Shown: positions 1 to 64,000 of the stretch, piece by piece
How the letters are laid out: every line of letters begins with the position of its first letter
How positions within the stretch are numbered: the stretch's first letter is position 1
Assembly: GCA_964513375.1 (NCBI GenBank)
Contig: CAZEMO010000003.1
Location: forward strand, 92,730 to 156,729
Source of the DNA: an uncultured Bacteriovoracaceae bacterium
GTDB taxonomy: Bacteria > Desulfobacterota > Desulfomonilia > UBA1062
Direction of reading: 5' to 3'
Length of the DNA: 64,000 nucleotides
The notes under the pieces: generated by a model
What the model was told of the DNA's origin: nothing
Databases searched by the model: none
What the model saw: the letters and a program-made list of their open reading frames with translations, nothing else
Made by a program: the position numbers and the translations under genes

Positions 1-1301
1 GGTGTTCGTATGCATCGGGCCCGGATGGCGGGTTGACGGAGATAGATCACGATAAAATTCATGACTCTGTATCTGCCATGGCCTCGAAAGGTCTTAGAAT
101 ACTTGCGTTCGCGTCAAAAAAAGAGTGTAAAGATTTTGCGAACCTGGGCCATGACGAAGTAAAATCAGGAATGACCTTTATAGGCCTCCAGGGTATGATA
201 GACCCGCCCAGAGCTGAATCGGCCGAGGCAGTCAGAAACTGCCACAACGCTGGAATTCAGGTTAAAATGATAACAGGCGACCATGCCCTTACCGCATCCG
301 CTATTGCTCAGAAAATTGGACTTGCAAATCCCGAAAACGTTCTTACAGGCAAGGATATTTCAAAGCTCGACGACGGGGAGCTTCCAGAAATCACCAGGAA
401 GGTGTCTGTCTTTGCTAGAATAGCCCCGGAACAAAAGCTTAAGCTTGTCAGCGCCATCCAGGCAAACGGCAATATTGTCGCTATGACAGGAGACGGCGTA
501 AATGACGCACCCGCCCTTAAAAGGGCAGATATCGGCGTTGCAATGGGAATCACAGGAACGGACGTGGCAAAAGAGTCGGCCGATATGGTTCTGACCGATG
601 ATAATTTCGCAACGATTGAGGCGGCAGTGGAGGAAGGCCGCGGCACATTCGACAATATAACCAAGTTCATAGTCTGGACGCTGCCAACGAACCTGGGTGA
701 AGGGCTAGTCATTCTTGCTGCAATATTTGCCGGAGTGGTGCTTCCGATACTCCCGGTCCAGATACTCTGGATTAATATGACTACCGCAGTGCTTCTCGGT
801 CTAATGCTTGTGTTCGAGCCCAAGGAAGAAGGGATTATGATACGAAAACCTCGCGACCCTGGAAAACCCATATTGACCAGAATGCTCATCAGAAGGATTG
901 TCACGGTTGGGTTCATGCTGCTCGCGGTTGCGTTCGGTTTGTTCGAGTGGGAGCTCAAGTCGGGTTCGGACATAAGCACGGCTAGAACGGTAGCAGTAAA
1001 TGTTTTCGTCATGGTTGAACTTTTTTATCTTTTCAGCTGCCGTTCGCTTAGCAAGCCTGCTTTCTCAACAGGATTTTTCTCGAATAGCTGGCTCTTTGCA
1101 GGAGTGTTTTTAATGCTCGCGCTACAGCTTCTTTTCACATATCTCCCGTTTATGAACCGGGCATTTCAAAGCAGCCCTGTCAGCCTTGTTTCATGGCTGA
1201 GAATTATCGCCGCATCAATTATAATACTTTTAGTTGTGGAGCTTGAAAAAAAATTATTAAACCCTATGAATAAGAAATCGAAATCTCTTGAGGAGAATTA
1301 A
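1..1301 (+). CDS. Cation-transporting P-type ATPase (P2/Ca2+-type), C-terminal part. The 5' end lies outside the window.
   Basis: The ORF frame is open back to the window start. Conserved hinge motif 'MTGDGVNDAPALKRADIGVAMG-ITGTDVAKESADMVLTDDNF' is present, followed by the C-terminal transmembrane helices typical of P2-type ATPases. Confidence 0.9.
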   Translation, partial: CSYASGPDGGLTEIDHDKIHDSVSAMASKGLRILAFASKKECKDFANLGHDEVKSGMTFIGLQGMIDPPRAESAEAVRNCHNAGIQVKMITGDHALTASAIAQKIGLANPENVLTGKDISKLDDGELPEITRKVSVFARIAPEQKLKLVSAIQANGNIVAMTGDGVNDAPALKRADIGVAMGITGTDVAKESADMVLTDDNFATIEAAVEEGRGTFDNITKFIVWTLPTNLGEGLVILAAIFAGVVLPILPVQILWINMTTAVLLGLMLVFEPKEEGIMIRKPRDPGKPILTRMLIRRIVTVGFMLLAVAFGLFEWELKSGSDISTARTVAVNVFVMVELFYLFSCRSLSKPAFSTGFFSNSWLFAGVFLMLALQLLFTYLPFMNRAFQSSPVSLVSWLRIIAASIIILLVVELEKKLLNPMNKKSKSLEEN

Positions 1302-1302
1302 C

Positions 1303-1500
1303 ATGCTTACAAAAAGTGGACGGAAACTTGAAGAAATCATAAAAAAAGCTATCGATGATCACGTGATAAAAAACTCTGAATATGAGGAAATTATTGAGCT
1401 TGTTCATGCAGACGGCGTTTTCGATGCGCATGAGAAGGTGCTGATGAAGGAGCTCAATGACCTTATAGCAGATAAGACAGTCAAACGGATTAACGGATGA
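1303..1500 (+). CDS. Small hypothetical protein (about 66 aa) with an acidic helical pair, weakly TerB/DjlA-N-like
   Basis: The start was chosen at the second ATG, which is preceded by GGAGAA. It overlaps the end of the ATPase gene by 14 nt. No strong family signature. Confidence 0.4.
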   Translation: MLTKSGRKLEEIIKKAIDDHVIKNSEYEEIIELVHADGVFDAHEKVLMKELNDLIADKTVKRING

Positions 1501-1565
1501 AGAGCCAAGGGTGACGGTCAGAATCCATCAATCGATTGAAATAGCTGGCACTTGTGCCTTGCCTG

Positions 1566-3212
1566 TCAAATGCTTGCTGCGCTGTATGTCCTGTATCCCC
1601 CGTTTAAATTGTAGACTTTTTGGTATCCCTTCTGCATGAGAATCCTGCATGCTACATAAGCCCTCAGGCCGATCCCGCAGTATATAATTATCCTTTTATC
1701 CTTCGGTAATTCGTCAAGACGCCCCCTTAACTCATCCAGAGGTATGTTCACCGCATCATCAAGAAAATCCGCTGCAAACTCTATTGGCGTTCTGACATCA
1801 AGCAGTATTACGTCATCTGCGCCTTCAGGAATTTCGTTCCAATGAATGATTTTCACCTTGCCGCTCAGAATATTCTCGGCAACCATTCCCGCAACATTCA
1901 CCGGATCTTTCGCGGATGAAAACGGAGGGGCATACGCATGTTCGATAACCGAGAGATCATATATTGTCCCCTTATTCTTTATTGCGGACGCAATTAGGTC
2001 TATCCTCTTGTCCACTCCTTCTTCACCTGTGACCTGTGCGCCGTATATTGTACCGCCATCAGGTGAAAACAGCAGTTTGATAGAAAGCATGAAGGCCCCG
2101 GGATAGTAACCGGCATGAGAAAAACCATGCGTTATTGAAGAAATGTATTCGATGTTAGAAGCCTTGAGCAGGCGCTCCGTCACACCTGCGCATGCGCAGT
2201 TCAGGCCGAAAACCTTGACTATGGCGGTTCCGATCGATCCATCATATCTGCTGATATCTCCAAGCGCAATATTATCCGCAACTATCCTTGCCTCTTTGTT
2301 TGCCGGCCCTGCCAGAGGAATGGCTATGGGTTTGCCCAGAATCGGATGGATCATCTCGACCGCGTCTCCGAGCGCATATATGTGAGCGTCGGATGTGCGC
2401 ATGTATTCATCCACAATTATTCCTCCGCCAGGACCCATCTCGAGACCAGCCTCTTTTGCAAGGGAAGAGTCCGGCCTTACTCCTATTGAAAGGATTATCA
2501 TGTCCGCCTTCAGGTTCCTCCCGCCTTTGAGTTGCACTGACAGGCCGTTTTCATCTCGTCTCACAGAAACGACAGTTTCGCTCAATATGAGATTTACACC
2601 CTTCTGAATCATGTGCACTTTAGCGAGAGATGCCATGTCATAATCAAACGGGGGCAATACATGATCGAGCATCTCGACCACGCTTACTTTGATTCCAAGC
2701 TGCATAAGATTTTCCGCCGCTTCTAGACCTATGAAACCCGCGCCTATGACAACGGCATTCTTCGGCTTTCTTTCTTCTATGAATGCCTTTATCCTATCGG
2801 TGTCTCCGACTGAGCGGATCGTAAAAACCGCATCGTCGTCGAAGCCGCTGATGTCAGGGCGGAAAGGATATGCACCGGGTGACAGCACTATTTTGTCGTA
2901 TCTTTCAGTATATTCTCTCCCGGTTTTAAGATATCTAGCATAAACGGTTTTGGAGGTCCTATCGATAAAGGTCACCTCATTCTTTACGCGTACATCCAGG
3001 TTATATCTTGCCCTTAGCCCTTCGGCGCTTTGAACGAAAAGGCTCTCTCTGGCCGGTATCACGCCGCCTACATAATACGGCAGTCCGCAGTTCGCATAGG
3101 AGACATAATCATCCCTCTCAAAGATAATAATTTCTGCATTTTCGTCGAGCCGCCTGAGTCTGGCAGCAGTTGAGGCCCCTCCGGCCACTCCTCCTATGAT
3201 GAGATACCTCAT
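1566..3212 (-). CDS. CoA-disulfide reductase / NADH oxidase family flavoprotein with a C-terminal rhodanese domain (CoADR-RHD)
   Basis: N-terminal 'IIGGVAGGASTAARLRR' FAD fold and the redox Cys in 'SYANCGLPYYVGG'. The C-terminal rhodanese segment is 'DVRTPIEFAADF...IIIYCGIGLRAYVACRIL' with the active-site Cys loop. Confidence 0.9.
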   Translation of the reverse strand: MRYLIIGGVAGGASTAARLRRLDENAEIIIFERDDYVSYANCGLPYYVGGVIPARESLFVQSAEGLRARYNLDVRVKNEVTFIDRTSKTVYARYLKTGREYTERYDKIVLSPGAYPFRPDISGFDDDAVFTIRSVGDTDRIKAFIEERKPKNAVVIGAGFIGLEAAENLMQLGIKVSVVEMLDHVLPPFDYDMASLAKVHMIQKGVNLILSETVVSVRRDENGLSVQLKGGRNLKADMIILSIGVRPDSSLAKEAGLEMGPGGGIIVDEYMRTSDAHIYALGDAVEMIHPILGKPIAIPLAGPANKEARIVADNIALGDISRYDGSIGTAIVKVFGLNCACAGVTERLLKASNIEYISSITHGFSHAGYYPGAFMLSIKLLFSPDGGTIYGAQVTGEEGVDKRIDLIASAIKNKGTIYDLSVIEHAYAPPFSSAKDPVNVAGMVAENILSGKVKIIHWNEIPEGADDVILLDVRTPIEFAADFLDDAVNIPLDELRGRLDELPKDKRIIIYCGIGLRAYVACRILMQKGYQKVYNLNGGYRTYSAASI

Positions 3213-3235
3213 GGTACACCGCTCCTTCTATCATC

Positions 3236-3817
3236 CTATTTTGCAGTCCCGCCTCCGCAGCATCCGACAGGCTTACCTCCGCCGCATGATACCTGAGATT
3301 TTGGATTATTTGAAGAGCCCGATGCAATGATTCTGAGCGCCATGGCTGCAGCCCTGCCTACGACATTCGAACAGTGGCCCGACATATCCTGTTTCATCGC
3401 CATGTTGGCGTCATCAGGAATTCTCAGGTTGAAGCTCCTGCCCATCAGCTTTTTTTGAATATCCGCACAGCGGCATGTCCCGTATTCAGATATGAAGTGT
3501 TCGTGAAGCTCTTTCGCAAGGTCGTAAGACTTGATTGCAGCCAGCGGGTCCTTGAATTCCAAGTATCCCCGGCCGAAGATAAGCCCTATTACCATGGCCC
3601 CTCCGGCAAGCGCGCCGCAGCTCCCGTCGCTGCTTAGTCCTATGCCGTCCGCCAGGCCGCTGGCCGCCTTGAATAGATCTTCGCTGTCAATATCAAGGAC
3701 CTCAAGAAGGGCTGCAACCGTGCTCTGGGCGCATCCTGTACAGGTTATCTCATATTCCTTTGCAATATCTCTGATCTTTTCAATATCCGCTTCTTTTATC
3801 AATTTAAGGTTTTTCAT
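3236..3817 (-). CDS. C_GCAxxG_C_C family putative redox-active protein with a Cys/Gly-rich C-terminal tail
   Basis: Motifs 'TCTGCAQSTVAALLEVL', 'SCGALAGGAMVIGLIFG', 'GTCRCADI' and 'GHCSNVVGRAAAMALRII' match the family layout. The tail is 'CGGGKPVGCCGGG'. Confidence 0.8.
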   Translation of the reverse strand: MKNLKLIKEADIEKIRDIAKEYEITCTGCAQSTVAALLEVLDIDSEDLFKAASGLADGIGLSSDGSCGALAGGAMVIGLIFGRGYLEFKDPLAAIKSYDLAKELHEHFISEYGTCRCADIQKKLMGRSFNLRIPDDANMAMKQDMSGHCSNVVGRAAAMALRIIASGSSNNPKSQVSCGGGKPVGCCGGGTAK

Positions 3818-3832
3818 GGATATTCCTCCGCA

Positions 3833-5131
3833 TCAGGCAAAATGCCACGGCTCTTTCGGTGAAAATAATATTTTATCACCCGAGACCCGTTTACGATAGC
3901 CGTTCTCGTCCAGAATCCTGGTTACAAGCACATTAGGTCTTGACGGGAAAGGAAGGCTCTTCTTGAACTTTGCCTCCGCCGTATCGAGTTTAAAGAGTTC
4001 CTCGACGATCTGTTTTACTGTAGCTTCTCCGAGCCTTGCATGAGTTTCGAGCACATCCCTCCTCAATCCCGAATAGTATTTCTCGAACGTTGAGAAGAAT
4101 GTTATGCACTCATCCTCTCCTCTGGCGCAATCCTCCAGCTGAACGGGATTGAACACCTCAATATTCAGCATGCTCAATGCATCCTTGAAAAAGGCTTTGC
4201 TCCTGTGCGCATCTGAAGCGAGCGAAACAAAACCCTGTTCTGCCATGCGCCTTAATCCTCTCACTGCGGTTATGCATTTTTCAAATGAGCTGTCGAAGAA
4301 TGGTGGATTTATCTCGACCGTGACGTCCCCGCTCAATAAAAGGCGGTTCTGCGGATCATAAAGGCATATGTGCCCGGGACTGTGAGATCCGTCATGAATG
4401 ACAAAGAAGCGACCGACCTGCCAACCCATGAATTCGGTATCGCCGAATGACCTTCTCTCGCGGCTCGAAAGCGGTAAAATTTCAGCCCTTTCGGCAAGGT
4501 TTCTCTTGTTTCCAATCAAGACGCGGTCTATGAGCAGTTTCAGGGCCATCCTGTAATCCTCGTAGCTTGAATCTGGCCTAAGCTCCGACAGGTATTTCCA
4601 TACCAGCGCATATTGGGGCTCTTCATATTCTTTGAAATTTCTGGCGTATATTTCTATCTCCTGAAGAATATCCTTCCAGGACTCGTACGGATTGAAGAAT
4701 GCCTCGAGTTTTCTGAAGTCGCCGAGCCAGTGATATGCGCTATCTATTACCGGGACCTCCGGTTCGGGCAGGAGGAACCGCACGGTCTTGAAACCGGCAT
4801 CAAGTACCAGATCGTTGTTCAGCGCATGGTCCCAGTGCCCCTGAGTGTCCATGAGTACAAGATTACCGCAGCCTGCGGCCGAATATTTTCTGAGCACTTC
4901 GAGTATCCTCTGCCTGTAGAAAGGCTGCATGCCAGAGTCCAGCATGAATACTGTGTCCCTATCTCTCAATATGTAGACATTGCTGGACGGCGGTGCGAGA
5001 AAAAAAGAAAAGCCTGCAAAACCTTCGATCTGCCAGATATCCGGGGCGATCTCCTTGACGGCTGATCTGGCAAACGCCTCTTCCATATCAGGGAAACAAA
5101 AAGGATGAAGCTTCGGACAACTTTCTTTCAT
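3833..5131 (-). CDS. Metallo-beta-lactamase-fold hydrolase (432 aa) with an uncharacterised C-terminal extension of about 140 aa
   Basis: Core motifs are 'FMLDSGM', 'DTQGHWDH' (an HxHxDH-like motif) and 'HDGSHSPGH'. GGAGG lies 6 nt before the ATG. Confidence 0.75.
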   Translation of the reverse strand: MKESCPKLHPFCFPDMEEAFARSAVKEIAPDIWQIEGFAGFSFFLAPPSSNVYILRDRDTVFMLDSGMQPFYRQRILEVLRKYSAAGCGNLVLMDTQGHWDHALNNDLVLDAGFKTVRFLLPEPEVPVIDSAYHWLGDFRKLEAFFNPYESWKDILQEIEIYARNFKEYEEPQYALVWKYLSELRPDSSYEDYRMALKLLIDRVLIGNKRNLAERAEILPLSSRERRSFGDTEFMGWQVGRFFVIHDGSHSPGHICLYDPQNRLLLSGDVTVEINPPFFDSSFEKCITAVRGLRRMAEQGFVSLASDAHRSKAFFKDALSMLNIEVFNPVQLEDCARGEDECITFFSTFEKYYSGLRRDVLETHARLGEATVKQIVEELFKLDTAEAKFKKSLPFPSRPNVLVTRILDENGYRKRVSGDKILFSPKEPWHFA

Positions 5132-5167
5132 GGTATACCTCCATTATTCGTATTTGCCCATATATGG

Positions 5168-5184
5168 AGCAAGTCTCATGCCAG
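5168..5184 (-). promoter_or_regulatory. Sigma-54 (-24/-12) promoter reading toward the MBL-fold / C_GCAxxG / CoADR-RHD operon
   Basis: The minus strand reads TGGCAT-GAGAC-TTGCT. GG and GC are spaced exactly as in the TGGCACG-N4-TTGC consensus. The predicted transcription start is about 25 nt upstream of the ATG at 5131. An enhancer-binding regulator gene lies divergently, adjacent. Confidence 0.5.
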
Positions 5185-5275
5185 CAGTGATATCTTTTTA
5201 TCTTATTGTTTTTATATAATTATATTACATTTATTTTTTATATTTATTTTTTATTGACGTTATTGGGTCATTATA

Positions 5276-8200
5276 ATGTCCATATATTGCCATTTAACAT
5301 TGCAGTACGTTGTAAATGATGATATCCGTTATCGCGGTATGGGAAAAGAGAACATAAAAAAAGACGGGTATAAACTGTCGCCTGAGCAATTAAAGATGCT
5401 CGCTTTCCTGAATGCGGTTCGAACACAGGTACATATAGATACTGTCGCTGCAATAGTTCAAATACGACCTGCCTCTCTGATTGCACTGATCAATGATGGA
5501 ATACATTCAGGATATCTTGAAGAGACACAGAAGGACGTATACTCTCTTACGGCTGATCTCCCTTCATGGATAGAGTCCGGCATCAGGATAGTCGCTGACA
5601 ACAACTTCTTCCATTCTCTTCTCGGATCGATAGAAAGCATTCAGGCTGCAGACCTGCTTCCAACAAGGTCAATGGCGGCGATTCTTGAGGGTGCGGGCAG
5701 AATGTATGAGGCGGCGTTTGCATACCATGACTCCGCATCGAAATACCTCTTGGAAGACAGCGTGGAAAATAGTCTTGAATGCGAACTGGCTGCCATAGAA
5801 ATACTCAAAAAGGAGAAGTCCTCGAAACACAGAAATTCGCTTTTCGTATCTGCAGTGATGGGACTTTCGGGTCTCTACATACGCCTCTCTCAGGCCCATC
5901 CGGAAATCATCACTCTTCTCAGGGTCGCCAGAAAGATAGCCCTCGGCATGGGCGACAGGAGGTCTTCGGTAATAATAGACCTGCATCTGGGGCGCTACTA
6001 CTTCATGAGCAACAAGCTCTCTGAAACCCTTGATGCCCTGCATAAGGCCGTCGAAGAGCTCGACGGGTTCATGGATGACGATATGAGGGATCAGGCAGGG
6101 CAGTTCGTAGGTCTTTATTATTATCTTCAGGGCAAGTATGAAGATGCGGCCGAGCATCTTGGCAAGGCAATCCATACATCTTCCAATTCACTTTACGGGG
6201 CACCAGATAATATACTGCTTCTGTTCTATGCATTCAGCTGCGCCTGCACCGGGCAGTTTCACAAGGCTATAGGCATCCTAGATGCGGGATGGCGCCGGAC
6301 TTTCAACGCTTCCAAATTCGAACAGACTTTCCATGCAAGGGCGCTCCTCGGATATATTCTTCTGTTGTGCGGAAAGAAGGATGAAGCCCTCGAACATCTC
6401 AAGGCGTCCAGATTTTATGAATGGAAAAACCCGAATGCATTCGGCAGGTGGATCACTGAGGCAGGCTTTGCCATGGAGGCATTCAGGTCAGGGCGCATAA
6501 AGGAAGCGCATGACATACTCATAAATCTTCTTTCAGAAGATATCCACATAAGACAATATCCGGTGCCCGCATTCTTCGAGATGCTTGCCGAATTTGACAG
6601 AAGGAAATATCCGGCAATAATGAACATCTCCTATGAACAGGAGAGACTCCGAATCCTGAAGGGCCCCAATGTTCATCTGAAAGGGGCGGCCTTCAGGATT
6701 ATGGCTCAGAATGTTTCATCGGCTTCTCCTGCAAGTCCTCTGATTGCGAGATATCTCTCGGAAAGCGAGAGGAATCTCGTCTCATCCGGAGATCCGGTGG
6801 AACTGGCCAAGACATACGCCGAGTTTGCAAGATACTATATCCGCAGAAAAAAGAAGGAAAAGGCATCGGAATATGCGATAAAGGCATGGGAGAGCTTTTC
6901 AGGCCTCGGGGACATATACCTTACCGATGATATAAAAAACCTGCTTACCGGCGAAATAAAATCCAGGCCTACGACCGTCGCTCGCGATGACATAACGGCG
7001 AGACTTGTAAAAATGATTGGCGACATCATACCCTCATATGATTCCGACAGCCTTTTCGACAAAGTGCTCGAGGCTATAACCGGATTTCTAAAAGCCGAGC
7101 GCTCTGCTCTGTTTCTCTTCACCAGAGAACAGGGAAAAGCACCGACATTGAAGGCTTCTCAATCCATATCTAAAGACGAGGTCAATGCACCCCCGTTCCA
7201 CAGCGCACTTTCACTGATATTCTCAGCAAGAAAAGTCAAGATGCCCGTATATAAAACACTGACTGACTATAACGGCATTGAGCGCACTGTATTATGCATA
7301 CCGGTAAATGCAGGGCCGGATTTCGATGGCGTCATGTATTTTGAATCCCTTTTCATCGCAGACGCAATGACAGACACGTCAGGTACTGTACCCGGCCTGC
7401 TCATGGATATAGCGGGCGATGCCTTTGCAAAGATAATGAGGCTTGAAACTGCAAGGAACATAACAAAATCATTACCATGTGAAGACATACATCCCTCAGA
7501 CAACAAAGATGATGAAATCATCGCAAAAAGCAGCGTAATGACCGGAATGCTCTCAGAGTTGGACAAGGCAGCCGCAACTGACGCCTCGATTCTTGTAACC
7601 GGAGAAACAGGCACAGGAAAAGAACTTATCGCCAGGCGCATACATAATAGGAGCATGCGTGCGGGAGGCCCCTTTATTACAGTCAACATCGCCGGCATAC
7701 CGGAAACACTCATAGAAAGTGAGCTGTTCGGGAATGAAAAGGGTGCTTTCACAGGGGCAGATTCACGTCACATAGGAAGAATAGAACTGGCCCACACAGG
7801 GACGCTTTTCATAGACGAGCTCGGTGAGATCCCTCTTTCAGTACAGATCAAACTCCTTCGAGTTCTCCAGGATGGGACCTTCAACCGCCTGGGTGGTGGA
7901 AGAAGCATAAAGTCCGATTTCAGACTTGTCACCGCTACAAACAAAGACCTTGAGGCCGAGGTCGAGAAAGGGGGTTTCCGCAGAGACCTGTTCTACAGGA
8001 TCAACACCTTTCATATCCGCGTACCGCCGCTTCGAGAGCGGAAAATCGATATCGTACTTATTTCTGAAGCTTTCATCAGGCACTTCACAAAAGAATTCAA
8101 CAAACCTTACGTCGAGCTTTCGCGGGAACAGCAAGAGGCTCTATTGAATTATCCATGGCCCGGCAATGTCAGAGAATTGAGAAACGTGATCGAACGCAGC

Positions 8201-8434
8201 ATCCTGCTGTCGGACAAAAATTCCATCGAACTCGCCCTTCCGGTATTGCATAATCAGGAACATAAGGACATCTTCTCCGGCACCCCTACCCTCGATGAAC
8301 TTCAAAGACGCTACATAAAACAAGTGATTGAGATGGCAGGGGGAAGAATCTCCGGGAAGAACGGCGCTTCCGCAATCCTTGGAATCAAAAGAACGACATT
8401 GAACGCAAGGATGAAGAAACTGGGCATCCGTTGA
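5276..8434 (+). CDS. Sigma-54-dependent transcriptional activator (enhancer-binding protein, EBP) with a large N-terminal TPR-like region, a GAF domain, an AAA+ sigma-54 interaction domain and a Fis-type HTH
   Basis: AAA+ motifs 'GETGTGKELIARRIH', 'ESELFGNEKGAFTGA' (GAFTGA) and 'ELGEIPLSVQIKLLRVLQDG'. C-terminal HTH 'GKNGASAILGIKRTTLNARMKKLGI'. The real start may be the ATG at 5339, because a TATAAT box overlaps the ATG at 5276. Confidence 0.9.
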   Translation: MSIYCHLTLQYVVNDDIRYRGMGKENIKKDGYKLSPEQLKMLAFLNAVRTQVHIDTVAAIVQIRPASLIALINDGIHSGYLEETQKDVYSLTADLPSWIESGIRIVADNNFFHSLLGSIESIQAADLLPTRSMAAILEGAGRMYEAAFAYHDSASKYLLEDSVENSLECELAAIEILKKEKSSKHRNSLFVSAVMGLSGLYIRLSQAHPEIITLLRVARKIALGMGDRRSSVIIDLHLGRYYFMSNKLSETLDALHKAVEELDGFMDDDMRDQAGQFVGLYYYLQGKYEDAAEHLGKAIHTSSNSLYGAPDNILLLFYAFSCACTGQFHKAIGILDAGWRRTFNASKFEQTFHARALLGYILLLCGKKDEALEHLKASRFYEWKNPNAFGRWITEAGFAMEAFRSGRIKEAHDILINLLSEDIHIRQYPVPAFFEMLAEFDRRKYPAIMNISYEQERLRILKGPNVHLKGAAFRIMAQNVSSASPASPLIARYLSESERNLVSSGDPVELAKTYAEFARYYIRRKKKEKASEYAIKAWESFSGLGDIYLTDDIKNLLTGEIKSRPTTVARDDITARLVKMIGDIIPSYDSDSLFDKVLEAITGFLKAERSALFLFTREQGKAPTLKASQSISKDEVNAPPFHSALSLIFSARKVKMPVYKTLTDYNGIERTVLCIPVNAGPDFDGVMYFESLFIADAMTDTSGTVPGLLMDIAGDAFAKIMRLETARNITKSLPCEDIHPSDNKDDEIIAKSSVMTGMLSELDKAAATDASILVTGETGTGKELIARRIHNRSMRAGGPFITVNIAGIPETLIESELFGNEKGAFTGADSRHIGRIELAHTGTLFIDELGEIPLSVQIKLLRVLQDGTFNRLGGGRSIKSDFRLVTATNKDLEAEVEKGGFRRDLFYRINTFHIRVPPLRERKIDIVLISEAFIRHFTKEFNKPYVELSREQQEALLNYPWPGNVRELRNVIERSILLSDKNSIELALPVLHNQEHKDIFSGTPTLDELQRRYIKQVIEMAGGRISGKNGASAILGIKRTTLNARMKKLGIR

Positions 8435-8468
8435 GTTTTCTATCACTGCGGTATGAAACGTTTTCCTT

Positions 8469-9095
8469 TTACTCCAGAAGACTCTGCACACATTGGACTG
8501 CGGTAAAAGCATCCGGCGCATAACCGCTGGCACCGATTTTATCTGCAAATTCCTGAGTCACCGGAGTACCGCCCACGATAATTCGTGCTGCCGGATCAAT
8601 TGCCCTTATGGCATCTATCGTCTTCTTCATATTGAGCATGGTTGAGCTCAAAAGTGCTGACAGCCCAAGTATATCCGGTTTCATGTTTTTATAGGCCTCA
8701 ACGAATCTCTCTGTTTTAATGCCTTCTCCCAGATCAACAACCTCATAGCCTGCCCCTTCAATGCACATCCGGACAAGGTTCTTGCCGATGGAATGAATAT
8801 CTCCCTCCACCGTTCCCAGCACCACCTTACCCCGATCTTTAATCTCACCCTTAAAACGTGCTTTCAGACAAACCAACCCCTCTTCCATTGCATGAGCCGC
8901 AACAATCAACTCAGGAATAAAGGCCTCTCCCTGGGCGAAACGCTCACCTATCTCCTCCATGGCCGGCATCATTGCCTGTTCCAGAATTTCCCGCGGTGTC
9001 ATCCCATTATTAATTGCCTCTTCCAAAAGAGAAGTTATTCTTTCATCATCCCCTGACTGAACAGCATTTTTGATATCTTCCAGCGTTTTTATCAT
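8469..9095 (-). CDS. Cobalamin-binding corrinoid protein (MtaC/MtbC-like)
   Basis: N-terminal B12-binding-2 helical cap and the Rossmann B12 domain with the DxHxxG motif 'EGDIHSIGKN'. Confidence 0.85.
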   Translation of the reverse strand: MIKTLEDIKNAVQSGDDERITSLLEEAINNGMTPREILEQAMMPAMEEIGERFAQGEAFIPELIVAAHAMEEGLVCLKARFKGEIKDRGKVVLGTVEGDIHSIGKNLVRMCIEGAGYEVVDLGEGIKTERFVEAYKNMKPDILGLSALLSSTMLNMKKTIDAIRAIDPAARIIVGGTPVTQEFADKIGASGYAPDAFTAVQCVQSLLE

Positions 9096-9115
9096 TGCCT
9101 TTCTCCTTTAATGTT

Positions 9116-10213
9116 TCAAACCTTAATGGGATATGTCCCGTATTTATGCGCCGCCCTCACCATAGCCAGATAATTTTCCGGTTTGCATCCCGGATGTATG
9201 GAGTTGGATGAGCTAATGATGTAGCCTCCGCCGGGTGCAGCTTTGGCTATTGTTTCCTTGACGGTCTGCTCCACTTCTTCCTCTGTTCCGAATGGCAGGA
9301 GATATGTGCAATCGATATTCCCCAGAAGACAAAGGCGGTCTTTATATCCGGCCTTAACCTCTCCTATGTCCATGCACTGGGGCTGATTGGGGTGGAAACC
9401 GTCAAAACCAGCCTCTGCTATATCGTCAAGAATGGGCCCCATATTCCCGTCCGAATGCTTGATGATTTTTAGCCCCCGTTCATGGGCGCGAGCCACTATC
9501 TCCTTATGGAACGGAAAGATGAATTGCCTGTATTGAGCGGGAGACATAAGCGTGGTCTGGTTGAATGCAAGATCGCCATCCAGTGCGAAAACGTTCGCCC
9601 CGAGCGCCGCGGCTTTATCGACCACCTCAAGTATGTAGTCAGTTACGATTCGTCCGAGATCCAGAACGAAAGAAGGCTTTTTTATGTAGTAGAACAAAAG
9701 CTTTTCCATACTGCCCAGAAGCGACCAGCTTTCCCTGAAAGGTCCAGGCTGTACAAACACCTGTGCAGTATCGCCGCCCATGCCGCCGGTTGACGCCATA
9801 AGCATGAGAAAATCCATGTCCTGGGGATGATATATCTTGAGATTTTTGAGGTCATCAGGTCCGGATATTGGCCCCCCCACGGAGGTCGCCTCACCTTCTC
9901 CGGCTACATACAGAACACGGCCCCAGCCATCCCTGTAGTGCGTCTCGTCTATTTTCTCCGTAACAGGCAGCGTGATCGAAGTAAGACCATCCAGCTCCAG
10001 AGCCTTGGCAAACGTAAACAGTGTATTGAGAAGCTTGATTTTTTCCTCCATGGTCATCTGGCTTGCGAATTTCATAGGCGGCAGGTCATCAGTGAAGAAT
10101 CTCCCGATCTTGATAATCGATTCTTCATTAAAAGCCATCTCCCAAACCGGAACCCGGTCAGGTTCTCTGCGGTCCAAAGCCGTCAGCATTCTTTCTTTTC
10201 CTGTCATATACAT
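9116..10213 (-). CDS. Uroporphyrinogen decarboxylase (URO-D) family methyltransferase (MtaA/CmuA-like, corrinoid-dependent)
   Basis: 'MLTALDRREPDRVPVWEMAFNEE' and overall URO-D-like TIM-barrel signature. The start was set at an ATG preceded by GAGGG. Confidence 0.8.
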   Translation of the reverse strand: MYMTGKERMLTALDRREPDRVPVWEMAFNEESIIKIGRFFTDDLPPMKFASQMTMEEKIKLLNTLFTFAKALELDGLTSITLPVTEKIDETHYRDGWGRVLYVAGEGEATSVGGPISGPDDLKNLKIYHPQDMDFLMLMASTGGMGGDTAQVFVQPGPFRESWSLLGSMEKLLFYYIKKPSFVLDLGRIVTDYILEVVDKAAALGANVFALDGDLAFNQTTLMSPAQYRQFIFPFHKEIVARAHERGLKIIKHSDGNMGPILDDIAEAGFDGFHPNQPQCMDIGEVKAGYKDRLCLLGNIDCTYLLPFGTEEEVEQTVKETIAKAAPGGGYIISSSNSIHPGCKPENYLAMVRAAHKYGTYPIKV

Positions 10214-10328
10214 ACCCTCTCTTGCTAATTGGATTTTGTATAACAATTTTAAATCCCTGCATTACTTGATGGCTTTTGTCAAATGTTTCAGCAGTTTTTT
10301 ACTTCTCATCTACTATTTTTTTAAATGA

Positions 10329-10356
10329 TTGACTTATTTGAGTATTCAGCTAAAAT
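10329..10356 (+). promoter_or_regulatory. Sigma-70-like promoter (TTGACT, 16-nt spacer, TAAAAT) upstream of the PKD/FGE lipoprotein gene
   Basis: Read directly from the sequence. It lies about 50 nt upstream of a GAGGGGG RBS and the ATG at 10406. Confidence 0.35.
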
Positions 10357-10405
10357 TGTAGAGTTATTTTATCGTTTCTTATAACAAAAATATGAGGGGG
10401 ACATC

Positions 10406-12250
10406 ATGAAGAAATCTTATTATTTAATACCTTTTATCAGTTTAGCTTTGATTCTGAGCGGATGCATACTTTCCAAGTCGCCTTCCACTGATTCAGTTTC
10501 CATGAATCTCGGCGATCACCAAGTATTCAGCGTGAAAATCTTTCCGTCTAAAGCAGTATATACCTGGACTCTGGATGGAGCGGCTTTGCCTAACACAGGG
10601 AATTCTTTTATTTACACAGCACAAGCCGGGCAACACTTTCTTACTGTCCGGGCAAAGCACAGTTTAGGCACTGATACCCAGTCCTGGGATATCACTACCT
10701 TTAACACTGCGCCGGTTGCCAGTGCGGGCCCTGATCAAACAGTATCAGTTAATACCAATGTAACCTTAAATGGCTCCGGCTCTTTTGACCAGGATAACAA
10801 CATTGTTTCTTATCAGTGGCAGCAGATAGACGGTCCTTCAGTAGAGCTGAACAATGCATATACTGCCATTGCAAATTTTACAGCATCTGTTGCAATAGGG
10901 TCCACTTTGACCTTCAGGCTGATCATTATAGATGCCGATGGACTTCAGTCAACCGATACATGTTCCGTTACAGTTGAGCAGCTAAACCATAATCCAATCG
11001 CCAATGCCGGCCCTGATCAATCAGTTATTGCAAATGCAACTGTAGTTTTGAATGGCTCCGGCTCTTTTGATCCTGATAATAATATTGTTTCTTATCAGTG
11101 GCAGCAGATATACGGACCTTCCGTTACCCTTAACGATGCAGACACTGCCATTGCAAGCTTTACAGCATCTGTCGAATCTGATTCTACACTGTTGTTTATG
11201 CTGACAGTTACAGATGCTGACGGACTACAGTCAACTGATACATGCTCTGTCACAGTTCCGCAGCCAAACCAGAGCCCTGTCGCTAATGCCGGTCCTGATC
11301 AGAGTGTTTCTGTAAATTCGACCGTTACTCTCTATGGCGCAGGTTCAACCGACCCGAATAATGACATTGTTTCTTATCACTGGCAGCAGAAAAGCGGGAC
11401 TTATCCATATGTAACTCTGACTAATGCGGAAACGGCCATTGCACAGTTCACAGCTACGGTTCCAATAGGAAGAGTACTGACATTTGAGCTTACTGTGACT
11501 GATGCGACAGGACTTCAATCGACAGATTCCTGTGATGTGTCAGTCTCTGTGATCAGTTCTCCTATCACCGACTTGCTTAATTCCATGATCTATCTTCCTG
11601 CCGGTACTTTCATGATGGGCAGAGAGGGCGAATATGCAGCCACCCCTGTCCATCAGGTGAACGTGCAGGGATTCGGAATCGGTGCATACGAGGTAACCCA
11701 GGCACAGTATAAGGCGGTAATGGGTGAGAATCCCTCATATTACCAGGGGCCGAGTTACCCTAACAGCGAAAACAGGCCGGTTGAACTGGTAAGCTGGGAT
11801 AATGCACGCGAATTCTGCGCCGCCCTGTCTGCCGTCACGGGACGAAACTTCACATTGCCGAGTGAAGCCCAGTGGGAATATGCCTGCAGGGCCGGGTCTG
11901 ATACCCTTTTCAGCTTCGGAGATGATGATTCACTGCTTGGCAATTATGCCTGGTACATTTTGAATTCAGGCAATCAGACGCATTACGTCGGCACAAAACT
12001 TCCAAACGCGTGGGGGCTCTACGACATGCACGGCAACGTCTCTGAATGGTGTCTGGATTCATGGCATGAAGATTATACCGGGGCTCCGTCTGACGGCAGC
12101 GCCTGGGAGCCTGATGCCGGTATCGATAGGGTTCTTCGTGATAACTCCTTTGCTTTCTCCGCGAGTGATTTGCATTTGGCGCGTCGTACTTACTCACATC
12201 AGTACACCGGTACCAATAGTTGGGGGTTCCGCATAGTCGAAATCCCTTAA
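10406..12250 (+). CDS. Lipoprotein with an N-terminal paralog-shared module, three PKD domains and a C-terminal FGE-sulfatase (DUF323 / SUMF1-like) domain
   Basis: Lipobox 'LILSGC'. Three repeats of 91 aa carry 'AGPDQxV...LNGSGSFDxDNNIVSYQWQQ'. The C-terminal domain carries 'LPAGTFMMG', 'RPVELVSWDNAREFC', 'LPSEAQWEYACRAG' and 'WGLYDMHGNVSEWC'. The FGE catalytic Cys pair is absent. Confidence 0.85.
   Translation: MKKSYYLIPFISLALILSGCILSKSPSTDSVSMNLGDHQVFSVKIFPSKAVYTWTLDGAALPNTGNSFIYTAQAGQHFLTVRAKHSLGTDTQSWDITTFNTAPVASAGPDQTVSVNTNVTLNGSGSFDQDNNIVSYQWQQIDGPSVELNNAYTAIANFTASVAIGSTLTFRLIIIDADGLQSTDTCSVTVEQLNHNPIANAGPDQSVIANATVVLNGSGSFDPDNNIVSYQWQQIYGPSVTLNDADTAIASFTASVESDSTLLFMLTVTDADGLQSTDTCSVTVPQPNQSPVANAGPDQSVSVNSTVTLYGAGSTDPNNDIVSYHWQQKSGTYPYVTLTNAETAIAQFTATVPIGRVLTFELTVTDATGLQSTDSCDVSVSVISSPITDLLNSMIYLPAGTFMMGREGEYAATPVHQVNVQGFGIGAYEVTQAQYKAVMGENPSYYQGPSYPNSENRPVELVSWDNAREFCAALSAVTGRNFTLPSEAQWEYACRAGSDTLFSFGDDDSLLGNYAWYILNSGNQTHYVGTKLPNAWGLYDMHGNVSEWCLDSWHEDYTGAPSDGSAWEPDAGIDRVLRDNSFAFSASDLHLARRTYSHQYTGTNSWGFRIVEIP
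10709..11557 (+). repeat. Three tandem in-frame repeats of about 273 nt (the PKD domains) inside the lipoprotein gene
   Basis: Near-identical stretches such as 'ggctccggctcttttga...attgtttcttatcagtggcagcagata' recur at 273-nt spacing. Confidence 0.8.
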
Positions 12251-12271
12251 GCAGCTAGTTTAAAAACTAAG

Positions 12272-12312
12272 AGGACGGCACTGAAAAGAACTTCTTTGCC
12301 GTCCTTTTTTAT
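12272..12312 (+). terminator. Rho-independent terminator
   Basis: AGGACGGCA...TGCCGTCCT stem followed by a TTTTTT run, 22 nt after the stop codon. Confidence 0.6.
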
Positions 12313-12355
12313 TGTGCGATAAGAATATGCATTAGATAATCCATCACAGGAGGCA

Positions 12356-12871
12356 ATGATGAAAAAATTATTCTTGCTGATTTCTGTGCTTGTATTTTCG
12401 GGATGTGTGAAGATTCCTCAGGGGATAGAACCTGTAAAAGGTTTTGAAGCTGACCGATATCTCGGCAAATGGTATGAAATTGCAAGGCTCGACCACAGTT
12501 TCGAGCGTGGCCTCACAAGGGTGACGGCAGAATATTCCTTGAACAGTGATGGCAGCATACGTGTGATAAACCGCGGCTATGATGAAAAGTCCGGAAAATG
12601 GAAAGAAGCCGTCGGCAAAGCCTTCTTTGTCAAAGACAATAAAACAGGGTTCTTAAAGGTTTCCTTCTTCGGGCCCTTTTACGGTTCTTATGTGATATTC
12701 GGTCTCGACAAGGATCATTATCAGTATTCTTTTGTCAGCGGGCCTGACAGGGATTACCTCTGGCTGCTTTCCCGGACGCCTGGTATCAGCAATGAAACAA
12801 AAGAGCGGTTCATCAATGAGGCATCCCGGATTGGTTTTGATACCCGAAAACTCATATATGTCGAGCAGTAG
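12356..12871 (+). CDS. blc: Bacterial lipocalin Blc (outer-membrane lipoprotein)
   Basis: Lipobox 'VFSGC' and the lipocalin signature 'GKWYEIARLDHSFERG'. Length 171 aa. Confidence 0.9.
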   Translation: MMKKLFLLISVLVFSGCVKIPQGIEPVKGFEADRYLGKWYEIARLDHSFERGLTRVTAEYSLNSDGSIRVINRGYDEKSGKWKEAVGKAFFVKDNKTGFLKVSFFGPFYGSYVIFGLDKDHYQYSFVSGPDRDYLWLLSRTPGISNETKERFINEASRIGFDTRKLIYVEQ

Positions 12872-12945
12872 ATAACCGAATCTGGACGTATATTCTTAAC
12901 TGTCAATTGTTGACAAATTGTGGAGCATGGCAGGGGAGACCCTTT

Positions 12946-13707
12946 TCAGTTCAAAATCAGATTTGTAAAACGCAGATAAGGCCTGAGGGCCGGTGTTCCT
13001 CCGCCTTCGGAAACGATCTGCAAAACCCGCAAAGGATCGGCAACTACCGCACCTCCCAGATGCGTGATCGGTGTGTTTTGGAAAGACTCCGGAACAAGCG
13101 GTGTTGATGGACCCATAAGTGCAACCAAACGTGGTTTTTCCAGTAAATTTGCCGTCTCTTCAAATGTGCCGTTGAGAAGCGTCGTGGCAGTAATGATTGC
13201 TACGTCACACTCTTTAAGCGCCTGAATTCTATTCTCCTCAGTAACCGATTCCATACGCTCGGGATTCTTCTCGATGATTGTAAGAGATGCGCCCGTGTTG
13301 CGGATACCTGGGATAAGTGGCGCGAAAAGCCCTACCATCGCTACTTTTTCACCTGGTTTCAAATTGAAATAGGTTGTCGCCTCGCGATCTTCGGCATCGT
13401 CATTGTGTGGCACTGAAAGTGCGTTAACAGCAGCGAGACCAATGGCTCGATGCAGAACACTCCTGCCTTCAATCAGGTAGTTAAGAGCGAGTGATGCTGA
13501 AGAGCCCGCATATGTTCCGGCTTCTTTTAGAACAGTGCAACTGCCAGGCGTTTTGTCTGGCAATAAGGCGGCGATCCCTGCTTTCCCGTCATCCATTTTC
13601 AGGGCTATATAAGTCAAGCCCACCCTCAAATCGGCAATCAGATGATTTTTAGCTGAAGACTCAAATCTATCATAAAGTCTTTTCAACATAGTTCCTGGTT
13701 CAAGCAT
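12946..13707 (-). CDS. DUF4213/DUF364 family protein (Rossmann-like putative chelatase-type domain)
   Basis: Recognised from overall architecture ('GLTYIALKMDDGKAGIAAL', 'VAMVGLFAPL', 'CDVAIITATTLLNGT'). This is from memory of the family, not from a search. Confidence 0.55.
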   Translation of the reverse strand: MLEPGTMLKRLYDRFESSAKNHLIADLRVGLTYIALKMDDGKAGIAALLPDKTPGSCTVLKEAGTYAGSSASLALNYLIEGRSVLHRAIGLAAVNALSVPHNDDAEDREATTYFNLKPGEKVAMVGLFAPLIPGIRNTGASLTIIEKNPERMESVTEENRIQALKECDVAIITATTLLNGTFEETANLLEKPRLVALMGPSTPLVPESFQNTPITHLGGAVVADPLRVLQIVSEGGGTPALRPYLRFTNLILN

Positions 13708-14271
13708 TAGCTTTTCCTCCTGATAAATATCATTTTTAGAATCAGCTGTCCTGGCTGGTTTATGTTCTTCTACGGCTTATGGTACTTATGCATCAATTCG
13801 ACTTTATAAACATCTCAAATAACTTATCAACACTACTTGATATTATCTGTTTATAATATCTTTTATAAATATATAGATATAATTTTTCAAAACGTCATAC
13901 CCTTATCCCTGAAGAGACAGACCGGAAATATTCTCCGACAGGCTGCCTGTTTCAGTTTCAGATTACGTACTAATACTGATCATAAAAAACGACTGACAAT
14001 AATCTCAACACCTTGAGATCAGGCCGAAGCAAATGCTGATCATGGCAGGCTGTCGCAGATAAAACTGCTAAGCCTGTTGCCCGCATTGAGTGACATTCCA
14101 TAGAAGCCCAGTTCAGTAACAGTAATCTCGCTGGTCTCGAACATGGCCGACCTGGCCTTTCTTACTGACGACGGGTTCGCAAAGAACCCTTTCTTTATTT
14201 CCACTATATTTTCCATATCAGAAAACGTTGTTGCAATATGTAACAACCCCCTTCAAATTATTCAAAGCTTT

Positions 14272-16404
14272 CTAACGCCAAGTTCTAACAACCACCGGAA
14301 GCCAGAGACATGACTGATTCTCCCGGTCATGCCATAAAAAGGCGGTTCCGGGTTTCCTTGACTGAAGGAAAAAATAATCGGAAGTCGAAACAGTAAGCCT
14401 TATCCTGTGCCCCTTTTTTATAAAGCAGGCCATGGCCCTTAAATCTGTCTGATGGAGCTGGACATTGCTTTTTACAGCCATCGCCTTTTCGGTATAGACC
14501 CTGAGCGGCGTAACGCCGTTGTTAAGAACCCTGGCATCGGCATTGATCTTTTCTGCGCCCAGGCTGTCATCCGAATTTATCGAACTTCCCGGTGGGACAT
14601 CATAGAGCTTTATGAAACAGGTTATGTCCGTAGAATTCGAAGAGAGGTACAGCTCAACGAGGGGTATGCCTGTTATTTCAGCATCATCTTTGAACGGTTC
14701 GCTTTCAAATGTGACCGATGTTTCGGTCGAATCAAACGGTTCCGGCGGTTCAGGCAGCGAGCCCTGGATTGCCTGAATTTCAGAAAGGCTTGTCTTTGCA
14801 AGCGGGATGTTCCTGAACTGGCTGCAGAGTGCTTCACTGTCATAATCAAGTGACGAGGCGTCATATTCTACCTTACCGCCTCCATTTTTTGCGCATTTCA
14901 GGTAGTTCTTTCCACCTGTCGAATGAAGCATCAGCTTCATCTCGCCGCCTTTTTCAACAAGCGGCCAGCTTCCGTAATATCTTGCCGCGTCTCCATCCGG
15001 ACCCACGATATCGTATGAAAGTTCAGGTCCGGTATCGACGTCGATGCCACTCAGATATCTGTCCATCCATTTGAGCACGATCTCTTCGTTATAGGGCGGG
15101 TTCTCGGGCAGATAGCCGTGGCCGCCCGCATACCAGTGCATCTTTGCCTCGATCCCGTTTGCCTGAATCTGCTCGAGATTGGCTATCGCCTGGTTAAGGT
15201 CGAAGACAGTGTCATCCTCGCCCTGTATGAAAAGCGCTGGTGCAAGCACATACTGCGTTCTCGTTGAGGGCGACCTCATCATCAGCTCATCCTTCATGCC
15301 GGGCTTGAATTCGTTTTCCAGCAGCAGAGTAAATATGAAGTCGGTAAGCATAGGATCGACGCCTGTCCCTTTAAGCGCCCTAGCCATACCCTGCAGATAA
15401 AAGCCGCTTGCCCATAGTATCTTGAGCGATTCGCCAGGGCACAGCGCATCAAGCAGATTGTTCCATGTCCTTTCAGGCGTGATGCAGTCTATCCTGTGGT
15501 CATATGATGCTGTCAGCACCTGAAGCGCCCCGCCATATGAGCATCCGTTCATGCCAAGAACGAAATCCCTTGTCTCATCCCCGGGTATATCGTCCTTCTC
15601 CTCTATGTCATCCTGGTTGAAATCATAATTTATGATTTTGCCGTTGTCGAAAAACCACTCCGGCCTGCTTTCCTCAATGACGAACTTCTGCTCTGCAAGC
15701 CAGTTTATAAGCCTTATGGTATCCTTGATTTCATACTGGGTCGAATCGAGTCTGACGATGCCGGTTGATTTGCCCCATCCCCGCGCCGACCAGACAAAGG
15801 TAGCGTACCCCGTATCCCTGAAGTTTTTTGCACGGCCGGCCATTTCATCAAGATCCGAATTCCATCCGTGGCCTATCATGATTACAGGGTATGGTGGCTC
15901 GCCCTTGGGGAGATAAAGCCGGCATTCGAGTTCCTCTCCATCAAAACTTTTAATGAAGAAAACTTCGCTTTCCCTCGGCGAATTGATGCCGCCGTTCTTC
16001 GGATCGCCGTCGATCGCATCCTGCAGCAGATCGCCATCAGTATCTCTTGGGTATACAGTTACAATGCACGTGTCCCCGGCTGTTTGTCCGTCAATTCCCG
16101 TGATTGTGACTTGAACGGTATATTTACCCGGGGCCTTGTAAACATGACCGGCCTGAAAACCGCTTGCACAGGTATTGTCGCCGAAATCCCATTCAACGTA
16201 CTGTGCGTCGCATGCGGGTGTAGCAAATGTGATTTTTTCAGACATATCGATTTTTCTGTCCGGGCCTGCATCTCCGACAAGATATAATTTAGGCGATTCT
16301 TCAGATGAGGCGCTGTTGTCTCCCGAGTTATTGTTTGAACAACCGGCAGTTAAAAACAGAACAATTATTGCCAGCCATATAAGATTTGAAGTTCCTCGAT
16401 GCAT
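14272..16404 (-). CDS. CocE/NonD family hydrolase (S15 X-Pro dipeptidyl-peptidase-like alpha/beta hydrolase) lipoprotein with an N-terminal PKD-like domain
   Basis: The track start is a TTG. The start was reassigned to 'MHRGTSNLIWLAIIVLFLTAGC', which has a lipobox. Motifs are 'VIMIGHGWNSD', the nucleophile elbow 'GCSYGG' and the C-terminal beta-sandwich domain typical of CocE/NonD. Confidence 0.8.
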   Translation of the reverse strand: MHRGTSNLIWLAIIVLFLTAGCSNNNSGDNSASSEESPKLYLVGDAGPDRKIDMSEKITFATPACDAQYVEWDFGDNTCASGFQAGHVYKAPGKYTVQVTITGIDGQTAGDTCIVTVYPRDTDGDLLQDAIDGDPKNGGINSPRESEVFFIKSFDGEELECRLYLPKGEPPYPVIMIGHGWNSDLDEMAGRAKNFRDTGYATFVWSARGWGKSTGIVRLDSTQYEIKDTIRLINWLAEQKFVIEESRPEWFFDNGKIINYDFNQDDIEEKDDIPGDETRDFVLGMNGCSYGGALQVLTASYDHRIDCITPERTWNNLLDALCPGESLKILWASGFYLQGMARALKGTGVDPMLTDFIFTLLLENEFKPGMKDELMMRSPSTRTQYVLAPALFIQGEDDTVFDLNQAIANLEQIQANGIEAKMHWYAGGHGYLPENPPYNEEIVLKWMDRYLSGIDVDTGPELSYDIVGPDGDAARYYGSWPLVEKGGEMKLMLHSTGGKNYLKCAKNGGGKVEYDASSLDYDSEALCSQFRNIPLAKTSLSEIQAIQGSLPEPPEPFDSTETSVTFESEPFKDDAEITGIPLVELYLSSNSTDITCFIKLYDVPPGSSINSDDSLGAEKINADARVLNNGVTPLRVYTEKAMAVKSNVQLHQTDLRAMACFIKKGHRIRLTVSTSDYFFLQSRKPGTAFLWHDRENQSCLWLPVVVRTWR

Positions 16405-16801
16405 CTTTGAATACCCCCCCCACTTAAGCAATCATAATAACAGTATCAACAGCAAATACTCATACAATAATTTAGAACTGTCAAGAAAAGACCGTCAGGA
16501 GTCTTTTCGCAGGGTAATATTTTTTAAATTATAATTTAAGTTAGCACCTCAGATGCTGTGATGGTTAGTGTCTGCTGTGTCTATCCTTGATTATCTCTGC
16601 ATGCTTTAAGATTTCAGTTTTTTCAGTCATCGTGCAAAAAGATCGTTATTTTACAATCAGCGTGTCCCTTATTGATTAGCTGATGAGTTCCTTAGATGAC
16701 TAGTAAAATCAAAGGCTTTAAGTTTTTCCTTAACAACTTATTATCTCAACAGCTATTATGTCCCGAATAGGAAGCGGAACATGTAATATAAGAAAGATTG
16801 A

Positions 16802-16841
16802 CTGCACTTCAATTGCAGTGCTACACGTAATATAAAGTGTA
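16802..16841 (+). promoter_or_regulatory. Two inverted repeats (CTGCA-N7-TGCAG and TACAC-N10-GTGTA) upstream of vapB. Likely the toxin-antitoxin operator.
   Basis: Read directly, 20-60 nt upstream of the vapB ATG. Confidence 0.3.
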
Positions 16842-16862
16842 TTTAAAAGGAGATATCATTAC

Positions 16863-17096
16863 ATGAAACAGAATATAACCATATCGATTGAAAAGGACAT
16901 GGCCACAAAGGCCCGTGTTCTGGCGGCAAAAAGAAACTCATCAATAAGCCGTTTATTAAGCACCGAACTCGCAAGGATTATCATTGAGGATGAAGCCTAT
17001 GAAAAGGCAATGAAAGATGCACTGAATCACCTTGACACAGGTTATCACCTGGGTGGCGGTAATGTAGTCTCAAGGGAAAAACTGCATGCCAGGTAG
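16863..17096 (+). CDS. vapB: VapB-type antitoxin (ribbon-helix-helix)
   Basis: 77 aa. N-terminal RHH-like 'ITISIEKDMATKARVLAAKRNSSISRLL'. It overlaps the downstream PIN gene by 11 nt. GGAGAT RBS. Confidence 0.7.
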   Translation: MKQNITISIEKDMATKARVLAAKRNSSISRLLSTELARIIIEDEAYEKAMKDALNHLDTGYHLGGGNVVSREKLHAR

Positions 17097-17508
17097 GATA
17101 TTTGTTGACACAAACATTTTAATTTATGCGCACGACAACGATGCAGGAACCAGGCATACCATTGCAAAAAATATCATAAAAGAACTCTGGTTAAATAAAA
17201 CCGGTGTGTTAAGCATGCAGGTGCTTCAGGAATTTTACGTCAAAATAACAAGAAAAATCAAAACTCCCATCAAACATCATACTGCAAGGATGATTGTTAA
17301 CGATTATATGGCGTGGCAGGTCAGGATAACTGATCCATGGCTTGTTAAAATAGCATTTAATATCGAAGACAGGTATAAACTCTCTTTCTGGGATTCTATG
17401 ATAGTGGCAGCCGCCCAATCCATGAAAGCAGATATCCTCATGACAGAAGACCTCAACAATGGACAGAATTATAATGGCGTTGCCGTTAAAAACCCTTTTC
17501 TTGAATAA
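17086..17508 (+). CDS. vapC: VapC PIN-domain toxin
   Basis: 'IFVDTNILIYAHD' contains the PIN acidic residues. 140 aa. Confidence 0.8.
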   Translation: MPGRIFVDTNILIYAHDNDAGTRHTIAKNIIKELWLNKTGVLSMQVLQEFYVKITRKIKTPIKHHTARMIVNDYMAWQVRITDPWLVKIAFNIEDRYKLSFWDSMIVAAAQSMKADILMTEDLNNGQNYNGVAVKNPFLE

Positions 17509-17575
17509 AAAAGAATTGGCTTACTGTATCATAAGTTCGATCAGCATAAGTTAGAGATTCGCAGGAGGTCAGCAA

Positions 17576-18337
17576 ATGAAAGTTAAAACCGAAAAGCTGG
17601 GTAATGTATTTGTTGTAACCATTGACCGCCTCAAAGAGCGCAACGCCATCGACCGGGAAACCGCAGAACTCCTTTATGATGCTTTCGTTGCTTTTGAAAA
17701 CGACGCTGATTTGAGGGTGGCAATCCTCTACGGAGAGCACGGCCACTTCAGCGCAGGCGCTGACCTGAAGGCCCTTTCTTCCGGTGTGTTCAACAGGCTG
17801 GAGCCCGAAGGCTCGGCCCCACTCGGCCCTACGCGTTTGAGATTGAGCAAGCCTGTTATAGCTGCTATTGCAGGCTATGCGGTTGCGGGCGGGCTGGAGC
17901 TTGCAGCCTGGTGCGATATGCGCGTCGCCGAGAAAAGCGCGGTGTTCGGCGTATTCTGCCGCAGGTGGGGCGTGCCTCTCATAGACGGCGGGACAGTGAG
18001 GCTTGCACGCATAATAGGCCAGGGACGTGCGCTTGACATGCTGCTTACGGGCAGGGCCGTGGGTGCGGATGAGGCGCTTGCATTTGGACTCGCGAACAGG
18101 GTGGTGCCTGAAGGCAAGTCGCTGGAAGCAGCCATAGAGCTTGCCGAAGAGATTGCGAAGCACCCGCAGACCTGCATGAAGAATGACAGGTTATCAATGT
18201 TTGAATCTTTCGACCTGCCCTATGAAGAGGCAATGAAGAACGAGTTCAGACGCGGGATGGATTCGATAAATTCGGGCGAGCTGTTGGACGGAGTCGAACG
18301 CTATAAAACGGGAGAGGGGAGACACGGCAAGTTCTGA
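17576..18337 (+). CDS. Enoyl-CoA hydratase/isomerase (crotonase) family protein
   Basis: 'VAILYGEHGHFSAGADLKA' and 'PVIAAIAGYAVAGGLELAAWCDMRVA'. AGGAGG RBS. Confidence 0.85.
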   Translation: MKVKTEKLGNVFVVTIDRLKERNAIDRETAELLYDAFVAFENDADLRVAILYGEHGHFSAGADLKALSSGVFNRLEPEGSAPLGPTRLRLSKPVIAAIAGYAVAGGLELAAWCDMRVAEKSAVFGVFCRRWGVPLIDGGTVRLARIIGQGRALDMLLTGRAVGADEALAFGLANRVVPEGKSLEAAIELAEEIAKHPQTCMKNDRLSMFESFDLPYEEAMKNEFRRGMDSINSGELLDGVERYKTGEGRHGKF

Positions 18338-18437
18338 TTTTGTTCTTCATTCAAGCGCTCCCTTTGTCGGCTGCGTCGGAATACTCCTCGCCATACGTCA
18401 AAGTATGTCTGCGTCGCTTCCTCCTGGCCTTCTCGGT

Positions 18438-18468
18438 ATCATCTTTAATGAAGAACAAAATTAACTAT
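18438..18468 (+). repeat. 31-bp direct repeat, copy 1 (ATCATCTTTAATGAAGAACAAAATTAACTAT)
   Basis: Exact 31-mer, also at 18652-18682. The 15-nt core AATGAAGAACAAAAT also occurs inverted at 18337-18351, abutting the crotonase stop codon. Confidence 0.7.
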
Positions 18469-18651
18469 ATACTGTAACTTTGCATACCTTTGATTCGGGC
18501 TATTGACGGCCCTCACCCTTCGGGCGCATCTTCGATGCGTCAATTTTCGTGAAGCGAAAATTTGTTATAACGTCCTGAATATAATACTTTCTGAAGCGCT
18601 TCCATTATCTCTGCACCTTCGGCTTGAGGAGCGCAGCGAAGGCGAAGAGAC

Positions 18652-18682
18652 ATCATCTTTAATGAAGAACAAAATTAACTAT
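18652..18682 (+). repeat. 31-bp direct repeat, copy 2
   Basis: Identical to 18438-18468. Confidence 0.7.
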
Positions 18683-18826
18683 GATTATCAGCATCTCTGC
18701 GTCGCTCCCCATCTCATCACTGCGGCGCAGGATAGCTGTAAAGCAAAAATCCCAGAAGCTTTTGATTCTACTTATTATCTCAACTTCTTAACATCTAATC
18801 TTCTTTTCCTGCTCAACAGCTAATCA

Positions 18827-18856
18827 TTGACATAACCGGGAGATGAGCCTTAATAT
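18827..18856 (+). promoter_or_regulatory. Sigma-70-like promoter (TTGACA, 18-nt spacer, TAATAT) for the second CocE/NonD hydrolase
   Basis: Read directly. It is followed by an AAGGTGG RBS. Confidence 0.4.
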
Positions 18857-18879
18857 TTTTTCAAAATCAAAGGTGGTGA

Positions 18880-20670
18880 ATGCCAATGAAGATATCTGAA
18901 AAATCTCCCGGTCTTCTGATTGTCGCTGCAGCACTCACAGTCTCATGCCTCATTTTCACTGGGTGCAACAAAATGAACATTGTCGCCTGGTACATGGGGC
19001 TTCCCCAGCCCCAGTACAAGATCAAGGTCACCGAAGGCGTCATGATCTCCATGAGAGACGGAGTGAAGCTGGCAACCGACCTTTATATGCCGGATAAGGC
19101 AGGCAAATACCCGGTAGTGCTCATCAGGACAATGTACGGCAGGCAGAATAAGGAGCATGGATACGATACCATAGCAAAAATATTCACATCTCAGGGATAC
19201 GCCTTCCTGGTTCAGGATGTAAGGGGCCGCTTCGATTCCGGGGGAGATTTTTATCCCTACATATACGAGGCCGCCGACGGTTATGATACTGTCGAGTGGG
19301 CAGGCACACAGGAATGGAGTACCGGCAAGGTCGGGACCATCGGCGCATCCTACTGGGGGTCAACGCAGTGGCTGCTTTCACCCAATTCAAGCAAATATCT
19401 CAAGGCCATGGTTCCCATAAACACCAGCCAGGATGTCTACCCGCGCTGGATATACTACAGCATCTTCAGGATCACTGATGTACTTGCCTGGTTTTATGAA
19501 AACGCCCCGCGCAGGGGAAGGAGTGTTGAAGGCATCGACTGGAACAAGGCTGTCTCCACGCTCCCGCTCATCAAGGCGGATGATTCGCTCGGTGAGAATA
19601 TCCCGGCCTACAACGACTGGATAAACCATCCTGTCCCGGGGCCCTACTGGGACAGAATACGTGTGGACAACAAGGTGCAGCAGATCACGGTTCCGGCCAT
19701 GATCATCGAAGGCTGGTACGACTATTATCTGGACCTGGCTCTGAATGATTTCAACCGCATGAGAAACGAAAGTGGAAGCGCTGAAGCGAAACAAAGCGTC
19801 CTCATGGTCGGCCCCTGGACCCACACCATGAAATCGAAGTTCTCAGACGCAGATTTCGGCAAGGAAGCATCATTTATAAAACAGTACAAACTCGTTATCG
19901 ACTGGTTCGACTACTGGTTGAAGGGTAAGGACAACGGTATCCTGTCAAAGGGGCCGGTAAGGATATTCACCATGGGGTCAAACACATGGAAAACAGAAAA
20001 AGAGTGGCCGCCCAAAAATGTCAAATACGAAGATTATTTCCTTCACAGCGACGGCAATGCAAACGGCCTGGAGGGTGTAGGGAAGCTCTCGAAGGCCATG
20101 CCCGGCAGCGAGAATTCTGACAATTACGACTACGACCCGGCCAATCCGGTCCCATCGATCGGCGGCACTTCGATTTACGGCAGTCTCAAGGCAGGCCCCT
20201 GTGACCAGAAAACGGTCGAGTCGCGCAGGGATGTGCTGATTTATACTAGTGCGCCGCTCGAGGCTGATATGAATATCACAGGACCCGTGAAGCTGATCTT
20301 TTACGCCTCTTCTTCTGCAAAAGATACCGACTTTGCCGCAAAACTGACCAATGTCCATCCGGACGGAAAATCCGTCAACATCCAGGCCGCAGTGATCAGG
20401 GCGAAGTACCGCGACTCCTTCGAAAAACCCGCGCTTCTGGAGAACGGAAAGGTGTACAGGTTCGAGATGCTCATCGGCTCTACCAGCCTTCTCCTTAAGA
20501 AGGGCCACAGGATAAGGCTGCAGCTCACATCATCCAATTTTCCGGAATACGGAAGAAATCTCAACACCGGTGATGACAACGGCACAACTTCCGCCATGGT
20601 GATGGCTTCGCAGGTTATCTATCACGATGCCGATCACCCCTCTAAACTCGTACTGCCGGTGATTCCGTGA
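18880..20670 (+). CDS. CocE/NonD family hydrolase (S15 X-Pro dipeptidyl-peptidase-like) lipoprotein
   Basis: Lipobox 'IFTGC'. 'VVLIRTMYGR', 'FLVQDVRGRFDSGG', the nucleophile 'GASYWGSTQW' and the C-terminal 'LQLTSSNFPEYGRNLNTGD' beta-sandwich. Confidence 0.85.
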   Translation: MPMKISEKSPGLLIVAAALTVSCLIFTGCNKMNIVAWYMGLPQPQYKIKVTEGVMISMRDGVKLATDLYMPDKAGKYPVVLIRTMYGRQNKEHGYDTIAKIFTSQGYAFLVQDVRGRFDSGGDFYPYIYEAADGYDTVEWAGTQEWSTGKVGTIGASYWGSTQWLLSPNSSKYLKAMVPINTSQDVYPRWIYYSIFRITDVLAWFYENAPRRGRSVEGIDWNKAVSTLPLIKADDSLGENIPAYNDWINHPVPGPYWDRIRVDNKVQQITVPAMIIEGWYDYYLDLALNDFNRMRNESGSAEAKQSVLMVGPWTHTMKSKFSDADFGKEASFIKQYKLVIDWFDYWLKGKDNGILSKGPVRIFTMGSNTWKTEKEWPPKNVKYEDYFLHSDGNANGLEGVGKLSKAMPGSENSDNYDYDPANPVPSIGGTSIYGSLKAGPCDQKTVESRRDVLIYTSAPLEADMNITGPVKLIFYASSSAKDTDFAAKLTNVHPDGKSVNIQAAVIRAKYRDSFEKPALLENGKVYRFEMLIGSTSLLLKKGHRIRLQLTSSNFPEYGRNLNTGDDNGTTSAMVMASQVIYHDADHPSKLVLPVIP

Positions 20671-20691
20671 AGGGCATGATTGATGCGAAAG

Positions 20692-20830
20692 AATAGCTGT
20701 TAAGCTTAAATAGCTGTTAGCTAGTAAGCTGTTTAGCTGTTAAGCAAAAGCTTAAAACCTTAGATTCTGCTTATCAGCTAATCGGCTTGTTTTTTCTTTG
20801 CTTATAAGCTTATCAGCAATTTATCATTTA
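20692..20830. repeat. AGCT-rich low-complexity array: GCTGTT(T)A(A)GC four times, AAGCTT palindromes and CTTATCAGC twice
   Basis: Read directly, between the hydrolase stop and the next gene start. Confidence 0.5.
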
Positions 20831-20870
20831 TCTTAACAACGCTCACGAAATTGCTGGTATACTTGCATAG

Positions 20871-21782
20871 ATGAACAGAAAAACCATACTGCTTCTGTTG
20901 ATGATCTTGCCGCTTTTATTTTCGGCATCAGACTCATATGCAGATGAGCCTCTCATAAAGCGCATTTCCAAGCCTGATTTCTGGTCCCAGTACACATTCG
21001 AAGCCCCTGCGGATATCGAAGACAGCGGTTACACTACCCCGGGTGAGAACCCTATGGTGAGTCTTCACGAACTTCAGACAGGTTTCATCTTCCCAATATA
21101 CATGTCCAAAGATTTTCGTATAATGAGCGGCGCAAACGTCAACTGGCACTATTTCGATTTTTCGGGTGTGGAACTGGACAATATAAATACATTCGACCTT
21201 TCCATACCCTTTAATTTCATGGTCCCGATCAATGAGCAGTGGATGATAATGGCCCTTGTCGCACCAGGAATCCACAGCGACCTCAAAAGAGTTGACTACA
21301 GGGATTTCAAGTCAGCCTTTCTTCTGCTGGCCAATTACACATACAGTGAACAACTTCAGATAAGCATGGGCGTGGCATACAGCAGAATATTCGGAAAAGA
21401 CACCTTCTTCCCTGCGGCAGGCCTGACATGGACGCCGGATAATGCATGGACCATACGCCTGATGTTTCCCAAACCGGGTATATCCTATTCGTTCAATGAG
21501 CGTTTGCGTTTCTCCCTCGGAATTGAGCCTGCAGGGGGTGAATGGAATATCAGGGATCCCAGAACCATCAACAATGATGATGAAGAATATACTTTCGAAT
21601 TCAAGGGCTGGCGTACAGGTGCCGGCGCAGAATACGACATAACGCGAAATGTATCAGCGTTCCTGGATGCAGGCTTTACCCTCAGCAGGAAATACATAAT
21701 CGGAAATGACGACGGGACAATCCTAAACTCGGATGTCGATAATACACCAGGCTTCAGGCTGGGAGTTCAGCTGCACAGATGA
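20871..21782 (+). CDS. Secreted hypothetical protein, probably beta-rich / outer-membrane associated
   Basis: Signal peptide 'LLLLMILPLLFSASDSYA'. Alternating hydrophobic beta-strand-like segments. No recognised family. Confidence 0.5.
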   Translation: MNRKTILLLLMILPLLFSASDSYADEPLIKRISKPDFWSQYTFEAPADIEDSGYTTPGENPMVSLHELQTGFIFPIYMSKDFRIMSGANVNWHYFDFSGVELDNINTFDLSIPFNFMVPINEQWMIMALVAPGIHSDLKRVDYRDFKSAFLLLANYTYSEQLQISMGVAYSRIFGKDTFFPAAGLTWTPDNAWTIRLMFPKPGISYSFNERLRFSLGIEPAGGEWNIRDPRTINNDDEEYTFEFKGWRTGAGAEYDITRNVSAFLDAGFTLSRKYIIGNDDGTILNSDVDNTPGFRLGVQLHR

Positions 21783-21958
21783 AAAGCAGACATATAAAAA
21801 AATATCGAATTGACTGACTGCTGATAATTGATTTTTTTCAGGATTATTCCTTCGGCCTGAACACATTTTACTTTACCTATTGCCAACGCTTCATGTTAGT
21901 ATTAATATTTCCATATCGGTAATTTTCCAGTCCGGTAATTCAAACAAGGAGGCATTGC

Positions 21959-22639
21959 ATGGGTATTTTAAAAAAGGCGTTATTTGTCGCCGTTTCGACT
22001 GTCGGGGTAAATGTTGCGCTCACGGTTATAAACATACTTCAGGCAGGGAGCAAATACCCTGACGGCAGGACCATGAAGGATATCCTCGGAAAAGATCCGG
22101 CAAAGGCCACTGCCGAAGATGTCGCCAGGCTATCCAGGGCGGACTGCATGCAGCTTTTCTATGCGGCCGATGTGCCAGACTTTGCAACACTGAAGGGTGA
22201 ATTCACGGCTAAAGTTCTACCCGGCGGCGTACAGGGAATGGCGAGCGAACTGTTCACCCATCACGTATTCCCGACCGGCGGCGTCACGATGAAAACCCAC
22301 TGGGAAGGGAAAGCCTTCCTGCCGGAAACTCCCACATCAGGCTATGGCTATAACATCTTCTCGGACAAGTCTTCGGGAAGCTCGAAAGTACTCAGACTCA
22401 GGAAATTCAGAACTCATGTCGGACCGACAACGCTGGGCAAAGACGGCAGAAACTCAATACATCTCGTCTATCATGACTTCAATACCGGCACGGTCAAATC
22501 AATGCACGACGAGGCACGCAGGGTAAACGACAAACTTTATATATGCGGCGGATATATGGCGCTGGGCGGAGGAGCCATAAACCCGGCACCCTTCGTTCTG
22601 ATCGGCCCGCCTTCGGAATGGGTGGGGCTGGACAAGTAA
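21959..22639 (+). CDS. Membrane-anchored hypothetical protein. The C-terminal region resembles the DUF4334 (GXWXG-associated) family.
   Basis: Perfect AAGGAGG RBS. The C-terminal 'VYHDFNTGTVKSMHDEARRVNDKLYICGGYMALGG' resembles DUF4334. This is recollection only. Confidence 0.5.
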   Translation: MGILKKALFVAVSTVGVNVALTVINILQAGSKYPDGRTMKDILGKDPAKATAEDVARLSRADCMQLFYAADVPDFATLKGEFTAKVLPGGVQGMASELFTHHVFPTGGVTMKTHWEGKAFLPETPTSGYGYNIFSDKSSGSSKVLRLRKFRTHVGPTTLGKDGRNSIHLVYHDFNTGTVKSMHDEARRVNDKLYICGGYMALGGGAINPAPFVLIGPPSEWVGLDK

Positions 22640-22655
22640 GCCAGGACCTCAAATT

Positions 22656-23108
22656 TCACAGAGAACAGGGAGGCAGCCTTCTCATATAAGGGCCTCCCTC
22701 GAAGCCGAATCGCCGGTAGAAAGAAGCGGCGCGCACATTTGCCGGATGGACCCATATTTTTATATCTGTGACCTCGCTTCTTTCGAAAAACGAAAGAGCC
22801 GATTCGACAAAGAGCTTCCCGTAACCTTTGCACCTGAGCTTCTCATGAATGAAGAGAGACTCTATTTCTCCTGTGCCGTCCTCAGCAATCGTGGAGTAGC
22901 AGTATCCTGCGAGTTCGCCGTTTTCGTAAAAAAGCTCGATGCCGGTCTTGAATCCCGATTTGTCAAGAAGCTGCCGCCTGCGCTCGGGCCACACGGTTGT
23001 CCTGACAGGCTGTCCCGTTTCAACGTCAAATTTTTTGTGCATTTCGTTGAGCAGAAACCACAAAGGTTCAATAAGGTCGATGGAATTTTTATCGATTTTT
23101 CTGAACAT
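22656..23108 (-). CDS. GNAT family N-acetyltransferase
   Basis: 'IHEKLRCKGYGKLFVESA' is the acetyl-CoA binding motif A. Confidence 0.8.
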   Translation of the reverse strand: MFRKIDKNSIDLIEPLWFLLNEMHKKFDVETGQPVRTTVWPERRRQLLDKSGFKTGIELFYENGELAGYCYSTIAEDGTGEIESLFIHEKLRCKGYGKLFVESALSFFERSEVTDIKIWVHPANVRAASFYRRFGFEGGPYMRRLPPCSL

Positions 23109-23116
23109 CTGTAAAA

Positions 23117-23446
23117 CTATTTCTGGGGCATGGAGCTCACGAAGCTGATGCAGGTCTTTACCCAGAATGAAAGGTCGCTGTCGTCCTCATATCCTTTGGG
23201 GCCTACAACGACAAAGCCTTTCATGGGCTTGCCTGTCATATCGAATTTTCTGGTGTGGGCTTTTGCAAGATAAACTTCATAATCGGATGTCCCCAGCCTG
23301 GCTATGAAATCCTCTCCTATTATACCGCAAAGCATGTTTCCGTTAAGCATGAACGCAATGCCTCCGAACATCTTCTTTTCGGTGATGCCACGGTGATCAA
23401 CAAGAATTTCTCTGATTCTCTGCGCCAGTCCTTCATCATGCGGCAT
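23117..23446 (-). CDS. TfoX/Sxy N-terminal domain protein
   Basis: The start was reassigned to 'MPHDEGL'. 'KKMFGGIAFMLNGNMLCGI' matches the TfoX_N signature. Confidence 0.6.
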   Translation of the reverse strand: MPHDEGLAQRIREILVDHRGITEKKMFGGIAFMLNGNMLCGIIGEDFIARLGTSDYEVYLAKAHTRKFDMTGKPMKGFVVVGPKGYEDDSDLSFWVKTCISFVSSMPQK

Positions 23447-23468
23447 AGTCCTGTCCTTATGGTGAAAA

Positions 23469-24104
23469 TTAGAATGTACAGCTGATGCTGAAAGAGGGAT
23501 TAAACTCTCCTGCAGTATCATTATCGGAATAATCGTCATTAAACTTGACTCGAAATAAATTGTATTCAACATCCGCCCCGACAGCCAGATTTTTGAACAC
23601 CCTGAAATCGATCCCGACAATACCCTGAGCACCTATATTAAACGAAGTCGAATTGACTGATTCATCGTAAGAGCGGCTGGAATAATCGATCTTCATTTTC
23701 CTCAAGTACAGACCAGGCCCTGCGCCAGCGTAGAAATCAATAATTTTCGAACTGTAAATGTACATGAACGTAACGGGCGCATTTACCGAGTAAAGGTCGG
23801 CCTTATAGTTTTCCCGGAATCCGTTGTCATATTCCATGGACTTGTCGCAGTAGTTGTGCGCATACCCCAGGGCTCCCCTCACCCCGAATGCACCGAACCT
23901 CCTTGCATAGGAGAGCTCATAATAAGCACCGGGGTTAAGTTCGATGTTGTCTCCTCTCGGATTGTATATCGTTATGGAAGGATTCATGTAACCCAGCTTG
24001 AACATGACGAAATTATCAGCAGGCGTTTCCCCGGCAGATGCATCAGCAAACGCGGGGAAACAGACTGCACAGAACAGCATTATGACAGCAAAACTCTTTC
24101 TCAC
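23469..24104 (-). CDS. Outer-membrane beta-barrel protein (OmpW/OmpA-like small porin family)
   Basis: Signal peptide, alternating aromatic beta-strands and a C-terminal Phe. Confidence 0.6.
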   Translation of the reverse strand: MRKSFAVIMLFCAVCFPAFADASAGETPADNFVMFKLGYMNPSITIYNPRGDNIELNPGAYYELSYARRFGAFGVRGALGYAHNYCDKSMEYDNGFRENYKADLYSVNAPVTFMYIYSSKIIDFYAGAGPGLYLRKMKIDYSSRSYDESVNSTSFNIGAQGIVGIDFRVFKNLAVGADVEYNLFRVKFNDDYSDNDTAGEFNPSFSISCTF

Positions 24105-24154
24105 ATGAACCTCATATAAATTTCAGATAATAAAACAGCTGTCTTTAATATGAT

Positions 24155-24715
24155 TTAAAATTTTTCGCCGAACCTTTCCAGATGCGTCATTGCCGAAAGC
24201 TCTTTCCTGCCCGGCGAATTTCGCAATGCCTCCGGCTTTCCGACCGGCAGCACTGCAACTACTTCGTAGCCGTCAGGAAGGCCGACTATTTTTTTGCAGG
24301 CGTCATGATCCATGAGGCCTACGACAACAGTACCCAGCCCTATCTCGTGAGCCTTCAGGCACAGGTTCTGTACAGCCAGGCCAAGGTCGAACATGAACCA
24401 TTCCTTGTGCTTGGTCAGGTCCTTGCCGCCATAACCTCCGGACACACCGGTTTTCGCGCATGCGACGATCAGTGCAGATGCGTTCAGCGCTCCTTTCGTT
24501 GCCGGATTTTTCTCCGAGAATGTTCCTACTGCCTGCTGAATCCGCTCTTTATCCCTGATGATAACGAACTCCCAGACCTGGGTGTTAGCCCATGACTGGG
24601 AAAGCCGTGCCGCTTCAAGCACCTGTTTGAGATCATCATCCGTGACCACGTAGTCCGTATATTTCCTTACGCTTCTTCTTTCCTCTATTGCCTTGTCAAG
24701 CTCCATGATTATCAT
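24155..24715 (-). CDS. Nitroreductase family protein
   Basis: 'RRSVRKYTD' FMN-binding N-terminus. Length 186 aa. Confidence 0.85.
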   Translation of the reverse strand: MIIMELDKAIEERRSVRKYTDYVVTDDDLKQVLEAARLSQSWANTQVWEFVIIRDKERIQQAVGTFSEKNPATKGALNASALIVACAKTGVSGGYGGKDLTKHKEWFMFDLGLAVQNLCLKAHEIGLGTVVVGLMDHDACKKIVGLPDGYEVVAVLPVGKPEALRNSPGRKELSAMTHLERFGEKF

Positions 24716-24723
24716 CCTCCTTC

Positions 24724-25485
24724 TTATCCCATCATCTTCATTACGAATTCGAGAGCCGAGCGCACCTGAGGGTCAAAGAAGCAGTTGAGGCTCTGCTGCC
24801 ATTCTTTATTGTCGAGCCTTGCCTGGATTGCATCGGCGACCGGCTTCTTGAGCCCTTCCTTCAATTTGATGAACGCCCTGCCAGGATTGTCGATAAACTT
24901 TGAAATGAGCTCCTTGGCCCTTGCAATAAGCAGCTCCGCCGGTACCAACTCGTCGACCGCACCGATTGCTTTGGCCTGTTCGGGCGTAAGCATTTCACCG
25001 AAGTACATCACATCGCGAAAGTTCTTGTCGCTGTTGAGGCCGAATCTTACGACTCCGGTCTGGACTACCGACAGAGGCAGGCCTATCTTGATCTCGCTCA
25101 TGCCGAATTTGATCTTGGGGTTATCTGCCATCACACGGTAATCGCAGGCCATTGAAAATATCATCCCTGCGGCAACGGCATGGCCGTTGATTGCTGCAAT
25201 GACCGGCTTTCTGCATCTGAAAAGATCCAGAAGGATCGGCTCTTCGATATCGAAGAAAGCAATAACCTCGTCGAGGTTTTTTAGCGACAGGAACATGGGC
25301 AGATCAAAACCGGAAGACATCACCTTGCCCGTGCCAGTAAGGACAATTCCCTTAATCGAATCGTCCGTGTCGGCCTTATTAACTATTTCACCGATCGCCT
25401 TGACCGTATCAAGCGTTATCGTATTCCCCTTGCCGTTTTCGAATGCAGCTATGATGATGCCGTCTTCAATTCTCGTATTTATCAT
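24724..25485 (-). CDS. Enoyl-CoA hydratase/isomerase family protein
   Basis: The start was set at the ATG preceded by GGAGGGG. 'VLTGTGKVMSSGFDL' and 'PVIAAINGHAVAAGMIFSMACDYRVMA'. Confidence 0.8.
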   Translation of the reverse strand: MINTRIEDGIIIAAFENGKGNTITLDTVKAIGEIVNKADTDDSIKGIVLTGTGKVMSSGFDLPMFLSLKNLDEVIAFFDIEEPILLDLFRCRKPVIAAINGHAVAAGMIFSMACDYRVMADNPKIKFGMSEIKIGLPLSVVQTGVVRFGLNSDKNFRDVMYFGEMLTPEQAKAIGAVDELVPAELLIARAKELISKFIDNPGRAFIKLKEGLKKPVADAIQARLDNKEWQQSLNCFFDPQVRSALEFVMKMMG

Positions 25486-25507
25486 GATCCCCTCCGAAAT
25501 TATTTTA

Positions 25508-26395
25508 TCAGTCTGAAAAGCTTGTAGAGCAGCTGACACCCAGCTGTTCATATATCTTGAGTGTGGCGCACGCCGCGTTAAGCGTATAGAAATGCACGCC
25601 CCTGACCCCGTTGTCAATCAGGTCCCTGACCTGCTCGGTCGCCCAGTGGATGCCTACCTTTTCCGCAAACCGGTCGTTCTCGGCGCGGAGAACGGCCTTC
25701 TGGAGTCGGGCCGGAATCCTTGCCCCATCGGTCTTTTCGGATATCTTCACCATGCTGTTCCTGCCCAGAACGGGCATTATTCCGGCAATTACAGGCACTT
25801 TAATCCCGATCAGCTCACAGCGCTCTCTGAAATCATAGAAGTCACGGTTGTCGAAAAAGAGCTGCGTGATTATGTAGTCTGCACCGGCGTCGACCTTGGC
25901 CTTCAGATAATCCATCTCCAGGAGCCTGTTCGGAGTTGCCGGGTGGCCTTCCGGGTAACCGGCGACACCTATGCACATGTCCGGATAGTTCTTCTTTATA
26001 TATGTGATGAGTTCAGAGGCATACCTGAATCCGTTCGCCGGCGTATCCCATATCTGGCCTGCTGGAGGGTCACCCTTAAGTGCCAGTATGTTCTCGACCC
26101 CTGCCTCCTGATATCTGTCCAGTATCCTTTTTATCTCATCCCTTGCGGCATTGACGCATGTCAGGTGGGAAACCACGGTGAGACCAATCTCGTTTTTGAT
26201 CCTGATAACAAGGTCGTGAGTGTTCTCGCGTGTCGAACCGCCTGCACCGTAGGTTACGCTTACCCATGAAGGCTTGAGGTCCTTCAATTCCGATATGGTG
26301 TTAAAAAGCTTTTCCCATCCGGGTTCAGTCTTTGGAGGAAAGAACTCGAAGCTGAATGTGATTTTGGACTGGTTAAGAATACCAACTACTTTCAC
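25508..26395 (-). CDS. metF: Methylenetetrahydrofolate reductase
   Basis: 'SFEFFPPKT' and 'VSVTYGAGGSTRENT' are MTHFR signatures. Confidence 0.9.
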   Translation of the reverse strand: MKVVGILNQSKITFSFEFFPPKTEPGWEKLFNTISELKDLKPSWVSVTYGAGGSTRENTHDLVIRIKNEIGLTVVSHLTCVNAARDEIKRILDRYQEAGVENILALKGDPPAGQIWDTPANGFRYASELITYIKKNYPDMCIGVAGYPEGHPATPNRLLEMDYLKAKVDAGADYIITQLFFDNRDFYDFRERCELIGIKVPVIAGIMPVLGRNSMVKISEKTDGARIPARLQKAVLRAENDRFAEKVGIHWATEQVRDLIDNGVRGVHFYTLNAACATLKIYEQLGVSCSTSFSD

Positions 26396-26478
26396 GAATA
26401 CCTCTTGAATTTTTTATCATATACATTTTATCAAGTCACTCAATATAACCATGGATTTTCCAGATATATATCTTCAAT

Positions 26479-26778
26479 CTAAAAGTCATCAGGAAATACA
26501 TTTGTATATTTTATGCTGTAGCGCGTCTCTTCCATGAGCCCGTCCACAATACTCCGCCATTTCAGGTAATGGGCGCTCTCCTTGTGCCTTGCGGATACGT
26601 TCATATCCTTATATATCTCGCGGAAAACGAACTTCGATGGATCATCTTCCTGCTGCATTATATCGAATCTCATAAAGCCGGGTTCATTGAGGCTGTTCTT
26701 CGCATTCTCAATGGATGCCTCCCTGAATATCTCTTCCGAACCTTTTTTCACATGAACAAAAACCAGTACGACTATCAT
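26479..26778 (-). CDS. Antibiotic-biosynthesis-monooxygenase (ABM/Dabb) domain protein
   Basis: About 100 aa. The start follows a perfect AAGGAGG. ABM-like beta-alpha-beta fold pattern. Confidence 0.65.
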   Translation of the reverse strand: MIVVLVFVHVKKGSEEIFREASIENAKNSLNEPGFMRFDIMQQEDDPSKFVFREIYKDMNVSARHKESAHYLKWRSIVDGLMEETRYSIKYTNVFPDDF

Positions 26779-26916
26779 TTGAACCTCCTTAAACCTGTTT
26801 TCTTGCCGGAGTGTATCAAGCCGGCATGTTATTATCAAGAATTGAGAATGTGTTTTCTCGATTGGCAATAATTACCGGCCTTGCGTCATTCAATCAAATC
26901 GTTTTAAAAGGATTGC

Positions 26917-27477
26917 ATGAGCATCCTTACCATTATAATTCTTGCCCTCGGACTTTCCATGGACGCCTTTGCTGTTTCCGTAACAAGCGGACTCACCATG
27001 AAGGTACTTAAAATCAGATACGCTCTCAGGATTGCCCTTTTTTTCGGGATATTCCAGGCATTGATGCCTGTCCTGGGTTATCTTGCGGGTCTGAGCATCA
27101 GGAAATACATCGAGAGCTTCGACCACTGGATAGCATTCGGGCTCCTCTCGGCAATAGGCGTAAAAATGATCTATGAATCTTTCTCGCTCAATAAGGATGA
27201 GCGGGCCATGAACCCCGACGATATCCTGCTCCTGCTGACTCTGGCCATAGCGACAAGCATTGACGCACTGGCAGTGGGTTTGAGCATATCGCTGCTCAAT
27301 GTCGATATAATGAAGCCTGCCGTTATTATCGGATCAGTTACATTCGCAATGAGCCTGGGCGGGGTTCTGCTCGGGAAGGCAGCTGGTCATCTTTTCGAGA
27401 ATAAAATCGAAATCCTGGGCGGGCTTATTCTCATAGGAATAGGAGTTAAAATACTTATAAGCCACCTGAGTGCTTGA
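26917..27477 (+). CDS. mntP: Manganese efflux pump MntP
   Basis: 'LALGLSMDAFAVSV' and a repeated DUF204 half. Confidence 0.85.
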   Translation: MSILTIIILALGLSMDAFAVSVTSGLTMKVLKIRYALRIALFFGIFQALMPVLGYLAGLSIRKYIESFDHWIAFGLLSAIGVKMIYESFSLNKDERAMNPDDILLLLTLAIATSIDALAVGLSISLLNVDIMKPAVIIGSVTFAMSLGGVLLGKAAGHLFENKIEILGGLILIGIGVKILISHLSA

Positions 27478-27480
27478 AAT

Positions 27481-27504
27481 GCGGACTGCCATAAGGCAGC
27501 CCGC
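27481..27504. terminator. Hairpin between the convergent mntP and SPFH genes (possible bidirectional terminator, no T-run)
   Basis: GCGGACTGCC-ATAA-GGCAGCCCGC, with one mismatch. Confidence 0.3.
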
Positions 27505-27513
27505 AGCTTGAAC

Positions 27514-28440
27514 TTATTTCTGCTGGATATCCGGTTTTATGACCGTCATTGCTGTTGCAATGAGCCCGGCCATGTCTGAAAGGTTTGCCGGAATAATCAT
27601 CGAGTTGTTGGTCTTGGCAAGATTTCCGAATGCATTCACAAACTGTTCGGCCACGCGGAGATTGACCGCCTGCAGCCCGTTCGATTCTCCGATGGATTTG
27701 GCTATTTCCCTTATCCCTGTTGCTGTAGCCTCTGCTACAAGCCTGATTTCGGCAGCCCTTCCCTCGGCCTCGTTTATGCGCTTCTGTTTTTCGCCTTCCG
27801 ACTTAAGTATGAACTCCCTCTTGTCGCCTTCGGCCACATTTATCTTCGCCTGCATAGCGCCTTCAGACTCTGCTATGACAGCCCTCTTCTCACGTTCGGC
27901 CCTCATCTGCTTTTCCATTGCATCCTTGATGCTCTGCGGAGGCTGGATATTCTTGATCTCGTATCGTATGACCTTTACACCCCAGGGCTCTGATGCCTTG
28001 TCCAGCGCATCCACTACGGCAGCGTTTATTTTTTCACGTTCTTCGAAGGTTCTGTCCAGTTCTATCTGGCCTATCTGTGAGCGCATTGTCGTCTGTGCAA
28101 GCTGTATGGCTGCGAACAGAAGGTTTGCTATTCCATAGCTGGCCTTTTCTGCGGACACTATCTGCAGGTAAAGCACCCCGTCCACTTCGATTGCAATGTT
28201 GTCCCTGGTTATGCATGACTGAGACGGCACATCGATTGCCGCTTCTTTCAGAGAATGCTTATAGGCGACCTTGTCTATGAACGGGATAAGCACATGAAGG
28301 CCAGCATCCCATGTAGCAAAATATTTTCCCAGCCTCTCGACCACATAGGCTGTCTTCTGCGGGACAATGCGAATCCCCCAGCCGAGAATAATGACTACTA
28401 GAACAATAATTATTGCAAGTATGACGGTTAGAACTGACAT
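27514..28440 (-). CDS. SPFH/band-7 (stomatin/QmcA-like) protein
   Basis: N-terminal transmembrane helix, an SPFH core and a coiled-coil Ala/Glu-rich C-terminus. Confidence 0.85.
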   Translation of the reverse strand: MSVLTVILAIIIVLVVIILGWGIRIVPQKTAYVVERLGKYFATWDAGLHVLIPFIDKVAYKHSLKEAAIDVPSQSCITRDNIAIEVDGVLYLQIVSAEKASYGIANLLFAAIQLAQTTMRSQIGQIELDRTFEEREKINAAVVDALDKASEPWGVKVIRYEIKNIQPPQSIKDAMEKQMRAEREKRAVIAESEGAMQAKINVAEGDKREFILKSEGEKQKRINEAEGRAAEIRLVAEATATGIREIAKSIGESNGLQAVNLRVAEQFVNAFGNLAKTNNSMIIPANLSDMAGLIATAMTVIKPDIQQK

Positions 28441-28454
28441 AATACCTCCCTTAT

Positions 28455-28928
28455 CTATTTTTTAAGCGGTTTAACCTTCAGCGTAATATTTTCCCTGCCT
28501 GTTATCTCAACACTATCACCCTCGGGTATGGCCTGGTCCGAAACAGCGAGCCATGAACTGCCCCTGAAATCCACCTTGCCTGCAATGCCGGGTTTGATAT
28601 CCTGAATGACTACCGCATTCATGCCCACATAACCCTCGAGGTATTCATCGGAAGTGCCAGGTGTCCTATTCCTGCCTACAAAAACACTGCTGAATTTCTT
28701 TCTCAGCATGAAAAGCAATGCCAGTGAAAAAACAAGAAATGCAAGCAGCTGAAAAGAAAGAGGCATCGGGATAATCCAGATGAGAAGCGCCGTGAGCATC
28801 GCGCCCAGTCCGAAGAAAAAAAGGACCAGTCCCGGAAGCGCCATCTCTACAAGGCAGAGAATCGCCCCCACAATGAACCATATGAGCACCGGATTTTTAA
28901 GAATTTCCATGAATTCCCTCCAATTCAT
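28455..28928 (-). CDS. NfeD-family membrane protein (partner of the SPFH protein)
   Basis: Two transmembrane helices plus a C-terminal OB-fold beta domain. Located directly upstream of the SPFH gene. Confidence 0.75.
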   Translation of the reverse strand: MNWREFMEILKNPVLIWFIVGAILCLVEMALPGLVLFFFGLGAMLTALLIWIIPMPLSFQLLAFLVFSLALLFMLRKKFSSVFVGRNRTPGTSDEYLEGYVGMNAVVIQDIKPGIAGKVDFRGSSWLAVSDQAIPEGDSVEITGRENITLKVKPLKK

Positions 28929-29236
28929 TCAATCAGATTCTTTCTTAGAAGAATAATACCTCAAGTTTTACTCTTCTACAAATCAAAGTGCAGGTGATGA
29001 TAAATATTCCTGCCGGATTTCATGCCTTAATTAAACGTTTCATTTAATCATTTTAATTTTTTTTAAAATTTGGATCATCGCTGCTTTCAATATGAACGTT
29101 GGATAACCAGTGAAAAATTAGCATAAATATCTGCAATTTCAAATGGTTATAATCTTTTTTTATCTGTCATCAAAAACTGGCACGCTTCTTCCTATAGAAT
29201 TGAGTATTGAAGCGAAAATTCAGGGAGGGTTAAAAA

Positions 29237-29512
29237 ATGAAAAGAACATTACAGACATTGATCGTATCGGTATTCGTAGTATTAATCACGGCGTCTTTTG
29301 CCTTTGCGGCAAACGCAATAACCGGCAGCGGCAGTTTCCCCTACTTCAACCTCGGATGTCTCATCATGGGCGGACTGACCATTGTATCTCTGAAGTACAG
29401 GTACCAGAAGATGTATCTCAGCGAAGCTATCGGATCCTTTGCACTTTATGCAGTGCTGGTTGCCCTGTTCACTGCTCCGGTGATCGAATCTGTAAAAACC
29501 CTTGTAAGCTGA
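29237..29512 (+). CDS. Small hypothetical membrane or secreted protein (91 aa)
   Basis: Signal-like N-terminus and two hydrophobic segments. GGGAGGG RBS. Confidence 0.4.
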   Translation: MKRTLQTLIVSVFVVLITASFAFAANAITGSGSFPYFNLGCLIMGGLTIVSLKYRYQKMYLSEAIGSFALYAVLVALFTAPVIESVKTLVS

Positions 29513-29572
29513 TAAAGCTATATCGGGACGGGATTCAAATCCCGCCCCGGACAAACGGAAAAGGAGACGGCT

Positions 29573-29833
29573 ATGAAAAAGATGTTCAAAGACGACAAAG
29601 CCAGAAAAGAAATGAATGATGTCCTGAGGATCAGCGCCTGGGGTTTCATAATAGTCATCTCCTCTTTCGTGTTCATGTATGTCGGACGATGGATTGATGT
29701 AAACTTCGACACCGAACCTGCCTTCATGCTTGGCATGCTTGTTCTCGGAATCTCTCTCGGGATATTCAGGATGTACAGAGACGGAGTGGACAAGACCCGG
29801 CATAATGTCTACAAACAGAACAAGACAGCCTGA
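29573..29833 (+). CDS. AtpZ/AtpI-family small membrane protein
   Basis: 'VGRWIDVNFDTEPAFMLGMLVLGISLGIF' resembles the ATPase_gene1 motif. GGAGACGG RBS. Confidence 0.5.
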   Translation: MKKMFKDDKARKEMNDVLRISAWGFIIVISSFVFMYVGRWIDVNFDTEPAFMLGMLVLGISLGIFRMYRDGVDKTRHNVYKQNKTA

Positions 29834-29903
29834 TAGGACTCCGGACGTTTCCATCCGGAGTTCTGTTCAAGAAATTATAATTCTATAGACTGGATTTTTG
29901 GAT

Positions 29904-30734
29904 TCACCCGGCTTTTCTTTTCTTCGGTTTTCTTCTGTTTTTTTCAGCAGGTTTTTCCTGAGCAATAACGGGTTCAGGCAGGGTCTTTCCGGTTATCAGA
30001 TATAAGCCGGCAGCAATTATGAAGAAAGATATCCATTGTGCCTGAGACATATTAAAACCGACGTTCGGGTTAATGCGGACAATTTCGATTGCAAATCTCA
30101 TTATCCCGTGAATGGTAAGAAAAACGCCGAACAGGGCTGCGGGTTTCTTAAGCCTGTTCCTTAATATCATCAGTATAATAAATGTTATCAGCGCCCCGAA
30201 AGCCTCTATTATGGGTGTGTTAAGCACCACATCGGCCGTTGGAGTAGATCCGTTCGGAAATGACATACATAAAGGGGCAGGCCAGTTGAGACCCAGCCGG
30301 CTGCATGGCTCGCCGTAGCACCCGTCACCTGAAAGAAAACAACCTATCCTGCCGAAGCCATATCCAATAGCGATTGCCGGAGCCGAAGCATCCATAAGGG
30401 TCGTCAATGATATTTTTTTTCTATATCCTGCATAGAGGATAAATGCAGATGCGAAGATTAAGCCCCCATACCATGAACTCCCCATGTTTCTTATGGCTGA
30501 TATGAGATTCAACCCGGATAAACTGTTCGGATGATCCATTATGTGGAAAAGCCTTGCCCCGATGAATGCTCCAATTAGCCCGAGCAGTATTTCAGTAGAG
30601 GCGAATTCTTCCGGAATTCCCCTTCTCTTGAATTCATATCCAAGAAGAAAATAGGCGCACATGAATCCCAGAGCGAGCATAACTCCGTATGAAGTCACAG
30701 GTATTGATCCAATTTTAAAAAATACAGGTATCAT
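29904..30734 (-). CDS. lgt: Prolipoprotein diacylglyceryl transferase
   Basis: Lgt signature 'FGRIGCFLSGDGCYGEP'. Confidence 0.9.
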   Translation of the reverse strand: MIPVFFKIGSIPVTSYGVMLALGFMCAYFLLGYEFKRRGIPEEFASTEILLGLIGAFIGARLFHIMDHPNSLSGLNLISAIRNMGSSWYGGLIFASAFILYAGYRKKISLTTLMDASAPAIAIGYGFGRIGCFLSGDGCYGEPCSRLGLNWPAPLCMSFPNGSTPTADVVLNTPIIEAFGALITFIILMILRNRLKKPAALFGVFLTIHGIMRFAIEIVRINPNVGFNMSQAQWISFFIIAAGLYLITGKTLPEPVIAQEKPAEKNRRKPKKRKAG

Positions 30735-30865
30735 TTGAAACGATTCTGGCCTTTTAATGATTAAAAGTCAAACATCAGTAGAACTTACAGTTAATTAGCC
30801 CTTATCTGAACCATCAAGAGAAACAGGGGGATCAATGAACGATCCCCCGGATTATATATTTTCTC

Positions 30866-31915
30866 CTATTCTCCCCAGGTGTTGATGACGATATCGTCAA
30901 GGTAGATATTATCTATGATAAACAGATCGTCATATACAAAGTTGATTGTCGAAACCACTGTGTTGACTGCCCATGTGCGCTGAACCCAGGTATTGGGATC
31001 TTTCGGATCCAGGATGTGATACTTGCCGTCAATCCCATGCGGATCGCGGGGGGCAGGAATTCCATTGAGCATAAGAGTCCCATCAACATAGAGCCTGCTG
31101 TGGACTGCAGAAGAACTGCTACCCTTTCTGTACATCCAGGCGCTTATTGAATAGACATAGGTTGGCTGCGGGAATGGGAAGCTCAGGACAAGCTTGTTGT
31201 CGTTATCATGGCCTGTTTGGGCATCAGGTTTAAAAGACAGGAAACCGCCATGTACATAATCGCTCGGGAATGAATAGTCCACATTGTCTGCAACAGTTAT
31301 AACCCATGGCGCTGATATGCATGATTCGAAGCTTCCGTTAAATGTATCGAGAGTGACCTTGCTTGCCTTGCTGAAAAGGTCTCCGTCGGATACTACGAGA
31401 TTGAACACATAGCTGCCTTCTTTGTCCGGTATGAATGTCGGACTTACGGCAGTTTCACCGGAAAGTGCAGCTGTGCTGCCAGTAGGTTTCTGCGTTATAC
31501 TCCAGGCATAGGTCAGGTCGGAGCCATCAGGGTCATAACTCGCTGTGCCATCCATGATCACCTTGCCGCCGAACTGAACAATGCTGCTGTTGATTGCGGC
31601 AATGGCGATAGGCGGGCTGTTAACCTTTATATTCCATGTATGTGTATCCATGCCCAGACCATGTTTGGCTTTGACAGTCAGTGTGTGTTCCCCGGCTTCA
31701 GCAGTATAAATATAGGACCATTCAGAATTTGGAAGGTCAACATCATCCATGGTCCAGGTGTAGACGGCATTTGACGGAAACACTTTCATGCTGAAAGTCA
31801 TGATCTCGCCCAGCGTCATGTCAATATCATTTGTATCCGGCGATTTAGACAAGACACAGCCGCTCAGGAAAGTAGCAATAATTATAACATACAAAAAACA
31901 AAGAGATCGTTTCAT
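30866..31915 (-). CDS. Lipoprotein paralog: shared N-terminal module, a PKD/Ig-like domain and a C-terminal beta domain of unknown function
   Basis: The start was reassigned to 'MKRSLCFLYVIIIATFLSGC'. The N-terminal 90 aa are clearly homologous to the N-terminus of the 10406 gene. 'DGTASYDPDGSDLTYAWS' is a PKD motif. Confidence 0.7.
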   Translation of the reverse strand: MKRSLCFLYVIIIATFLSGCVLSKSPDTNDIDMTLGEIMTFSMKVFPSNAVYTWTMDDVDLPNSEWSYIYTAEAGEHTLTVKAKHGLGMDTHTWNIKVNSPPIAIAAINSSIVQFGGKVIMDGTASYDPDGSDLTYAWSITQKPTGSTAALSGETAVSPTFIPDKEGSYVFNLVVSDGDLFSKASKVTLDTFNGSFESCISAPWVITVADNVDYSFPSDYVHGGFLSFKPDAQTGHDNDNKLVLSFPFPQPTYVYSISAWMYRKGSSSSAVHSRLYVDGTLMLNGIPAPRDPHGIDGKYHILDPKDPNTWVQRTWAVNTVVSTINFVYDDLFIIDNIYLDDIVINTWGE

Positions 31916-32022
31916 AAAGTTCCTCCTCAACTGATTTTTTATTGAATCAAAACATAAAAACTTTTTTTTATTTATAGCATACACTGCAAACACAAGTCAA
32001 CGTAATGGAATTTGCCATTAAA

Positions 32023-32250
32023 TTAAAGATCTCCCCTGCCTGATATTTCGACCTTTGACTCAAGGAGTTTTCTGATTTTTTCCTCATCCACCTGTTCAAT
32101 CCGCAGACATACACCGCAGTTTGAACTTATGTGTCTTGGAACAGGAATAAGCTTGTGCGATACGCCCTCTGCTTTTAATATTTTTTCAGCCATCATCGCA
32201 TGGCTGACCGATTCAAAAAGCAAAGCGACATATTCTCTGACAGGACTCAT
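32023..32250 (-). CDS. DUF3343 family protein
   Basis: 75 aa. 'IPVPRHISSNCGVCLRI' is the characteristic motif. Confidence 0.65.
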   Translation of the reverse strand: MSPVREYVALLFESVSHAMMAEKILKAEGVSHKLIPVPRHISSNCGVCLRIEQVDEEKIRKLLESKVEISGRGDL

Positions 32251-32846
32251 GGTTTGATCAGTCTGGTTGCTGATGACATGACTGAAAGAATCTCGAACAT
32301 GTTTGTAATCTTTCCCGCTCCGGTTTTGCCGGACAGGTTAAAGAAATTGACGCATGTGCCGCACAGAAGAATCTCCACTCCGGCATCGGTAAGGTTTTCA
32401 AGGTCTTCCAATACTTCCGAATCAACTGCCGCCAATTTGACACCCGCATTGTAAAACAGCAGTTTTGAAGGAAGCTCATCCGCTTGAATTAGGGTATGAA
32501 TGAACGCCTTCATGAGAACCTTTCCAAGTTCGTCATCTCCCCTCCCCATTGTTTCAGAAGAGATCACGGCGACCAGTTCGCCCGATGAAGCGCTGCATGA
32601 GACTGGAACATCCGCAATAGCAGCCGTTTCGATATTCACCCCTGTCATATGTATATTGAATTCGCTTTCCCCGGAGTTCTCGATTTCCACTGAACAGCCT
32701 AGCTTTGCTCCCAGCCTTCTGACGTTTTCCATTGCAGTTTTATTATCGACGATGACAACGATGCTCTCGTTTTCTTCAAGGGCTTTTTTTGCAAGGATAA
32801 CCGGCTGCGGGCAGTTCAAACCGCGTGCATCAACGGTTTTCTTCAT
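32247..32846 (-). CDS. yedF: YedF-like protein: TusA-like domain plus DsrE/DsrF-like domain
   Basis: N-terminal 'RGLNCPQPV' CPxP motif. C-terminal 'VISSETMGRGDDELG' and 'LLCGTCVNFF'. Confidence 0.7.
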   Translation of the reverse strand: MKKTVDARGLNCPQPVILAKKALEENESIVVIVDNKTAMENVRRLGAKLGCSVEIENSGESEFNIHMTGVNIETAAIADVPVSCSASSGELVAVISSETMGRGDDELGKVLMKAFIHTLIQADELPSKLLFYNAGVKLAAVDSEVLEDLENLTDAGVEILLCGTCVNFFNLSGKTGAGKITNMFEILSVMSSATRLIKP

Positions 32847-32860
32847 ATTTCAAACTCCTT

Positions 32861-34027
32861 TCATGAACTTCGGCTGATTTCATATAGAGCCTTCAGGCTG
32901 TAATCTATCTCTTCTTCCGTATTGAAATACGCGAAACTGAACCGCAAGGTGCCCGCCGGGAATGTCCCGATTGTTCTATGAGCTTGTGGCGCACAGTGGA
33001 GGCCGGGCCTGCACATTATATTATATTTTTCATCCAGGATAAGGGAAGCTTCCGACGGGCTTATGCCTGAAAGGTTGAATGAAACAACAGCAATCCTGTC
33101 CGAAACCAGCTGCGGCCCGTAAACAATTGCACCTTTTATCTTTTTCAACCCTTCAATGAATTGAGAGATGAGCGACACCTCCTTATCCCTGATTATATCG
33201 ACTCCAGTTTTTTCTATGAACCGGATGCCGGCATTGAGGCCTGCAATCCCGATTGCGTTCGGCGTTCCCGATTCATATTTATCAGGCATGAAATCAGGCT
33301 GCTGCTCAAATTCAGATTTGCTGCCCGTGCCCCCGGACATTATTGGAGAAATAGCTTGTTCCAGTCCCTTTCTTATATAAAGTCCCCCAGTACCCTGCGG
33401 CCCGAACAAAGATTTGTGCCCTGTAAAAGCAAGAATATCGACACCCATGCCTTTGACATCAATCGGTAATGCGCCTGCTGTCTGTGCAGCATCCGCACAG
33501 AATATTATTCCGTGATCCCGTGCAATACGCCCGACTTCGGTAACAGGCATGACTGCGCCTGTAACATTTGAGGCATGAGTCAGGTATATCGCCCTGGTAT
33601 CCGGCTTTATTGCACGCCTTATACCATCCGGGTCAAGCATGCCTGTTTCGGAACAGCCTACGATATCAAGCCTGACGCCTGACAATTCCAATGACCTTAA
33701 GGGCCGCATGACTGAGTTATGCTCCATGCTTGAAGTTACGCAGTGGTCTCCAGGTTTCAGCAGTCCTTTTATTGCTATATTGAGAGCTTCTGTGGCATTT
33801 TTAGTGAGTACAATACGCAGAGGATCATCAGCCCCTAAGATACTGGCTATTCTATCCCTTGCCTCGAATATGACCCTTCCTGAATCAATGGACTTTTTGT
33901 GGCCAGACCGGCCAGGACTGGCCCCGATTCCGACGCTGAAATCCGTCATGGCCTCTATCATTGATTCCGGCTTTGGCCACGAAGTAGCAGCGTTGTCGAA
34001 ATAAACAGTTTCCACCTGTATGATCAC
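32861..34027 (-). CDS. Cysteine desulfurase family protein (class-V aminotransferase)
   Basis: 'YFDNAATSWPKP', PLP lysine 'FTGHKSLFGPQGTGGLYI' and a C-terminal Cys loop 'RPGLHCAPQAH'. Confidence 0.85.
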   Translation of the reverse strand: MIIQVETVYFDNAATSWPKPESMIEAMTDFSVGIGASPGRSGHKKSIDSGRVIFEARDRIASILGADDPLRIVLTKNATEALNIAIKGLLKPGDHCVTSSMEHNSVMRPLRSLELSGVRLDIVGCSETGMLDPDGIRRAIKPDTRAIYLTHASNVTGAVMPVTEVGRIARDHGIIFCADAAQTAGALPIDVKGMGVDILAFTGHKSLFGPQGTGGLYIRKGLEQAISPIMSGGTGSKSEFEQQPDFMPDKYESGTPNAIGIAGLNAGIRFIEKTGVDIIRDKEVSLISQFIEGLKKIKGAIVYGPQLVSDRIAVVSFNLSGISPSEASLILDEKYNIMCRPGLHCAPQAHRTIGTFPAGTLRFSFAYFNTEEEIDYSLKALYEISRSS

Positions 34028-35214
34028 TCCGTAATTTCCATAAGTGCCTGCACCCTTGTTTTTATCTGTTTAATATCGCTTTCCGAATAATCTGTCTCAA
34101 TCTTCAGGAACGGCAGGCTGTGTCTTGTCTTTACGTGCTCCCTCACCCTGAATGATTCGATGTTGTACGCATGGCATGCATGGAGGATTACGTCAATCAC
34201 CATGTCTGGCCTGTATTTTTCAATCAGTTCATCAAGCTTGTTTAGCCTTCTATCATTGGGTGACATGCATGAGCAGTGGAGATCCATATACCGTTCTGAC
34301 AGTGCCATCACAGGGTCGTCAGTGTCTTCGGCAATTGTTCCCATAAAGGGCTTAAACCCCGTACAATTATCGATGGCGACAATGACGCCACCGGACTCTT
34401 CTACGGCACGATAGACCTTCATGGCATCACCGCCGACAGGACACCCCGTTATGAGAACACGAGGCAAATCGGCACTTCCAATCGAGAGACACTGCTCTTT
34501 CCTTATCTGAAGTTTCTTTAGACAATCTTCAAGGATGGGTTTCATATCTTCATATGTTGCAGGCTGGGCAAGATATGTAAGGTCATATATCTCGGCCCAT
34601 TTCAGATATGAAGGTTTCATTGCAGCATAGCTGAAAATCTGTTCAAGCAGCTTGTTCTTCATGTTTGAATCCCTGATCTCGTTCTCGATAGCTGAATCAT
34701 CGATTTTAACCGAAAAGGTCTCTTCAAAGAACGACTGAAGGTTTCTTATTATCTGAGCCCAGTTTTTCCTTGCTGTCATACTGTCGGGCATTTGCGGAAG
34801 GTCCATCACATACATTGGTTTTTTATCCGCGATAAGTTCAAACATCTTTTTTTTGCCGTCACAGGTGGTTTCAGCGACAACCGCTTCGGATAAAGCGAAA
34901 AACGGGCATGAATCCGATATTATGAACCCATAGCTGGATTTGATGAGAGGGCACAGATTTGAAGGCAATACAGACTCGGAAACATCAATCGTCTTATTTG
35001 AAAAAGCGCACAGAACTGCGGGGACCGCACCCATTGCCCTGAAAAGTTCCAGAGGCGCAAAACCGCAGTAGGTACCGATTATGGGCCTGCCTTCTTCCCT
35101 CTTCGACTGTATATATGACAGAGCCCTTTTGCTCGGCTCGCCAGCAAACTGATCGTTAAAAAGTGGTTCAATAGTATTGTCTTTGAGCATAATCACCTCA
35201 TTTGCTTTTTTCAT
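34024..35214 (-). CDS. HgdB/BcrC/BadD family protein (2-hydroxyacyl-CoA dehydratase D-component-like, possible double-cubane-cluster protein)
   Basis: 'GRPIIGTYCGFAPLELFRAMGAVPAVLC' is the hallmark of the HGD-D family, and there are multiple conserved Cys. It overlaps the desulfurase gene by 4 nt. Confidence 0.7.
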   Translation of the reverse strand: MKKANEVIMLKDNTIEPLFNDQFAGEPSKRALSYIQSKREEGRPIIGTYCGFAPLELFRAMGAVPAVLCAFSNKTIDVSESVLPSNLCPLIKSSYGFIISDSCPFFALSEAVVAETTCDGKKKMFELIADKKPMYVMDLPQMPDSMTARKNWAQIIRNLQSFFEETFSVKIDDSAIENEIRDSNMKNKLLEQIFSYAAMKPSYLKWAEIYDLTYLAQPATYEDMKPILEDCLKKLQIRKEQCLSIGSADLPRVLITGCPVGGDAMKVYRAVEESGGVIVAIDNCTGFKPFMGTIAEDTDDPVMALSERYMDLHCSCMSPNDRRLNKLDELIEKYRPDMVIDVILHACHAYNIESFRVREHVKTRHSLPFLKIETDYSESDIKQIKTRVQALMEITE

Positions 35215-35224
35215 CCGGCATGTA

Positions 35225-35254
35225 AGTATATTTAAGATTGACAGGTTTAATCAA
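35225..35254 (-). promoter_or_regulatory. Sigma-70-like promoter (TTGATT, 18-nt spacer, TATACT) for the HgdB-like operon. The transcript would be near-leaderless.
   Basis: Read from the minus strand. The -10 box ends about 11 nt before the ATG, and no SD is present. Confidence 0.35.
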
Positions 35255-35321
35255 ATAACTAGAATTAATAAAATACATCATCATATTCAAGATTATCATA
35301 AATATTGTAGAGGAGATTATA

Positions 35322-35714
35322 ATGGAAACCGTCAAGTTCAGAATTCTGGCGTATTTCGAGATTCTCACTGCTGTCGGTCTAATCCTTTTCTGGATTTGTT
35401 TCTTCACAATCGGTCTTGCGCCTGCGAATGCGCCTGAGTGCTATTTTGCATATGAGCATTCTTTTCCTTTGCCCGATATAACCATGGCTGTTTTCATGCT
35501 TGCCGGAGGAGTTCTGCTTTTAAAAGGCAGCAATACCGGCAGAATGATCTCTCTTGCATGTTCGGGAGGACTGGTTTTCCTGGGCTTGCTCGACTTCAGC
35601 TTCAATATTCAGAACGGGGTTTATCTCACATCAACGATGGATATGATTCTTAATGCTTTTATAAATATCTGGTGTGTTGTCTTCGGTTTTACCATTTTTA
35701 TGAAGCTGAAATAG
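35322..35714 (+). CDS. Hypothetical integral membrane protein (4 transmembrane helices)
   Basis: Hydrophobic segments. GAGGAG RBS. Confidence 0.5.
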   Translation: METVKFRILAYFEILTAVGLILFWICFFTIGLAPANAPECYFAYEHSFPLPDITMAVFMLAGGVLLLKGSNTGRMISLACSGGLVFLGLLDFSFNIQNGVYLTSTMDMILNAFINIWCVVFGFTIFMKLK

Positions 35715-35802
35715 CAACTGTTTCAAGCTTCATGTAGACAGGTCTTGCCTGTTGCCGGGAAAATGACGACATGTTGTATCAATGAAACGGGAAAGCTTAA
35801 AT

Positions 35803-36810
35803 CTATTTTTGCTTTAAATCATTCAAATCCAGCGTGTTAAGCCATCGCATCGTTTCTTCAAAGCCCATGCTGTATGGTATCCTGGGTTTCCAGTCAAGCT
35901 CCTCCCTGGCCTTTTTGATTGAGAATACCATCCTTGAGTGAAGATTTTTAACTGTATAAGTGGTCAGCAGAGGACGCGACTCTATTTTAAAGAGTCTCCA
36001 CACAACCTCCATCACTAATGCAGCCAAGTAAGCAGCAGTATAAGGTATATATGTCTTAATCTCGATAGCGTTAACGGCTTTTGCAATGCCTGCACAGAAC
36101 TGTTCAAGGGTAACCGATACGCCGTCATGCACAAGATAGCCGTTGCCGATAGCCCTGTCGTCTTCTGAAACAATCATCAGCAGATCCATGAGATTATCTA
36201 TGTAAGTGGGCCAGATAATCGCCCCCTTCTGCCAGAATATCATATCTTTTTTTATGATGGCGTCTGCGAGCAGAGGCACAAACGTCTTATCTCCCGGGCC
36301 ATATACCCATAACGGGTAGACCATACTTACAGACAGACCGTGTTCCTTGTGATATTTCCAGGCGATTTTTTCCGCCATGATTTTTGAATCGGGATATGGT
36401 TCTTTCCAGAAACGCAGCGGCAGGGTTTCATCTATTGTAATGTCTTCACGAAGTCCGAATACATCGCTTGTGCTTATATCAATGAACCTTTTAACGCCCG
36501 CATTCAGTGATGCTTTACAGATATTCTCCATACCGCCTACAGTCACCTCCATGAACATCTTTTTTGGAGCCCAATCCGTTGCAACTGCAGCACAGTGGAA
36601 AATAACATCCCTACCAACACAAGCTTTTTCCAGTGACTTGTATTTCCTCATGTCTCCATAGCAGACCTCGACACCTCTGCTCTTAAGCACCACTCCCTCG
36701 GTGTCACCCTGCATGACCAAAGCGGCTACGGCATCCCCTCTTGTAAGACAGGTATTGACGATATGGCTGCCTATAAATCCTGTTGCACCGGTCACCAGAA
36801 CCCTTCTCAT
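35803..36810 (-). CDS. NAD-dependent epimerase/dehydratase (extended SDR)
   Basis: 'VLVTGATGFIGSH' and the catalytic YxxxK 'YPDSK'. Confidence 0.85.
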   Translation of the reverse strand: MRRVLVTGATGFIGSHIVNTCLTRGDAVAALVMQGDTEGVVLKSRGVEVCYGDMRKYKSLEKACVGRDVIFHCAAVATDWAPKKMFMEVTVGGMENICKASLNAGVKRFIDISTSDVFGLREDITIDETLPLRFWKEPYPDSKIMAEKIAWKYHKEHGLSVSMVYPLWVYGPGDKTFVPLLADAIIKKDMIFWQKGAIIWPTYIDNLMDLLMIVSEDDRAIGNGYLVHDGVSVTLEQFCAGIAKAVNAIEIKTYIPYTAAYLAALVMEVVWRLFKIESRPLLTTYTVKNLHSRMVFSIKKAREELDWKPRIPYSMGFEETMRWLNTLDLNDLKQK

Positions 36811-36925
36811 GAAAAGCCTCCCGAACCAAATGTATATTACCTTCTTGCTCTTGCTGATTTATGATTTATATTATATGTAGTTGAGGTTTAACAATAATAA
36901 TTATTTCAATGTGAGGTAAGGGGAT

Positions 36926-39379
36926 ATGAAACATTCATTATTAATCGGCAGCAAGTTCATCATCTTTTCGTTTCTGGCGATTTTGATTACTTTTTCAGGC
37001 TGCAAACTTAAGCCAGTTCCGGCAGGCACTTTTGTCATGGGCAGCCCGGAAAACGAGTTCGGTCACAGGGCAAATGAAGTTCAGCATGAAGTGACCCTGA
37101 CATATGATATCGAAGTCGCTTCGACAGAGGTCACCTGGAGCGATTTCAAAAGCCTCATGGGATTTGATCCGAGCTATTTCTCAAAAACCCTGCCAAATCC
37201 GGGAAAGCCCGTTGAAAACGTCAGCTGGTATGATGCCCTTGCATATGCAAACGCAAAGTCCATTAAAAAGGGGCTTGCCCCTGCCTACATATTAAATAAC
37301 GCCGTATGCGATGATGGCACAGCGGTTACCGACTGTATGGAATGCAAGACTCACGGGGGAATTAAATCCGCTGATGTCAGTCTGAACGGCATTGCCAGCG
37401 TTTACCAGGCAGAGGGATACCGACTTCCGACAGAGGCCGAATGGGAATATGCGGCACGTGCCGGGTCGACCTCACCTGTTTACAACGGCGAGATTTCTGT
37501 TCCAGGATGCGAAGGCGACCCCATACTTGATAAAATCGCCTGGTACTGTGCTAACAGCTCAAGTTTCACACATAACGTCGGCCTCAAATCACCAAATAAA
37601 TGGGGCCTTTATGACATGAGCGGGAACATCGAGGAGTGGTGCTGGGATAATTACGGAGACTATGCAGGCGATATAATCAATCCCACTGGCCCGGATACCG
37701 GACATTTCAAGGTTGTACGCGGCGGCAGCATCCGTTTCGACGGTTCCTCCAGGCTGCGTTCGGCATACCGTGAAGGATTCACTCCAGGCTACAGATGCCG
37801 TTTTATTGGCTTCCGCCTGGTAAAAACCAAGAACCCTTCCGCCAGCGCCGGAATCAATGTTGTATTAAACCCCGCCACACCACCTTCTTATGAATTAACA
37901 GCGAGCATACCTGATTACCCGAATGCACTGCCATTCTCATTCACGAGGGTAGATGAAGGCACACCTCTTACAGATGCAGAGATAAAGGCCTTTACGAAAA
38001 AGATCACAGGCCTATGGAAAGACACTCACTATTTTGAATGGATGTATCTTACAAGCAACGGGATGGACGAGTCCAACCCTTACGGCATGCCATGGTATAA
38101 GGCGCACCTGCAGGATTTTTCAGCCGAGAAGAACGGAGACACCGTCACATTCCACCACGGCGGAGGATCGGATAACCTCTGGATCCGTTCGGGTAAGATG
38201 CTCAACAATGTGATTGCAGGGTACCTGGCAAGCAGCGATCCTCTCATGGGAAAGATCGCCGAAAGCTATTGCAGGGGTATCGAAGCATTCTTCAAGGGCG
38301 AAGAATACAGCGACAATGACCCTGAAAGAACCATCATGCCCCGCTGCATATTCACGCAAAACCATGAATACACAGTACTCGGCAGAAAGGTTAAGGTTGA
38401 TTATGACCCGGTCAAGACGCACGGCGAGAAATATGACTGGAATGCACACACCATACCTAACCACATCAATCCGTATTACGGCGATATCTATATAAGGAAT
38501 ATGAGGAGCAAGGACGATGTCCCGCATATCTACAGAATGGTCCCGATGATAATGCGGCTTGCAAAAGAGGCCCCTGATGCAAACATAAGAAACGCTGCAA
38601 CAAGGGCGGTTGCCTACCTGCAGGCGTTCGCCAAAGACATAGTTGATTCCGGCTATTACATCAGAGCGAAGGACAAGGAAGGGAACACTAAAATAATGTT
38701 TGAAGAGGAAACTTCCTGGCTGGTAAAAGACCTGATGAGTTTCGTGAATTTCGAAATGCTGGTGCCTAACGCTGAATGCAACGCCAAGATGACATCCGCC
38801 ATTCTGGGCTATCAGGATCCGCTCTGCAACGACTGCGGAAGCGGAACAATAAACCTTTACGATATGGTCGCCGGTCAAATCCATTATTACAACATGGCGA
38901 TCGTAGTATATTTCCATCAGGCCGCTATTTCGAATGCGCTTACAAATAATAAGGACTACATAGCACTGGAACTGATCCAGGGAATGTCGGACAGGATGGA
39001 TGCCATGATGGCCGGAAAAGGCAAACCGACAAAAGAACCATGCCCTGACTGGGAGCCTGATCTCGCAACCCACCTTCTGGTTGCCGCATCAAACGGGCTT
39101 CCTCTGAAGTCATCTGAAGCAAGACTGATCGCAAACGAGTACAGCAAGGCTGTGGATCATTATATAACATGGCCCAACTGGAACCTCTGGTCGCCGACAG
39201 TTCCGAACGGCATTGTATCCTACATACCGGGGAACAGCCCGACAACCGATACCCGTGTCGTGGGAGCGGACGAGCTCGCATACCTCCTGGAGTACTGCTA
39301 CTCTCCGTTAAAAAACTCGACCGGAGCAAAGCTCTGTGACTGCAGCATAGTGCTTGACCCCTCACGCTGGGGTGAGTAA
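36926..39379 (+). CDS. Lipoprotein with an N-terminal FGE-sulfatase (DUF323) domain fused to a C-terminal domain of about 530 aa with unknown function
   Basis: Lipobox 'TFSGC'. 'PAGTFVMGSP', 'VSWYDALAYANAKS', 'LPTEAEWEYAARAG', 'WGLYDMSGNIEEWC' and 'RGGS'. No catalytic Cys pair. The remainder (aa 290-817) matches nothing I recognise. Confidence 0.8.
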   Translation: MKHSLLIGSKFIIFSFLAILITFSGCKLKPVPAGTFVMGSPENEFGHRANEVQHEVTLTYDIEVASTEVTWSDFKSLMGFDPSYFSKTLPNPGKPVENVSWYDALAYANAKSIKKGLAPAYILNNAVCDDGTAVTDCMECKTHGGIKSADVSLNGIASVYQAEGYRLPTEAEWEYAARAGSTSPVYNGEISVPGCEGDPILDKIAWYCANSSSFTHNVGLKSPNKWGLYDMSGNIEEWCWDNYGDYAGDIINPTGPDTGHFKVVRGGSIRFDGSSRLRSAYREGFTPGYRCRFIGFRLVKTKNPSASAGINVVLNPATPPSYELTASIPDYPNALPFSFTRVDEGTPLTDAEIKAFTKKITGLWKDTHYFEWMYLTSNGMDESNPYGMPWYKAHLQDFSAEKNGDTVTFHHGGGSDNLWIRSGKMLNNVIAGYLASSDPLMGKIAESYCRGIEAFFKGEEYSDNDPERTIMPRCIFTQNHEYTVLGRKVKVDYDPVKTHGEKYDWNAHTIPNHINPYYGDIYIRNMRSKDDVPHIYRMVPMIMRLAKEAPDANIRNAATRAVAYLQAFAKDIVDSGYYIRAKDKEGNTKIMFEEETSWLVKDLMSFVNFEMLVPNAECNAKMTSAILGYQDPLCNDCGSGTINLYDMVAGQIHYYNMAIVVYFHQAAISNALTNNKDYIALELIQGMSDRMDAMMAGKGKPTKEPCPDWEPDLATHLLVAASNGLPLKSSEARLIANEYSKAVDHYITWPNWNLWSPTVPNGIVSYIPGNSPTTDTRVVGADELAYLLEYCYSPLKNSTGAKLCDCSIVLDPSRWGE

Positions 39380-39384
39380 ATAAA

Positions 39385-39420
39385 AAAATCCCCTTCCGCT
39401 CCCGGAAGGGGATTTTTGTT
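39385..39420 (+). terminator. Rho-independent terminator
   Basis: AAATCCCCTTCCG-CTCC-CGGAAGGGGATTT followed by TTGTT, 6 nt after the stop codon. Confidence 0.7.
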
Positions 39421-39493
39421 ATTAGAGTGTTGACATTTCGGATTTGAAGTTGATTATCAGATAAACAGTCAAATTAAAATCCAGGAGCATAAA

Positions 39494-40258
39494 GTGAATA
39501 TAAAAGATATTCTTCCTGTACCTGACATGCGTGAGGCAAAAAGAATACTCTGCATCCAGCCGCACCCCGATGATATGGACATAAGTGCAGGGGCAACCCT
39601 TTCCATGCTTTCAGACCTGGGTATTGAGATAATTTATCTGACGGTTACCGACGACTCGGCAGGATTCAAGGATGCAGGCGCAGATGACCTTGTTCGCAGA
39701 CAGGACCAGCGCAAGGAAGAGCAGATGGCAGCCGGCAAAATTATTGGCGTAAAAGACTATTACTGGCTCAATTACACCGATGCGGGCAACTGGTCCCAAT
39801 ATGACGCCAGGAACCAGATCATCAAATATATCCGCATGCTGAGGCCCGATTTTATTTTCACAGTCGACCCCTGGCTTATTTATGAAGCGCATATGGACCA
39901 TATCAAGACGGGGCATGCCGCAAGCGAGGCGCTGCTGCTTTACAACTTCCCGTTTATCGTCACCGAGCCTGATATTGACAAGAAATTTGAACCCTATGAC
40001 ATCGCAGGAATCGCCTTTTCATTCACTGCAAGGCCGAATGTCGTCATTGATGTAGGCAAATACAGAGAGCGGAAATTTACGGCTATTGCCGAGCACAGAA
40101 GCCAGTTCACTGAAGAATCGCTGGGCATGCTCAAGATGTATGACGAGATGAGATGCAAAAGCCTGGCACAAGGCAAAGGCTTCGAGTCCGGCGAAGGGTT
40201 CAAGGTTCTTCATGCACAGTACATGCTTCACTGCTTCCCCGAAGCGATAGATTATTGA
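39494..40258 (+). CDS. PIG-L/LmbE family N-acetylglucosaminyl deacetylase
   Basis: 'ILCIQPHPDDMDISAGATL' (HPDD) and the downstream 'HMDHIKTGHAA' zinc ligands. Confidence 0.85.
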   Translation: MNIKDILPVPDMREAKRILCIQPHPDDMDISAGATLSMLSDLGIEIIYLTVTDDSAGFKDAGADDLVRRQDQRKEEQMAAGKIIGVKDYYWLNYTDAGNWSQYDARNQIIKYIRMLRPDFIFTVDPWLIYEAHMDHIKTGHAASEALLLYNFPFIVTEPDIDKKFEPYDIAGIAFSFTARPNVVIDVGKYRERKFTAIAEHRSQFTEESLGMLKMYDEMRCKSLAQGKGFESGEGFKVLHAQYMLHCFPEAIDY

Positions 40259-40338
40259 TGACAGTGATAAATTAAGAGCATTTTTAATAAATTTTACAGA
40301 ACTTTTCTTCACTAATATGAATCCGGAACTGAAGAAAG

Positions 40339-41754
40339 ATGGATGAAACAATGTCCTTTTTGAAAGCAGGTGTTGACAGAATAATCATAACGCCTCCCCG
40401 CGGTATTTATCTGATCGGATATTCAGGAAGAAAGGGCGGTGCGGAAGAAGTACATTCCGACCTTACGTCAACAGCACTCATCCTCGATGATGGAAATGAA
40501 AAGTTGGTCCTTATTTCACTCGATCTGCTCGCACTCAACCGGGAGACGGTTGACGCCATAAAGAGAGGTATAACTGCAAGACTCGGAACTGCTGCAAATA
40601 GCATAAGGCTTTTCTGCTCACATACTCATTCGGGACCCATTGCCTGGCCGCCATATAAACCCGCAATCAAAGACAGGATGAAATATTACCTTTACAGGCT
40701 AATGCTTTCGGCAGAGGAACCGCTCTCGACAAAAGGCATAATGACCAACTATTTTTACTGTGACTGGCTGGTGAAAAGCATTATTGCGTCTGCAACTCGC
40801 GCTGAGGCAAACCTTATGGATGCCGAAATAAACCATGCCCGGACAGAATGCTCTATCGGCATCAACAGAAGGGAAAGGCTTCCTGACGGCACAACCGTCA
40901 TAGGCTGGAATAAGGAAGGCACTGTTGACAGGAGTGTTGATATCTTAAGGGTTTCAAGCGGCGCGAAACCTGTTGTCACGATTGTCAATTACGCCTGCCA
41001 TGCCTGCGTGCTGGGCGAAGAAAGCAACGTGATCTCCGCTGACTGGCCGGGAGCGATGAGGGCTCGGGTTGAAAAGGAGCTGGGCGGCCTCTGCATGTTC
41101 ATTCAGGGGGCATGCGCCAACATAAACCCCGATGTAGAGTGGTCGGACGACAACAGACCTGATGTAGAGCGGCTTGGCGGTATAGTCGCTGAATCTGTTA
41201 TTGAGGCTGAAGGAAGGCTGACTAAAATAAACTCTCTACCCTTGTCAGGTGTTACGGGCGAGACCAATGCCTATTTGGATGTTCCCGCAGGCATGGAAAG
41301 TTTGAGTGTTAAAAGGATTTACAGGCCCATGCTTAAAAAAGGGGCTGCCATGCTCATGGAAGGTGCGGTGATACCCGAATTTATGATAGACCCGTTTCTT
41401 GATGTCCGCTATCCCTGGAAGACTATATTGAACCGTGATGATAAGGGCTATTTCACCCCAATACGAACCGGCGTGATTCGCATAGGCGATATTGCAATTG
41501 CCTCGGTAGCGATGGAGACATTTACGGAAACAGGCATTGAGACGAAGAAGGCATCAACCGCACCGATAACCCTTTTCACGGGATATACCGACGGTATGAC
41601 CGGCTACCTTCCGACTGCTGAGGAAATCTCCTTTGGAGGCTACGAGGTCGATGTCGTGGCTTACATTTACAAGCTACCTGGAAGATTCAGGCTTGATACG
41701 GAAAAAAATGTAAGAAAACTTCTTTTGGATCAAATTAATATGATCTTTGCGTAA
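40339..41754 (+). CDS. Neutral/alkaline ceramidase-like hydrolase (N-terminal ceramidase_alk domain)
   Basis: 'VDRIIITPPRGIYLIGYSGR' and 'GNEKLVLISLDLLAL' resemble the neutral ceramidase N-terminus. 'CSHTHSGP' is also present. Confidence 0.6.
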   Translation: MDETMSFLKAGVDRIIITPPRGIYLIGYSGRKGGAEEVHSDLTSTALILDDGNEKLVLISLDLLALNRETVDAIKRGITARLGTAANSIRLFCSHTHSGPIAWPPYKPAIKDRMKYYLYRLMLSAEEPLSTKGIMTNYFYCDWLVKSIIASATRAEANLMDAEINHARTECSIGINRRERLPDGTTVIGWNKEGTVDRSVDILRVSSGAKPVVTIVNYACHACVLGEESNVISADWPGAMRARVEKELGGLCMFIQGACANINPDVEWSDDNRPDVERLGGIVAESVIEAEGRLTKINSLPLSGVTGETNAYLDVPAGMESLSVKRIYRPMLKKGAAMLMEGAVIPEFMIDPFLDVRYPWKTILNRDDKGYFTPIRTGVIRIGDIAIASVAMETFTETGIETKKASTAPITLFTGYTDGMTGYLPTAEEISFGGYEVDVVAYIYKLPGRFRLDTEKNVRKLLLDQINMIFA

Positions 41755-41773
41755 GTTAAATAAGGGAGGGCAA

Positions 41774-43645
41774 ATGGAAAGGACGTCATTATTATTTGTA
41801 TTTGTGTTTGTTACCATCATAACAGGTTGTTCATACTTTAATAAGAACATGCCTGATCATGACATCATGGTATCTCATAAAAAGTGGAGATACTTTTTAA
41901 TGTTTAGAAAAATTATCGTAATCATTACTTTGATACTTTTCCTTTCAATTTCTGCGAATGCAGAGTCATTGCAACAGTTGCCTCAAATCTCGAAAGAAGA
42001 TTTTTATCAGCTTATCAAGAAAGCAGATACTAGTGATGCCAATGCGCAGTTTTTGCTTGGCATGCGATATTTGCATGGATGGAGCACAAACAAGGACGAG
42101 ATGGAGGGTGTCAAATGGCTGACAAAAGCTGCTGACCAAGACCATGCTTATGCGGAATTCTTTATTGGAGTCATTTACTGTTCCGGAGGTAGCGTTATTA
42201 AAGCCGATAACAATAAATGTATTGATTTGATTACTAAAGCCGCTAAACAAAATATCAAAGAAGCACAAACATTTCTCGGCCAATTTTACTGTGATGGTGA
42301 AATAGTCACAAAGGATTATGTAAAAGCTATGGAATGGTTTAAAAAAGCAGCAGATCAGGGATATGAAGATGCTCAGTATAGAATTGGCAAACTATATGAA
42401 GAAGGAAAAGGCGTTTCTAAAAATGATCAAGAAGCTGTTAATTGGTACGCAAAAGCTGCAACACAAGGATACGGCAAAGCCCAGATGGTATTAGGTTATA
42501 TATATTCTAATGGCGATGAGTCTGTAAGAGATTATAAAAATTCGTTTGAATGGTATGTCAAGGCTGCTCAGTCAGGTATCCAAGAAGCTTTTTTCAATGT
42601 AGGTTTGATGTATGAACAAGGAAGGGGAACGGGAAAAGACTACGCAAAAGCAATAGAGTGGTACAGGAAAGCAGCTGAATACAATGATGCCAAAGCTTTA
42701 TATGCAATCGGCAATATGCATGAGAAAGGTTTGGGAGTTAGAAAAGACTGTAATGAGGCTTTGAAATGGTATCAAAAATTAACTGATAACGGATCTGTTC
42801 AAATTATGTTTTATATTGGAATGATGTACTGGAATGGCTCTTGTGTTCAGAAAAATGATGTGCAGGCTTTAAAATGGTTTTTAAAAGCTGCAAAAGAAGG
42901 ACAACCTGATGCTCAGGCCATGGTCGGGATTATGTATTATGAGGGAGAAGGTGCATCACAAAATTACTCTGAAAGCATGAGATGGCTTTTAAAGGCATCA
43001 GAACAGGGTAATCCGGAATCACCCTATTATTTATATCAAATGTATAAGAATGGAAAGGGAGTTCAGATTAATAATAATGAAGCGGCTAAGTGTTTAAAGC
43101 TATCAGCAGAAAGGGGATATTCTGAAGCGCAAAGAAACCTTGGAACAAGTTATTATTTTGGAAAGGTCACAGAAAAAAATAAAGATGAAGCTGTCAAATG
43201 GTATAAAAAAGCCGCAGAACAAGGTGATGATAAAGCGCAGCAAAGACTTGGAAAGATATATCTTCTAGATGAAAACTTTAAAGAAGCAGTTACATGGCTT
43301 GAGAAGTCAGCTAATCAAAATAATGCAGAAGCCCAAAATGATTTGGGTTATATGTATGATAAGGGACTAGGTGTTACTCAGGATTATACAAAAGCTTTTG
43401 AACTTTATAAGCTCTCATCTGAACGTGGATATATGTATGCCCAACATAATCTTGCTATATTGTTTGAGCAGGGACATGGAACAAAACTTGACATTGTACA
43501 GGCATATAAATGGTTTTCTTTATCTGCTGAACAGGGCGATGAACAAGCAAAAGGTAAAGTTAGTGAGCTTGATAAGCTTTTGCCAAAAGAACAGATTAAC
43601 GAGGCAAAACGCTTGATTGCAGAATATAAGTCTGAAAAGAATTAA
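41774..43645 (+). CDS. Sel1-repeat (SLR/TPR-like) lipoprotein
   Basis: The start was set at 'MERTSLL', which follows a strong AAGGGAGGG RBS, with lipobox 'IITGC'. There are about 14 repeats of 'A..W..KAA.QG...AQ..LG.MY..G.GV..D...A'. GC is markedly lower (about 35%) than in neighbouring genes. Confidence 0.85.
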   Translation: MERTSLLFVFVFVTIITGCSYFNKNMPDHDIMVSHKKWRYFLMFRKIIVIITLILFLSISANAESLQQLPQISKEDFYQLIKKADTSDANAQFLLGMRYLHGWSTNKDEMEGVKWLTKAADQDHAYAEFFIGVIYCSGGSVIKADNNKCIDLITKAAKQNIKEAQTFLGQFYCDGEIVTKDYVKAMEWFKKAADQGYEDAQYRIGKLYEEGKGVSKNDQEAVNWYAKAATQGYGKAQMVLGYIYSNGDESVRDYKNSFEWYVKAAQSGIQEAFFNVGLMYEQGRGTGKDYAKAIEWYRKAAEYNDAKALYAIGNMHEKGLGVRKDCNEALKWYQKLTDNGSVQIMFYIGMMYWNGSCVQKNDVQALKWFLKAAKEGQPDAQAMVGIMYYEGEGASQNYSESMRWLLKASEQGNPESPYYLYQMYKNGKGVQINNNEAAKCLKLSAERGYSEAQRNLGTSYYFGKVTEKNKDEAVKWYKKAAEQGDDKAQQRLGKIYLLDENFKEAVTWLEKSANQNNAEAQNDLGYMYDKGLGVTQDYTKAFELYKLSSERGYMYAQHNLAILFEQGHGTKLDIVQAYKWFSLSAEQGDEQAKGKVSELDKLLPKEQINEAKRLIAEYKSEKN

Positions 43646-43750
43646 ATAAATTTCATAAGATGCAAAGTATGATTTCTAAATCATGGGGGGATGCGATCTG
43701 TCGTATCTGTCTAGTTATAAAAAGAGTAATAAGCAGGAGGTAATTTTTAT

Positions 43751-44740
43751 ATGGATTTCAGGAAAGTTCCCAGCAAGGAATCGCTTCTGGACAAATCGAA
43801 GAAGCATCTGTTCATGTTTTCCCACCACGACGATGAAATCGTATGCGCAGGGATAATACAGAGGCTGCAGCCGGGTGCTGCACTCATGTGGCTGACGAAT
43901 TCGGACGGCCTTTATTTCAAGGAGAACGTCACACCCGAAGAGTATGGAAAAAAACGTGTCGCCGAAGGATGGAACGTTTCGCGCGAACTGGGTTTCAGGG
44001 ATGAGGACGTCACCAACGGGCTTTATTCCGAAGTGGACAATTACAGGCTCTTTGTGGACTCGATCAAGAGCGAGGCGCAATTCGAAGAAGGCATTTCTTT
44101 CTGGAGAAAACAGGGCCGCGACATTTACGCCAAGATAAAGAAACACGACCCGGACATAATCTGGACATATGCATTCCAGGGCGGCATGCCTGAGCATGAT
44201 CTTACCCATGTCCTGACAGCTGCTTGTATAGACAGCTACGAGAAGGAGTTCGGAAAGAAAATCCAGATGGTGGAGATCCCGGCATACGAACTTACCGTTC
44301 TCATCTCCTTCCGCTTCAATCCCTGGTATAAGGGAACCAAGTATTACATCGACATGACGCGTGAAGAGCTCTTAAAGAAGCTTGCTGCCGCCTTTCACTA
44401 CCCTTCGCAGGTTGAGCTTATAGAGAAATTCAGGAAAGTCATCGACAATCTCGGCAAGGCCTCTGGCCTCATCGGAAAGCCTTTTAATTTCGAATCATAC
44501 TGCGGCAGGGAATATTTTGCGCCTGTCTGCGAACCGCGTGACTATTCGAGACCCCCCTACCGTATAGACTTCTTCAACTACATGTTCGATGACTATCTGG
44601 GTGAGCCTGTCAAATTTATCGGCATGATGGACAGAATTTTTCATGAACTCTCAAAACCCGTGTTTCATATCAGGCAGGAAAACGCCGTTGATGACGAGTC
44701 GCATTCCTGCCACCAGAAAGGCTGCGCATGCTGTGAATAG
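43751..44740 (+). CDS. PIG-L/LmbE-like deacetylase family protein with a Cys-rich C-terminus
   Basis: 'LFMFSHHDDEIVCAGII'. The tail is 'SHSCHQKGCACCE'. Confidence 0.7.
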   Translation: MDFRKVPSKESLLDKSKKHLFMFSHHDDEIVCAGIIQRLQPGAALMWLTNSDGLYFKENVTPEEYGKKRVAEGWNVSRELGFRDEDVTNGLYSEVDNYRLFVDSIKSEAQFEEGISFWRKQGRDIYAKIKKHDPDIIWTYAFQGGMPEHDLTHVLTAACIDSYEKEFGKKIQMVEIPAYELTVLISFRFNPWYKGTKYYIDMTREELLKKLAAAFHYPSQVELIEKFRKVIDNLGKASGLIGKPFNFESYCGREYFAPVCEPRDYSRPPYRIDFFNYMFDDYLGEPVKFIGMMDRIFHELSKPVFHIRQENAVDDESHSCHQKGCACCE

Positions 44741-44822
44741 CTTGAAGCCTTGACAATAGGGCGATAATAAATTTAAACCGATGACTGATTTTTAAATATC
44801 AGGAAAAAGGACTGATAAAGAC

Positions 44823-45848
44823 ATGAATCTCAATGATTCCGGATACACAAAGTTTTCTCTAGTTAATGAAATGATGGAAGCGCCGTCCATAATCAAGAGT
44901 TTTGATCCCAAGATTTCAAGACCTGTCGCTTATTCCGTGATTCACAAGCACAGGCTTTTATTTACTGGCGAGGGCTCATCGCGTATATTCCCGGCAAAGA
45001 ATGCCATCTATCAGGCAAACAGAAGGGGACTTGCATTCAACATGATTACTGACGGCGGCAGGCAGTCCATGGAATATAACCTCAAAGACCATGTGATCGT
45101 TGCAGCCAGCAATTCCGGCAAGACAAAGGAAGTTGTTTCACTTCTGAGAAAATTGAATGCTGAAGGGTGCGATAACATCTTTGGCATTACTGCGCACGAC
45201 AAGACCCCTATAATGGAGTTATCAAAGAAGGGTTTTCTGCTCACATGCGGCGAAGAAAATGCAGTCGCTGCAACAAAATCGATTATCGAACAGGCGCTGT
45301 TCATGCTTTCTATTGTAGAGAATCTTTCTCCTACGGGCATGAATGAGTCCCTGCCTTCACTTGCCGATGCTTTCGAACAGGTGCTAACGATGAAGATCGA
45401 TCCCGGAATTATAAAAACCCTCTCAGACGCACCTCAGATATATTTTGCCGGCCGCAACAACGGAGTGGCCGAGGAACTTACGCTCAAAACAAATGAAATA
45501 ACGCGCAAAAAGGCGGATTTCCTTGAAGGCACCTATGCAGTGCACGGCATAGAAGAGGTCATGAATCCCCGCGAGGTCCTGGTTCTTATCGAACCATTCG
45601 CAGAGGAGATTCAGAAATTCAGCGACGTGCTGGTAAAGGGCGTGGGCATGAAGATCATCGCTATCGACCACAAGGAGACCCCCTTCCCCACAATAATCAT
45701 TCCCGGGCTTGATCCCTATGACGAGTTCCTGCAGATAGCATCCGGCTGGAACCTGCTCGTCGAAACCGGCATAGCAGAAGGCATCAACCTGGACAAGCCT
45801 CTCAGAGCCAGAAAAGTTGGGAACATAGACGAAGGGCCGGCCCGTTGA
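44823..45848 (+). CDS. Tandem SIS-domain sugar-phosphate isomerase/deaminase (AgaS / GlmS C-terminal-like)
   Basis: 'VIVAASNSGKTKEVV' is the SIS phosphate-binding loop. A second SIS half lies in the C-terminal region. Confidence 0.8.
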   Translation: MNLNDSGYTKFSLVNEMMEAPSIIKSFDPKISRPVAYSVIHKHRLLFTGEGSSRIFPAKNAIYQANRRGLAFNMITDGGRQSMEYNLKDHVIVAASNSGKTKEVVSLLRKLNAEGCDNIFGITAHDKTPIMELSKKGFLLTCGEENAVAATKSIIEQALFMLSIVENLSPTGMNESLPSLADAFEQVLTMKIDPGIIKTLSDAPQIYFAGRNNGVAEELTLKTNEITRKKADFLEGTYAVHGIEEVMNPREVLVLIEPFAEEIQKFSDVLVKGVGMKIIAIDHKETPFPTIIIPGLDPYDEFLQIASGWNLLVETGIAEGINLDKPLRARKVGNIDEGPAR

Positions 45849-45909
45849 ACAGAAAGTCGAATTTCTCGATCAGGAAACACTGCAATGCAAGATAGCTACT
45901 GATATAACA

Positions 45910-47265
45910 ATGATCAAGGCAATCATATTTGATTTTGACGGGACCATCATGGACACCGAAAGCACTTCGTTCAACATATGGCGTGAGATCTATTCCACCC
46001 ACGGACACGAACTGACTCTGGAAAAATGGGCTGAATGCGTAGGCATACCGGAAAGCAGCTTCGATCCTTATGAAGACCTGATGGAACTTACCGGCCTACC
46101 GCTTGACCGCATGGAAATGGCCCTTACCTACGTGACAAGGGAGTCTGAATTGAATAAGGGATTGCCTTTGCTTCCGGGCATTGAAAAGATAATCCTTGCT
46201 GCAAAAAGTATCGGCCTTAAGCTCGGAATTGCCTCAAGTGCGGACCATAACTGGATCGAGGAACACCTTGGAAGAAAAAGACTTCTGGGCAGGTTTGACG
46301 CAATCATATGCAGGGAGGATACTGAAAGACACAAACCTTTTCCCGACCCTTATCTCAAGGCAATTGAGGTTCTCGGCTGCAAACCCAGTGAAGCTATTGC
46401 CATAGAAGATTCTCCGAACGGCATAAAAGCAGCCAAGGCTGCCGGTCTATTCACAGTTGCAGTCCCAAATCAGGTAACCCATTCCTTTGTAGGCGATGAG
46501 GCTGACCTTAAACTAAAATCGCTGGCTGATATTACACTCAAAGAACTACTGGCAAGGGGGGTTCGTATGATAAACAATTTAATCAATCAGGTGATTACCG
46601 ATAGCAGTAAATATCTTGCCGGTTTTGCAGACATGACCGGCCTCATTAATGAAAAATACTCCGGATACAATTATGCAATATCTCTTGCCCGACATCTTGA
46701 CAGTGAAATCATCGATTCCATAGATAAAGGCCCGAACAGAGCTTATTTCGATCATTATAATGAAGTTAACCGGGAATTGACCGAAGCAGTCCAGAAGATA
46801 TCAGCAAAGCTTACCGGAGACGGGTTTGACAACATCCCGATAAATCCAACCGTTACAGATGATATTCTCACCGATAATTATTATAAGACCTTAAGAATGG
46901 CATTTTCTCACAAGATGGCTGCCACCAGGGCTGGAATCGGCTGGATAGGAAAAACCGACCTGCTTGTCACAAAGGAATATGGCCCGAGGGTAAGGCTGGC
47001 AAGCATTCTTTTGAAAGAGAGAATCACTGAGCCGAATGCGCCGCTTGAAGAAAGTTTGTGTGGGGATTGCGAGGTCTGCGTTGTCAACTGTCCTGCGCAG
47101 GCCGCAACCGGAGAATTATGGAATATACACACCGACAGGGATAAATTCTATAATCCCTTCAAGTGCATGAAAAAGTGCAGAGAACTGTCATTAAACAATC
47201 TGAACGAACATATCAGCCTCTGTGGCATATGCGTGTCTCTTTGCCCGAAGGGACGACAAACATAA
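45910..47265 (+). CDS. Fusion protein: N-terminal HAD-superfamily hydrolase (beta-PGM-like) plus a C-terminal QueG-like 4Fe-4S domain
   Basis: 'IIFDFDGTIMDTE' is HAD motif I, with 'IEDSPNGIKAAKAAG' as motif III. The C-terminal 'AGIGWIGKTDLLVTKEYGPRVRLASILL', 'CGDCEVCVVNCP' and 'CGICVSLCP' resemble the epoxyqueuosine reductase core. Confidence 0.7.
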   Translation: MIKAIIFDFDGTIMDTESTSFNIWREIYSTHGHELTLEKWAECVGIPESSFDPYEDLMELTGLPLDRMEMALTYVTRESELNKGLPLLPGIEKIILAAKSIGLKLGIASSADHNWIEEHLGRKRLLGRFDAIICREDTERHKPFPDPYLKAIEVLGCKPSEAIAIEDSPNGIKAAKAAGLFTVAVPNQVTHSFVGDEADLKLKSLADITLKELLARGVRMINNLINQVITDSSKYLAGFADMTGLINEKYSGYNYAISLARHLDSEIIDSIDKGPNRAYFDHYNEVNRELTEAVQKISAKLTGDGFDNIPINPTVTDDILTDNYYKTLRMAFSHKMAATRAGIGWIGKTDLLVTKEYGPRVRLASILLKERITEPNAPLEESLCGDCEVCVVNCPAQAATGELWNIHTDRDKFYNPFKCMKKCRELSLNNLNEHISLCGICVSLCPKGRQT

Positions 47266-47272
47266 GAGACTT

Positions 47273-48163
47273 CTATTCAATATCGGTTACAACCGGCTGC
47301 GCCTGATGATGAATCCAGCTTTCAATGCCGAAGATAATGAGCGCAAACCATATTACCCCAAATCCGATAAGCTTGGAAAGATTGAAGGGTTCTTTATAGA
47401 TAACTACCCCTACGAGAAACTGCAGAGTCGGTGCGATATACTGAAGTATTCCTATCGTCGTAAGAGGAATCTTCTTTACCGCTGAGGCAAACATGAGGAG
47501 CGGCACTACAGTGATGACACCTGCGCCCATAAGCAGCATGATCGTGGAAATTCCTGCATGAAAAACTACTCCCCTGCCGTTTAATTCCATGAAGGTAATG
47601 TAGACAAGCGCCGGCAGCAGAAGGATTCCAGTCTCGAGCGTAAGCCCGTCAAGCGAATTGAGTTCTCCCTTCTTCTTTACCATTCCATAAAATCCGAACG
47701 AGAAGGCAAGTACAAGGGCTATCCACGGTATCTTGCCATAGGCGAAGGTGAGGAACGCCACACCCGCGCCTGCTATGAGTATGGGGACCCACTGCCAGAT
47801 GCGAAGCCTTTCCTTGAGAAAGAACACCCCGAGTAGAACGCTTATCAGCGGATTTATAAAATACCCGAGGCTCGCCTCGACTATAAATCCAGCACCTACG
47901 GCCCATACATAGGTAAACCAGTTTACACCAATCAGCATTGCTGCCAGAAAATATATCTTGAGAACAACGGTGTTTCTTAATGATTTTACAAATCCTTCAA
48001 ATCGTGATGCAGCCAGGATTACGATGAGCAGGCATAGGAAAGACCATATGATCCTGTGGCTCAAGAGCTGCGGCGCAGGGACATCACTCAGCTGCTTTAT
48101 ATATACCGGGATGAATCCCCATATGATAAATGCCGAAACAGCATACCAGATACCTCTGTTCAT
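47273..48163 (-). CDS. rarD: RarD (DMT/EamA superfamily transporter)
   Basis: 'IWYAVSAFIIWGFIPVYIK' is the RarD signature. 10 transmembrane helices. Confidence 0.8.
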   Translation of the reverse strand: MNRGIWYAVSAFIIWGFIPVYIKQLSDVPAPQLLSHRIIWSFLCLLIVILAASRFEGFVKSLRNTVVLKIYFLAAMLIGVNWFTYVWAVGAGFIVEASLGYFINPLISVLLGVFFLKERLRIWQWVPILIAGAGVAFLTFAYGKIPWIALVLAFSFGFYGMVKKKGELNSLDGLTLETGILLLPALVYITFMELNGRGVVFHAGISTIMLLMGAGVITVVPLLMFASAVKKIPLTTIGILQYIAPTLQFLVGVVIYKEPFNLSKLIGFGVIWFALIIFGIESWIHHQAQPVVTDIE

Positions 48164-48254
48164 CCTTTACCCTGTAACAAACAAGCTCTCTTATAACAAA
48201 GAAATAAAATCACATTCAGTTTCCTTTTCCGGCATAATTTAAGAAATCATATTG

Positions 48255-48286
48255 AAATAAAAAAGGCCGCCAGAAGGCAGCCTTTC
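48255..48286 (-). terminator. Rho-independent terminator downstream of the thiolase gene (minus strand)
   Basis: On the minus strand: AAAGGCTGCC-TTCT-GGCGGCCTTT followed by TTTTTATTT. Confidence 0.5.
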
Positions 48287-48307
48287 TTATTGTTTATTTG
48301 AATCAAT

Positions 48308-49537
48308 CTAGCAAAGCTCGAATATCGCGGCAGCACCCATTCCGCCACCGATGCACATTGACTCGATTCCATATTTCTTTCCGAGTCTCTGCATATTGGC
48401 AACAAGGGTGGCAGCCAGTTTTGCGCCTGTGCAGCCCAGCGGATGGCCGAGTGCTATTGCGCCGCCGTTAACGTTGATTATTCTCTTGTCGCTTTCATGC
48501 GACCAGAGTTCTTCGTCACTGATTCCCAGTTCGCGGGCACAGTAGAGCGCCTGGGATGCAAATGCCTCGTTCAGCTCAAATATGCCGTCTTTCTTCATGT
48601 CATCTATCGTCATCCCTGCAATCTTAAGAACCTTGGGAATGGCATATCTCGGGCCAACGCCCATCTCGTCTGCCCTGCAACCGGCAACAGCATATGCTTT
48701 AATCTTTGCGATAGGCTTTACGCCAAGCCTCTTTACTGCTTCGCCGCTCATTACAAGTGTTGCCGCTGCGCCGTCGGTCGTCTGTGAAGAGTTGCCTGCT
48801 GTTACGGTACCGCAGTTCTTTACCCATGGGTTTGCATTGGAAAATGCCGGCTTCAGCTTGGCAAGACCTTCCATTGTCGTATCAGCACGGACGCCGTCAT
48901 CAAATGTCTGCATCGTGACTGTCTTTACCCAGTCTCCGCCCTTTTCAACATACTTCACAGCAGGTGTGGGAATTATTTCTGTAAAGAGTCCCTTTTCCTG
49001 TGCTGCAGCAGCTTTCTTGTTTGATGAGACAGCAAATGTATCCTGCATTTCTCTGGTTATGTCGTATCTCTGGGCAACGTTTTCAGCCGTCATGCCCATA
49101 GATATATAGACATTCGGGTTTTCCCTGGCCCATTCCGGATGAGGCCTGGGAAGGTTCCCGCCCATGGGAACTATCGACATGGACTCAAGCCCTGCACCGA
49201 TTGCGACTTCGCACCATCCCGAAAGAATTCGTGAAGTCTGAAGTGCTATTGCCTCAAGGCCTGACGAGCAGAACCTGTTAATAGTTGCACCGCATGTGTC
49301 ATCCGGGAATCCGCACATCTGTGCAATTATCCTGCCTATATTAAGACCCTGTTCCGCTTCCGGGAATGCGCAACCGACAAGAATGTCTTCCACTTCCTTC
49401 TTGTCGACACCAGCCCTTTCCATAAGGCCGTTTAATGCGGTTTTAAGAAGATCTTCCGGTCTGGTCTGATTGAAAGCTCCGCGAGCCCTTCTGCAACCGG
49501 GTGTCCTAACTGCCTGAACTATATAAGCTTCTCTCAT
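48308..49537 (-). CDS. Acetyl-CoA C-acyltransferase (thiolase)
   Basis: 'NRFCSSGLEAI' is the active-site Cys. The C-terminal 'GCTGAKLAATL...SMCIGGGMGAA'. Confidence 0.9.
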   Translation of the reverse strand: MREAYIVQAVRTPGCRRARGAFNQTRPEDLLKTALNGLMERAGVDKKEVEDILVGCAFPEAEQGLNIGRIIAQMCGFPDDTCGATINRFCSSGLEAIALQTSRILSGWCEVAIGAGLESMSIVPMGGNLPRPHPEWARENPNVYISMGMTAENVAQRYDITREMQDTFAVSSNKKAAAAQEKGLFTEIIPTPAVKYVEKGGDWVKTVTMQTFDDGVRADTTMEGLAKLKPAFSNANPWVKNCGTVTAGNSSQTTDGAAATLVMSGEAVKRLGVKPIAKIKAYAVAGCRADEMGVGPRYAIPKVLKIAGMTIDDMKKDGIFELNEAFASQALYCARELGISDEELWSHESDKRIINVNGGAIALGHPLGCTGAKLAATLVANMQRLGKKYGIESMCIGGGMGAAAIFELC

Positions 49538-49565
49538 TGTTAATCCTCCTGTCCTACAATTTAGC

Positions 49566-51971
49566 CTACAAGAACAGCGGTTTGCCGGTGGTCATGATGT
49601 TCTCGGCCATTTTCTGCGTGTTCTCGGTTTTCCACAGTTCAACGAATGCTTCCCTTTCAAGCTTCTGTAGATACTCTTCGCTGACCAGTGTTCCTGATGG
49701 TACATCTCCGCCCGACATGCAGAACCCTATCTTCTTGGATATCAATTCCATATGCGGAGTGATCTTCCAGCCGAGTCTGAGATTCAGCATTTCAGCCTCT
49801 ATCATGCCCTGCGCTTCTTTTCCGAATACCGGTATTTTCTTCTTGAGCGGTGGTGCATAGCCATCCTCAACCATCCTGAGGACTTCTTTCTTGGCTTCGC
49901 CGATGAGGTTGTCGCGATTCATGACAATGCGGTCTTCAGCTGTGAGGAAACCCCTCGCCCTTGCTTCTTTGGCTGACATGGTCGTCTTTGCCATTGCCAC
50001 GCACATGAACGCCTCGAGGAAGAAACCGGCAAGATCTGTAACCTTTGAAATTTCAGGTTTGGATGTTATTGTCTTTCTCCAGAGGTTTATCATTCCGCAT
50101 CCGCCTGGAACAAGGCCTGCACCGATCTCAACAAGACCGATTATCAGGTCCATATGTGCGACTATCCTGTCTGATGCAAGGCATACTTCGCATCCGCCGC
50201 CGATTGAAATACCGTAAGGTGCTGCAACTACCGGGAACGGGGCATAACGCAAGCCCATGATTCCTGAATGGACATTTTTAATGAAATTGTCTATCTCGTC
50301 GAATTTGCCTTCTTTTGCTGCTCCCAGCATATATGCAAGGTCTCCGCCAGCCGAAAATGCGCCGGGCATTCCGCCTGCCTGATTTCCGATTACCATACCT
50401 ACGCCGTTTTCATTTACATAGTTTCCGGCTTCAGCCATGAAATCGACCATCACCTTGTTGATCGCGTTCATCTTCGAATGGAACTCGAGACAGAATACGC
50501 CGTCTCCGATGTCTATCAATGACGCTGAAGCAGATGTCTTTACGACCTTGTTCTCAGCCCTCAATGCTGCAAGACTGATAGCTGAAGGATTGACCTTGAC
50601 TGCTTTGTATGCGCCTGAATCAAAGTCAAAGAACATCTTCTTGCCTTTTTCCAGCTTGTAGAATGATTTGGCGCCTGATGCTAGCATCTTCTCGACGTTA
50701 GCCGGAATTTTCATTCCGTCTGCCTTCATCTTCGCTATTGATTTCTCTACTCCGATTGCATCCCAGGACTCGAATGGACCGAGTTCCCAGTTGTATCCCC
50801 ATTTCATTGCGTTGTCGATTTCGACAACTGTATCAGAAATTTCCGGGATCCTGTTTGCGGAATAAATGAATGCACCAGCAACAACCTTCCATGCAAACTG
50901 AGCGCCCTTATCGTCTCCGTAAACAACTGCCTGCAGTTTATCGGAGAGGGTCTTGGCTGCTTTTGCCGCATCAAGACATGGGAATGTCGGTTTTCCTGCT
51001 TCTACGTACTCACCTGTCTTGGCATCGATAACCAGTTTAACCCTTTTGCCTTCTGGTGTTTTGTCTTTCTTGTAGAAACCGGCTTTTGTTTTATTTCCCA
51101 GAAGTTTCTTGTCCAGCATCGCCTTTATGAAATCCGGGATTATAAATACATCTCTTTCTTCGTCGTTCACACACTTGTCATAAGTTCCCTGTGTGACGTG
51201 TGTCATTGTGTCAAGACCTACAAGGTCTGCCGTTGCGAAAATAGCGGTCTTCGGGCGGCCGAGTGCCGGTCCGAAAAGTGCATCAACTTCGGGGATTGAA
51301 AGCCCGTCTTTGAGCATCTGATTGATTGTAAGGCTTATTCCATGGATACCTATGCGGTTTCCGATGAAGTTTGGTGTGTCCTTCGCCCAGACAATGCCCT
51401 TGCCGAGTCTGTTCTCTCCGAAATCGGCAACAAAATCGAGTATCTCCTTCTTTGTTTCAGCACCCGGGATGATCTCAAGCAGATGCATCCAGCGGACAGG
51501 ATTGAAGAAGTGCGTCCCGAGGAAATGCTCTTTGAAACCCTTGCTTAATCCCTCTGACATGTCTTTAAGAGGAATTCCGGAAGTGTTTGATGAAATAATC
51601 GTGTCGGGTTTCCTGATTGTTTCCAGCCTCTTGAAGAGCTCCTGTTTGATCTTGAGGTTTTCAACAACGACCTCTACGATCCAGTCACAGTCTGCAAGCT
51701 TGTCAAAGTCATCAGTAAGGTTGCCGGTTTTAATGCGTGCCAGGTCTTCTTTCTGGAACAGCAACGGCGGTTTTGCCTTCTGCAGAGCTTCCATGCCTGC
51801 TAAAACAAACCTGTTTCTGGCCTTGGGATCGTTCTTTTCCTCATCCTTCAGGTCGAACGGTACGATGTCAAGAAGTACGACATCTACGCCAGCACCGGCC
51901 AGCAGAGCGGCTATTCCACCACCCATGATGCCTGAGCCGATAACTCCAGCCTTTTTGATTCTCCTAACCAT
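49566..51971 (-). CDS. Bifunctional 3-hydroxyacyl-CoA dehydrogenase / enoyl-CoA hydratase (FadN-type, about 800 aa)
   Basis: N-terminal 'KAGVIGSGIMGGGIAALLA' NAD fold. The C-terminal crotonase half carries 'GAFSAGGDL'. Confidence 0.9.
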   Translation of the reverse strand: MVRRIKKAGVIGSGIMGGGIAALLAGAGVDVVLLDIVPFDLKDEEKNDPKARNRFVLAGMEALQKAKPPLLFQKEDLARIKTGNLTDDFDKLADCDWIVEVVVENLKIKQELFKRLETIRKPDTIISSNTSGIPLKDMSEGLSKGFKEHFLGTHFFNPVRWMHLLEIIPGAETKKEILDFVADFGENRLGKGIVWAKDTPNFIGNRIGIHGISLTINQMLKDGLSIPEVDALFGPALGRPKTAIFATADLVGLDTMTHVTQGTYDKCVNDEERDVFIIPDFIKAMLDKKLLGNKTKAGFYKKDKTPEGKRVKLVIDAKTGEYVEAGKPTFPCLDAAKAAKTLSDKLQAVVYGDDKGAQFAWKVVAGAFIYSANRIPEISDTVVEIDNAMKWGYNWELGPFESWDAIGVEKSIAKMKADGMKIPANVEKMLASGAKSFYKLEKGKKMFFDFDSGAYKAVKVNPSAISLAALRAENKVVKTSASASLIDIGDGVFCLEFHSKMNAINKVMVDFMAEAGNYVNENGVGMVIGNQAGGMPGAFSAGGDLAYMLGAAKEGKFDEIDNFIKNVHSGIMGLRYAPFPVVAAPYGISIGGGCEVCLASDRIVAHMDLIIGLVEIGAGLVPGGCGMINLWRKTITSKPEISKVTDLAGFFLEAFMCVAMAKTTMSAKEARARGFLTAEDRIVMNRDNLIGEAKKEVLRMVEDGYAPPLKKKIPVFGKEAQGMIEAEMLNLRLGWKITPHMELISKKIGFCMSGGDVPSGTLVSEEYLQKLEREAFVELWKTENTQKMAENIMTTGKPLFL

Positions 51972-52156
51972 ACTACCTCCTGCGTTAGTGATTTATTAAC
52001 ATTTCTATAAAGCCGAAATTTATGATTGAAGAATGAATCAACGTTCAGTCTATACAGCATGCTCCATGTTAAATCAAGAGTTCTTTATTATAAATATAGT
52101 TTTTGCTAATGTATATATGTTCTCTATCGAATAGTTTTTATTAAGGTTGGGCTTAT

Positions 52157-53035
52157 ATGAGAAAACACTTATCCCCGGAATCAATCGGGGCATTATGGAT
52201 GGTATCATCTTCTATACTGTTCAGTTTCATGGCCGTACTTGTCAGATTCGCAAACAGCCAATATTCCCTGAGCGGATGGAAGACTTCCGAGATGAGATTC
52301 GCAGTCTGCATACTTATCATTCTCGGGCTGTCTCTATCTAAGAAGTACCCTTTAAAATTTGTCAAATACTCATGGCTTGCTTCCCGTGGAATTTTCGGTG
52401 GTATAGCCGTCTGTATCTTCTTCTATTCAATAAACAAAATCGGCATGGCAAAGGCTACCGTCCTGACCTTCACCTATCCGATATGGGCTGCCATGCTCTC
52501 ACCCCTTGTTTTTAAAAAACCGGTTTCAAAGGGCCTTTGGATTGCTATTATTACTGGTTTTATAGGATTGTATCTGATAATCATCCCGCCTGATGGTCTT
52601 GTTTCAATTTCTGCAAAGGATTTATTGGCCCTTTTTGCCGGTCTTCTGTCCGGCTGGGCAATCCTCTCAATCAAAAAACTGCATGAAACTGATTCATCAA
52701 GGGCAATTTTGTTTTCTCAATGCTTGTTCGGCCTCATGTTCGCCATAGTTCCATCGTCAAGAGAGGGGTATTCATTTCCATTAGAAGCATGGGGTGTGCT
52801 GATTCTTATCGGTGTTTTAGCAGCCATTGCCCAGCTCCAGATGACACATGCATATAGGTTTGTGGGGGCAACGGAAGGTTCGCTAATCAGCATACTTAAT
52901 CCTGTACTAAACGTTTTTCTTGGGGTAATATTTTTTAAGGAACCGCTTACACTCAGAATGTTTTTGGGTTGTGCAATCGTATTTGCATGCTGCATTTATG
53001 CTGCAATACCCGGAAAATATGAAAGGGAGTGTTAG
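52157..53035 (+). CDS. EamA/DMT family transporter
   Basis: Ten predicted transmembrane helices in two EamA halves. Confidence 0.75.
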   Translation: MRKHLSPESIGALWMVSSSILFSFMAVLVRFANSQYSLSGWKTSEMRFAVCILIILGLSLSKKYPLKFVKYSWLASRGIFGGIAVCIFFYSINKIGMAKATVLTFTYPIWAAMLSPLVFKKPVSKGLWIAIITGFIGLYLIIIPPDGLVSISAKDLLALFAGLLSGWAILSIKKLHETDSSRAILFSQCLFGLMFAIVPSSREGYSFPLEAWGVLILIGVLAAIAQLQMTHAYRFVGATEGSLISILNPVLNVFLGVIFFKEPLTLRMFLGCAIVFACCIYAAIPGKYEREC

Positions 53036-53090
53036 TTCATTTACTTGCACCGCAGCAATCTTCAATATTTTAATCAGGAGGACTTTTTAA

Positions 53091-54308
53091 ATGACGAAGC
53101 TTTCCCAAAAAACCAGTTCTGCATTAACTGCGATTCTATTCATTATTATTTTATCTTTCCCGGCAACCGCCTTTTCCGCTTCCTGTGATATGGATCCGCC
53201 TTTTCCTTCAAACAATCCGGTATGGCAGACATTTAAATTACAATGGGATAAACACTGGGATGGGAAGAACATCGATCAGTTGATCTCCACACTCAAGGGA
53301 CTCGAGAAAACAGACTCCGGCAATGTCAGTCTCAATCTATGGCTCTCAAGGGTCTATTGTCTTAAAGGGAAACGTTCATCCGGTAAAACGAAAACGGAAT
53401 CTTTCAGTAATGCTTTGAATTATGCCGTAAAAGCCAGGGAATTGGACAAGGACAATGTTTTAGCTGTAAGACTGCTTTTCGATGCAGCCTCAAACATGGA
53501 CTCATATGCAACTATAGCATCGAAATATGAAAACTGGATAAAAGAAATTTCCCCTCAGCCTTACATCGAAACAGTTGATGCGGCTTCGAACCAGCCGGGC
53601 TGGGATGCATTTGCCAAACTCTGGGCAAATCGTTATGACATCGAAAAGGCTGTTCAGGCACAGAAAATTTCAGAAGGATGGGCAAATGCAAATCCTGGCA
53701 ATTGCCTTCTCCAGCTTTGGGCATGCAGAACAAGCTACAGCGTGGGTGAATACTGGGACAGCTTCGGGGAACACGATTCAAAGGCTCTGCCGTATTACAA
53801 AAAAGGCATCATATACGGTGAGAAAGCAGTGAAATTAACCCCTAACAGCGTGCCTGCCAAATACTGGCACAACGCATGCCTTGGGAGATCTGTACAAACT
53901 TCGAGCATTTTTACAAAAGCAAGTCATTTCTCTACTTTTTTCGAGCTTGTCCTTTTTTTGTGGCGTGAAAATCCCCAGTATCATTATTTCGGGTTCGGCC
54001 TGACAATGTCGCCAATGATAACAAACGGCGGATGGGTCACGGAAAAAGGCATGAATGCGGCGGGAGTTACAGTTGAAAATGTGCTTGCAACACTGGATGT
54101 GGCTGCAATAATGTACCCAGACTTCATTCAGATACAGTATTCGAAAGCGTTGCTCTTATCATATAAAGGCAAAAAGAATGAGGCCATGAGGATACTCGAG
54201 AATATCATTGCCAAAAACGCTGACAAGGGATCTGCGATAATGGCCGAGAACAGATGCAATCAAAGAATGGCAAAAATGCTGTACAACAACCTTAAGAAAG
54301 GAAAGTGA
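53091..54308 (+). CDS. Secreted hypothetical protein (signal peptide, all-alpha / TPR-like)
   Basis: 'LTAILFIIILSFPATAFSAS' signal peptide. No family recognised. Confidence 0.5.
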   Translation: MTKLSQKTSSALTAILFIIILSFPATAFSASCDMDPPFPSNNPVWQTFKLQWDKHWDGKNIDQLISTLKGLEKTDSGNVSLNLWLSRVYCLKGKRSSGKTKTESFSNALNYAVKARELDKDNVLAVRLLFDAASNMDSYATIASKYENWIKEISPQPYIETVDAASNQPGWDAFAKLWANRYDIEKAVQAQKISEGWANANPGNCLLQLWACRTSYSVGEYWDSFGEHDSKALPYYKKGIIYGEKAVKLTPNSVPAKYWHNACLGRSVQTSSIFTKASHFSTFFELVLFLWRENPQYHYFGFGLTMSPMITNGGWVTEKGMNAAGVTVENVLATLDVAAIMYPDFIQIQYSKALLLSYKGKKNEAMRILENIIAKNADKGSAIMAENRCNQRMAKMLYNNLKKGK

Positions 54309-54314
54309 TTTATT

Positions 54315-54935
54315 ATGAAATATGTCTATTGCTCAGGCCCACTATTCTGCCCTGAAGAAACCGCAGGTATGGCTGCAATAGCGAAAGTACTTGAGGATGC
54401 GGGATTCAAAACTTTTCTGCCCCAGAGGGATGGCATCGAGCGCTTTGTAACAGGTTTTATAAACACCCCTTTAAATGTGGATATACTCGGCAGCAGGAGG
54501 AATATGGACAAGGCCATATTCGCCCTGGATGTCTATCAGATTGTCAAAAGGTGCGACTGCCTTGTAATGAATATGAACGGGAGAGTGCCCGATGAAGGGG
54601 CAGTCGCAGAGGCAGGCATCGCATTTGCCGCCGGAAAACCTGTTGTATTGTACAAGAATGATGTCAGAACGATATTTAAAGGCGGCGACAATTCAATGAT
54701 AACAGGCCTTTCTGCATATCCACCGGTTAGGAATCTCAAAATGCTGCCAGATGCCATGAGGGTCATTGAGTCAACTGCTTCAAATATTTCAGGAAGACTG
54801 CTTGAGGTAGCAAATTTTGGAGAAAAGATCTGGTCTTTTCTGAAGCATGTCCCGCCTTCAGGATTGAACAGTAAGGAACAGGATGAAATTATTAAGAAAA
54901 TAATCATGATATCAGAGGCTCAGACAGACAATTAA
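54315..54935 (+). CDS. Nucleoside 2-deoxyribosyltransferase-like (flavodoxin-like fold) protein
   Basis: 'VYCSGPLF' and 'EAGIAFAAGKPVVLY' resemble the Nuc_deoxyrib_tr family. Confidence 0.5.
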   Translation: MKYVYCSGPLFCPEETAGMAAIAKVLEDAGFKTFLPQRDGIERFVTGFINTPLNVDILGSRRNMDKAIFALDVYQIVKRCDCLVMNMNGRVPDEGAVAEAGIAFAAGKPVVLYKNDVRTIFKGGDNSMITGLSAYPPVRNLKMLPDAMRVIESTASNISGRLLEVANFGEKIWSFLKHVPPSGLNSKEQDEIIKKIIMISEAQTDN

Positions 54936-54957
54936 TTTATTAACAGGGAGGAATTAT

Positions 54958-55692
54958 ATGCGCAATCCTTTGGTTAATACATTAAAAATCATATGGCTTT
55001 CATTATGGGCTGTAATTGCCACTCTGGTGCTTTTTATACCCATTACATCAGCAGCCTTGTTCAGCAGAACAGGCAACCTTGCGTTCACACTTTCAAAACT
55101 CTGGGCTTATACCCTCCTTATTATTACAAATGTCCGTCCTCATATTATCGGAAAGGAAAATATCAGAAAAGGACAGTCATATATAATAATATCAAACCAT
55201 CAGTCCGAGTTTGACATACTCGCGCTGGTGACCACTCTCGGCATACAGTTCAGATGGATCATCAAAAAAGAACTGAAGAAAGCCCCCCTATTTGGTTATG
55301 CCCTCTATAAATCGAGAAATATCTTTATCGACCGGTCAAATACCAAAGACGCCATAAACAGCATCAACGAAGGTGTAAGCAGACTTCCTGAAGGGGCAAG
55401 CGTGATGTTCTTCGCCGAAGGAACCAGGAGCAATGACGGAAGCATTCAGGCATTCAAGAAAGGCGGCTTCATGATAGCAGTTGAAAGAGGCCTTCCCATA
55501 CTTCCGGTTACCGTGAACGGCAGCCGCAGAACGCTGCCCAAGAAAAGCCTCGTTTTCAGTCCAGGCCCCATTGAAGTAGTAGTCGGTAAGCCTGTTGAAA
55601 CAACAGGATTTTCTCATGAAACCATACAGAAGCTGATTGACAGGACCCGCGGAATAATAATTTCAAACTATAAGATAAACTATCCGGATTAG
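54958..55692 (+). CDS. plsC: 1-acyl-sn-glycerol-3-phosphate acyltransferase
   Basis: 'IISNHQSEFDIL' (HX4D) and 'FAEGTRS'. Confidence 0.85.
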   Translation: MRNPLVNTLKIIWLSLWAVIATLVLFIPITSAALFSRTGNLAFTLSKLWAYTLLIITNVRPHIIGKENIRKGQSYIIISNHQSEFDILALVTTLGIQFRWIIKKELKKAPLFGYALYKSRNIFIDRSNTKDAINSINEGVSRLPEGASVMFFAEGTRSNDGSIQAFKKGGFMIAVERGLPILPVTVNGSRRTLPKKSLVFSPGPIEVVVGKPVETTGFSHETIQKLIDRTRGIIISNYKINYPD

Positions 55693-55764
55693 GGAAGAGG
55701 CCGTAAGACCGGCATCCTTTCATTAACCTTAAATTCTGTTTCGGATCGGATATCATTTATACTG

Positions 55765-56262
55765 TTATTCTGCCTTTTTGTCTTTTTTTTCAGGTACAAA
55801 AAAGGTGTAGATCAGAAGACCTACCATGCCGACTGAGATATACATGTCGGCGACATTGAATGTAGGCCATCGGTATGTTAATATATGGACGTTGATGAAG
55901 TCCACCACCTCATTATGAACAATCCTGTCCGTCAGGTTTCCGATTGCCCCTGCAAGTATAAGGCAGAGTATAGCCTTCAATATCAGAGAGTCATCGTTGG
56001 ACTGCTTGAAAATAATAAATATGGCTACTATGGCAACTACTGTCACCGTAAGGAAGAAAACAAGCCTGTATGAATCGGGTATGTCCTGCAAAAGACCGAA
56101 TGCAACCCCCGTGTTCCTTACATGTATGATCTCGAAATAGTTGGGAATTACGGTTATGCTGTCCCCTATCTGCATTCTTGTCAGTATTATCCATTTCGTT
56201 ACTTGATCTATCAGATAGAGGGGGAACATCATCAGAAGCCCCCACTTCAAATATGATTTCAT
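55765..56262 (-). CDS. lspA: Lipoprotein signal peptidase II
   Basis: 'NTGVAFGLL' and 'FNVADMYISVG'. The start ATG overlaps the ileS stop codon (ATGA). Confidence 0.85.
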   Translation of the reverse strand: MKSYLKWGLLMMFPLYLIDQVTKWIILTRMQIGDSITVIPNYFEIIHVRNTGVAFGLLQDIPDSYRLVFFLTVTVVAIVAIFIIFKQSNDDSLILKAILCLILAGAIGNLTDRIVHNEVVDFINVHILTYRWPTFNVADMYISVGMVGLLIYTFFVPEKKDKKAE

Positions 56263-59042
56263 GTCAGCTGGGAAGCGCATCTTGCACATACCTCCGGGTG
56301 ATTTTGATTAGCACCTACATCTTTGCTGTAGTTCCAGCACCTGGGACACTTTATACCTGTAGATTTTGAAACCGAAATACCAAGCTGCTTGAAGCTTTCG
56401 CTTTCAATAAAGGGGCCATCACCCTTTGCTACTTCTACTTCGGATACGATAAATATATCCTTCAGGAAACCTTTGACCGATTCAACGAAAGTAAAAGTTT
56501 CGCCATCGGCAGCAATCTTCACAACCGCATCAAGCGGATGTCCGATAATCTTATCGCGTCTGGCTTGTTCCATAGTCTTAGATACTTCCTGCTTGAGGGC
56601 TATAATTTTCTCCCATTTCCCTGCCAGGGCATCATCCTTATTGGCTTTTTCAACAACAGGCATAGCCGAAAGGTGCACACTTGCTTCCTTGCCTTCAAAA
56701 GCGGGCATGTAATCCCATATCTCTTCAGCCGTGAATGATAAAATCGGCGCAACAAGCTTCGTGAGGCTGGAAAGAATATTGAAGAGCGCTGTCTGTGCAG
56801 AACGTCTTTCTATACTGTCTTTCTTGTAGACATACAGCCGGTCCTTCAAGATATCGAGGTAAAAGGCGCTCATATCCACGACGCAGAAATTATAAATCTG
56901 CTGGTAGATGGCATAGGGCTCGAAATCATCATAAGCCTTCCTGACCTTTTCAATAAGATCCTGCAGCAGATGAAGGGCGTAGCGGTCCAGTTCGAGCATA
57001 TCGGAATACGCTACAGTGTCTTTTCCCGGGTTAAAATCAGAAAGGTTGCCTAATATGAACCTGACCGTATTCCTTATCTTGCGGTATGTCTCGACGAGCC
57101 GGTCAACTATTTCATTTGAAATGCGTATGTCGTTTGTATAGTCCTGGGCGCTGACCCACAGCCTTAAAACCTCTGCGCCGTATTTGTCTATTATTTCCTG
57201 CGGGGCTATGGTGTTGCCAAGCGATTTGGACATCTTGCGGCCTTCGCCGTCCACAACGAATCCATGCGTGAGCACAGATCGGTAAGGGGCATCTCCTCTT
57301 GTTCCTACAGAGCACAGCAGGGTCGAATGGAACCACCCCCTGTGCTGGTCAGAACCCTCCAGATACATATCAACCGGCGAGCCTATCCTTTCGTCCTTTT
57401 CACATACCGCCGCATAGCTTACGCCTGAATCAAACCATACATCGACAATGTCCTGCTCTTTTTCAAACTCTTCGGATGAACAGTTCGGGCATTTGGTCCC
57501 TTTGGGCAAAAGCTCTTCCGCTTTTAAAGCAAACCAGGCGTCAGAACTTTTTTCAGCGAATATATTCGCAACATTTTCAGCCGCTTCGCCTGAAATCAGG
57601 ACCTCGTTGCATGATTTGCAATAAAAGACCGGAATTGGAATACCCCAATCTCTCTGACGTGAGATGCACCAGTCAGGTCTGTTCAAAATCATGTTGTATA
57701 TCCTGTCACGGCCCCATCCAGGTATCCAGCGCACTTTATCGATTGCCTTTAATGCTTTTTCGCGGAGGCCGTCATGTTCCATTGAGATAAACCACTGCCA
57801 TGTAGAGCGAAAAATGATAGGGCTCTTGCAGCGCCAGCAATAAGGGTAGGAGTGGGAATATTTATCTTCATTAAGCAAAGTGCCCTTCTCAGACAGCACC
57901 CTGTTAACATTCGGATTTGCATCGAAGACGAACTGGCCTGCGAAACCTTCAACATCTTTTGTAAACCTGCCGTCATTATCGACCGGTGCATAAACTTCAA
58001 GTCCGTACTGTTTCCCTATCTCATAGTCTTCTTCGCCGTGGCCAGGTGCGATATGAACACATCCCGAACCGGTATCAAGGGTTACAAATGGTGCATTGAT
58101 AATCAACGAATCACGCTCATAAATAGGATGACAGGCCTTCATGCCTTCAAGCGCCTCACCCTTGAATACTGCAAGGGTCTTATATTCGTTTACTCCTGAT
58201 GCTTTCATGACACTTTCAACCAGTTCTGAAGCCATAATCAGGACATCAAACCTGTCTGTCTTGACAGCCGAATATTCCATGTCAGGATGCAGGGCTATGG
58301 CCAGGTTAGCCGGTATCGTCCATGGGGTTGTGGTCCATATTACGACATAGATATTCTCCCCTTTAAGTTCCGGTATAATTCCGGAGACATCCGTTGTCAT
58401 TTTAAACCTGACAAATATGGCGGGCGTTACCTGATCATGATATTCAACCTCGGCTTCAGCGAGCGCTGTTTTACACTTTGCGCACCAGTAAACAGGCTTT
58501 CTAGCCTTATAAAGCGATCCTGCAGAAATGAACCTTCCAAGCTCATGGGCAATAGACGATTCGTATTCATTTTTCATCGTAAGATACGGGTCTTCCCAAA
58601 GGCCGAGAACCCCAAGCCTTTTGAATTCATCTCTCTGTATGCCTATGAACTTTTCCGCATATTTCCTGCATTCTTTCCTGATATCAAGCTTGCTGAGCTC
58701 GACTTTCTTCTCTCCCATGTTTATTTCGACCTGATGCTCTATCGGAAGGCCGTGGCAATCCCATCCGGGCTTGTAAAAGGTATCGTATCCCATCATGAAA
58801 AAGGACTTGACGATTATATCCTTTAAGATTTTGTTGAGTGCGGTCCCAAGGTGTATATGGCCATTGGCATATGGAGGTCCGTCATGAAGTATGAACTTTC
58901 TCCTGCCTTTGGATTTTTCAATAATCTTATGATAGAGTTCTGTTTCTTCCCAACGATGAAGAAGCTCAGGCTCTTTTTTTGTAAGGCTCGCCTTCATGGG
59001 AAATGCAGTTTGCGGCAGACAAAGCGTATCCTTGTAATCCAT
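56259..59042 (-). CDS. ileS: Isoleucyl-tRNA synthetase
   Basis: 'PYANGHIHLGT' (HIGH), 'KMSKS' and a C-terminal zinc knuckle 'CPRCWNY...CARC'. Confidence 0.95.
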   Translation of the reverse strand: MDYKDTLCLPQTAFPMKASLTKKEPELLHRWEETELYHKIIEKSKGRRKFILHDGPPYANGHIHLGTALNKILKDIIVKSFFMMGYDTFYKPGWDCHGLPIEHQVEINMGEKKVELSKLDIRKECRKYAEKFIGIQRDEFKRLGVLGLWEDPYLTMKNEYESSIAHELGRFISAGSLYKARKPVYWCAKCKTALAEAEVEYHDQVTPAIFVRFKMTTDVSGIIPELKGENIYVVIWTTTPWTIPANLAIALHPDMEYSAVKTDRFDVLIMASELVESVMKASGVNEYKTLAVFKGEALEGMKACHPIYERDSLIINAPFVTLDTGSGCVHIAPGHGEEDYEIGKQYGLEVYAPVDNDGRFTKDVEGFAGQFVFDANPNVNRVLSEKGTLLNEDKYSHSYPYCWRCKSPIIFRSTWQWFISMEHDGLREKALKAIDKVRWIPGWGRDRIYNMILNRPDWCISRQRDWGIPIPVFYCKSCNEVLISGEAAENVANIFAEKSSDAWFALKAEELLPKGTKCPNCSSEEFEKEQDIVDVWFDSGVSYAAVCEKDERIGSPVDMYLEGSDQHRGWFHSTLLCSVGTRGDAPYRSVLTHGFVVDGEGRKMSKSLGNTIAPQEIIDKYGAEVLRLWVSAQDYTNDIRISNEIVDRLVETYRKIRNTVRFILGNLSDFNPGKDTVAYSDMLELDRYALHLLQDLIEKVRKAYDDFEPYAIYQQIYNFCVVDMSAFYLDILKDRLYVYKKDSIERRSAQTALFNILSSLTKLVAPILSFTAEEIWDYMPAFEGKEASVHLSAMPVVEKANKDDALAGKWEKIIALKQEVSKTMEQARRDKIIGHPLDAVVKIAADGETFTFVESVKGFLKDIFIVSEVEVAKGDGPFIESESFKQLGISVSKSTGIKCPRCWNYSKDVGANQNHPEVCARCASQLT

Positions 59043-59121
59043 TACTACCTCCTAGAATATTCATCGTCTGTATCGCATGAATCCTCTAATTGTCAATGCC
59101 AGAGCTTTCTTACAGCCAAAT

Positions 59122-59153
59122 AAAAAAGGGCCGGTGGAAACCGGCCCTTTTTT
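59122..59153. terminator. Bidirectional rho-independent terminator (A-run, stem, T-run)
   Basis: AAAAAA-GGGCCGGT-GGAA-ACCGGCCC-TTTTTT. It lies just downstream of the repeat-lipoprotein gene on the minus strand. Confidence 0.6.
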
Positions 59154-59173
59154 AAATGTTTTCAATCTGTATC

Positions 59174-60610
59174 TTACAAACCTAATATCGTCTGTACGTT
59201 ATAGTATTCGCTCTTGAATATCTGCTCATTTGCACCGTCGGACTGCTGCCAGGAAATAGCCGCATTGCCGCTGCTGCTCATAACTACCTGGGGAACAATG
59301 GCATCCTGATTGTCCTGGCTTATATTATCAGTCAGGGACTGAGGCAGTGACCAATTCAGAAGCTGAGCCGGCAGGCCTGAAATCGCACGAAATTCGCTCT
59401 TGAATATCTGGTATTTCCCTGCGGCCTCATTCTGCGAATCACGCTGATACCAGACGATAATAGAATTTCCTTTATTGTCTATCGCCACCTGAGGAAGCCA
59501 TGCAGATGTATCTGCAACGCTTATGCTGTCTGATATATTTGAGGGATGAGCCCATACTTTGCTTCTCAATTCACTTTTGTATATCCTCACTATTCCGTTA
59601 TCAAGTTCCTGTTCCCACGTAATCACGGCACTTCCGCTATCGTTCATTGCAACCTGAGGATAGTATGCATTACCTGCATCAGGACTTATATTGTCTGAAA
59701 GTCCGGTTGGATGATCCCATGCTTCGTCTGAGAAGAAGCTCATAAATATCTGATATCTGTAACCGTCATTCTGCTCCCATGTAATGATAGCCTGTCCAGA
59801 ATCATTCATTGCCGCCTGCGGATAATATGCATCCTCCGAGTTGGGGCTTATATTATCCCCGAGACTTAAAGGATTCGCCCAGATGCCATCTCTCCGCTCA
59901 CTCTTGAATATCTGCCATTTAGCCCCGTCAAACTGCTCCCATGCAACTATTGCATCCCCTATCTCATCCATTGCAACTACTGGATAATATGCGTCCTGCC
60001 CGTCAGGACTGATGTTGACCATAACGGCTCCCGGATGCATCCAAAACCCATTCGTACGTTCGCTCTTGAATATCTGGTAAACTGATCCGTCAGACTGCTG
60101 CCATACAATTACGGCATCTCCTGAAGTGTTCATTACAACCCTGGGATAATTGGCATCAGTCCCTGCAGGGCTTATTGAATCATCAAAATCAAGAGGATGA
60201 GTCCACACCCAGTTTTTCCTCTCACTCTTATAAATTCTGTAATTTGTACCATCATGCTGGACCCATACTATAATGGCATCTCCGTTATCATTGATTGCGA
60301 CCCTTGGATAATAAGCGTTTCTTCCTTCAGGGCTGATATTATCCGTCAGTTTGGTTTTTGCCCATAGGCCGTTTACAAACTCTGCCTTGTAAATCTGGGA
60401 ATTGACTCCATCGGATTGTTCCCATACAACCAGGCCGTTTCCGGCTGAATTGATGGCCATCTGGGGATTTATTGCATCCTGACCTTCAGGGCTTATATTG
60501 TCTGCAAGGCCTGTCGGGTTCGTCCATTTTTTACAGCCAACCGATAAACCGCCAGCAAGAATTATAAAAATAATCATGATACACAGCTTGCTTTTAACCG
60601 GACTCTTCAT
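59174..60610 (-). CDS. Lipoprotein with eight tandem repeats of about 52 aa ('DNISPxGxDAyyPqVAMNxxGxAiIxWeQxDG...IfKSE'), predicted beta-propeller-like
   Basis: The start was reassigned to 'MKSPVKS', which follows AAAGGAGAGG, with lipobox 'SVGC'. The periodic repeats are visible in the translation. Confidence 0.7.
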   Translation of the reverse strand: MKSPVKSKLCIMIIFIILAGGLSVGCKKWTNPTGLADNISPEGQDAINPQMAINSAGNGLVVWEQSDGVNSQIYKAEFVNGLWAKTKLTDNISPEGRNAYYPRVAINDNGDAIIVWVQHDGTNYRIYKSERKNWVWTHPLDFDDSISPAGTDANYPRVVMNTSGDAVIVWQQSDGSVYQIFKSERTNGFWMHPGAVMVNISPDGQDAYYPVVAMDEIGDAIVAWEQFDGAKWQIFKSERRDGIWANPLSLGDNISPNSEDAYYPQAAMNDSGQAIITWEQNDGYRYQIFMSFFSDEAWDHPTGLSDNISPDAGNAYYPQVAMNDSGSAVITWEQELDNGIVRIYKSELRSKVWAHPSNISDSISVADTSAWLPQVAIDNKGNSIIVWYQRDSQNEAAGKYQIFKSEFRAISGLPAQLLNWSLPQSLTDNISQDNQDAIVPQVVMSSSGNAAISWQQSDGANEQIFKSEYYNVQTILGL

Positions 60611-60795
60611 AACCTCTCCTTTGAAAAAAGATGCTCTGTGAATTGAGCAATTTTGTTCTTTAAATGCAAAAAACATGCAAAATTCCAAGTCGTTGAAATT
60701 AATAGCCTCATTATAATCCAGCTTTAATAATTCCTCATAATAATGAAAACATTTCTACTGATTCTGGAAATTGTTTGCTTAGATGGTTGAATCTA

Positions 60796-61716
60796 TCAGA
60801 TTTCCAGCTTTCCGCATATATCTTTTATCCCCTTAATACCGTGATCGAAAAAGTATCCTGATATGCCTTCAATTATACCCGGCAGGCAGAACGGTTCTAC
60901 AAGAAGTTGTGTCCCGACCTGAACAGCTGATGCCCCTGCCAGGAAAAACTGTATGGCGTCCTTGTATGATGCTATACCCCCTGCCCCTATAACAGGTATT
61001 GCTACATGCCTCGATACATCCCACACTGTTTTCAAGGCTACAGGCTTTATGGCCGGGCCTGACAACCCACCCGTAACATTGCCAAGGACAGGCCTTCTTG
61101 TTTCCTCATCGATCACCATTGCAGGTACTGTGTTTATGCATGTGAGAGCATCCGCCCCGGCCTCCTGTGCTGAAGCTGCCATCCTGCAGATATCACTGGA
61201 CATGGGAGATAGTTTTACAATCAAAGATTTTTCAGTTTTTTTACGAACTGAGCTGACGAGTTCTCCAAGGACATCGGGGTCTCTGCCGAACTGTATACCC
61301 CCTTTTTTGACATTCGGACAGCTGACATTCATCTCAAGGGCTGAAATACCATCGACATCGAGTTTTTCAGCCATCAAAACATATTCTTCCTCAGAGTTTC
61401 CAAAAAAGTTTACAATTACAGGGGTATTAAACCCCTTCAAAAATGGAAGCTTTTCTTTAAGGAACTTCTCGACACCCACATTCTCCAAGCCTATTGAATT
61501 GACCATACCACTCGCAGCTTCGGCTACGCGTGGTGTCGGATTTCCTTCTTTCGGGTCAATGGACAGACCTTTGGTTATGATGCCGCCCATAATATTCAAA
61601 TCCAGTATCTTTGAAAATTCTTCTCCATATGCAAAAGTGCCGGATGCATTCATAACAGGGTTCTTGAGCACCAGTCCGCGCCCGAGATCGACTGTCAATT
61701 GAGATTGCTTTACCAT
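60796..61716 (-). CDS. pyrD: Dihydroorotate dehydrogenase, catalytic subunit (class 1B)
   Basis: 'NASGTFAYG', 'NVSCPN' and 'IPVIGAGGI'. The start overlaps the pyrK stop codon. Confidence 0.9.
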   Translation of the reverse strand: MVKQSQLTVDLGRGLVLKNPVMNASGTFAYGEEFSKILDLNIMGGIITKGLSIDPKEGNPTPRVAEAASGMVNSIGLENVGVEKFLKEKLPFLKGFNTPVIVNFFGNSEEEYVLMAEKLDVDGISALEMNVSCPNVKKGGIQFGRDPDVLGELVSSVRKKTEKSLIVKLSPMSSDICRMAASAQEAGADALTCINTVPAMVIDEETRRPVLGNVTGGLSGPAIKPVALKTVWDVSRHVAIPVIGAGGIASYKDAIQFFLAGASAVQVGTQLLVEPFCLPGIIEGISGYFFDHGIKGIKDICGKLEI

Positions 61717-62447
61717 ATGATTTCCTCTGCTTTGAAAACAGGGCCAAGCGCACATACACTTTTATTTCCCGAAACTGTTTTAACGACGCAACCGGCGCAC
61801 ACTCCGAAACCGCATGCCATTCTTTCTTCCAGGGAAACCTGGCAGGAGACTTCCAAATGCTTTGTCATGTCGGCCACTTCTTTCAACATTGCCATAGGGC
61901 CGCAGGCATACACTATGCATGGCTTTTTCAGGCTCATGCCCGACAGCAGCCCCGTAACAAGTCCTTTGTATCCGACAGAACCGTCTTCTGTGGCGATTTC
62001 AGCCCTGGCTGGTATATAATCGAAAGGGATATCTTCTTCAGTCTTCGCACCAATCAGAAATTTTCCTTTCTTAAGTTTGTTATAAAGAGACAGGAGTGGA
62101 GGAAGACCTATTCCACCGGCTACATAAACCACCTGGCCTTTATCCTCAATGCTGAATCCATTTCCGAGAGGACCCATGACGGAAATTGTTTCACCCTCCC
62201 TGAGCATGGAAAGCGCAATCGTACCTTCACCTCTTGTCTTATAAAGCAGCGCAAGCACCCCGTCTTTAAGTTCCATTATCCCGAGAGGCCTTCTTAGAAA
62301 TGCCCCCGGCGATGGTGCTTTAACCATCACAAACTGGCCCGGACTGTACGGGTCCATCTTGCATTCAAGGGTTAAAAGATAAGTATTTGCTGCAATCTGT
62401 CTATTGCTGATGACAGTGGATGTTAACTCCTTCAAGGAACCCTCCAT
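61710..62447 (-). CDS. pyrK: Dihydroorotate dehydrogenase electron-transfer subunit
   Basis: FAD/NAD-binding fold and a C-terminal 2Fe-2S 'CGFGVCAGC'. Confidence 0.85.
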   Translation of the reverse strand: MEGSLKELTSTVISNRQIAANTYLLTLECKMDPYSPGQFVMVKAPSPGAFLRRPLGIMELKDGVLALLYKTRGEGTIALSMLREGETISVMGPLGNGFSIEDKGQVVYVAGGIGLPPLLSLYNKLKKGKFLIGAKTEEDIPFDYIPARAEIATEDGSVGYKGLVTGLLSGMSLKKPCIVYACGPMAMLKEVADMTKHLEVSCQVSLEERMACGFGVCAGCVVKTVSGNKSVCALGPVFKAEEIIW

Positions 62448-62468
62448 ATTGATAAACTACTTATTTTC

Positions 62469-63149
62469 TTATGAAGCACATTTCCATAATACTGCTGCCG
62501 AGACCCCCAGGATAAAAGCACCCGCCCAGGAATACCGCGAATGCATTCTTTTGCCTGTTACAAGACCGGCAAGGCCAATCATTACTGAAACCGCAGGCAT
62601 ATATGAAAAAACCTTCATGGCTATCTGAGGCATCACCGGAATTATAAACCATGCAATTGATGAAAATACCGAAACGCAAACAGCAGTAATCACAAGTATC
62701 TTGATATATGCTTCCGCCAGAGATTTGATCATCACCAAATCGATTTTCTTAAGCCAGTCATCTCCAAGCATGTCTGGGATATCTTCATTCGTTTTCATGA
62801 TATATGCATCCATTTCCCTTCCGATAATAAGAGACGGCACACACAATACGAGCGCAAATCCTGCTGCTGGGAGATTCTCCATTGTCTGTGAGGCTACATA
62901 TGCCACGGGGAGGGCAACAACCGTACAGAAATTCTCGTCATATGGGAGATAACCGCCGACCGGCGGTGCATAAAGCCCTATAATTTCCAATGAAACTCCT
63001 ATTATAAGGGCCAATTGGATATTACCCAGGATTAAGCCGAGAATTGCAGAAATAACAACAGGCCTGCTTATTTGAATCTGAAGCGCATACTCTCTATCCA
63101 TCCAGAGCAGTGCACCGATAAATACTGATGCTGTGATGGATGTTATCAT
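62469..63149 (-). CDS. PTS mannose/sorbose-family EIIC component
   Basis: 'RPVVISAILGLILGNIQLALIIGVSLE' is typical of ManY-type EIIC. Confidence 0.7.
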   Translation of the reverse strand: MITSITASVFIGALLWMDREYALQIQISRPVVISAILGLILGNIQLALIIGVSLEIIGLYAPPVGGYLPYDENFCTVVALPVAYVASQTMENLPAAGFALVLCVPSLIIGREMDAYIMKTNEDIPDMLGDDWLKKIDLVMIKSLAEAYIKILVITAVCVSVFSSIAWFIIPVMPQIAMKVFSYMPAVSVMIGLAGLVTGKRMHSRYSWAGAFILGVSAAVLWKCAS

Positions 63150-63631
63150 TCTTCTAGAGTATCGAGTATATGATTAATGTCAATCTCTTTTTCTCTCGGT
63201 ACAGACTGAAGATTAATTGATATTCCCTGTGCTATCATTTCTTTGAGCATAAGGATATCCTCTTTGTTCACCCAGAACGAATGCATCAGCTGCTTATCAC
63301 AACCGGATGAACGCATGTTGCCGAGATTTATTCTTGCGGGAATTCCTTTTTGTACAATCCTGTATGCATCTAACACAGAGGATACGATTATCAGTGTCGT
63401 TTTATTCAGAAGTTCAGGGTCTTCTGAAAGATCCTTTACGCTTTCGACACCAACCATTCTGAGTTTAATTCTTTCGGGCACTGCCATTGAGAGTATAGCC
63501 ATCTGGAACTGGTCTTCTGAGAGCATATCATTTGCTACCACAACACATTGCGCCTTCAGATAAGGAATCCATGATTCGAGTATCTGGCCATGAATCAGTC
63601 TGTCATCGACCCTTATCAGAACTATATTCAT
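63146..63631 (-). CDS. PTS mannose/sorbose-family EIIB component
   Basis: 'MNIVLIRVDDRLIHGQI' contains the phospho-His loop. Confidence 0.8.
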   Translation of the reverse strand: MNIVLIRVDDRLIHGQILESWIPYLKAQCVVVANDMLSEDQFQMAILSMAVPERIKLRMVGVESVKDLSEDPELLNKTTLIIVSSVLDAYRIVQKGIPARINLGNMRSSGCDKQLMHSFWVNKEDILMLKEMIAQGISINLQSVPREKEIDINHILDTLEE

Positions 63632-64000
63632 TATTTTTTTGCGGTGGGCGCCAGTATTTCAGATGCAATATATATATTGCTCTTTCCGCTTTCTTTTAAC
63701 AATTGCGCCATTTCTTTTATTGACCTGTTCTCCCGTTTTGTTATTGCCCCTATCAACATGGGAAGATTTACACCGGTTATGACCTCAACTTGTTCTTCAA
63801 GGAATGACAGACTTATATTGGACGGCGTTCCTCCGAACATGTCGGTCAGGATTATAACACCATCGCCTGTATTAACTTCCTTGATAGAAGTCTTAAGCAT
63901 TTTTCTGAGCTTTTCCACATCGCTTCCCTGACAGAACGAACATGCCTTCACACCTTCTACATGGCCTACTATAAGCTCTGCAGTTTCAATTAACGAAGAT
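63631..64000 (-). CDS. PTS mannose-family EIIA component. The 5' end lies outside the window.
   Basis: The frame stays open to the window edge ('...LIETAELIVGHVEGVKAC...'). The track's 'M' here is a GTG. Confidence 0.6.
   Translation of the reverse strand, partial: SSLIETAELIVGHVEGVKACSFCQGSDVEKLRKMLKTSIKEVNTGDGVIILTDMFGGTPSNISLSFLEEQVEVITGVNLPMLIGAITKRENRSIKEMAQLLKESGKSNIYIASEILAPTAKK

Follow-up and report, generated by a model that had tools for sequence, protein, structure and literature searches.

A conserved four-gene operon placing a double-cubane cluster protein beside a putative selenium or sulfur relay in an uncultured Bacteriovoracaceae bacterium

The window analysed here, a 64,000-nucleotide stretch of DNA from an uncultured Bacteriovoracaceae bacterium, carries four co-directional open reading frames on its minus strand, the whole unit spanning 32023–35214. 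They encode a double-cubane cluster protein (DCCP), an SclA-family enzyme, a two-domain YedF and a DUF3343 protein, and are referred to below as genes 1–4 in that order.

34024–35190, minus strand: gene 1, DCCP; probable start ATG 35190 (388 aa), the longest ORF reaching to ATG 35214 (396 aa)
32861–34027, minus strand: gene 2, class-V PLP enzyme of the SclA/TIGR01977 family; alternative start GTG 34015
32247–32846, minus strand: gene 3, two-domain yedF, with an N-terminal TusA-like and a C-terminal DsrE-like domain
32023–32250, minus strand: gene 4, DUF3343/Se_S_carrier, 75 aa, with a conserved CGxC motif

If each gene begins at its longest-ORF start, genes 1 and 2 overlap by 4 nt, genes 2 and 3 are 14 nt apart and genes 3 and 4 overlap by 4 nt. 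These re-derived ORFs and junctions confirm the tight minus-strand packing described in the first-pass annotation, and its four family calls were upheld by profile HMM searches in which the curated cut-offs were passed. Orthologous loci whose DCCPs are 89, 82 and 65% identical to gene 1 keep the gene order between unrelated flanks, and by this comparison the four genes travel together as one unit.

Gene 1 matches the double-cubane model NF040772 with 435.3 bits against a cut-off of 350 (residues 34–394, model positions 11–371 of 372), in agreement with the double-cubane identity earlier put forward as a possibility, and its Pfam HGD-D match of 329 bits is also above threshold. The best solved relatives are the C. 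hydrogenoformans DCCP structures 6ENO/7YYL (E 4e-67). Nine cysteines of gene 1 (50, 69, 88, 103, 118, 284, 314, 316 and 347) all align to cysteines in these structures and are invariant across 13 homologs, E. coli YjiM among them. The seven-cysteine DCCP motif, six cluster ligands and one residue near the opening, is found at Cys 50, 69, 88, 118, 284, 316 and 347; a literal regular expression of the published spacing gives no match, the published X-counts being position differences. Judged by its sequence, gene 1 is a short-form DCCP of the YjiM class. DCCPs are ATP-driven reductases without a known physiological substrate, and their seventh cysteine is positioned at the cluster opening (PMC7317905). 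Assignment to a subunit of 2-hydroxyacyl-CoA dehydratase or class I benzoyl-CoA reductase was rejected on the scores for HadC (37.8 against a cut-off of 700), BcrC (39.7 against 421), BzdN (51.2 against 454) and BcrB (17.1 against 487), and no partner subunit accompanies the gene in the window.

The signals at the two ends of the operon are as follows.

35194–35199, minus strand: Shine–Dalgarno sequence GAGGTG, read from the sequence, 4 nt 5′ of ATG 35190
35225–35254, minus strand: candidate sigma-70-like promoter TTGATT-18-TATACT, 9 of 12 positions matched
35234–35271, no strand assigned: near-invariant intergenic block, 34 of 38 positions across three orthologous loci
31971–32000, minus strand: promoter-like TTGACT-18-TATAAA, read from the sequence, in the 108-nt gap after the operon

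Because of the Shine–Dalgarno sequence and the ortholog N-termini, the start of gene 1 is almost certainly, or at least very probably, ATG 35190 rather than 35214. The start is marked by a conserved GAGGTG-N4-ATG: the Shine–Dalgarno stretch GAGGTGATTATG is the same in the 89% ortholog (L168), and the 82% ortholog (L167) has a G-rich, Shine–Dalgarno-like GGGGTGGGGA directly before its start. The frame of the putative 8-residue extension is broken by a 1-nt indel relative to L168. A start at 35190 with its own Shine–Dalgarno sequence argues against the near-leaderless mRNA that had been suggested; if the promoter at 35225–35254 is real, the leader would be ~27 nt long and would include that sequence. 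The hexamers of this sigma-70-type promoter are present as first annotated, but alone they do not rise above chance, with 10 such matches in the region compared with 7.4 ± 2.6 in shuffles. The −35 hexamer TTGATT is kept in both L167 and L168, and the −10 hexamer reads TATACT in L168 and TATATT in L167, the leader downstream having diverged. The near-invariant block holds the operon −35 together with a divergent plus-strand promoter, TTGACA-16-TAGAAT (35238–35265, 11 of 12 positions matched), and the contributions of the two strands' promoters to its conservation are inseparable. At the other end, the promoter-like sequence at 31971–32000 is followed by GAGGAGG and ATG 31914 of a downstream PKD lipoprotein gene, and probably marks the 3′ limit of the operon. 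The lipoprotein gene is absent or different in the orthologous loci L167, L168 and L169. No intrinsic terminator was predicted.

Gene 2 scores 308 bits with Aminotran_5 and 482.3 bits with TIGR01977 (cut-off 377), and falls below the cut-off of the strict E. faecalis-type SclA model NF040779 (404.9 against 525). By the motif definitions of bioRxiv 10.1101/2020.02.07.939272, its PLP lysine lies within H204-K205 and its group-II RXGXHCA motif reads RPGLHCA at 340–346. H103-N104 align to H99-H100 of SclA, so that Asn104 takes the place of SclA H100. An H100N substitution left SclA active as a selenocysteine lyase, and the E. faecalis enzyme, on which TIGR01977 was founded, acts specifically on selenocysteine and is inhibited by cysteine (bioRxiv 10.1101/2020.02.07.939272). 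Gene 2 is best described as a probable selenocysteine lyase or cysteine desulfurase. It may start at GTG 34015 (384 aa, leaving an 8-nt gap) instead of GTG 34027; its orthologs have 383–387 aa.

Gene 3 is covered over its whole length by the YedF model TIGR03527 (208.6 bits, cut-off 110; positions 1–194 of 194). Its Pfam TusA match is 60 bits, while a separate Pfam DsrE match stays below the cut-off (17 against 22.7). All 12 homologs compared keep C12-P13 of the CPxP motif and C162-G163-x-C165, and a strong AAGGAG lies 8 nt 5′ of the ATG. Gene 4 matches PF11823 (Se_S_carrier, DUF3343) with 75.4 bits (cut-off 25); 28 homologs share C45-G46-V47-C48, P36-V37-P38 and H40 without exception. Its start overlaps the yedF stop in an ATGA, which suggests translational coupling to yedF. 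An AlphaFold2 model (pLDDT 78) predicts a beta-alpha-beta-beta-alpha-beta fold with the CGxC in the loop preceding strand 3. Two-domain YedF has been reported almost exclusively from SelD genomes, while DUF3343 is also found in organisms lacking SelD, without a Se-specific subfamily (Lin 2015, PMC5322559). Of the genes that overlap selD, yedF and duf3343 both rank in the top five.

DCCPs require an ATP-dependent activase, and none is encoded locally. Neither a phmmer search with E. coli YjiL nor a profile built from 52 loci found anything at E ≤ 10 in the six-frame translation of the 64-kb window, and a Pfam scan covering 53 of the 56 ORFs that are 90 aa or longer gave a single HGD-D and no BcrAD_BadFG (PF01869). 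These searches agree with the first reading that neither an HgdA-like partner nor an activator occurs in the 64 kb. The related statement that the DCCP stands alone holds for its position in the window but not for its family: in other genomes (L011, L013, L016–L019, L023, L024), members of the same 50%-identity cluster have a BcrAD_BadFG activase as neighbour, and for this reason the partner is probably encoded elsewhere in the genome. SelD, SelA, SelB and YedE were not found in the window, nor was an Fe-S scaffold (IscU, NifU, SufBCD, HesB) in the operon or the window. Genes for enoyl-CoA hydratase, thiolase and 3-hydroxyacyl-CoA dehydrogenase are present elsewhere in it.

We surveyed the linkage in both directions. 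The forward survey comprised 80 DCCP loci, one per species, and its counts refer to the 3 kb around the DCCP gene unless stated. DUF3343 was found in 26, YedF in 16, an SclA-type gene in 9 and any relay gene in 30, leaving 50 of the 80 without one; all three lay within 10 kb in 10 of the 80. By our estimate (at most 3 copies per 4-Mb genome), relay linkage is expected by chance at ~0.5%. An activase was present at 49 of the 80 loci, and 11 relay-linked loci had none nearby, as here. The linkage is found in at least five 50%-identity DCCP clusters and several phyla with differing gene orders, and has thus survived rearrangement. The reverse survey used 36 YedF loci that were at least 8 kb long ("long loci"), which contained DUF3343 (27), SclA (25), SelD (16, within 10 kb), SelA (6), SelB (6) and DCCP (5). 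The relay is mostly beside SelD, with DCCP in ~14% of long loci; DUF3343 is present in 54 of 80 YedF loci, mostly without DCCP or activase. Combined clusters of DCCP, relay and SelD occur (L111, L138, L147, L059), SelD adjoins DCCP in L024 and L042, and in many genomes two or three DCCP paralogs lie beside one relay or activase (L011, L014, L009). A search of 164 loci revealed no Sec/Cys pair in any of the five families. The neighbourhoods fit the proposal of the first-pass annotation that the operon represents an undescribed selenium- or persulfide-dependent redox or maturation system. That this is not a described pathway stands for the biochemistry but not for the association: the neighbours in Slackia run activase-DUF3343-Sec lyase-YedF-DUF3343-HGD subunit (Lin 2015, PMC5322559, Table 1), and of the 970 NF040772 proteins scoring above 400 bits, 955 come from genomes with SelD (Haft 2022, bioRxiv 10.1101/2022.07.06.499078). 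Earlier work (Lin 2015, Haft 2022) has picked up the linkage in part, but it has never been treated as a system.

We tentatively propose, with a probability of roughly one in three, that this is a conserved selenium-handling operon in which the DCCP would use ATP to drive the reduction of selenium bound to a carrier. SclA would strip selenium from free selenocysteine and keep it as a perselenide on Cys345, or, if sulfur is handled, form a persulfide from cysteine. The chalcogen would move to Cys12 of the YedF TusA domain and then to the CGxC pairs of YedF and DUF3343. The DCCP, receiving low-potential electrons from an archerase whose gene lies elsewhere, would reduce the carrier-bound Se(0) or selenenylsulfide, or the CGxC disulfide of the carriers, and so free selenide for selenophosphate synthetase SelD, likewise encoded elsewhere. 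Since DUF3343 is the relay gene most often beside DCCP, it is the proposed docking protein, and may enter the open active-site cleft of the short DCCP class. An ATP-boosted reductase is thermodynamically sensible, since from standard potentials we calculate ~ −0.72 V for Se(0)/HSe− at pH 7, below ferredoxin. Against the proposal, 31 of the 36 long YedF loci are without DCCP, so that in most organisms the relay reaches SelD without it; the several DCCP paralogs per relay or activase point to a set of client enzymes more than to a single housekeeping reductase; and in vitro, selenium on the lyase is released as selenide by thiols, so that an ATP-driven step is not obviously required. As the window contains neither SelD nor activase, both partners are assumed in this mechanism. 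Sulfur may be the element instead of selenium, given the NF040779 score and the presence of DUF3343 in organisms without SelD.

The main rival, which we consider unlikely, reverses the direction of the relay: SclA, YedF and DUF3343 would supply the double-cubane cofactor with sulfur or selenium, either assembling or repairing the bridging mu2 atom or making a Se-bridged [8Fe-8S-Se] form, and the DCCP would be a consumer of selenium or sulfur rather than a step towards SelD. Parallels are NifS in nif clusters and the SelD/SclA/YedF genes beside selenium-dependent molybdenum hydroxylases; the E. faecalis founding genes of TIGR01977 and TIGR03527 reportedly lie with such a hydroxylase. No Fe-S client other than the DCCP is encoded in the operon, several DCCP paralogs often share a single relay or DUF3343 (L011, L014, L009, L054), as expected of a maturation set, Enterobacteria have DUF3343 alone after DCCP-activase, and the other neighbours of the trio include the selenium consumers SelA and SelB. 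The missing scaffold and the 50 loci without a relay gene count against such delivery, as does the fact that, to our knowledge, TusA/DsrE relays are not Fe-S assembly factors. A Se-bridged cofactor has been named as formally possible and would account for the 98% co-occurrence with SelD (Haft 2022, bioRxiv 10.1101/2022.07.06.499078), but the solved C. hydrogenoformans DCCP has an all-sulfur [8Fe-9S] cluster (PMC7317905) and a selenium-containing Fe-S cofactor is without precedent.

Rather improbable is an operon of unchanged architecture that handles sulfur, the lyase being a cysteine desulfurase, YedF and DUF3343 carrying persulfide, and the DCCP reducing persulfide or polysulfide or feeding a thiolation or small-molecule pathway unrelated to SelD. 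The absence of selD, selA, selB and yedE from the 64 kb, the NF040779 shortfall, the NCBI name of TIGR01977 ("cysteine desulfurase family protein"), the lack of selenocysteine-containing variants among the 164 loci and the occurrence of DUF3343 without SelD or a Se-specific subfamily (Lin 2015, PMC5322559) would all suit it. They are opposed by the near confinement of two-domain YedF to SelD genomes (Lin 2015, PMC5322559), by SelD at 16 of the 36 long YedF loci, by the 98% figure for NF040772 proteins above 400 bits, a class to which gene 1 belongs by score, and by the preference of the only characterised TIGR01977 member for selenocysteine (bioRxiv 10.1101/2020.02.07.939272). We give still less weight to DUF3343 as a small redox partner, feeding or regulating activase and DCCP either as a dimer bridging an Fe-S cluster through two cysteines or as a CGxC dithiol-disulfide protein, with YedF and SclA linked only indirectly. 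Its frequency beside DCCP and activase (26 of 80), its presence there in Enterobacteria and C. sporogenes without YedF or SclA, and its two conserved cysteines in a CGxC motif on a predicted ferredoxin-like fold are consistent with this; its presence at 54 of 80 YedF loci points instead to a core partnership with YedF, SclA and SelD. Finally, gene 1 might be an ordinary dehydratase or benzoyl-CoA reductase subunit placed beside a selenium module by chance and without coupling, as its HGD-D family and the enoyl-CoA hydratase, thiolase and 3-hydroxyacyl-CoA dehydrogenase genes elsewhere in the window could suggest. This is highly improbable and already contradicted by the equivalog scores, the lack of an alpha partner in the window, the retention of the four-gene unit while its flanks change and the recurrence of the linkage in many lineages.

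Among known systems, the C. hydrogenoformans DCCP/DCCP-R pair (6ENO, 7YYL), an ATP-driven [8Fe-9S] double-cubane reductase, is of the same family as gene 1 and shares the cluster cysteines and the extra cysteine by the cluster opening. Gene 1 has an N-terminus ~26–34 residues shorter, the alignment beginning at residue 34 against 60, which makes it the YjiM-like "class II" form; it lacks the adjacent DCCP-R gene and lies inside a Se/S relay operon. The enterobacterial operon yjiM-yjiL-ytiA has the order DCCP-activase-DUF3343. YjiM is 43% identical to gene 1 and invariant at every cluster cysteine, and YtiA is a PF11823/DUF3343 protein (49 bits) with a CGxC motif like gene 4, so the DCCP-DUF3343 linkage is common to E. 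coli and this operon. In E. coli, however, the activase YjiL is encoded between the two genes, SclA and two-domain YedF are missing from the locus, and YedE and a short YedF are encoded elsewhere; we know of no function for yjiM, yjiL, ytiA, yedE or the short yedF. The recurrence of the linkage in distant bacteria, E. coli included, brings a DCCP of obscure natural role within experimental reach.

SelD-based selenium-utilisation neighbourhoods share the three relay families and the YedF-DUF3343 adjacency, and SclA (EF2568), YedF and DUF3343 are said to occur with selD, selA, selB, yedE or Se-dependent molybdenum hydroxylases. The cluster of Slackia heliotrinireducens also holds an activase and HGD-D subunits (PMC5322559, Table 1). 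Where those neighbourhoods carry selD, selA, selB or yedE, the present window has none, and the relay is packed with the DCCP instead. NifS in nitrogenase clusters and the TusA-DsrEFH-DsrC relays likewise combine a complex Fe-S redox enzyme with neighbouring genes for a PLP enzyme of the desulfurase type and carriers of TusA/DsrE fold, with the Cys-to-Cys transfer of zero-valent chalcogen that would also be expected here. Unlike them, this operon has no NifU-like scaffold and no DsrC, and its carriers, two-domain YedF and DUF3343, are the selenium-associated set.

The operon consists of four tightly packed genes, whose longest open reading frames and best profile matches are as follows.

34024–35214, minus strand: gene 1, double-cubane cluster protein (DCCP), 396 aa; Pfam HGD-D 329 bits, NF040772 'double-cubane-cluster-containing anaerobic reductase' 435 bits (cut-off 350)
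32861–34027, minus strand: gene 2, lyase, 388 aa from a GTG start; Pfam Aminotran_5 308 bits, TIGR01977 482 bits (cut-off 377)
32247–32846, minus strand: gene 3, YedF, 199 aa; Pfam TusA 60 bits and, over its full length, TIGR03527 selenium-metabolism YedF 209 bits (cut-off 110)
32023–32250, minus strand: gene 4, DUF3343, 75 aa; Pfam PF11823 Se_S_carrier (formerly DUF3343) 75 bits, no NCBIfam match

Measured from these starts, the DCCP and lyase genes overlap by 4 nt (GTGA), the lyase gene and yedF are 14 nt apart, and yedF and the DUF3343 gene again overlap by 4 nt (ATGA); a strong AAGGAG lies 8 nt 5' of the yedF ATG. All four families named in the first-pass annotation are borne out by the curated profiles of Pfam and NCBIfam. 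Gene 2 falls under the cut-off of the strict SclA model NF040779 (405 bits against 525), as does the Pfam DsrE match of gene 3 (17 bits). The conserved catalytic and carrier residues are K205 and C345 in the lyase, C12 and C162/C165 in YedF and C45/C48 in DUF3343. Among solved structures, YedF matches TusA-like domains only and nothing significant was found for DUF3343, whose best 120 homologues are all single-domain proteins of 73–95 aa. When TGA was read as U in 164 loci and compared with five family profiles, no Sec/Cys pair aligned to a conserved cysteine, every U being a true gene end or out-of-frame upstream junk. Two proteins of 177–179 aa, at L023 19530–20060 and L082 2646–3182 (L-numbers denote homologous loci), have an N-terminal DUF3343 and an unannotated C-terminal domain with 'GGGCPD[IV]PYL', each adjoined by a 70-aa TusA-like gene. 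A metagenome contig (L087 499–1101) carries a YedF homologue split by an in-frame stop ~72 codons in, which is not among the TGA read-through matches; the stop may be a codon other than TGA, or a mark of a pseudogene or of a sequencing error.

Judged by alignment, gene 1 is a double-cubane protein and not a dehydratase subunit. Among solved proteins it is closest to the C. hydrogenoformans DCCP (structures 6ENO and 7YYL, E 4e-67). The cysteines were placed by alignment to these structures because a literal regular expression of the published cysteine spacing gave no match; Cys 50, 69, 88, 103, 118, 284, 314, 316 and 347 each lie opposite a cysteine and are invariant across 13 homologues, as far as E. 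coli YjiM (43% identity). The alignment starts at residue 34, compared with residue 60 of the solved protein, which makes gene 1 a short, YjiM-like form. As a HadC, BcrC, BzdN or BcrB equivalog it was rejected, with 17–51 bits against cut-offs of 421–700. The top match for the DCCP in representative genomes is a Desulfomonilia MAG (66% identity), and an 85%-identical DUF3343 protein is also labelled Desulfomonilia, which makes a Desulfomonilia bacterium (Thermodesulfobacteriota) the probable source of the window.

Three lines of evidence place the predicted DCCP start at ATG 35190 (388 aa) rather than at 35214. Orthologues at 82–88% identity have 388–389 aa and start a few residues 5' of the conserved EPL(I/F)NDQFAGEP. 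The sequence GAGGTGATTATG is the same in the window and in L168 (the 89% orthologous locus), and L167 (82%) has a G-rich, Shine–Dalgarno-like GGGGTGGGGA immediately 5' of the start. Finally, the window and L168 differ by a 1-nt indel 5' of the Shine–Dalgarno, so that the supposed extension does not stay in frame. The lyase may likewise start at GTG 34015, giving 384 aa as in the 89% orthologue. Upstream of the DCCP, the minus strand reads ...TTGATT-18-TATACT-tacATGccggATGaaaaaagcaaatGAGGTGattATGctc, and two candidate promoters overlap here.

35225–35254, minus strand: promoter proposed for the operon in the first-pass annotation
35234–35271: 38-nt block, nearly invariant in the window, L168 and L167
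35238–35265, plus strand: divergent promoter-like site TTGACA-16-TAGAAT, matching at 11/12 positions and so better than the operon's

The hexamers proposed for the operon match at 9/12 positions, and the region holds 10 such matches compared with 7.4 ± 2.6 in shuffled sequences; since these counts equal the shuffled expectation, the case for an operon promoter rests on conservation. The −10 hexamer, too, is nearly conserved, and the leader has diverged. A promoter here is plausible, and the two candidates cannot be told apart. The description of this promoter as near-leaderless does not hold: with the start at ATG 35190, the leader would be ~27 nt and contain a Shine–Dalgarno, so that the mRNA would not be leaderless. 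The divergent site faces an open reading frame at 35322–35714 (plus strand) for a 130-aa membrane protein with no Pfam match, and both this frame and the intergenic block are kept in L167.

At the other end, no intrinsic terminator was predicted by a scan after the operon. The 108-nt gap downstream contains TTGACT-18-TATAAA and then GAGGAGG ahead of the next gene. As this gene has its own promoter-like site and is different or missing in the orthologous loci, the operon most likely ends at 32023. The gene in question, for a PKD lipoprotein (30866–31993, minus strand), is missing in L168, where lgt is directly next; it has the look of an insertion that brought a promoter-like site and a strong Shine–Dalgarno of its own, and its real start is probably ATG 31914, opening the lipoprotein signal MKRSLCFLYVIIIATFLSGC.

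The operon is flanked by unrelated housekeeping and envelope genes: PKD lipoprotein, Lgt, SPFH/NfeD and MntP on one side and the small membrane frame, an epimerase and an FGE-sulfatase-domain protein on the other. Other genes of the window include the following.

1566–8434, minus strand: sulfur/redox cluster with a Pyr_redox_2 and rhodanese fusion (CoA-disulfide-reductase-like), a C_GCAxxG_C_C protein and an MBL-fold protein, faced by a 1052-aa sigma-54 activator with TPR
8469–10246 and 12946–13707, minus strand: B12-binding protein and URO-D-like methyltransferase, resembling a corrinoid methyltransferase system, with a DUF364/DUF4213 'heavy-metal chelation' protein nearby
10406–12250 and 36926–39379, plus strand: two large FGE-sulfatase-domain proteins, one with PKD domains
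14272–16431: PKD-domain lipoprotein, as at 30866–31993
41747–43645, plus strand: Sel1-repeat protein with 11 repeats; region 42001–44000 has the window's GC minimum (0.384) and GC-skew maximum (+0.244)
45910–47265, plus strand: unusual fusion of a HAD-family hydrolase and a C-terminal 4Fe-4S dicluster domain

Seeds from E. coli for SelD, SelA, SelB and YedE match nothing in the window, and it holds no tRNA (including tRNA-Sec) or Rfam family. The ATP-dependent partner of DCCP, the archerase or activase (PF01869), is likewise missing: E. coli YjiL from the annotated K-12 record found no match at E ≤ 10 in the six-frame window, nor did a profile from 52 activases of related loci, and Pfam scans of 53 of the 56 window frames of at least 90 aa gave no BcrAD_BadFG and one HGD-D. 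The DCCP had been described as standing alone, and this is correct for the window, which has neither an activase nor a second HGD-D protein. It does not extend to relatives in the window's own DCCP cluster, where an activase is adjacent (L011, L013, L016–L019, L023 and L024), so that the missing partner is most simply encoded elsewhere. A second, longer HGD-D paralogue (27–33% identical to DCCP; Pfam HGD-D ~389 bits), not found in the window, is often adjacent or divergent to DCCP (L009 3427–4920, L012 8464–9762, L011, L016, L017, L024, L030, L042, L054 and L074).

Exact-protein look-ups of relatives located orthologous loci in which the order DCCP-lyase-YedF-DUF3343 is kept at 89% (L168), 82% (L167) and 65% (L169) DCCP identity. 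The flanks of L169 are entirely different from those of the window, and no activase occurs within 10 kb of L167 or L169. We then surveyed 80 DCCP loci, one genome per species and up to 10 kb each side, using profiles for DCCP, lyase, YedF, DUF3343 and activase and spot-checking the family calls with Pfam. The profiles were built from stop-to-stop frames and picked up out-of-frame extensions; split 'DUF3343' matches inside yjiL are spurious products of these and were discounted. An activase lies within 3 kb of DCCP in 49 of the 80 loci, DUF3343 in 26, YedF in 16 and an SclA-type lyase in 9. At least one of the three relay genes (lyase, YedF, DUF3343) is within 3 kb in 30/80, where chance would give ~0.5%, an estimate from at most about three copies of such small genes in a 4-Mb genome and not a computed control. 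All three are present in 7/80 within 3 kb and 10/80 within 10 kb, and 11/80 resemble the window in having relay genes and no activase within 10 kb. The linkage recurs in several 50%-identity DCCP clusters with varied gene orders: DCCP-YedF-DUF3343(-lyase) in Syntrophales, Smithella and Spirochaetota, DCCP-activase-lyase-DUF3343-YedF in a Eubacteriales MAG, activase-DCCP facing DUF3343-lyase-YedF in Kistimonas, and DCCP-activase-DUF3343 in Enterobacteriaceae. SelD adjoins DCCP in L024 and L042 and relay genes in L059, and SelB is found inside L012 and L023.

The reverse survey took 80 YedF loci from metagenomes and counted genes within 10 kb in the 36 of at least 8 kb. DUF3343 is present in 27/36, an SclA-type lyase in 25, SelD in 16, SelA and SelB in 6 each, DCCP in 5 and an activase in 3. 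From these counts the trio is primarily a SelD-linked selenium module, with DCCP one recurrent neighbour. DCCP, relay and SelD are united in three loci (L111, L138 and L147). The operon type is real and conserved, has no functional explanation so far and brings together two known kinds of system; the surveys show a three-way network of SelD, relay and DCCP.

To our knowledge this association has been partly anticipated, and the gene-neighbourhood evidence has not been laid out before; we found no paper in which such operons are described as one system. Lin et al. 2015 (PMC5322559) put forward YedE, YedF and DUF3343 as selenium genes, and their STRING table lists for Slackia, without comment, an activase, two DUF3343, Sec lyase, YedF and HGD subunits consecutively. 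The five leading genes that overlap selD in Kayrouz et al. (bioRxiv 10.1101/2022.04.13.486033) include yedF and duf3343. Haft 2022 (bioRxiv 10.1101/2022.07.06.499078) built NF040772, reported that 955 of the 970 proteins scoring over 400 bits come from SelD genomes and named a selenium-bridged cluster as a formal possibility. SclA of E. faecalis (EF2568) is selenocysteine-specific, with cysteine a competitive inhibitor (bioRxiv 10.1101/2020.02.07.939272). A 2026 review of prokaryotic selenoproteomes leaves double-cubane proteins unmentioned. The tie of DCCP to SelD was already known from phylogenetic profiling; what is added here is that DCCP and the relay are physically linked, directly and in a conserved manner.

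We tentatively favour, at a probability of roughly one in three, the reductive release of selenide for SelD. Selenium would be lifted off selenocysteine as perselenide and handed along by YedF and then DUF3343 until it meets DCCP, itself dependent on an archerase encoded in trans. Each protein would thereby retain the role known or predicted for it, and the scheme agrees with the strongly negative Se(0)/HSe− couple (~ −0.72 V at pH 7, calculated from standard potentials). In the main rival, which we consider rather doubtful, DCCP is instead a client into whose cluster S or Se is delivered; multiple DCCP paralogues often lie beside a single relay, most relay loci have no DCCP, and there is precedent in the Se-dependent molybdenum hydroxylases. 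A version of the pathway handling sulfur only seems unlikely. More improbable still is a reading in which the relay, with a SelD encoded elsewhere in the genome, builds selenium into the double cubane, yielding a selenium-bridged [8Fe-8S-Se] cofactor. Were this so, biology would have a fourth use for selenium beside selenocysteine, selenouridine and the labile Mo-Se cofactor, or a fifth if the recently found selenium-containing small molecules are included; the near-restriction of NF040772 proteins to SelD genomes would be explained, and operons like that of the window would be a maturation cassette with its client.

As far as we know, double-cubane proteins, E. coli YjiM among them, lack a known physiological role, with a structure solved and nitrogenase-like chemistry seen in the test tube; among selenium-associated genes that lack a function, YedF and DUF3343 are the most persistent. 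The link between them turns both questions into concrete experiments, which may uncover an ATP-driven selenium-reducing step ahead of selenophosphate synthesis or else a new cofactor maturation that depends on selenium or sulfur. A direct experimental route to this operon type is offered by E. coli K-12, in yjiM-yjiL-ytiA (L003 8669–10851; NC_000913.3, 4563668–4565850). YtiA, annotated as 'uncharacterized protein', matches PF11823 Se_S_carrier/DUF3343 with 48.9 bits and has the CGxC motif of the window protein. Since ytiA encodes a PF11823 protein and overlaps the yjiL stop, the three genes are DCCP-activase-DUF3343, an order identical in loci of Raoultella, Citrobacter, Klebsiella, Kosakonia and Atlantibacter. 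The E. coli operon is thus a minimal DCCP-activase-DUF3343 version of the link between DCCP and the relay.

Follow-up and report, generated by a model that had tools for sequence, protein, structure and literature searches.

A conserved lipoprotein fusing an FGE-fold domain to a predicted (alpha/alpha)-toroid: a candidate family of glycan-active enzymes

The closest described systems to the gene analysed here lie on either side of a domain boundary. For its N-terminal domain, the nearest structures are non-FGE members of the formylglycine-generating enzyme (FGE) fold, namely TvpA, PvdO, CarF, PorK/GldK and pFGE/SUMF2. TvpA (Treponema denticola variable protein 1, PDB 2y3c) is the closest solved relative, and the C-type-lectin/FGE fold is common to both. 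For its C-terminal domain (C-domain), the likenesses are to toroid carbohydrate-active enzymes: PL35/PL12/PL15/PL17-type lyases, PL5/PL38 alginate lyases, GH8, GH9, GH15, GH76, GH88/GH105 and AGE-type sugar epimerases. The toroid lyases use a Tyr/His/Asn triad (PMC12088678). The combination of an FGE fold with a toroid was not found in any solved or named protein of the structure comparison, and a literature search for FGE, toroid and lipoprotein in Myxococc* returned nothing relevant.

The gene (36926..39379, + strand) lies in a 64-kb window, the whole stretch of DNA that was analysed, and is one continuous frame whose 817-aa product is an exported, membrane-anchored lipoprotein. The lipoprotein signal peptide (36926..37003, +; residues 1–26) has the N-terminus MKHSLLIGSKFIIFSFLAILITFSGC, with a basic n-region (K2), a hydrophobic core and the lipobox F-S-G-C ending in Cys26, giving the product both a signal peptide and a lipobox cysteine. 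Cys26 is invariant in an alignment of 40 fused homologues, and nearly all standalone members of the C-domain family also carry a lipobox Cys. An Lgt gene is present in the window at 29904–30734. The signal peptide is followed by an FGE-sulfatase-fold (C-type-lectin-like) domain (37016..37825, +; residues 31–300), which holds a Cys-rich insert around residues 117–162. Next comes a Pro/Ser/Thr-rich interdomain linker, TKNPSASAGINVVLNPATPPSYELTASIPDYPNAL (37826..37930, +; residues 301–335), with pLDDT below 50 at residues 310–314 of the full-length model, and finally an uncharacterised conserved C-domain (37931..39376, +; residues 336–817), for whose family there is no Pfam model.

The preliminary description of this DNA had named an 817-aa lipoprotein with a DUF323 domain, and rightly so: Pfam PF03781 FGE-sulfatase (formerly DUF323) matches residues 31–300 with an E value of 2.3e-41. 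It had placed some 530 aa without a known signature behind this domain. Nothing was indeed recognised there, but the module begins near residue 336 and is about 480 aa long. Self-BLASTP finds no internal repeats, as had been stated, while the reported Trp/Tyr-rich stretches are a fair description of a moderately aromatic C-domain (Y 6.0%, W 2.3%) but are not striking. The possibility that a frameshift splits the gene into two proteins is excluded by the single frame and by 39 full-length fused homologues of 45–87% identity.

A purine-rich ribosome-binding region, GAGGTAAGGGG (36913..36923, +), is read from the sequence before the ATG at 36926. There is a weak promoter-like site at 36809–36838 (9/12 matches); shuffles of the scanned region contain promoter-like sites at least as often. 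Directly after the TAA stop (39377–39379) lies an intrinsic terminator (39384..39417, +), consisting of the stem TCCCCTTCCG, the loop ctcc and the stem CGGAAGGGGA, then TTTTTGTT, and an A-run upstream makes it potentially bidirectional. The region's best promoter-like site, TTGACA-16-GATTAT (39430–39457), precedes the PIG-L gene. With a terminator behind it and a promoter-like site before the next gene, the gene is most likely monocistronic, forming its own transcription unit. The neighbours kept in close relatives are two PIG-L deacetylases, a ceramidase-like gene, a SIS/NagB-II-like gene and a HAD sugar phosphatase, with an MFS_2 transporter also present in L002. These neighbours are amino-sugar or amide-bond enzymes whose conservation stops at the two closest genomes, L007 and L008/L002. 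When 510 ORFs flanking 50 loci were clustered without bias, no partner appeared in more than 7 loci, the commonest neighbour being a Ser/Thr kinase (7/49 loci). Operon-based inference of function was rejected, because the neighbours are limited to the two closest genomes and the terminator separates the genes; with no neighbour recurring across the family, genomic context gives little functional support.

Inside the gene, a 317-aa ORF with a GTG start runs on the opposite strand (38120..39073, −), its codons being the exact reverse complements of the sense codons. It had been described as Cys/His/Arg-rich and as a probable artefact, and both statements agree with what was found. The product contains 5.0% C, 6.3% H and 7.5% R and matches no Pfam family. 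A real overlapping gene is barely credible here, even though the ORF is unusually long: only 0.3% of codon-shuffled genes give a stop-free run of this length, and TTA/CTA/TCA occur at 0/32 Leu/Ser codons in the region compared with 17/82 elsewhere in the gene. However, a 0.3% event is expected many times among the thousands of genes in a genome, and the antisense frame is broken by in-frame stops in all three closest relatives (one in L007, with 90.5% nucleotide identity, three in L002 and two in L006). Relative to L002, 131/157 substitutions fall at sense third positions, that is, at the first codon position of the antisense frame. At the amino acid level the antisense frame keeps 60% and 49% identity, whereas the sense frame keeps 93% and 86%. 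On these sequence comparisons, the ORF is an artefact and not a gene.

For residues 309–817, Pfam and NCBIfam gave nothing but noise at E<=1, and a PADLOC scan of the C-domain was likewise without a match. When all 73 aligned members were scanned against Pfam at a lax threshold (E<=10), no recurrent family appeared; sporadic weak HEAT-repeat matches in 9/73 members were treated as noise. A profile HMM of the family found nothing among all PDB chain sequences, and annotated plasmids and phages searched by tblastn with the C-domain were equally without a match. The earlier statement that this region bears no recognised signature is upheld by the Pfam, NCBIfam and PDB-sequence profile searches. 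Cluster look-ups for a cultured or named member returned only MAG or metagenome 'hypothetical proteins', and the hosts are uncultured Myxococcota, Bradymonadia, Desulfobacterota and allied lineages. The C-domain belongs to a family of limited size, hitherto without a model, whose members are extracytoplasmic lipoproteins.

Among the 73 family members, 34 columns are invariant. The strongest family-wide motif, [RV][NT][MQ]RSKDD, includes R527-S528-K529-D530-D531 (38504..38518, +) and lies in a loop joining a beta-hairpin to a helix. In 32 members with identity down to 20%, its R, S, D and D never vary, and its K is at least 90% conserved. Further family-wide invariants are N417, R473, P516, H664, R690 and G724, and conservation reaches at least 90% at E617, C618, C637, C791 and C806; no Tyr is invariant. 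A polar core kept to 20% identity is what one expects at an active or ligand site and not in a scaffold, and the conserved Cys pairs together with the lipobox fit an oxidising, extracytoplasmic location. Two disulfides, putatively C618–C637 and C791–C806, probably stabilise the domain. One giant member, P0134, combines the C-domain with FGE-sulfatase and Lcl_C, and has a degenerate motif, QSKDN instead of RSKDD; Lcl is a glycosaminoglycan-binding adhesin. An apparent fusion of DUF6055 to the C-domain (P0142) was read as two merged gene calls, because a MYXO-CTERM-like tail and then a new lipobox occur mid-protein. The sole paper mentioning DUF6055 describes it as uncharacterised and as co-occurring with MEROPS M106.

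The C-domain is predicted to fold as an (alpha/alpha)-toroid with beta-hairpin insertions, and on this model we take as established a fold class typical of sugar-cutting enzymes. Enzymes make up most of the top structural neighbours, and those acting on carbohydrates outnumber the matches to terpene cyclases, LanC-like enzymes and thioester domains many-fold. The best Foldseek match in the PDB, to GH9 (E 0.04, TM 0.36), is too weak when taken alone. Sequence profiles of toroid lyases gave no Pfam/NCBIfam match in any of the 73 members and none against PDB sequences, and Pfam and PDB-sequence profile searches gave no membership of the (alpha/alpha)6 GH families (GH8, GH9, GH15, GH76 and others).

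The FGE domain is directly upstream of, and contiguous with, the C-domain in about 17/49 genomic loci, and is a separate adjacent gene in 0/49. On the tree, the split between fused and standalone forms corresponds to two changes, one of which is a truncated sequence. By this distribution the fusion arose essentially once and has lasted through about 50% divergence; its conservation in relatives, raised as a check in the preliminary description, is seen in the 39 full-length homologues. In the full-length model (pTM 0.90), the two domains form a rigid unit.

Our preferred reading, to which we give an even chance of being right, is that this is a new family of glycan-active enzymes with a lectin-like targeting domain. 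On this reading, the membrane-anchored exported lipoprotein that the gene encodes has two domains packed into one rigid unit. The C-domain would be the catalytic part, an enzyme of hydrolase, lyase or epimerase type that cleaves or modifies glycans or glycoconjugates, either in the periplasm or on the cell surface. Its putative active site would be the Asp-Asp/His/Asn/Arg cluster formed by the invariants N417, R473, R527-S-K-D530-D531, H664 and R690, plus E617. The N-domain, which is most similar to members of its fold that bind ligands, would be a recognition or targeting module of fixed specificity, with a lectin-like role, holding the substrate of the C-domain. Three points are what we infer: an enzymatic C-domain, a carbohydrate as its substrate, and binding of this same substrate by the N-domain. 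P0134 with its Lcl_C and the conserved amino-sugar and amide-bond neighbours were counted for this reading; the lack of a sequence-level link to any CAZy-type family was counted against it. The earlier suggestion that the fusion points to a new enzymatic or binding module is supported. More tentatively, and possible rather than probable, the C-domain could found a new GH or PL family in which the (alpha/alpha)-toroid is modified and the active site, RSKDD/Asn/His/Arg, has no precedent; one clade of it would have recruited an FGE-fold lectin for built-in substrate targeting. Such a family would be confined to largely uncultured Myxococcota, Bradymonadia and Desulfobacterota. The FGE fold may also be new as a carbohydrate-binding module, as no earlier description was found. 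Several host lineages are predatory or social bacteria, so a glycan from the envelope or matrix of prey or kin could serve as the substrate.

Other readings concern each of the two domains. The strong PF03781 match, and source annotations of the homologues reading 'formylglycine-generating enzyme family protein', would suit a genuine FGE that matures sulfatases, with the C-domain as an accessory. This is very improbable. HMMER alignments to human FGE (2afy) and Streptomyces FGE (6muj) show that the two cysteines that bind Cu(I) in catalysis (C336 and C341 of the human enzyme) are replaced by Phe and by Ser or a gap (GGSIRF..DGSSRLRSA here vs GGSYMCHRSY(C)YRYRCA in FGE). The closest structures are non-FGE, and a Pfam scan of 17 neighbouring ORFs found no sulfatase in the local neighbourhood. 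By these residues, the N-domain has lost FGE chemistry. The idea that it is instead the TvpA-like variable protein of a diversity-generating retroelement (DGR) has next to no chance of being right, since no template/variable repeat pair exists across the window. No direct repeat of at least 40 nt pairs 37600–37850 with any other part of it, and the gene is touched by one repeat only, 41 nt of conserved motif shared with another FGE-sulfatase gene. Further, the region equivalent to the TvpA variable region has about 500 residues after it and is well conserved in orthologues, with N224, D230, G233, N234, E237, W238, D241, Y243, R278 and R282 invariant.

For the C-domain, a helical-toroid binding or scaffold module (a receptor, adhesin or envelope-structural lipoprotein), making the product a two-headed binding protein, is unlikely but has several points in its favour. 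No catalytic motif is recognisable from known families, HEAT-repeat matches occur, however weakly, the FGE-fold partner is itself a binding module, and the QSKDN of the adhesin-like P0134 suggests that the motif is dispensable in some contexts. However, the invariant charged and polar cluster (N, R, RSKDD, H, R) more likely reflects catalysis or small-ligand chemistry, and the predominance of enzymes among the structural neighbours also argues against a binding module. Somewhat less probable again is an enzyme acting on a non-carbohydrate substrate, either a lipid, terpenoid or peptide, or, as an amidase, an N-acylated envelope lipid. Class II terpene cyclases, LanC-like enzymes and thioester domains provide models of such (alpha/alpha)6 toroids, and DxDD and the CxEQ thioester are the defining motifs of these classes; neither motif is in the sequence. 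Unlike the present lipoprotein, terpene cyclases and LanC enzymes reside in the cytoplasm or are embedded in the membrane, and such structural matches are far fewer than those to carbohydrate enzymes. The amidase variant would work with the neighbouring ceramidase-like and PIG-L enzymes. A ceramidase is adjacent in only 5/50 loci, and here the terminator stands between the genes.

If the toroid is enzymatic, it would represent a founding family of exported glycan-active proteins in lineages that have seen hardly any biochemistry (MAGs of Myxococcota, Bradymonadia and Desulfomonilia), and would add to the known folds and motifs for polysaccharide degradation. The rigid fusion would be a clear case of a cysteine-less FGE fold targeting a catalytic partner, and would help in reading thousands of bacterial proteins mislabelled 'formylglycine-generating enzyme family protein'. 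Two annotations are corrected: the gene ought not to be named an FGE, and the antisense ORF should not be annotated. No long-standing question is opened, and the function is one that we infer.

Set against the toroid polysaccharide lyases (PL8/12/15/17/21/35/39 type), the predicted C-domain has the (alpha/alpha)n toroid, but its model has only short beta-hairpins between helices and no separate beta-domain (definition in PMC12088678). Asn417 and His664 are invariant and no Tyr is invariant family-wide, a pattern that agrees with the lyase triad only in part. A structural likeness at 7% identity, with no sequence relationship, is found to YPO2471 (PDB 7tem), a putative exported Yersinia pestis protein of 405 aa without an FGE domain; a literature search found no paper mentioning YPO2471 and added no functional information. 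Unlike in TvpA and its kin, the N-terminal FGE-fold domain here, without a DGR repeat pair, is permanently fused to a 480-aa toroid.

The lipoprotein gene (36926-39379, + strand) is one unbroken frame of 817 codons, with none of the frameshift splitting into two proteins that the preliminary description had allowed for. Its ATG is preceded by a purine-rich ribosome-binding region, and the product begins with MKHSLLIGSKFIIFSFLAILITFSGC, a typical lipoprotein signal with lipobox Cys26. The TAA stop is followed by a textbook intrinsic terminator (39384-39417; stem TCCCCTTCCG, loop ctcc, stem CGGAAGGGGA, then TTTTTGTT), and the region's best sigma-70-like site lies beyond it, before the next gene. 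Given this arrangement, the gene looks like its own transcription unit. A PADLOC search with the full 817-aa protein gave no match.

The antisense ORF within this gene (38120-39073, − strand, 317 codons, GTG start) reads the sense codons in exact reverse complement, so that a stop in it requires a sense TTA, CTA or TCA codon. These make up 0/32 of the Leu/Ser codons in the antisense region versus 17/82 elsewhere in the gene, and codon shuffling produced an open run of this size in only 0.3% of cases, which makes the length of the run unusual. Antisense stops were present in every close relative: one in L007 (90.5% nucleotide identity), three in L002 and two in L006. Set against L002, 131 of the 157 substitutions are at third positions of sense codons. 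The antisense ‘protein’ was 60% and 49% conserved, against 93% and 86% for the sense protein, and had no family match in Pfam. On these comparisons the ORF was rejected as a real gene and is judged an artefact, as first suspected.

The N-terminal region (residues 31-300) matched the Pfam family FGE-sulfatase (PF03781, formerly DUF323; E = 2.3e-41), bearing out the description of a lipoprotein with a DUF323 domain. Among solved structures, its top sequence match was the Treponema denticola variable protein TvpA (2y3c; E = 2.9e-37), whereas true FGEs matched at only about 1e-12. At the positions of the two cysteines that bind copper and are catalytic in FGE (C336 and C341 in the human enzyme), HMMER alignments with the human and Streptomyces proteins show Phe in one case and Ser or a gap in the other. 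With both catalytic cysteines substituted and TvpA far closer, a true FGE was ruled out, and the domain is best read as a non-catalytic, lectin-like FGE-fold module.

Residues 309-817 had no match in Pfam or NCBIfam. A word-indexed search of 5.8 billion proteins with this region found 201 homologues of two architectures, one fused to FGE-sulfatase (815-890 aa) and one standalone (about 500-600 aa, no Pfam domain), named at source ‘formylglycine-generating enzyme family protein’ or ‘hypothetical protein’; cluster look-ups returned metagenomic ‘hypothetical proteins’ only. When 1.84 billion cluster representatives were searched exhaustively with an HMM profile built from 73 sequences, only 231 proteins reached E ≤ 1e-3, and many of these were fragments. 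Because these are so few and none bridges to an annotated family, the family is an isolated, compact one. Across 185,579 species-representative genomes scanned, 49 loci were located, every one from MAGs (Myxococcota/Myxococcales, ‘Deltaproteobacteria’, Bradymonadia, Thermodesulfobacteriota, Polyangiaceae and unclassified bacteria); no copies were found on annotated plasmids or phages. The closest relative, at the syntenic locus L007 (CAYNVT010000012.1; 96% amino-acid identity), is labelled ‘uncultured Bacteriovoracaceae bacterium’ and the next (90%, syntenic) Desulfomonilia; one of these labels is probably wrong.

The AlphaFold2 model of the C-terminal domain, based on a 73-sequence alignment, was very confident (mean pLDDT 94.5, pTM 0.93) and consists of long paired helices with beta-hairpins in between. 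Foldseek against the PDB found nothing significant, the best hits being GH9 toroids (E 0.04, TM 0.36). Structural neighbours were PL35 chondroitinase, GH8, cellobiose and GlcNAc 2-epimerases, PssZ, GH15-related proteins, a heparinase II/III-like lyase, GH76, alginate lyases, GH88/GH105 and the uncharacterised exported protein YPO2471. The region is predicted to form an (alpha/alpha)-toroid-type domain, and the lipoprotein family to which it belongs is small and MAG-only. The preliminary description was right that it is large and uncharacterised, but its size is ~480 aa rather than about 530 aa. Self-BLASTP confirmed that internal repeats are absent, while the reported aromatic richness proved moderate only (Y 6.0%, W 2.3%).

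Thirty-four columns are invariant among the 73 members. When the most divergent full-length members (20-45% identity) were added, N417, R473, P516, R527, S528, D530, D531, H664, R690 and G724 (protein numbering) remained invariant, and K529, E617 and the cysteine pairs C618/C637 and C791/C806 were at least 90% conserved; the family signature is [RV][NT][MQ]RSKDD. That charged and polar residues are retained over such divergence speaks for an active site, or else a site specific for a small ligand. Across the family no Tyr is invariant, and hence there is no clear sign of the canonical Tyr/His/Asn lyase triad.

In about 17 of the 49 loci, FGE-sulfatase immediately precedes the C-terminal domain and runs on into it without a break; in none (0/49) is it a separate adjoining gene. 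The fused FGE domains are 46-57% identical to that of the window, or 83-94% in the two closest relatives. In a neighbour-joining tree of 112 C-terminal domains, 71 of 72 standalone forms fall in one clade. The fused/standalone character changes only twice, and one change (P0045, at L014) is simply a protein truncated at a contig edge, so fusion or fission took place essentially once and has been kept across about 50% sequence divergence. The full-length 817-residue model (pLDDT 88.6, pTM 0.90) implies, by its high pTM despite low-confidence linker residues 310-314, two domains with defined packing. The suggestion of a new module is accordingly upheld in refined form: a lectin-like FGE fold and a toroid-type domain, kept joined since that single event and modelled as a rigid unit. 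An apparent fusion to DUF6055 (MEROPS M106-like; P0142) was rejected as two merged gene calls, because a sorting tail and a new lipobox occur mid-protein.

The most likely function, held at about even confidence, is enzymatic: the exported protein would act on a glycan or glycoconjugate and carry its own targeting domain. A non-enzymatic binding module is a rival that we consider doubtful; the enzymes among the structural neighbours point the other way. An enzyme acting on a non-carbohydrate substrate is quite unlikely beside neighbours such as GH8 and the alginate lyases.

Genomic context is weak evidence for function. In the window and the two closest relatives, a divergent SDR epimerase/reductase flanks one side and a co-directional set the other (PIG-L deacetylase, ceramidase-like, second PIG-L deacetylase, SIS/NagB-II-like, HAD phosphatase and, in L002, an MFS_2 transporter), whose chemistry leans towards amino sugars and amide bonds and would fit the processing of glycoconjugates. 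Family-wide, the most recurrent neighbour was a Ser/Thr kinase (7/49 loci), and a ceramidase-like gene occurred in 5/50 loci across two lineages. An operon is disfavoured by the intervening terminator and promoter and by the lack of a recurrent neighbour. In the Myxococcales MAG loci L029 and L030, a ceramidase-like gene (weak Ceramidase_alk match; L030 4500-6122, − strand) is found no more than about 2 kb from a standalone member, echoing that of the window in an independent lineage.

Other features were observed in the window. Between the ceramidase-like and second PIG-L genes, 41747-43645 (+) encodes a 632-aa protein with 11 Sel1 repeats; its GC is about 38% versus about 47% around it, neither of the two closest relatives (L007, L008/L002) has it at the syntenic locus, L002 having the MFS_2 transporter near this position instead, and it looks like a recent insertion. 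The 451-aa ORF at 45910-47265 (+) joins HAD (beta-phosphoglucomutase-family) and Fer4_16 (QueG/reductive-dehalogenase-like) domains, which form two overlapping genes in L002 (220 + 231 aa) and match as two pieces in L007/L008; the single ORF reflects a true fusion or else an indel in the assembly. At 32247-35214 (−), a double-cubane-cluster anaerobic reductase (NF040772, 435 bits, cutoff 350), a class-V aminotransferase/cysteine desulfurase and TusA, joined by Se_S_carrier in L002 and L006, form a sulfur/selenium-trafficking neighbourhood unrelated to the lipoprotein. Families of 49-99-nt direct repeats at 59208-60509, spaced mostly by multiples of about 162 nt (162, 162, 321, 342; exception 186), suggest a repetitive-domain protein gene.

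As TvpA is a DGR target, the whole 64-kb window was searched for a template/variable repeat pair, and none was found. The lipoprotein gene is touched by just one repeat, a conserved motif of 41 nt that it shares with a second FGE-sulfatase gene (10406-12250, +). The 614-aa product of this second gene has three PKD domains, encoded by 282-nt tandem repeats (10718-11402), before FGE-sulfatase (392-611), the same lectin-like fold in another architecture. Across 40 fused orthologues, the part of the N-terminal domain that corresponds to the variable region of TvpA is well conserved and C128, C140, C195 and C208 are invariant, as would fit a binding domain of fixed specificity that lies outside the cytoplasm and is stabilised by disulfides. 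The same two modules occur in reversed order in P0134, a metagenomic giant lipoprotein (2565 aa) that looks like a surface adhesin, the order of its parts being Asp-rich linkers, a toroid domain (569-1063; degenerate motif QSKDN), Cys-rich and beta-propeller-like repeats, FGE-sulfatase (2040-2348) and Lcl_C (2412-2562). The fold class was already known; the C-terminal domain family and its fusion are new.

Follow-up and report, generated by a model that had tools for sequence, protein, structure and literature searches.

A single uninterrupted reading frame in the window (the whole 64,000-nucleotide stretch of DNA analyzed here) joins a phosphatase-type module of the HAD superfamily to a C-terminal module, hereafter the C-module, that resembles QueG (Table 1). 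The preliminary description had reported this joining from the letters and their translation, and Pfam and NCBIfam profile searches bore out both of its domain identities at the superfamily level; all of the motifs that it cited are present where it had placed them. Its boundary between the halves, at residues 215 and 216 (215 plus 235 residues), needs correction to residues 219 and 220, that is, nucleotides 46566/46567. The frame ends at T451, 6 residues past the last cysteine ligand, C445.

Table 1. Coordinates in the window of the fused gene, its modules and motifs, and the genes upstream of it.
Feature	Position	Strand	Remarks
Fused ORF	45910..47265	+	451 aa plus stop; HAD module plus class-III cobalamin/Fe-S-like module
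HAD-IA sugar-phosphate-phosphatase-type module	45910..46566	+	aa 1-219; its counterpart in relatives is a separate HAD gene of 219-220 aa
Minimal class-III cobalamin/[4Fe-4S]2 oxidoreductase-like C-module	46567..47262	+	aa 220-451, 232 aa
Shine-Dalgarno-like AAGGGGGG	46554..46561	+	G6 run at 46556-46561; 5 nt 5' of the internal ATG
In-frame ATG (M220)	46567..46569	+	in relatives, begins the separate C-module gene and overlaps with the stop of the HAD gene (ATGA)
SHKMAATRAGIGWIGKTD motif	46906..46959	+	aa 333-350; AG(I/L)G loop of the superfamily, behind the family-invariant His-Lys
First Fe-S motif, CxxCxxCxxxCP	47059..47094	+	C384, C387, C390, C394; invariant in 34 family members; Fer4-type Pfam matches
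Second Fe-S ligand set	47164..47247	+	remote C419, then CxxCxxxCP (C438, C441, C445); pattern as in QueG/RdhA alignments
SIS-domain gene	44823..45848	+	weakly GlmS-isomerase/NagB-II-like; conserved neighbor; accompanies the HAD gene in every related contig
Rest of conserved cluster	36926..44740	+	FGE-sulfatase-domain protein, PIG-L deacetylase, ceramidase-like protein, second PIG-L; synteny in L007, L009 and L010
Sel1-repeat gene	41747-43645		632 aa, 11 Sel1 repeats; window-specific, interrupts the conserved cluster

The fused gene closes a conserved cluster whose gene order, with the HAD gene at its end, is kept in relatives. The first PIG-L deacetylase of the cluster is BshB-like, and with two PIG-L proteins and a GlmS/NagB-II-like SIS protein upstream, the earlier placing of the gene at the end of an amino-sugar-like cluster is fair as a loose label. 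One of the related contigs, L007, belongs to a Desulfomonilia MAG, and its SIS protein falls into the same 90%-identity cluster as that of the window, which makes the Desulfomonilia the probable group of the window's organism as well. The composition of the cluster is modular. A 258-aa methyltransferase lies between the SIS and HAD genes in L007, L008, and L010-L012 (for example, L007 7121-7897), and an MFS transporter is inserted behind the first PIG-L gene in L009 (1624-3486). The Sel1-repeat gene, whose GC content is 36% (window, 46%) and whose GC skew is strongly positive, is probably a lineage-specific insertion; it is without a counterpart in L006, L007, and L010, where a PIG-L gene comes immediately after the ceramidase-like gene. 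The second PIG-L-family protein (43751-44740, 329 aa) has a Cys-rich end, ...HSCHQKGCACCE, that is unusual for LmbE/PIG-L deacetylases, and it has no NCBIfam match.

The HAD module belongs to subfamily IA (variant 3) of the HAD superfamily. Pfam HAD_2 matches residues 5-185 (E 1.9e-36, 126 bits) and Pfam Hydrolase matches the N-terminal half (7.6e-29), while the NCBIfam model HAD-SF-IA-v3 (TIGR01509) scores 67.7 bits, above its cut-off of 29.4. All four HAD motifs are in place: DFDGT at residues 8-12, which is the DxDGT motif noted earlier, GIASSA at 106-111, K142, and EDSPNG at 166-171. The preliminary description had called this half a canonical beta-PGM-type hydrolase; the models for the beta-PGM/YqaB subfamily, HxpB, and related sugar phosphatases all match it below their cut-offs. 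Scores of 79.9 bits for beta-phosphoglucomutase (TIGR01990; equivalog cut-off 189.4) and 91.1 bits for HxpB (NF008087; equivalog cut-off 191) indicate a protein that is related to beta-PGM and HxpB in sequence, yet is neither of the two. In a word-indexed protein search, many of the closest HAD homologues were themselves fused to GNAT, NUDIX, or MazG domains.

The C-module carries the two CxxCxxC-type ferredoxin motifs of the preliminary description, now resolved into two sets of four cysteines (Table 1), and a GPRVRL motif at residues 358-363. A 34-sequence alignment of its family has 34 invariant positions, among them eight Cys, a His-Lys pair that precedes the RAG(I/L)GWIGKT loop, GPR-R, and two Tyr; in C-module numbering these include Y60, Y64, H115, and K116. 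All 34 invariant residues, the eight Cys included, are kept in the C-module of the fusion. The dN/dS values, 0.05-0.08 for the HAD module and 0.05-0.085 across both halves, are those of sequences under purifying selection, and at the level of sequence both halves are intact.

Pfam sees Fer4-type domains alone in the C-module, at residues 380-448, with Fer4_16 on residues 384-447 just below its cut-off (E 1e-6, 29.8 bits against 30). These matches would suit a plain 2x[4Fe-4S] ferredoxin domain with no kinship to QueG or RdhA, an outcome that the preliminary description had allowed for. The predicted structure argues for something larger, and we rejected this reading as scarcely credible. The AlphaFold model of the C-module is confident (pLDDT 95.1, pTM 0.91) and places a compact cobalamin-binding-type alpha/beta domain at residues 220 to ~335 of the fusion. 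A Foldseek search of the PDB with this model matched only QueG, PceA, and NpRdhA (E 6e-8 to 4e-6), followed by MMACHC, and a profile of the C-module family matches QueG (3.9e-11) and RdhA (2.3e-10) about equally. In the model the module has the order of domains that defines the class-III superfamily, a nitroreductase-like corrinoid-binding domain and then a 2x[4Fe-4S] ferredoxin domain. As modeled, the C-module thus has the whole core of the class-III cobalamin/[4Fe-4S]2 enzymes in minimal form, with a corrinoid-type domain that sequence models miss. The DUF1730 region described earlier as missing is indeed undetectable by sequence, but the model has the compact alpha/beta domain there.

The family to which the C-module belongs consists of widespread stand-alone proteins of ~230-250 aa that databases label “epoxyqueuosine reductase.” It is taxonomically broad, with members in the Spirochaetota, Bacteroidales, Zixibacteria, Thermoleophilia, Clostridia, and some archaea. 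A literature search found no paper on this short family. Elsewhere, some members carry a GNAT acetyltransferase at their C-terminus (P0148, 422 aa; P0238, 383 aa), and one (P0028) has an N-terminal DUF1284-like region. Another database member, P0031, is the same as P0003 to about residue 190 and continues in an unrelated tail, and is frameshifted; two loci, L030 6001-6685 and L050 6001-6566, match the family in two pieces, with a 2-nt overlap in L030 and a gap in L050. Chimeric ORFs made by frameshifts seem common around this family. Among six ORFs from weaker genome loci, five look like cytosolic RdhA-like proteins, and L061 has a HEAT-like C-terminus.

No linker separates the two modules at their junction, which reads ...CTG GCA AGG GGG GTT CGT ATG ATA AAC... 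and encodes a peptide containing ...LLARGVRMINNL.... Stand-alone homologues of the C-terminal half begin near M220, and stand-alone HAD homologues stop within a few residues of it. With one G fewer at the junction, the HAD frame reads GGG TTC GTA TGA, and the HAD stop and the downstream start overlap as ATGA. Contigs related to the window were reached via P0122 (a stand-alone protein of 230 aa that shares a 90%-identity cluster with the fusion), via the conserved upstream SIS gene, and by a metagenome scan. Four of them (L117, L006, L009, and L072; 74-89% aa identity) have the same synteny, and in 4 of 4 the HAD gene and the C-module gene are separate, with the ATGA overlap. L006, which is 82% identical in DNA to the window over about 12 kb of synteny, has a HAD gene of 219 aa and a C-module gene of 230 aa that overlap by 4 bp, and the more distant L009, whose HAD protein is about 76% identical in amino acids, has genes for 220 and 231 aa with the same 4-bp overlap. 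The split arrangement recurs in L117 (HAD, 89% aa identity) and L072 (C-module, 74% aa identity), and the closest unfused relative has about 86% DNA identity. A sister lineage (L007, L008, and L010-L012; HAD about 87-88% aa identical), in which the methyltransferase gene precedes the HAD gene, retains both cluster and HAD gene but is without a C-module gene. Across L006, L007, L009, and L117 the separate HAD genes are 76-89% identical in amino acids to the HAD module.

All of the split loci have one nucleotide fewer than the window between GGCAA/AGAAA and the ATG. The extra nucleotide lies within the ~12 nt 5' of the ATG, a region in which substitutions in the last HAD codons among relatives blur its exact place. 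Because the more distant pair, L009 and L072, is split, parsimony makes the split state ancestral and the fusion derived in the lineage of the window. In L006 a thiolase lies in three ORFs and an EamA gene is truncated (4436-6708), which suggests assembly indel errors or pseudogenes, and gene calls in this contig need caution; its junction is without a homopolymer, and the three other contigs agree with it.

The fusion hangs on a single base in or beside a G6 homopolymer, all four relatives are split, and the source contig was assembled from a metagenome; an error of sequencing or assembly would explain these facts if the true genome had one G fewer, two overlapping genes, and no 451-aa ORF in the cell. 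Against such an artefact, which we consider quite improbable, stand two Logan short-read assemblies of different runs (SRR10083294 and SRR10083292) that contain the exact 451-aa product. Their contigs, L001 and L002, match the window with 100% identity and 0 mismatches across 12,133 and 1,763 bases, and the matched stretches take in the junction. They represent the same strain and possibly the MAG's own read sets, so that their independence is one of run and assembler and not of population. Homopolymers of six bases are not normally error-prone in short-read consensus. Because the fused frame recurs in two run-level short-read assemblies, the fusion looks genuine, and on this sequence evidence it probably reflects a mutation rather than an error of sequencing. 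The preliminary description had set one outcome against its own reading, a pair of genes that a sequencing frameshift keeps apart: the relatives do have two genes, but the fused frame of the window is reproduced and does not look like an artefact. JGI metagenomes were scanned for exact patterns of the G5, G6, and G7 forms of the junction; the absence of any match says nothing about polymorphism. We also considered whether the G6 run might serve programmed frameshifting or phase variation, found no evidence for either, and judged it short for such a role.

The fusion was seen in one strain only. An exhaustive phmmer scan across 1.84 billion cluster representatives yielded 550 proteins with E<=1e-30, of which the best 150 include no match to both halves; the top matches are a 220-aa HAD protein (80% identity) and C-module homologues of ~240 aa. 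A word-indexed protein search likewise returned no match covering >60% of the fusion, a result that would mislead on its own, since that search omitted the query's own 90% cluster and HAD relatives of 80-89% identity. The literature search turned up no paper on any HAD-QueG fusion, and the preliminary description likewise knew of no characterized example. The pairing of the two genes is restricted as well. Outside the clade, 36 genome-derived loci (L003-L005 and L017-L049) hold a short-family member that is matched almost from end to end, and in none of them does a HAD homologue lie within about 6 kb. Among 35 metagenome loci with >=700 nt upstream, a HAD homologue precedes the family member only in the clade's own L072 and L117, leaving 0 of 33 elsewhere. 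No other neighbor of the short family is conserved: about 40 loci yielded nothing beyond generic ABC ATPases and clade-specific metal transporters, which offer no functional clue.

Adjacent genes that overlap as ATGA in L006, L009, L072, and L117, a coupling kept in two sublineages and a fusion here, strong purifying selection on both halves, and homologues of each half that are fused to GNAT acetyltransferases elsewhere could be taken as signs of an adaptive bifunctional enzyme. In such an enzyme, a HAD phosphatase and a B12/Fe-S reductase would act on successive intermediates of an amino-sugar-like pathway, selected for channeling or stoichiometry in the manner of a Rosetta-stone link. We regard this as improbable. 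The pairing is confined to the clade and is absent elsewhere from all 36 genome-derived loci and all 33 metagenome loci; the sister lineage does with the cluster and the HAD gene and no reductase-like gene; the fusion occurs in one strain, without a linker and with the Shine-Dalgarno-like motif and ATG of the downstream gene still present; and GNAT is a promiscuous fusion partner. The architecture is rare, as the preliminary description held in calling the fusion unusual, but the significance that this implied does not follow from a change of one nucleotide at an ATGA overlap in a single strain lineage. The fusion is accidental and is not evidence for a new class of bifunctional enzymes.

Our findings make it likely that the 451-aa ORF is a real, lineage-restricted fusion of two complete, ATGA-coupled genes whose modules keep separate activities. 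The ancestor would have had adjacent, translationally coupled genes, a HAD-IA sugar-phosphate phosphatase gene followed by one for a small class-III protein, with the HAD stop overlapping the downstream start. One nucleotide added within the ~12 nt before the ATG would then have carried the HAD frame into the downstream frame with loss of the HAD stop, slippage in the present G6 run being the most plausible cause, and would have left two complete proteins head to tail. The HAD module may dephosphorylate a sugar or amino-sugar phosphate supplied by the upstream cluster. The C-module, judged from its fold alone, would bind a base-off corrinoid in addition to two [4Fe-4S] clusters and carry out the two-electron reduction of a substrate that is probably a small molecule and not tRNA. 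The retained Shine-Dalgarno-like motif and ATG may still permit separate synthesis of the C-module from M220, and the fusion itself would add no new chemistry. What it provides is a clean natural example of the passage from ATGA-coupled genes to a fusion protein, in which the split and fused states can be compared in close relatives.

Among known systems, the HAD module is nearest to the HAD-IA sugar-phosphate phosphatases. Its closest solved structures are the carbohydrate-phosphate phosphatase TM_1254 (4e-20), the E. coli 2-deoxyglucose-6-P phosphatase (8e-19), and beta-PGM. Compared with this group (TM_1254, E. coli YniC/HxpB, and beta-PGM/YqaB; matches of 1e-17 to 4e-20), it has the same four motifs, but it lies under all equivalog cut-offs, and proteins of this kind usually stand alone at ~220 aa, whereas here the module is fused.

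The C-module shares with QueG (TIGR00276; PDB 5D6S and 5D08) its two [4Fe-4S] ligand sets, CxxCxxCxxxCP and C...CxxCxxxCP. QueG is also its top sequence match in NCBIfam and the PDB, and several sources name its stand-alone homologues “epoxyqueuosine reductase.” Were it a true minimal QueG, the fusion would link queuosine maturation of tRNA to a phosphatase; the comparison makes this very improbable. The TIGR00276 scores (E 6e-13; 48.5 bits for the fusion at residues 334-449 and 50.6 bits for the C-module alone) are a quarter of the equivalog cut-off of 200, with positions 133-245 of the 337 in the model matched. The C-module has 232 aa against about 340-390 aa for QueG. The QueG of B. subtilis has a C-terminal HEAT-like tRNA-binding domain, Leu257-Leu385 (PMC5175355); the C-module has none, and no helical bundle follows the ferredoxin domain in its model. 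QueG also has a strictly conserved D-Y-H and a catalytic Asp, which in S. thermophilus are D100-Y101-H102 and D130 (PMC4646009). The family consensus is without a conserved DYH, to be read with the limit that the QueG and RdhA alignments extend no farther than the AG(I/L)G motif, short of the D-Y-H/Asp region of QueG and before the Tyr/Arg residues of RdhA.

Structurally, the C-module is as near to the reductive dehalogenases as it is to QueG. The RdhA model TIGR02486 matches at 3e-8, with 33.8 bits for the fusion and 35.8 bits for the module, below its subfamily cut-off of 160. Relative to RdhA proteins (PceA, 4UQU; RDH complex, 8Q4H; catabolic NpRdhA, 4RAS/6ZXU), the C-module is about half the size and has no reductase fusion. 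It sits behind a cytoplasmic HAD domain, the fused gene has a SIS gene and an EamA transporter gene as neighbors, and no gene for an RdhB-type anchor or a reductase module was found among its annotated neighbors. As a minimal core without the HEAT-like domain, the C-module is most probably neither QueG nor a typical RdhA.

The invariant His-Lys of the short family stands where QueG and RdhA differ. It is conceivable, though unlikely, that the stand-alone proteins are a third distinct class-III branch of small-molecule corrinoid/[4Fe-4S]2 reductases and that their coupling to, or fusion with, the phosphatase behind an amino-sugar/lipid-type cluster reflects a true metabolic partnership; if so, the pairing in what is probably a Desulfomonilia clade would be the first handle on the substrate of the family. 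A large survey of RdhA-like genes kept only proteins of >300 aa (PMC12219181). This short, minimal branch of the QueG/RdhA superfamily is thus dropped by RdhA surveys on account of its length and mislabeled “epoxyqueuosine reductase” by annotation pipelines, and with a corrected annotation queuosine metabolism would no longer be falsely inferred from it. As a lead, this orphan minimal B12/Fe-S family is more worthwhile than the fusion.

The cobalamin-processing MMACHC/CblC proteins, unlike the C-module, lack a ferredoxin domain, and their similarity to it is undetectable at the sequence level. The fusion itself has a ready precedent in the loss of a stop codon at the overlapping ATGA junction of coupled genes, which is a known evolutionary mechanism. 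Set beside it, the relatives with their ATGA overlap and the window with one nucleotide more, its modules directly joined and the ribosome-binding motif and start codon of the downstream gene retained, show nothing unusual.

Follow-up and report, generated by a model that had tools for sequence, protein, structure and literature searches.

The gene at positions 59174..60610 (minus strand) of the window, i.e. the whole 64,000-nucleotide stretch of DNA that was analyzed, encodes a 478-residue lipoprotein whose mature part is predicted to fold into a single eight-bladed β-propeller. Far from being an isolated curiosity, the gene belongs to a very large family, for which a threshold of E≤1e-3 gives 31,673 cluster representatives. 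We regard the product as a lipid-anchored envelope protein in which the propeller would act as a non-enzymatic multivalent binding module, a reading that we hold at about even chances.

Organization of the gene and its flanking elements

The complete gene was identified from the open reading frame list and its translation. Homologues that are 74-89% identical have equal length, and relatives possess this locus as well. The 478-residue frame extends from an ATG at 60610 to a stop codon at 59174-59176. A Shine-Dalgarno sequence, AGGAGAGG (60613..60620, minus strand), is read directly from the letters two bases upstream of the ATG, and its GGAG core is kept in L002 and L001 in the upstream alignment. 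A longer frame of 504 residues is mechanically possible from a TTG at 60688, and a 500-residue product was called for the gene in a source assembly. As the frame of L002, a relative that is 91% identical, cannot run past 478 residues, 60610 is the likely true start.

The lipoprotein gene lies between ileS (56259-59042) and pyrD (60796-61755), all three on the minus strand. This placement agrees with the preliminary description, which had further depicted the gene as bracketed by strong terminators. The downstream part of that claim stood: a terminator scan located an intrinsic terminator (59121..59154, minus strand) with a GGGCCGG/CCGGCCC stem of 15 pairs in total, followed by a T-run. This element is palindromic and hence picked up on both strands; its stem core GGCCGG/CCGGCC is invariant across four relatives, and its loop is variable. 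The upstream part did not stand, since the terminator-like scan returned only a small hairpin with a T-run in the interval between pyrD and the Shine-Dalgarno sequence (60632-60649 in the scan, 60622..60649 as annotated, minus strand; 5-bp stem, 8-nt loop). The stem of this hairpin shows one compensatory change (TGCTC/GAGCA in the window, TGTTC/GAACA in L002), and the element may either terminate pyrD weakly or belong to the 5'-UTR. A sigma-54 promoter in the conserved upstream block TTGGAATTTTGCA was rejected, as the GG-GC spacing read from the upstream alignment is 8 rather than 12. Horizontal acquisition found no support in composition either, the GC content being 45.3% for the gene and 46.1% for the window. 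No paralogue of the gene is present within the window, and an Rfam search of the whole window gave no matches.

A lipobox followed by eight tandem repeats

The signal peptide with its lipobox (residues 1-26, ending in LSVG-C26; 60533..60610, minus strand) was recognized by a PROSITE-type regular expression, and its residues 4-21 form a helix in the structure model. The N-terminus, MKSPVKSKLCIMIIFIILAGGLSVGC, matches the PROSITE lipobox pattern with a Ser at position -3, in which Cys26 is the predicted lipidated residue and the first residue of the mature protein. In P0001-P0005 and P0007, as in the window protein, the cysteine of the lipobox is at position 26. Cysteines are absent from the mature protein, which fits an extracytoplasmic setting. 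We infer lipidation at Cys26, and the outer membrane is the probable site of anchoring in this Gram-negative Desulfomonilia-type bacterium.

Unit alignment confirmed that eight tandem units follow the lipobox and that they carry the motif given in the preliminary description. The repeats are real, although slightly longer than the ~52 residues first estimated: in order, they measure 53, 54, 54, 54, 54, 55, 67 and 51 residues, six of the eight falling within 53-55. Units 1 to 6 comprise residues 37-89, 90-143, 144-197, 198-251, 252-305 and 306-360 (60344..60502, 60182..60343, 60020..60181, 59858..60019, 59696..59857 and 59531..59695, respectively, all minus strand), and were delimited by the unit alignment, the structure model and the family repeat count. 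Unit 7 (residues 361-427; 59330..59530, minus strand), delimited by the unit alignment and the model pLDDT, owes its 67 residues to a pair of insertions, located first in the B-C loop and then ahead of strand D. Unit 8 (residues 428-478; 59177..59329, minus strand), delimited by the unit alignment, the model and the blade consensus, has strands A-C only and forms the end of the protein. The strand-A motifs of the window protein are PQMAI, PRVAI, PRVVM, PVVAM, PQAAM, PQVAM, PQVAI and PQVVM.

The mean identity between units is 54% for the protein and 60% for the DNA. The expected nucleotide-level periodicity is present but weak: the in-frame autocorrelation of the DNA has its maximum at a lag of 162 nt (44% matches vs 26% background, z = 11), whereas Tandem Repeats Finder reported nothing. 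The repeats are old, having diverged to ~60% nucleotide identity.

The mature protein is predicted to form a closed eight-bladed propeller

The structure model predicted by AF2 (pLDDT 91.8, pTM 0.89) possesses a regular strand pattern that gives eight blades. An eight-bladed β-propeller had been named beforehand as the likeliest fold; the ring returned by AF2 bears this out and lends the repeats structural support. The sole internal segment of low confidence is residues 411-420, in the second insertion of unit 7, where the pLDDT drops to 68. Both the closed eight-bladed ring and the family assignment are well supported.

According to the model, the entire mature part would be one closed, pseudo-eight-fold-symmetric β-propeller. 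Each 54-residue unit would provide strands A (P-Q-V-A-M), B (A-I-I-V-W), C (Q-I-F-K-S-E) and D (W-T-H-P), joined by a D/N-G turn after A, a Q-S-D-G turn after B and an N-G turn after C, and a long conserved loop, L-x-D-N-I-S-P-D-G-Q-D-A, would connect strand D to the next blade. The W-x-x-P strands number eight, as do the A-B-C units; unit 8 contains no W strand of its own. An N-terminal "velcro" strand (residues 27-32, KWTNPT; 60515..60532, minus strand), assigned by DSSP to residues 27-30 of the model, has almost invariant W29 and P32 in alignment A1, and in the model it completes blade 8 as the outermost of four strands. The ring would thus be closed by the W29 strand, which starts three residues past the lipidated Cys26, so that the rim of the propeller would sit directly on the membrane.

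Family architecture, blade symmetry and genomic context

A closer sample of 121 family proteins was used for the repeat counts, the lipobox and the Asp-box expression. Exactly eight repeats are found in 103 of them, always at the C-terminus and preceded by N-terminal extensions of 0-370 residues; 55 of the 121 have a lipobox by the PROSITE-type expression. P0005 is a variant with seven repeats. The extensions match DUF5018, DUF4369 and PKD/Big Ig-like domains, and the long family members also bear Lcl_C, Beta_helix/NosD/DUF1565, GLUG, PKD, Fn3 and bacterial TSP3 domains, in addition to MopE, SBBP, FG-GAP and RHS. Giant surface proteins of up to 7019 residues carry the module. The Ig-like, PKD, β-helix, Lcl_C and TSP3 domains that accompany it are typical of surface proteins. 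The family is present in Desulfobacterota, Bdellovibrionota/Oligoflexia, Sumerlaeota, Planctomycetota and KSB1, and many genomes have several paralogues: L010, for instance, has two in tandem, and a single Sumerlaeota MAG has them at two loci. Neither the protein nor the N-terminal extension that occurs most often matched anything in PHROGs.

The blades are almost perfectly equivalent. Across the 103 eight-repeat proteins, the consensus at all eight blade positions is one identical 54-residue string, and no blade-specific conserved residue was found, which argues against a single asymmetric active site. Among homologues of 45-55% identity, the similarity between blades at the same position is 0.47-0.58, compared to 0.47-0.57 between blades at other positions, so that a blade is no closer to its positional counterpart than to the rest.

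In the window and in close relatives, ileS-lspA lies directly downstream of the gene, lspA encoding the lipoprotein signal peptidase. A functional link to lspA was rejected, because this arrangement is confined to one narrow clade. Guilt by association failed, since four distant homologues, which sit among unrelated housekeeping genes, share no conserved neighbor.

Comparison with known families and propellers

The preliminary description had not recognized the repeat family and had set it apart from the WD40, Kelch, NHL, SBBP and YVTN propellers. Database searches uphold this, and no confident assignment to a characterized repeat family of known function was obtained. None of these five models matches the window protein, nor does PD40; no Pfam family reaches its cutoff, DUF5894 alone being listed (E = 0.0026, below cutoff); and a sequence-profile search of the PDB gave no true match, only a spurious one to an FF/WW domain.

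The only curated model that clearly matches is NF053835, the "PDIAV motif-containing lipoprotein" (NCBIfam equivalog, 458 positions), which carries no functional description. The two are similar in length (458 positions vs 478 residues) and both are lipoproteins, the window protein having its lipobox at Cys26. NF053835 matches all 37 aligned homologues, with a best E value of 1.5e-35, and its cutoff of 90 bits is passed by the relatives P0014, P0018 and P0009 (107-124 bits). The window protein matches with E = 1e-16 at 61.4 bits, which is below that cutoff, so the name is not earned. The alignment begins at profile position 5, corresponding to residue 10 within the signal peptide, and its best stretch spans residues 10-125 only, i.e. 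the signal peptide and two repeats. A literal PDIAV is absent from the window protein, which instead has strand-A motifs of the same form (PRVAI, PQVAM, PQVAI); judging from this form, the PDIAV motif would correspond to strand A, P-Q-V-A-M. A literature search on the PDIAV name, the motif strings and DUF5894/BNR_4 gave nothing relevant to this family. An idealized eight-fold consensus, run as a control, gave above-cutoff Pfam sums for unrelated families (IL1, Bag6, CFSR). Because absurd families become "significant" in this control, summed repeat scores are unreliable, and the BNR_4, "Neuraminidase" and DUF5894 matches were rejected as signs of family membership.

Structural comparison covered the eight-bladed WD40 propellers TBL1XR1 (PDB 5naf), Rsa4 (4wjv), ODA16 (5nnz), Cdc4 (1nex) and Sif2 (1r5m), listed alongside the designed propeller Ika8 (6g6o). 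The similarity to the eight-bladed WD40 proteins is structural only, with 4-11% sequence identity; the window protein has no Pfam WD40 match at E≤10 and no GH...WD signature. Moreover, WD40 propellers are eukaryotic and cytosolic or nuclear, are not lipoproteins and do not have near-identical blades, in all of which the window protein differs. The PLL-family propeller lectins (PLL, 5c9o; BP39L, 6gxr; CV39L, 6gxs) resemble it in their highly similar blades and bind ligands multivalently, and CV39L is among the Foldseek matches to the model. However, these lectins are seven-bladed, soluble and not lipoproteins, and no sequence-level relationship to the window protein was detected. The Foldseek similarity to lectins is no better than that to generic WD40 scaffolds, and glycoside hydrolase and sialidase propellers rank first.

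Proposed function and alternative readings

The equality of the blades and the C-terminal position of the module on Ig-like, PKD, β-helix and adhesin-type proteins together suggest non-enzymatic multivalent binding. The ligand would most likely be repetitive, a glycan or an envelope or extracellular polymer, and would be contacted on one face by the acidic, polar D-A and B-C loops, each present eight times; that the conserved loops share one face is expected from general propeller topology. Against this counts that equal conservation of all blades could stem from constraints of folding and stability alone, and so does, as regards the lipid anchor, the Ser at position -3 of the lipobox.

That the protein is a carbohydrate-active enzyme, belonging to the BNR_4/sialidase clan of propellers (CL0434) and having its active site central on one propeller face, with GH145 rhamnosidases, PL42/PL24/PL25 lyases and GH33 sialidases as its relatives, appears highly improbable, even though the best Foldseek matches in the PDB are of this kind: GH145 BT3686 (5mul), BACINT_00347, BACCELL_00856, PL42 FoRham1 (7esl) and sialidases, including those of GH33 (E ~5e-9 to 1e-7). 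FoRham1 is itself a BNR_4 member (PMC8377490). These matches have TM-scores of at most 0.5, and the clan has six or seven blades with asymmetric active sites, compared to eight blades in our model and no detectable asymmetric active site in this family. The two share tight inter-strand hairpins and an extracytoplasmic, for the present family putatively carbohydrate-linked, character, and a few relatives bear the NCBI name "sialidase family protein". Summed Pfam matches to BNR_4 (PF15892) occur in 26 of 37 family members and to "Neuraminidase-like" in 20 of 37; yet the relatives' BNR_4 scores of 20-80 bits are sums of weak partial matches with no significant stretch, a repeat artefact according to the control, and BNR_4 is absent from the matches of the window protein at E≤10 (gathering score 27.3 bits). 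An Asp-box-like S...W spacing (S...G.W) is seen in the C-D hairpin, S-E-Y-R-N-G-x-W, which the Pfam BNR_6 model covers in P0061 and P0066. The canonical Asp-box, S-x-D-x-G-x-T-W, is nevertheless missing from the repeats, whose C-D turn S-E-x-R-N-G-x-W lacks the Asp; the expression S.D.G..[WFY] hits the window protein once, out of register, and fails to match 110 of the 121 family proteins. The lack of blade-specific conservation also speaks against an enzyme. Quite unlikely, too, is a periplasm-facing envelope scaffold lipoprotein making protein-protein contacts, analogous to BamB or to TolB/PD40 propellers. The BAM complex contains BamB (YfgL), a lipoprotein with an eight-bladed propeller, and the window protein similarly combines a lipobox with a propeller of eight blades (in the model). 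The position of the gene directly upstream of ileS-lspA in the window and close relatives would also fit; however, this neighborhood is limited to one narrow clade, and the gene has a conserved terminator of its own. BamB is built of PQQ-like repeats, and the BamB, PQQ and PD40 models of Pfam and NCBIfam all fail to match the window protein; BamB is also single-copy with a conserved role, whereas the present module occurs in multiple copies in many genomes, and its fusion to diverse adhesin-type and giant surface proteins ill suits a dedicated machine subunit. Weak summed matches to NF053607 were found in 25 of 37 family members, but at 25-46 bits against a cutoff of 620 and with no significant stretch. 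This model represents CHU_0125, an OmpA-like outer-membrane integrity protein whose middle part is a PD40 propeller (PMC5891637); neither it nor other PD40/TolB-type models match the window protein, which also has neither the TPR nor the OmpA_C domain expected of a CHU_0125 relative.

We also consider it unlikely that the propeller is a structural spacer lacking any specific ligand, such as a rigid component of a surface coat or of an S-layer-like assembly, in which blade conservation reflects folding constraint only. The conserved positions are mostly fold-building (Trp in strands B and D, D/N-G turns, Pro), no genomic partner is conserved, and the family is highly abundant and rich in paralogues, all of which would fit a spacer. 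However, the best-conserved stretch, at 70-90% in every blade, is the inter-blade loop D-N-I-S-P-D-G, which the model places outside the core strands, and C-terminal placement on stalk-like Ig, PKD or fiber domains is typical of functional heads. Taking the binding module one step further, we tentatively propose, as a possibility clearly short of probable, that proteins with the 54-residue DNISPDG...PQVAM...IVW...QIFKSE...WTHP repeat constitute a class of propeller lectins or adhesin heads that is new, very widespread and eight-fold symmetric. They would bind a repetitive glycan or a mineral or polymer surface via eight identical acidic loop sites on one face, possibly through cations, and would be lipid-anchored alone or placed at the tips of giant fibers.

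Significance of the family

Taken by itself, the window gene encodes an ordinary hypothetical lipoprotein of modest interest that touches no long-standing open question. The family to which it belongs has more than 30,000 cluster representatives, yet no Pfam model or studied member, and its sole curated name is derived from a motif. Its near-perfect internal symmetry, kept across phyla, makes it, at the level of sequence, a candidate natural multivalent binder, and the family is a natural counterpart of designed symmetric propellers. Should a ligand be identified, tens of thousands of surface proteins from anaerobic and environmental bacteria would gain an annotation.

Sequence and predicted structure of the propeller lipoprotein

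The propeller gene (window 59174-60610, minus strand) encodes a 478-residue protein with the N-terminus MKSPVKSKLCIMIIFIILAGGLSVGC, which matches the PROSITE lipobox pattern with Cys26 as the predicted lipidation site. The open reading frame ending at 59174 is mechanically open to a TTG at 60688; the start named in the preliminary description, the ATG at 60610, is preceded by AGGAGAGG at 60613-60620, and the same length of 478 residues is found in the 91%-identical relative L002, whose reading frame is closed to upstream extension. In a public assembly of the same organism (L017, 6041-7543), an upstream ATG is used as the start and the product is called as 500 residues, so that the signal peptide is buried. 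Since the L002 frame cannot extend upstream and also yields 478 residues, this call is probably an over-extension; it also explains why the exact 478-residue sequence is missing from the protein collection.

From residue 37 onward, the protein is composed of eight repeat units, which start at residues 37, 90, 144, 198, 252, 306, 361 and 428 and span 53, 54, 54, 54, 54, 55, 67 and 51 residues, respectively. The units carry exactly the motif first described. The mean identity among the units is 54% for protein and 60% for DNA. The autocorrelation of the DNA peaks at 162 nt (z = 11), which bears out the proposed nucleotide periodicity, but the signal is too faint for Tandem Repeats Finder, which reported nothing.

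AlphaFold2 prediction using an alignment of 37 homologues gave a model with a pLDDT of 91.8 and a pTM of 0.89. Its secondary structure is perfectly periodic, with eight blades of four strands each, three long and one short, in agreement with the eight-bladed β-propeller anticipated from the sequence. The structural matches include Cdc4, Sif2, Fbw7 and the designed Ika8, and sequence identity to the hits is 4-14%. We consider this assignment of fold and family highly probable. The sequence also argues for a closed ring, because eight A-B-C strand units are accompanied by eight W-x-x-P D strands, the first of which (W29-T-N-P) precedes unit 1, whereas unit 8 has no D strand of its own. The model places a strand at residues 27-30, so that the W29 strand completes the last blade in a classical velcro closure. 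As this strand starts three residues past Cys26, we infer that the rim of the propeller is its point of anchorage and that no flexible tether intervenes.

Genomic context of the propeller gene

As previously placed, the gene is flanked by pyrD (60796-61755) and ileS (56259-59042), and all three are on the minus strand. The order pyrK-pyrD-propeller-ileS-lspA is kept in relatives with propeller proteins of 91% and 75% identity, and partially at 65%. In Desulfomonilia relatives with PyrD of 61-68% identity, rapZ-PTS-pyrK-pyrD is kept and followed by comEC and pilin genes, so that the propeller gene marks a synteny breakpoint and its position is fixed only within a narrow clade. Adjacency to lspA is therefore not evidence of a functional link, and such a link was rejected. 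The GC content of the gene equals that of the window, and no paralogue was found within the window.

The block rapZ-PTS EIIA/EIIB/EIIC (mannose type)-pyrK-pyrD (window ~60796-63951) is conserved across Desulfomonilia relatives (L014-L016), and the neighbor downstream of pyrD alternates between comEC with type IV pilins and propeller-ileS-lspA. The more distant ones carry an extra GNAT acetyltransferase gene in the block, fused to pyrK in L014. The closest three relatives (L002, L003 and L004) bear the MAG labels Bacteriovoracaceae, Desulfomonilia and Oscillospiraceae; because their loci are syntenic and 65-91% identical, at least two of these labels are probably wrong, through errors of binning or taxonomy.

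Of the two strong terminators said to bracket the gene, the downstream one (59121-59154) is indeed strong and is conserved in four relatives, whereas the upstream one is just a 5-bp hairpin with a T-run (60622-60649, minus strand; 60632-60649 in the terminator scan), located between pyrD and the propeller SD, ~10 nt upstream of the latter. Its stem reads TGCTC/GAGCA in the window as against TGTTC/GAACA in L002, which amounts to one compensatory pair. It could be either a weak pyrD terminator or a 5′-UTR element.

Between the propeller terminator and the ileS start codon, a block of ~60 nt (59043-59104, minus strand) has 2 variable positions of ~62 and includes TTGACA at 59091-59096. It is kept in four relatives although the adjoining propeller proteins are just 65-91% identical, and resembles a promoter or leader of ileS under strong constraint; it has no match in Rfam. 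At its 3′ end, ileS is overlapped by ~30 nt (56259-56289) by lspA (55765-56289; a 174-residue ORF, Peptidase_A8 in relatives), the classical ileS-lspA coupling.

Family and domain architecture

No Pfam model reached its cutoff for the window protein (best DUF5894, E = 0.0026), no PDB sequence matched it, and literature searches returned nothing on this repeat family. The repeats were initially regarded as an unrecognized family, which holds in that no characterized family could be assigned; however, a motif-named NCBIfam relative exists and the family is very common. This one clear curated relative, NF053835 (“PDIAV motif-containing lipoprotein”, 458 positions), has no function attached; it gives the window protein 61 bits, below its cutoff of 90, and matches all 37 aligned homologues, three of them above cutoff. 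Word-indexed search yielded more than 645 homologues, and when 1.84 billion cluster representatives were searched exhaustively with a profile, the yield was 31,673 at E≤1e-3, 15,818 at E≤1e-10 and 3,757 at E≤1e-30. Source labels include Desulfomonilia, Desulfobulbaceae, other “Deltaproteobacteria”, Oligoflexia/Bacteriovoracaceae, Sumerlaeota, Planctomycetota and KSB1.

A single-repeat HMM built from the window's units was run against 121 family proteins and found exactly eight repeats in 103, with the array always C-terminal. One 818-residue protein has two eight-repeat arrays separated by TSP3-like Ca-binding repeats. The eight-repeat array is therefore an independent domain. Of the 121 proteins, 55 have a lipobox. 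Three main groups can be distinguished among the N-terminal extensions: two match DUF4369 and DUF5018 (Ig-like or β-sandwich domains) and the largest has no Pfam or PHROG match; a small fourth group matches PKD/Big domains. Long members, reaching 7019 residues, join the propeller to Lcl_C, right-handed β-helix/NosD/DUF1565, GLUG, PKD, Fn3, bacterial TSP3, MopE, SBBP, FG-GAP, PASTA and RHS elements, a repertoire characteristic of proteins that are secreted or exposed on the cell surface, in which the propeller forms the distal module.

Several members (P0011, P0012, P0025, P0039, P0069, P0112 and others) are named “HigB toxin”, “YheU family” or “CbrC family” by IMG; these names look spurious, arising from repeat-inflated weak matches. 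The 65%-identical orthologue P0005 (L004, 139-1410) has seven repeats instead of eight, with one 54-residue unit missing exactly in register and a hybrid of units 3 and 4 remaining, which could reflect unequal crossover or assembly collapse. The L010 contig, which also encodes P0053 (NCBI label Deltaproteobacteria HGW-2), carries tandem paralogous eight-repeat genes downstream of prfC (7001-8398 and 8492-10114; 465 and 540 residues), and one Sumerlaeota MAG has at least two propeller loci (L007 and L008).

Relation to known propellers and possible function

A carbohydrate-active enzyme of the BNR (sialidase) clan is suggested by the top Foldseek ranks, which are held by GH145 (BT3686), PL42 (FoRham1) and sialidases (E ~5e-9 to 1e-7), but the TM-scores are at most 0.5. 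Many relatives also show summed Pfam matches to BNR_4 and “Neuraminidase-like domain”, with zero individually significant stretches in all. Since an artificial protein of eight consensus copies gave comparable above-cutoff sums for IL1, Bag6_BAGS and CFSR, these sums are a repeat artefact and were rejected as membership evidence. The canonical Asp-box is absent; the C-D turn S-E-Y-R-N-G-x-W retains only its S...W spacing, and BNR_6 picks up this turn in two relatives with R-G-G at that position. We take a remote relationship to the BNR clan as possible but unproven. If the protein were an enzyme with a single asymmetric center, blade-specific conservation would be expected; no blade-specific conserved residues were found across the 103 proteins, and we regard such an enzyme as improbable.

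Multivalent binders or purely structural rings, by contrast, constrain all blades equally. Across the 103 proteins, the consensus at all eight blade positions is one 54-residue string, in which the inter-blade loop D-N-I-S-P-D-G is the most conserved segment. The blades pair one to one with those of the 75%-identical orthologue (diagonal 0.80 versus off-diagonal 0.48), whereas no blade orthology is found against homologues of 45-55% identity. A coat element without a ligand would share this uniformity, yet seems rather unlikely to us. Slightly less likely still is a BamB/TolB-like periplasmic scaffold, a role with which a lipid-anchored propeller is compatible; membership in BamB, as in BNR_4, WD40 and PD40, failed in every profile test of the window protein. 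Distant homologues adjoin unrelated housekeeping genes such as prfC, dnaB and tgt, in some cases as paralogues in tandem, and this context implies no partner gene.

Beta-propeller repeat lipoproteins are already known, and the window protein belongs to a catalogued, uncharacterized family among them. The explanation we favor is a non-enzymatic propeller that would be lipid-anchored in the cell envelope and bind its ligand multivalently, a binding function to which we give about even chances.
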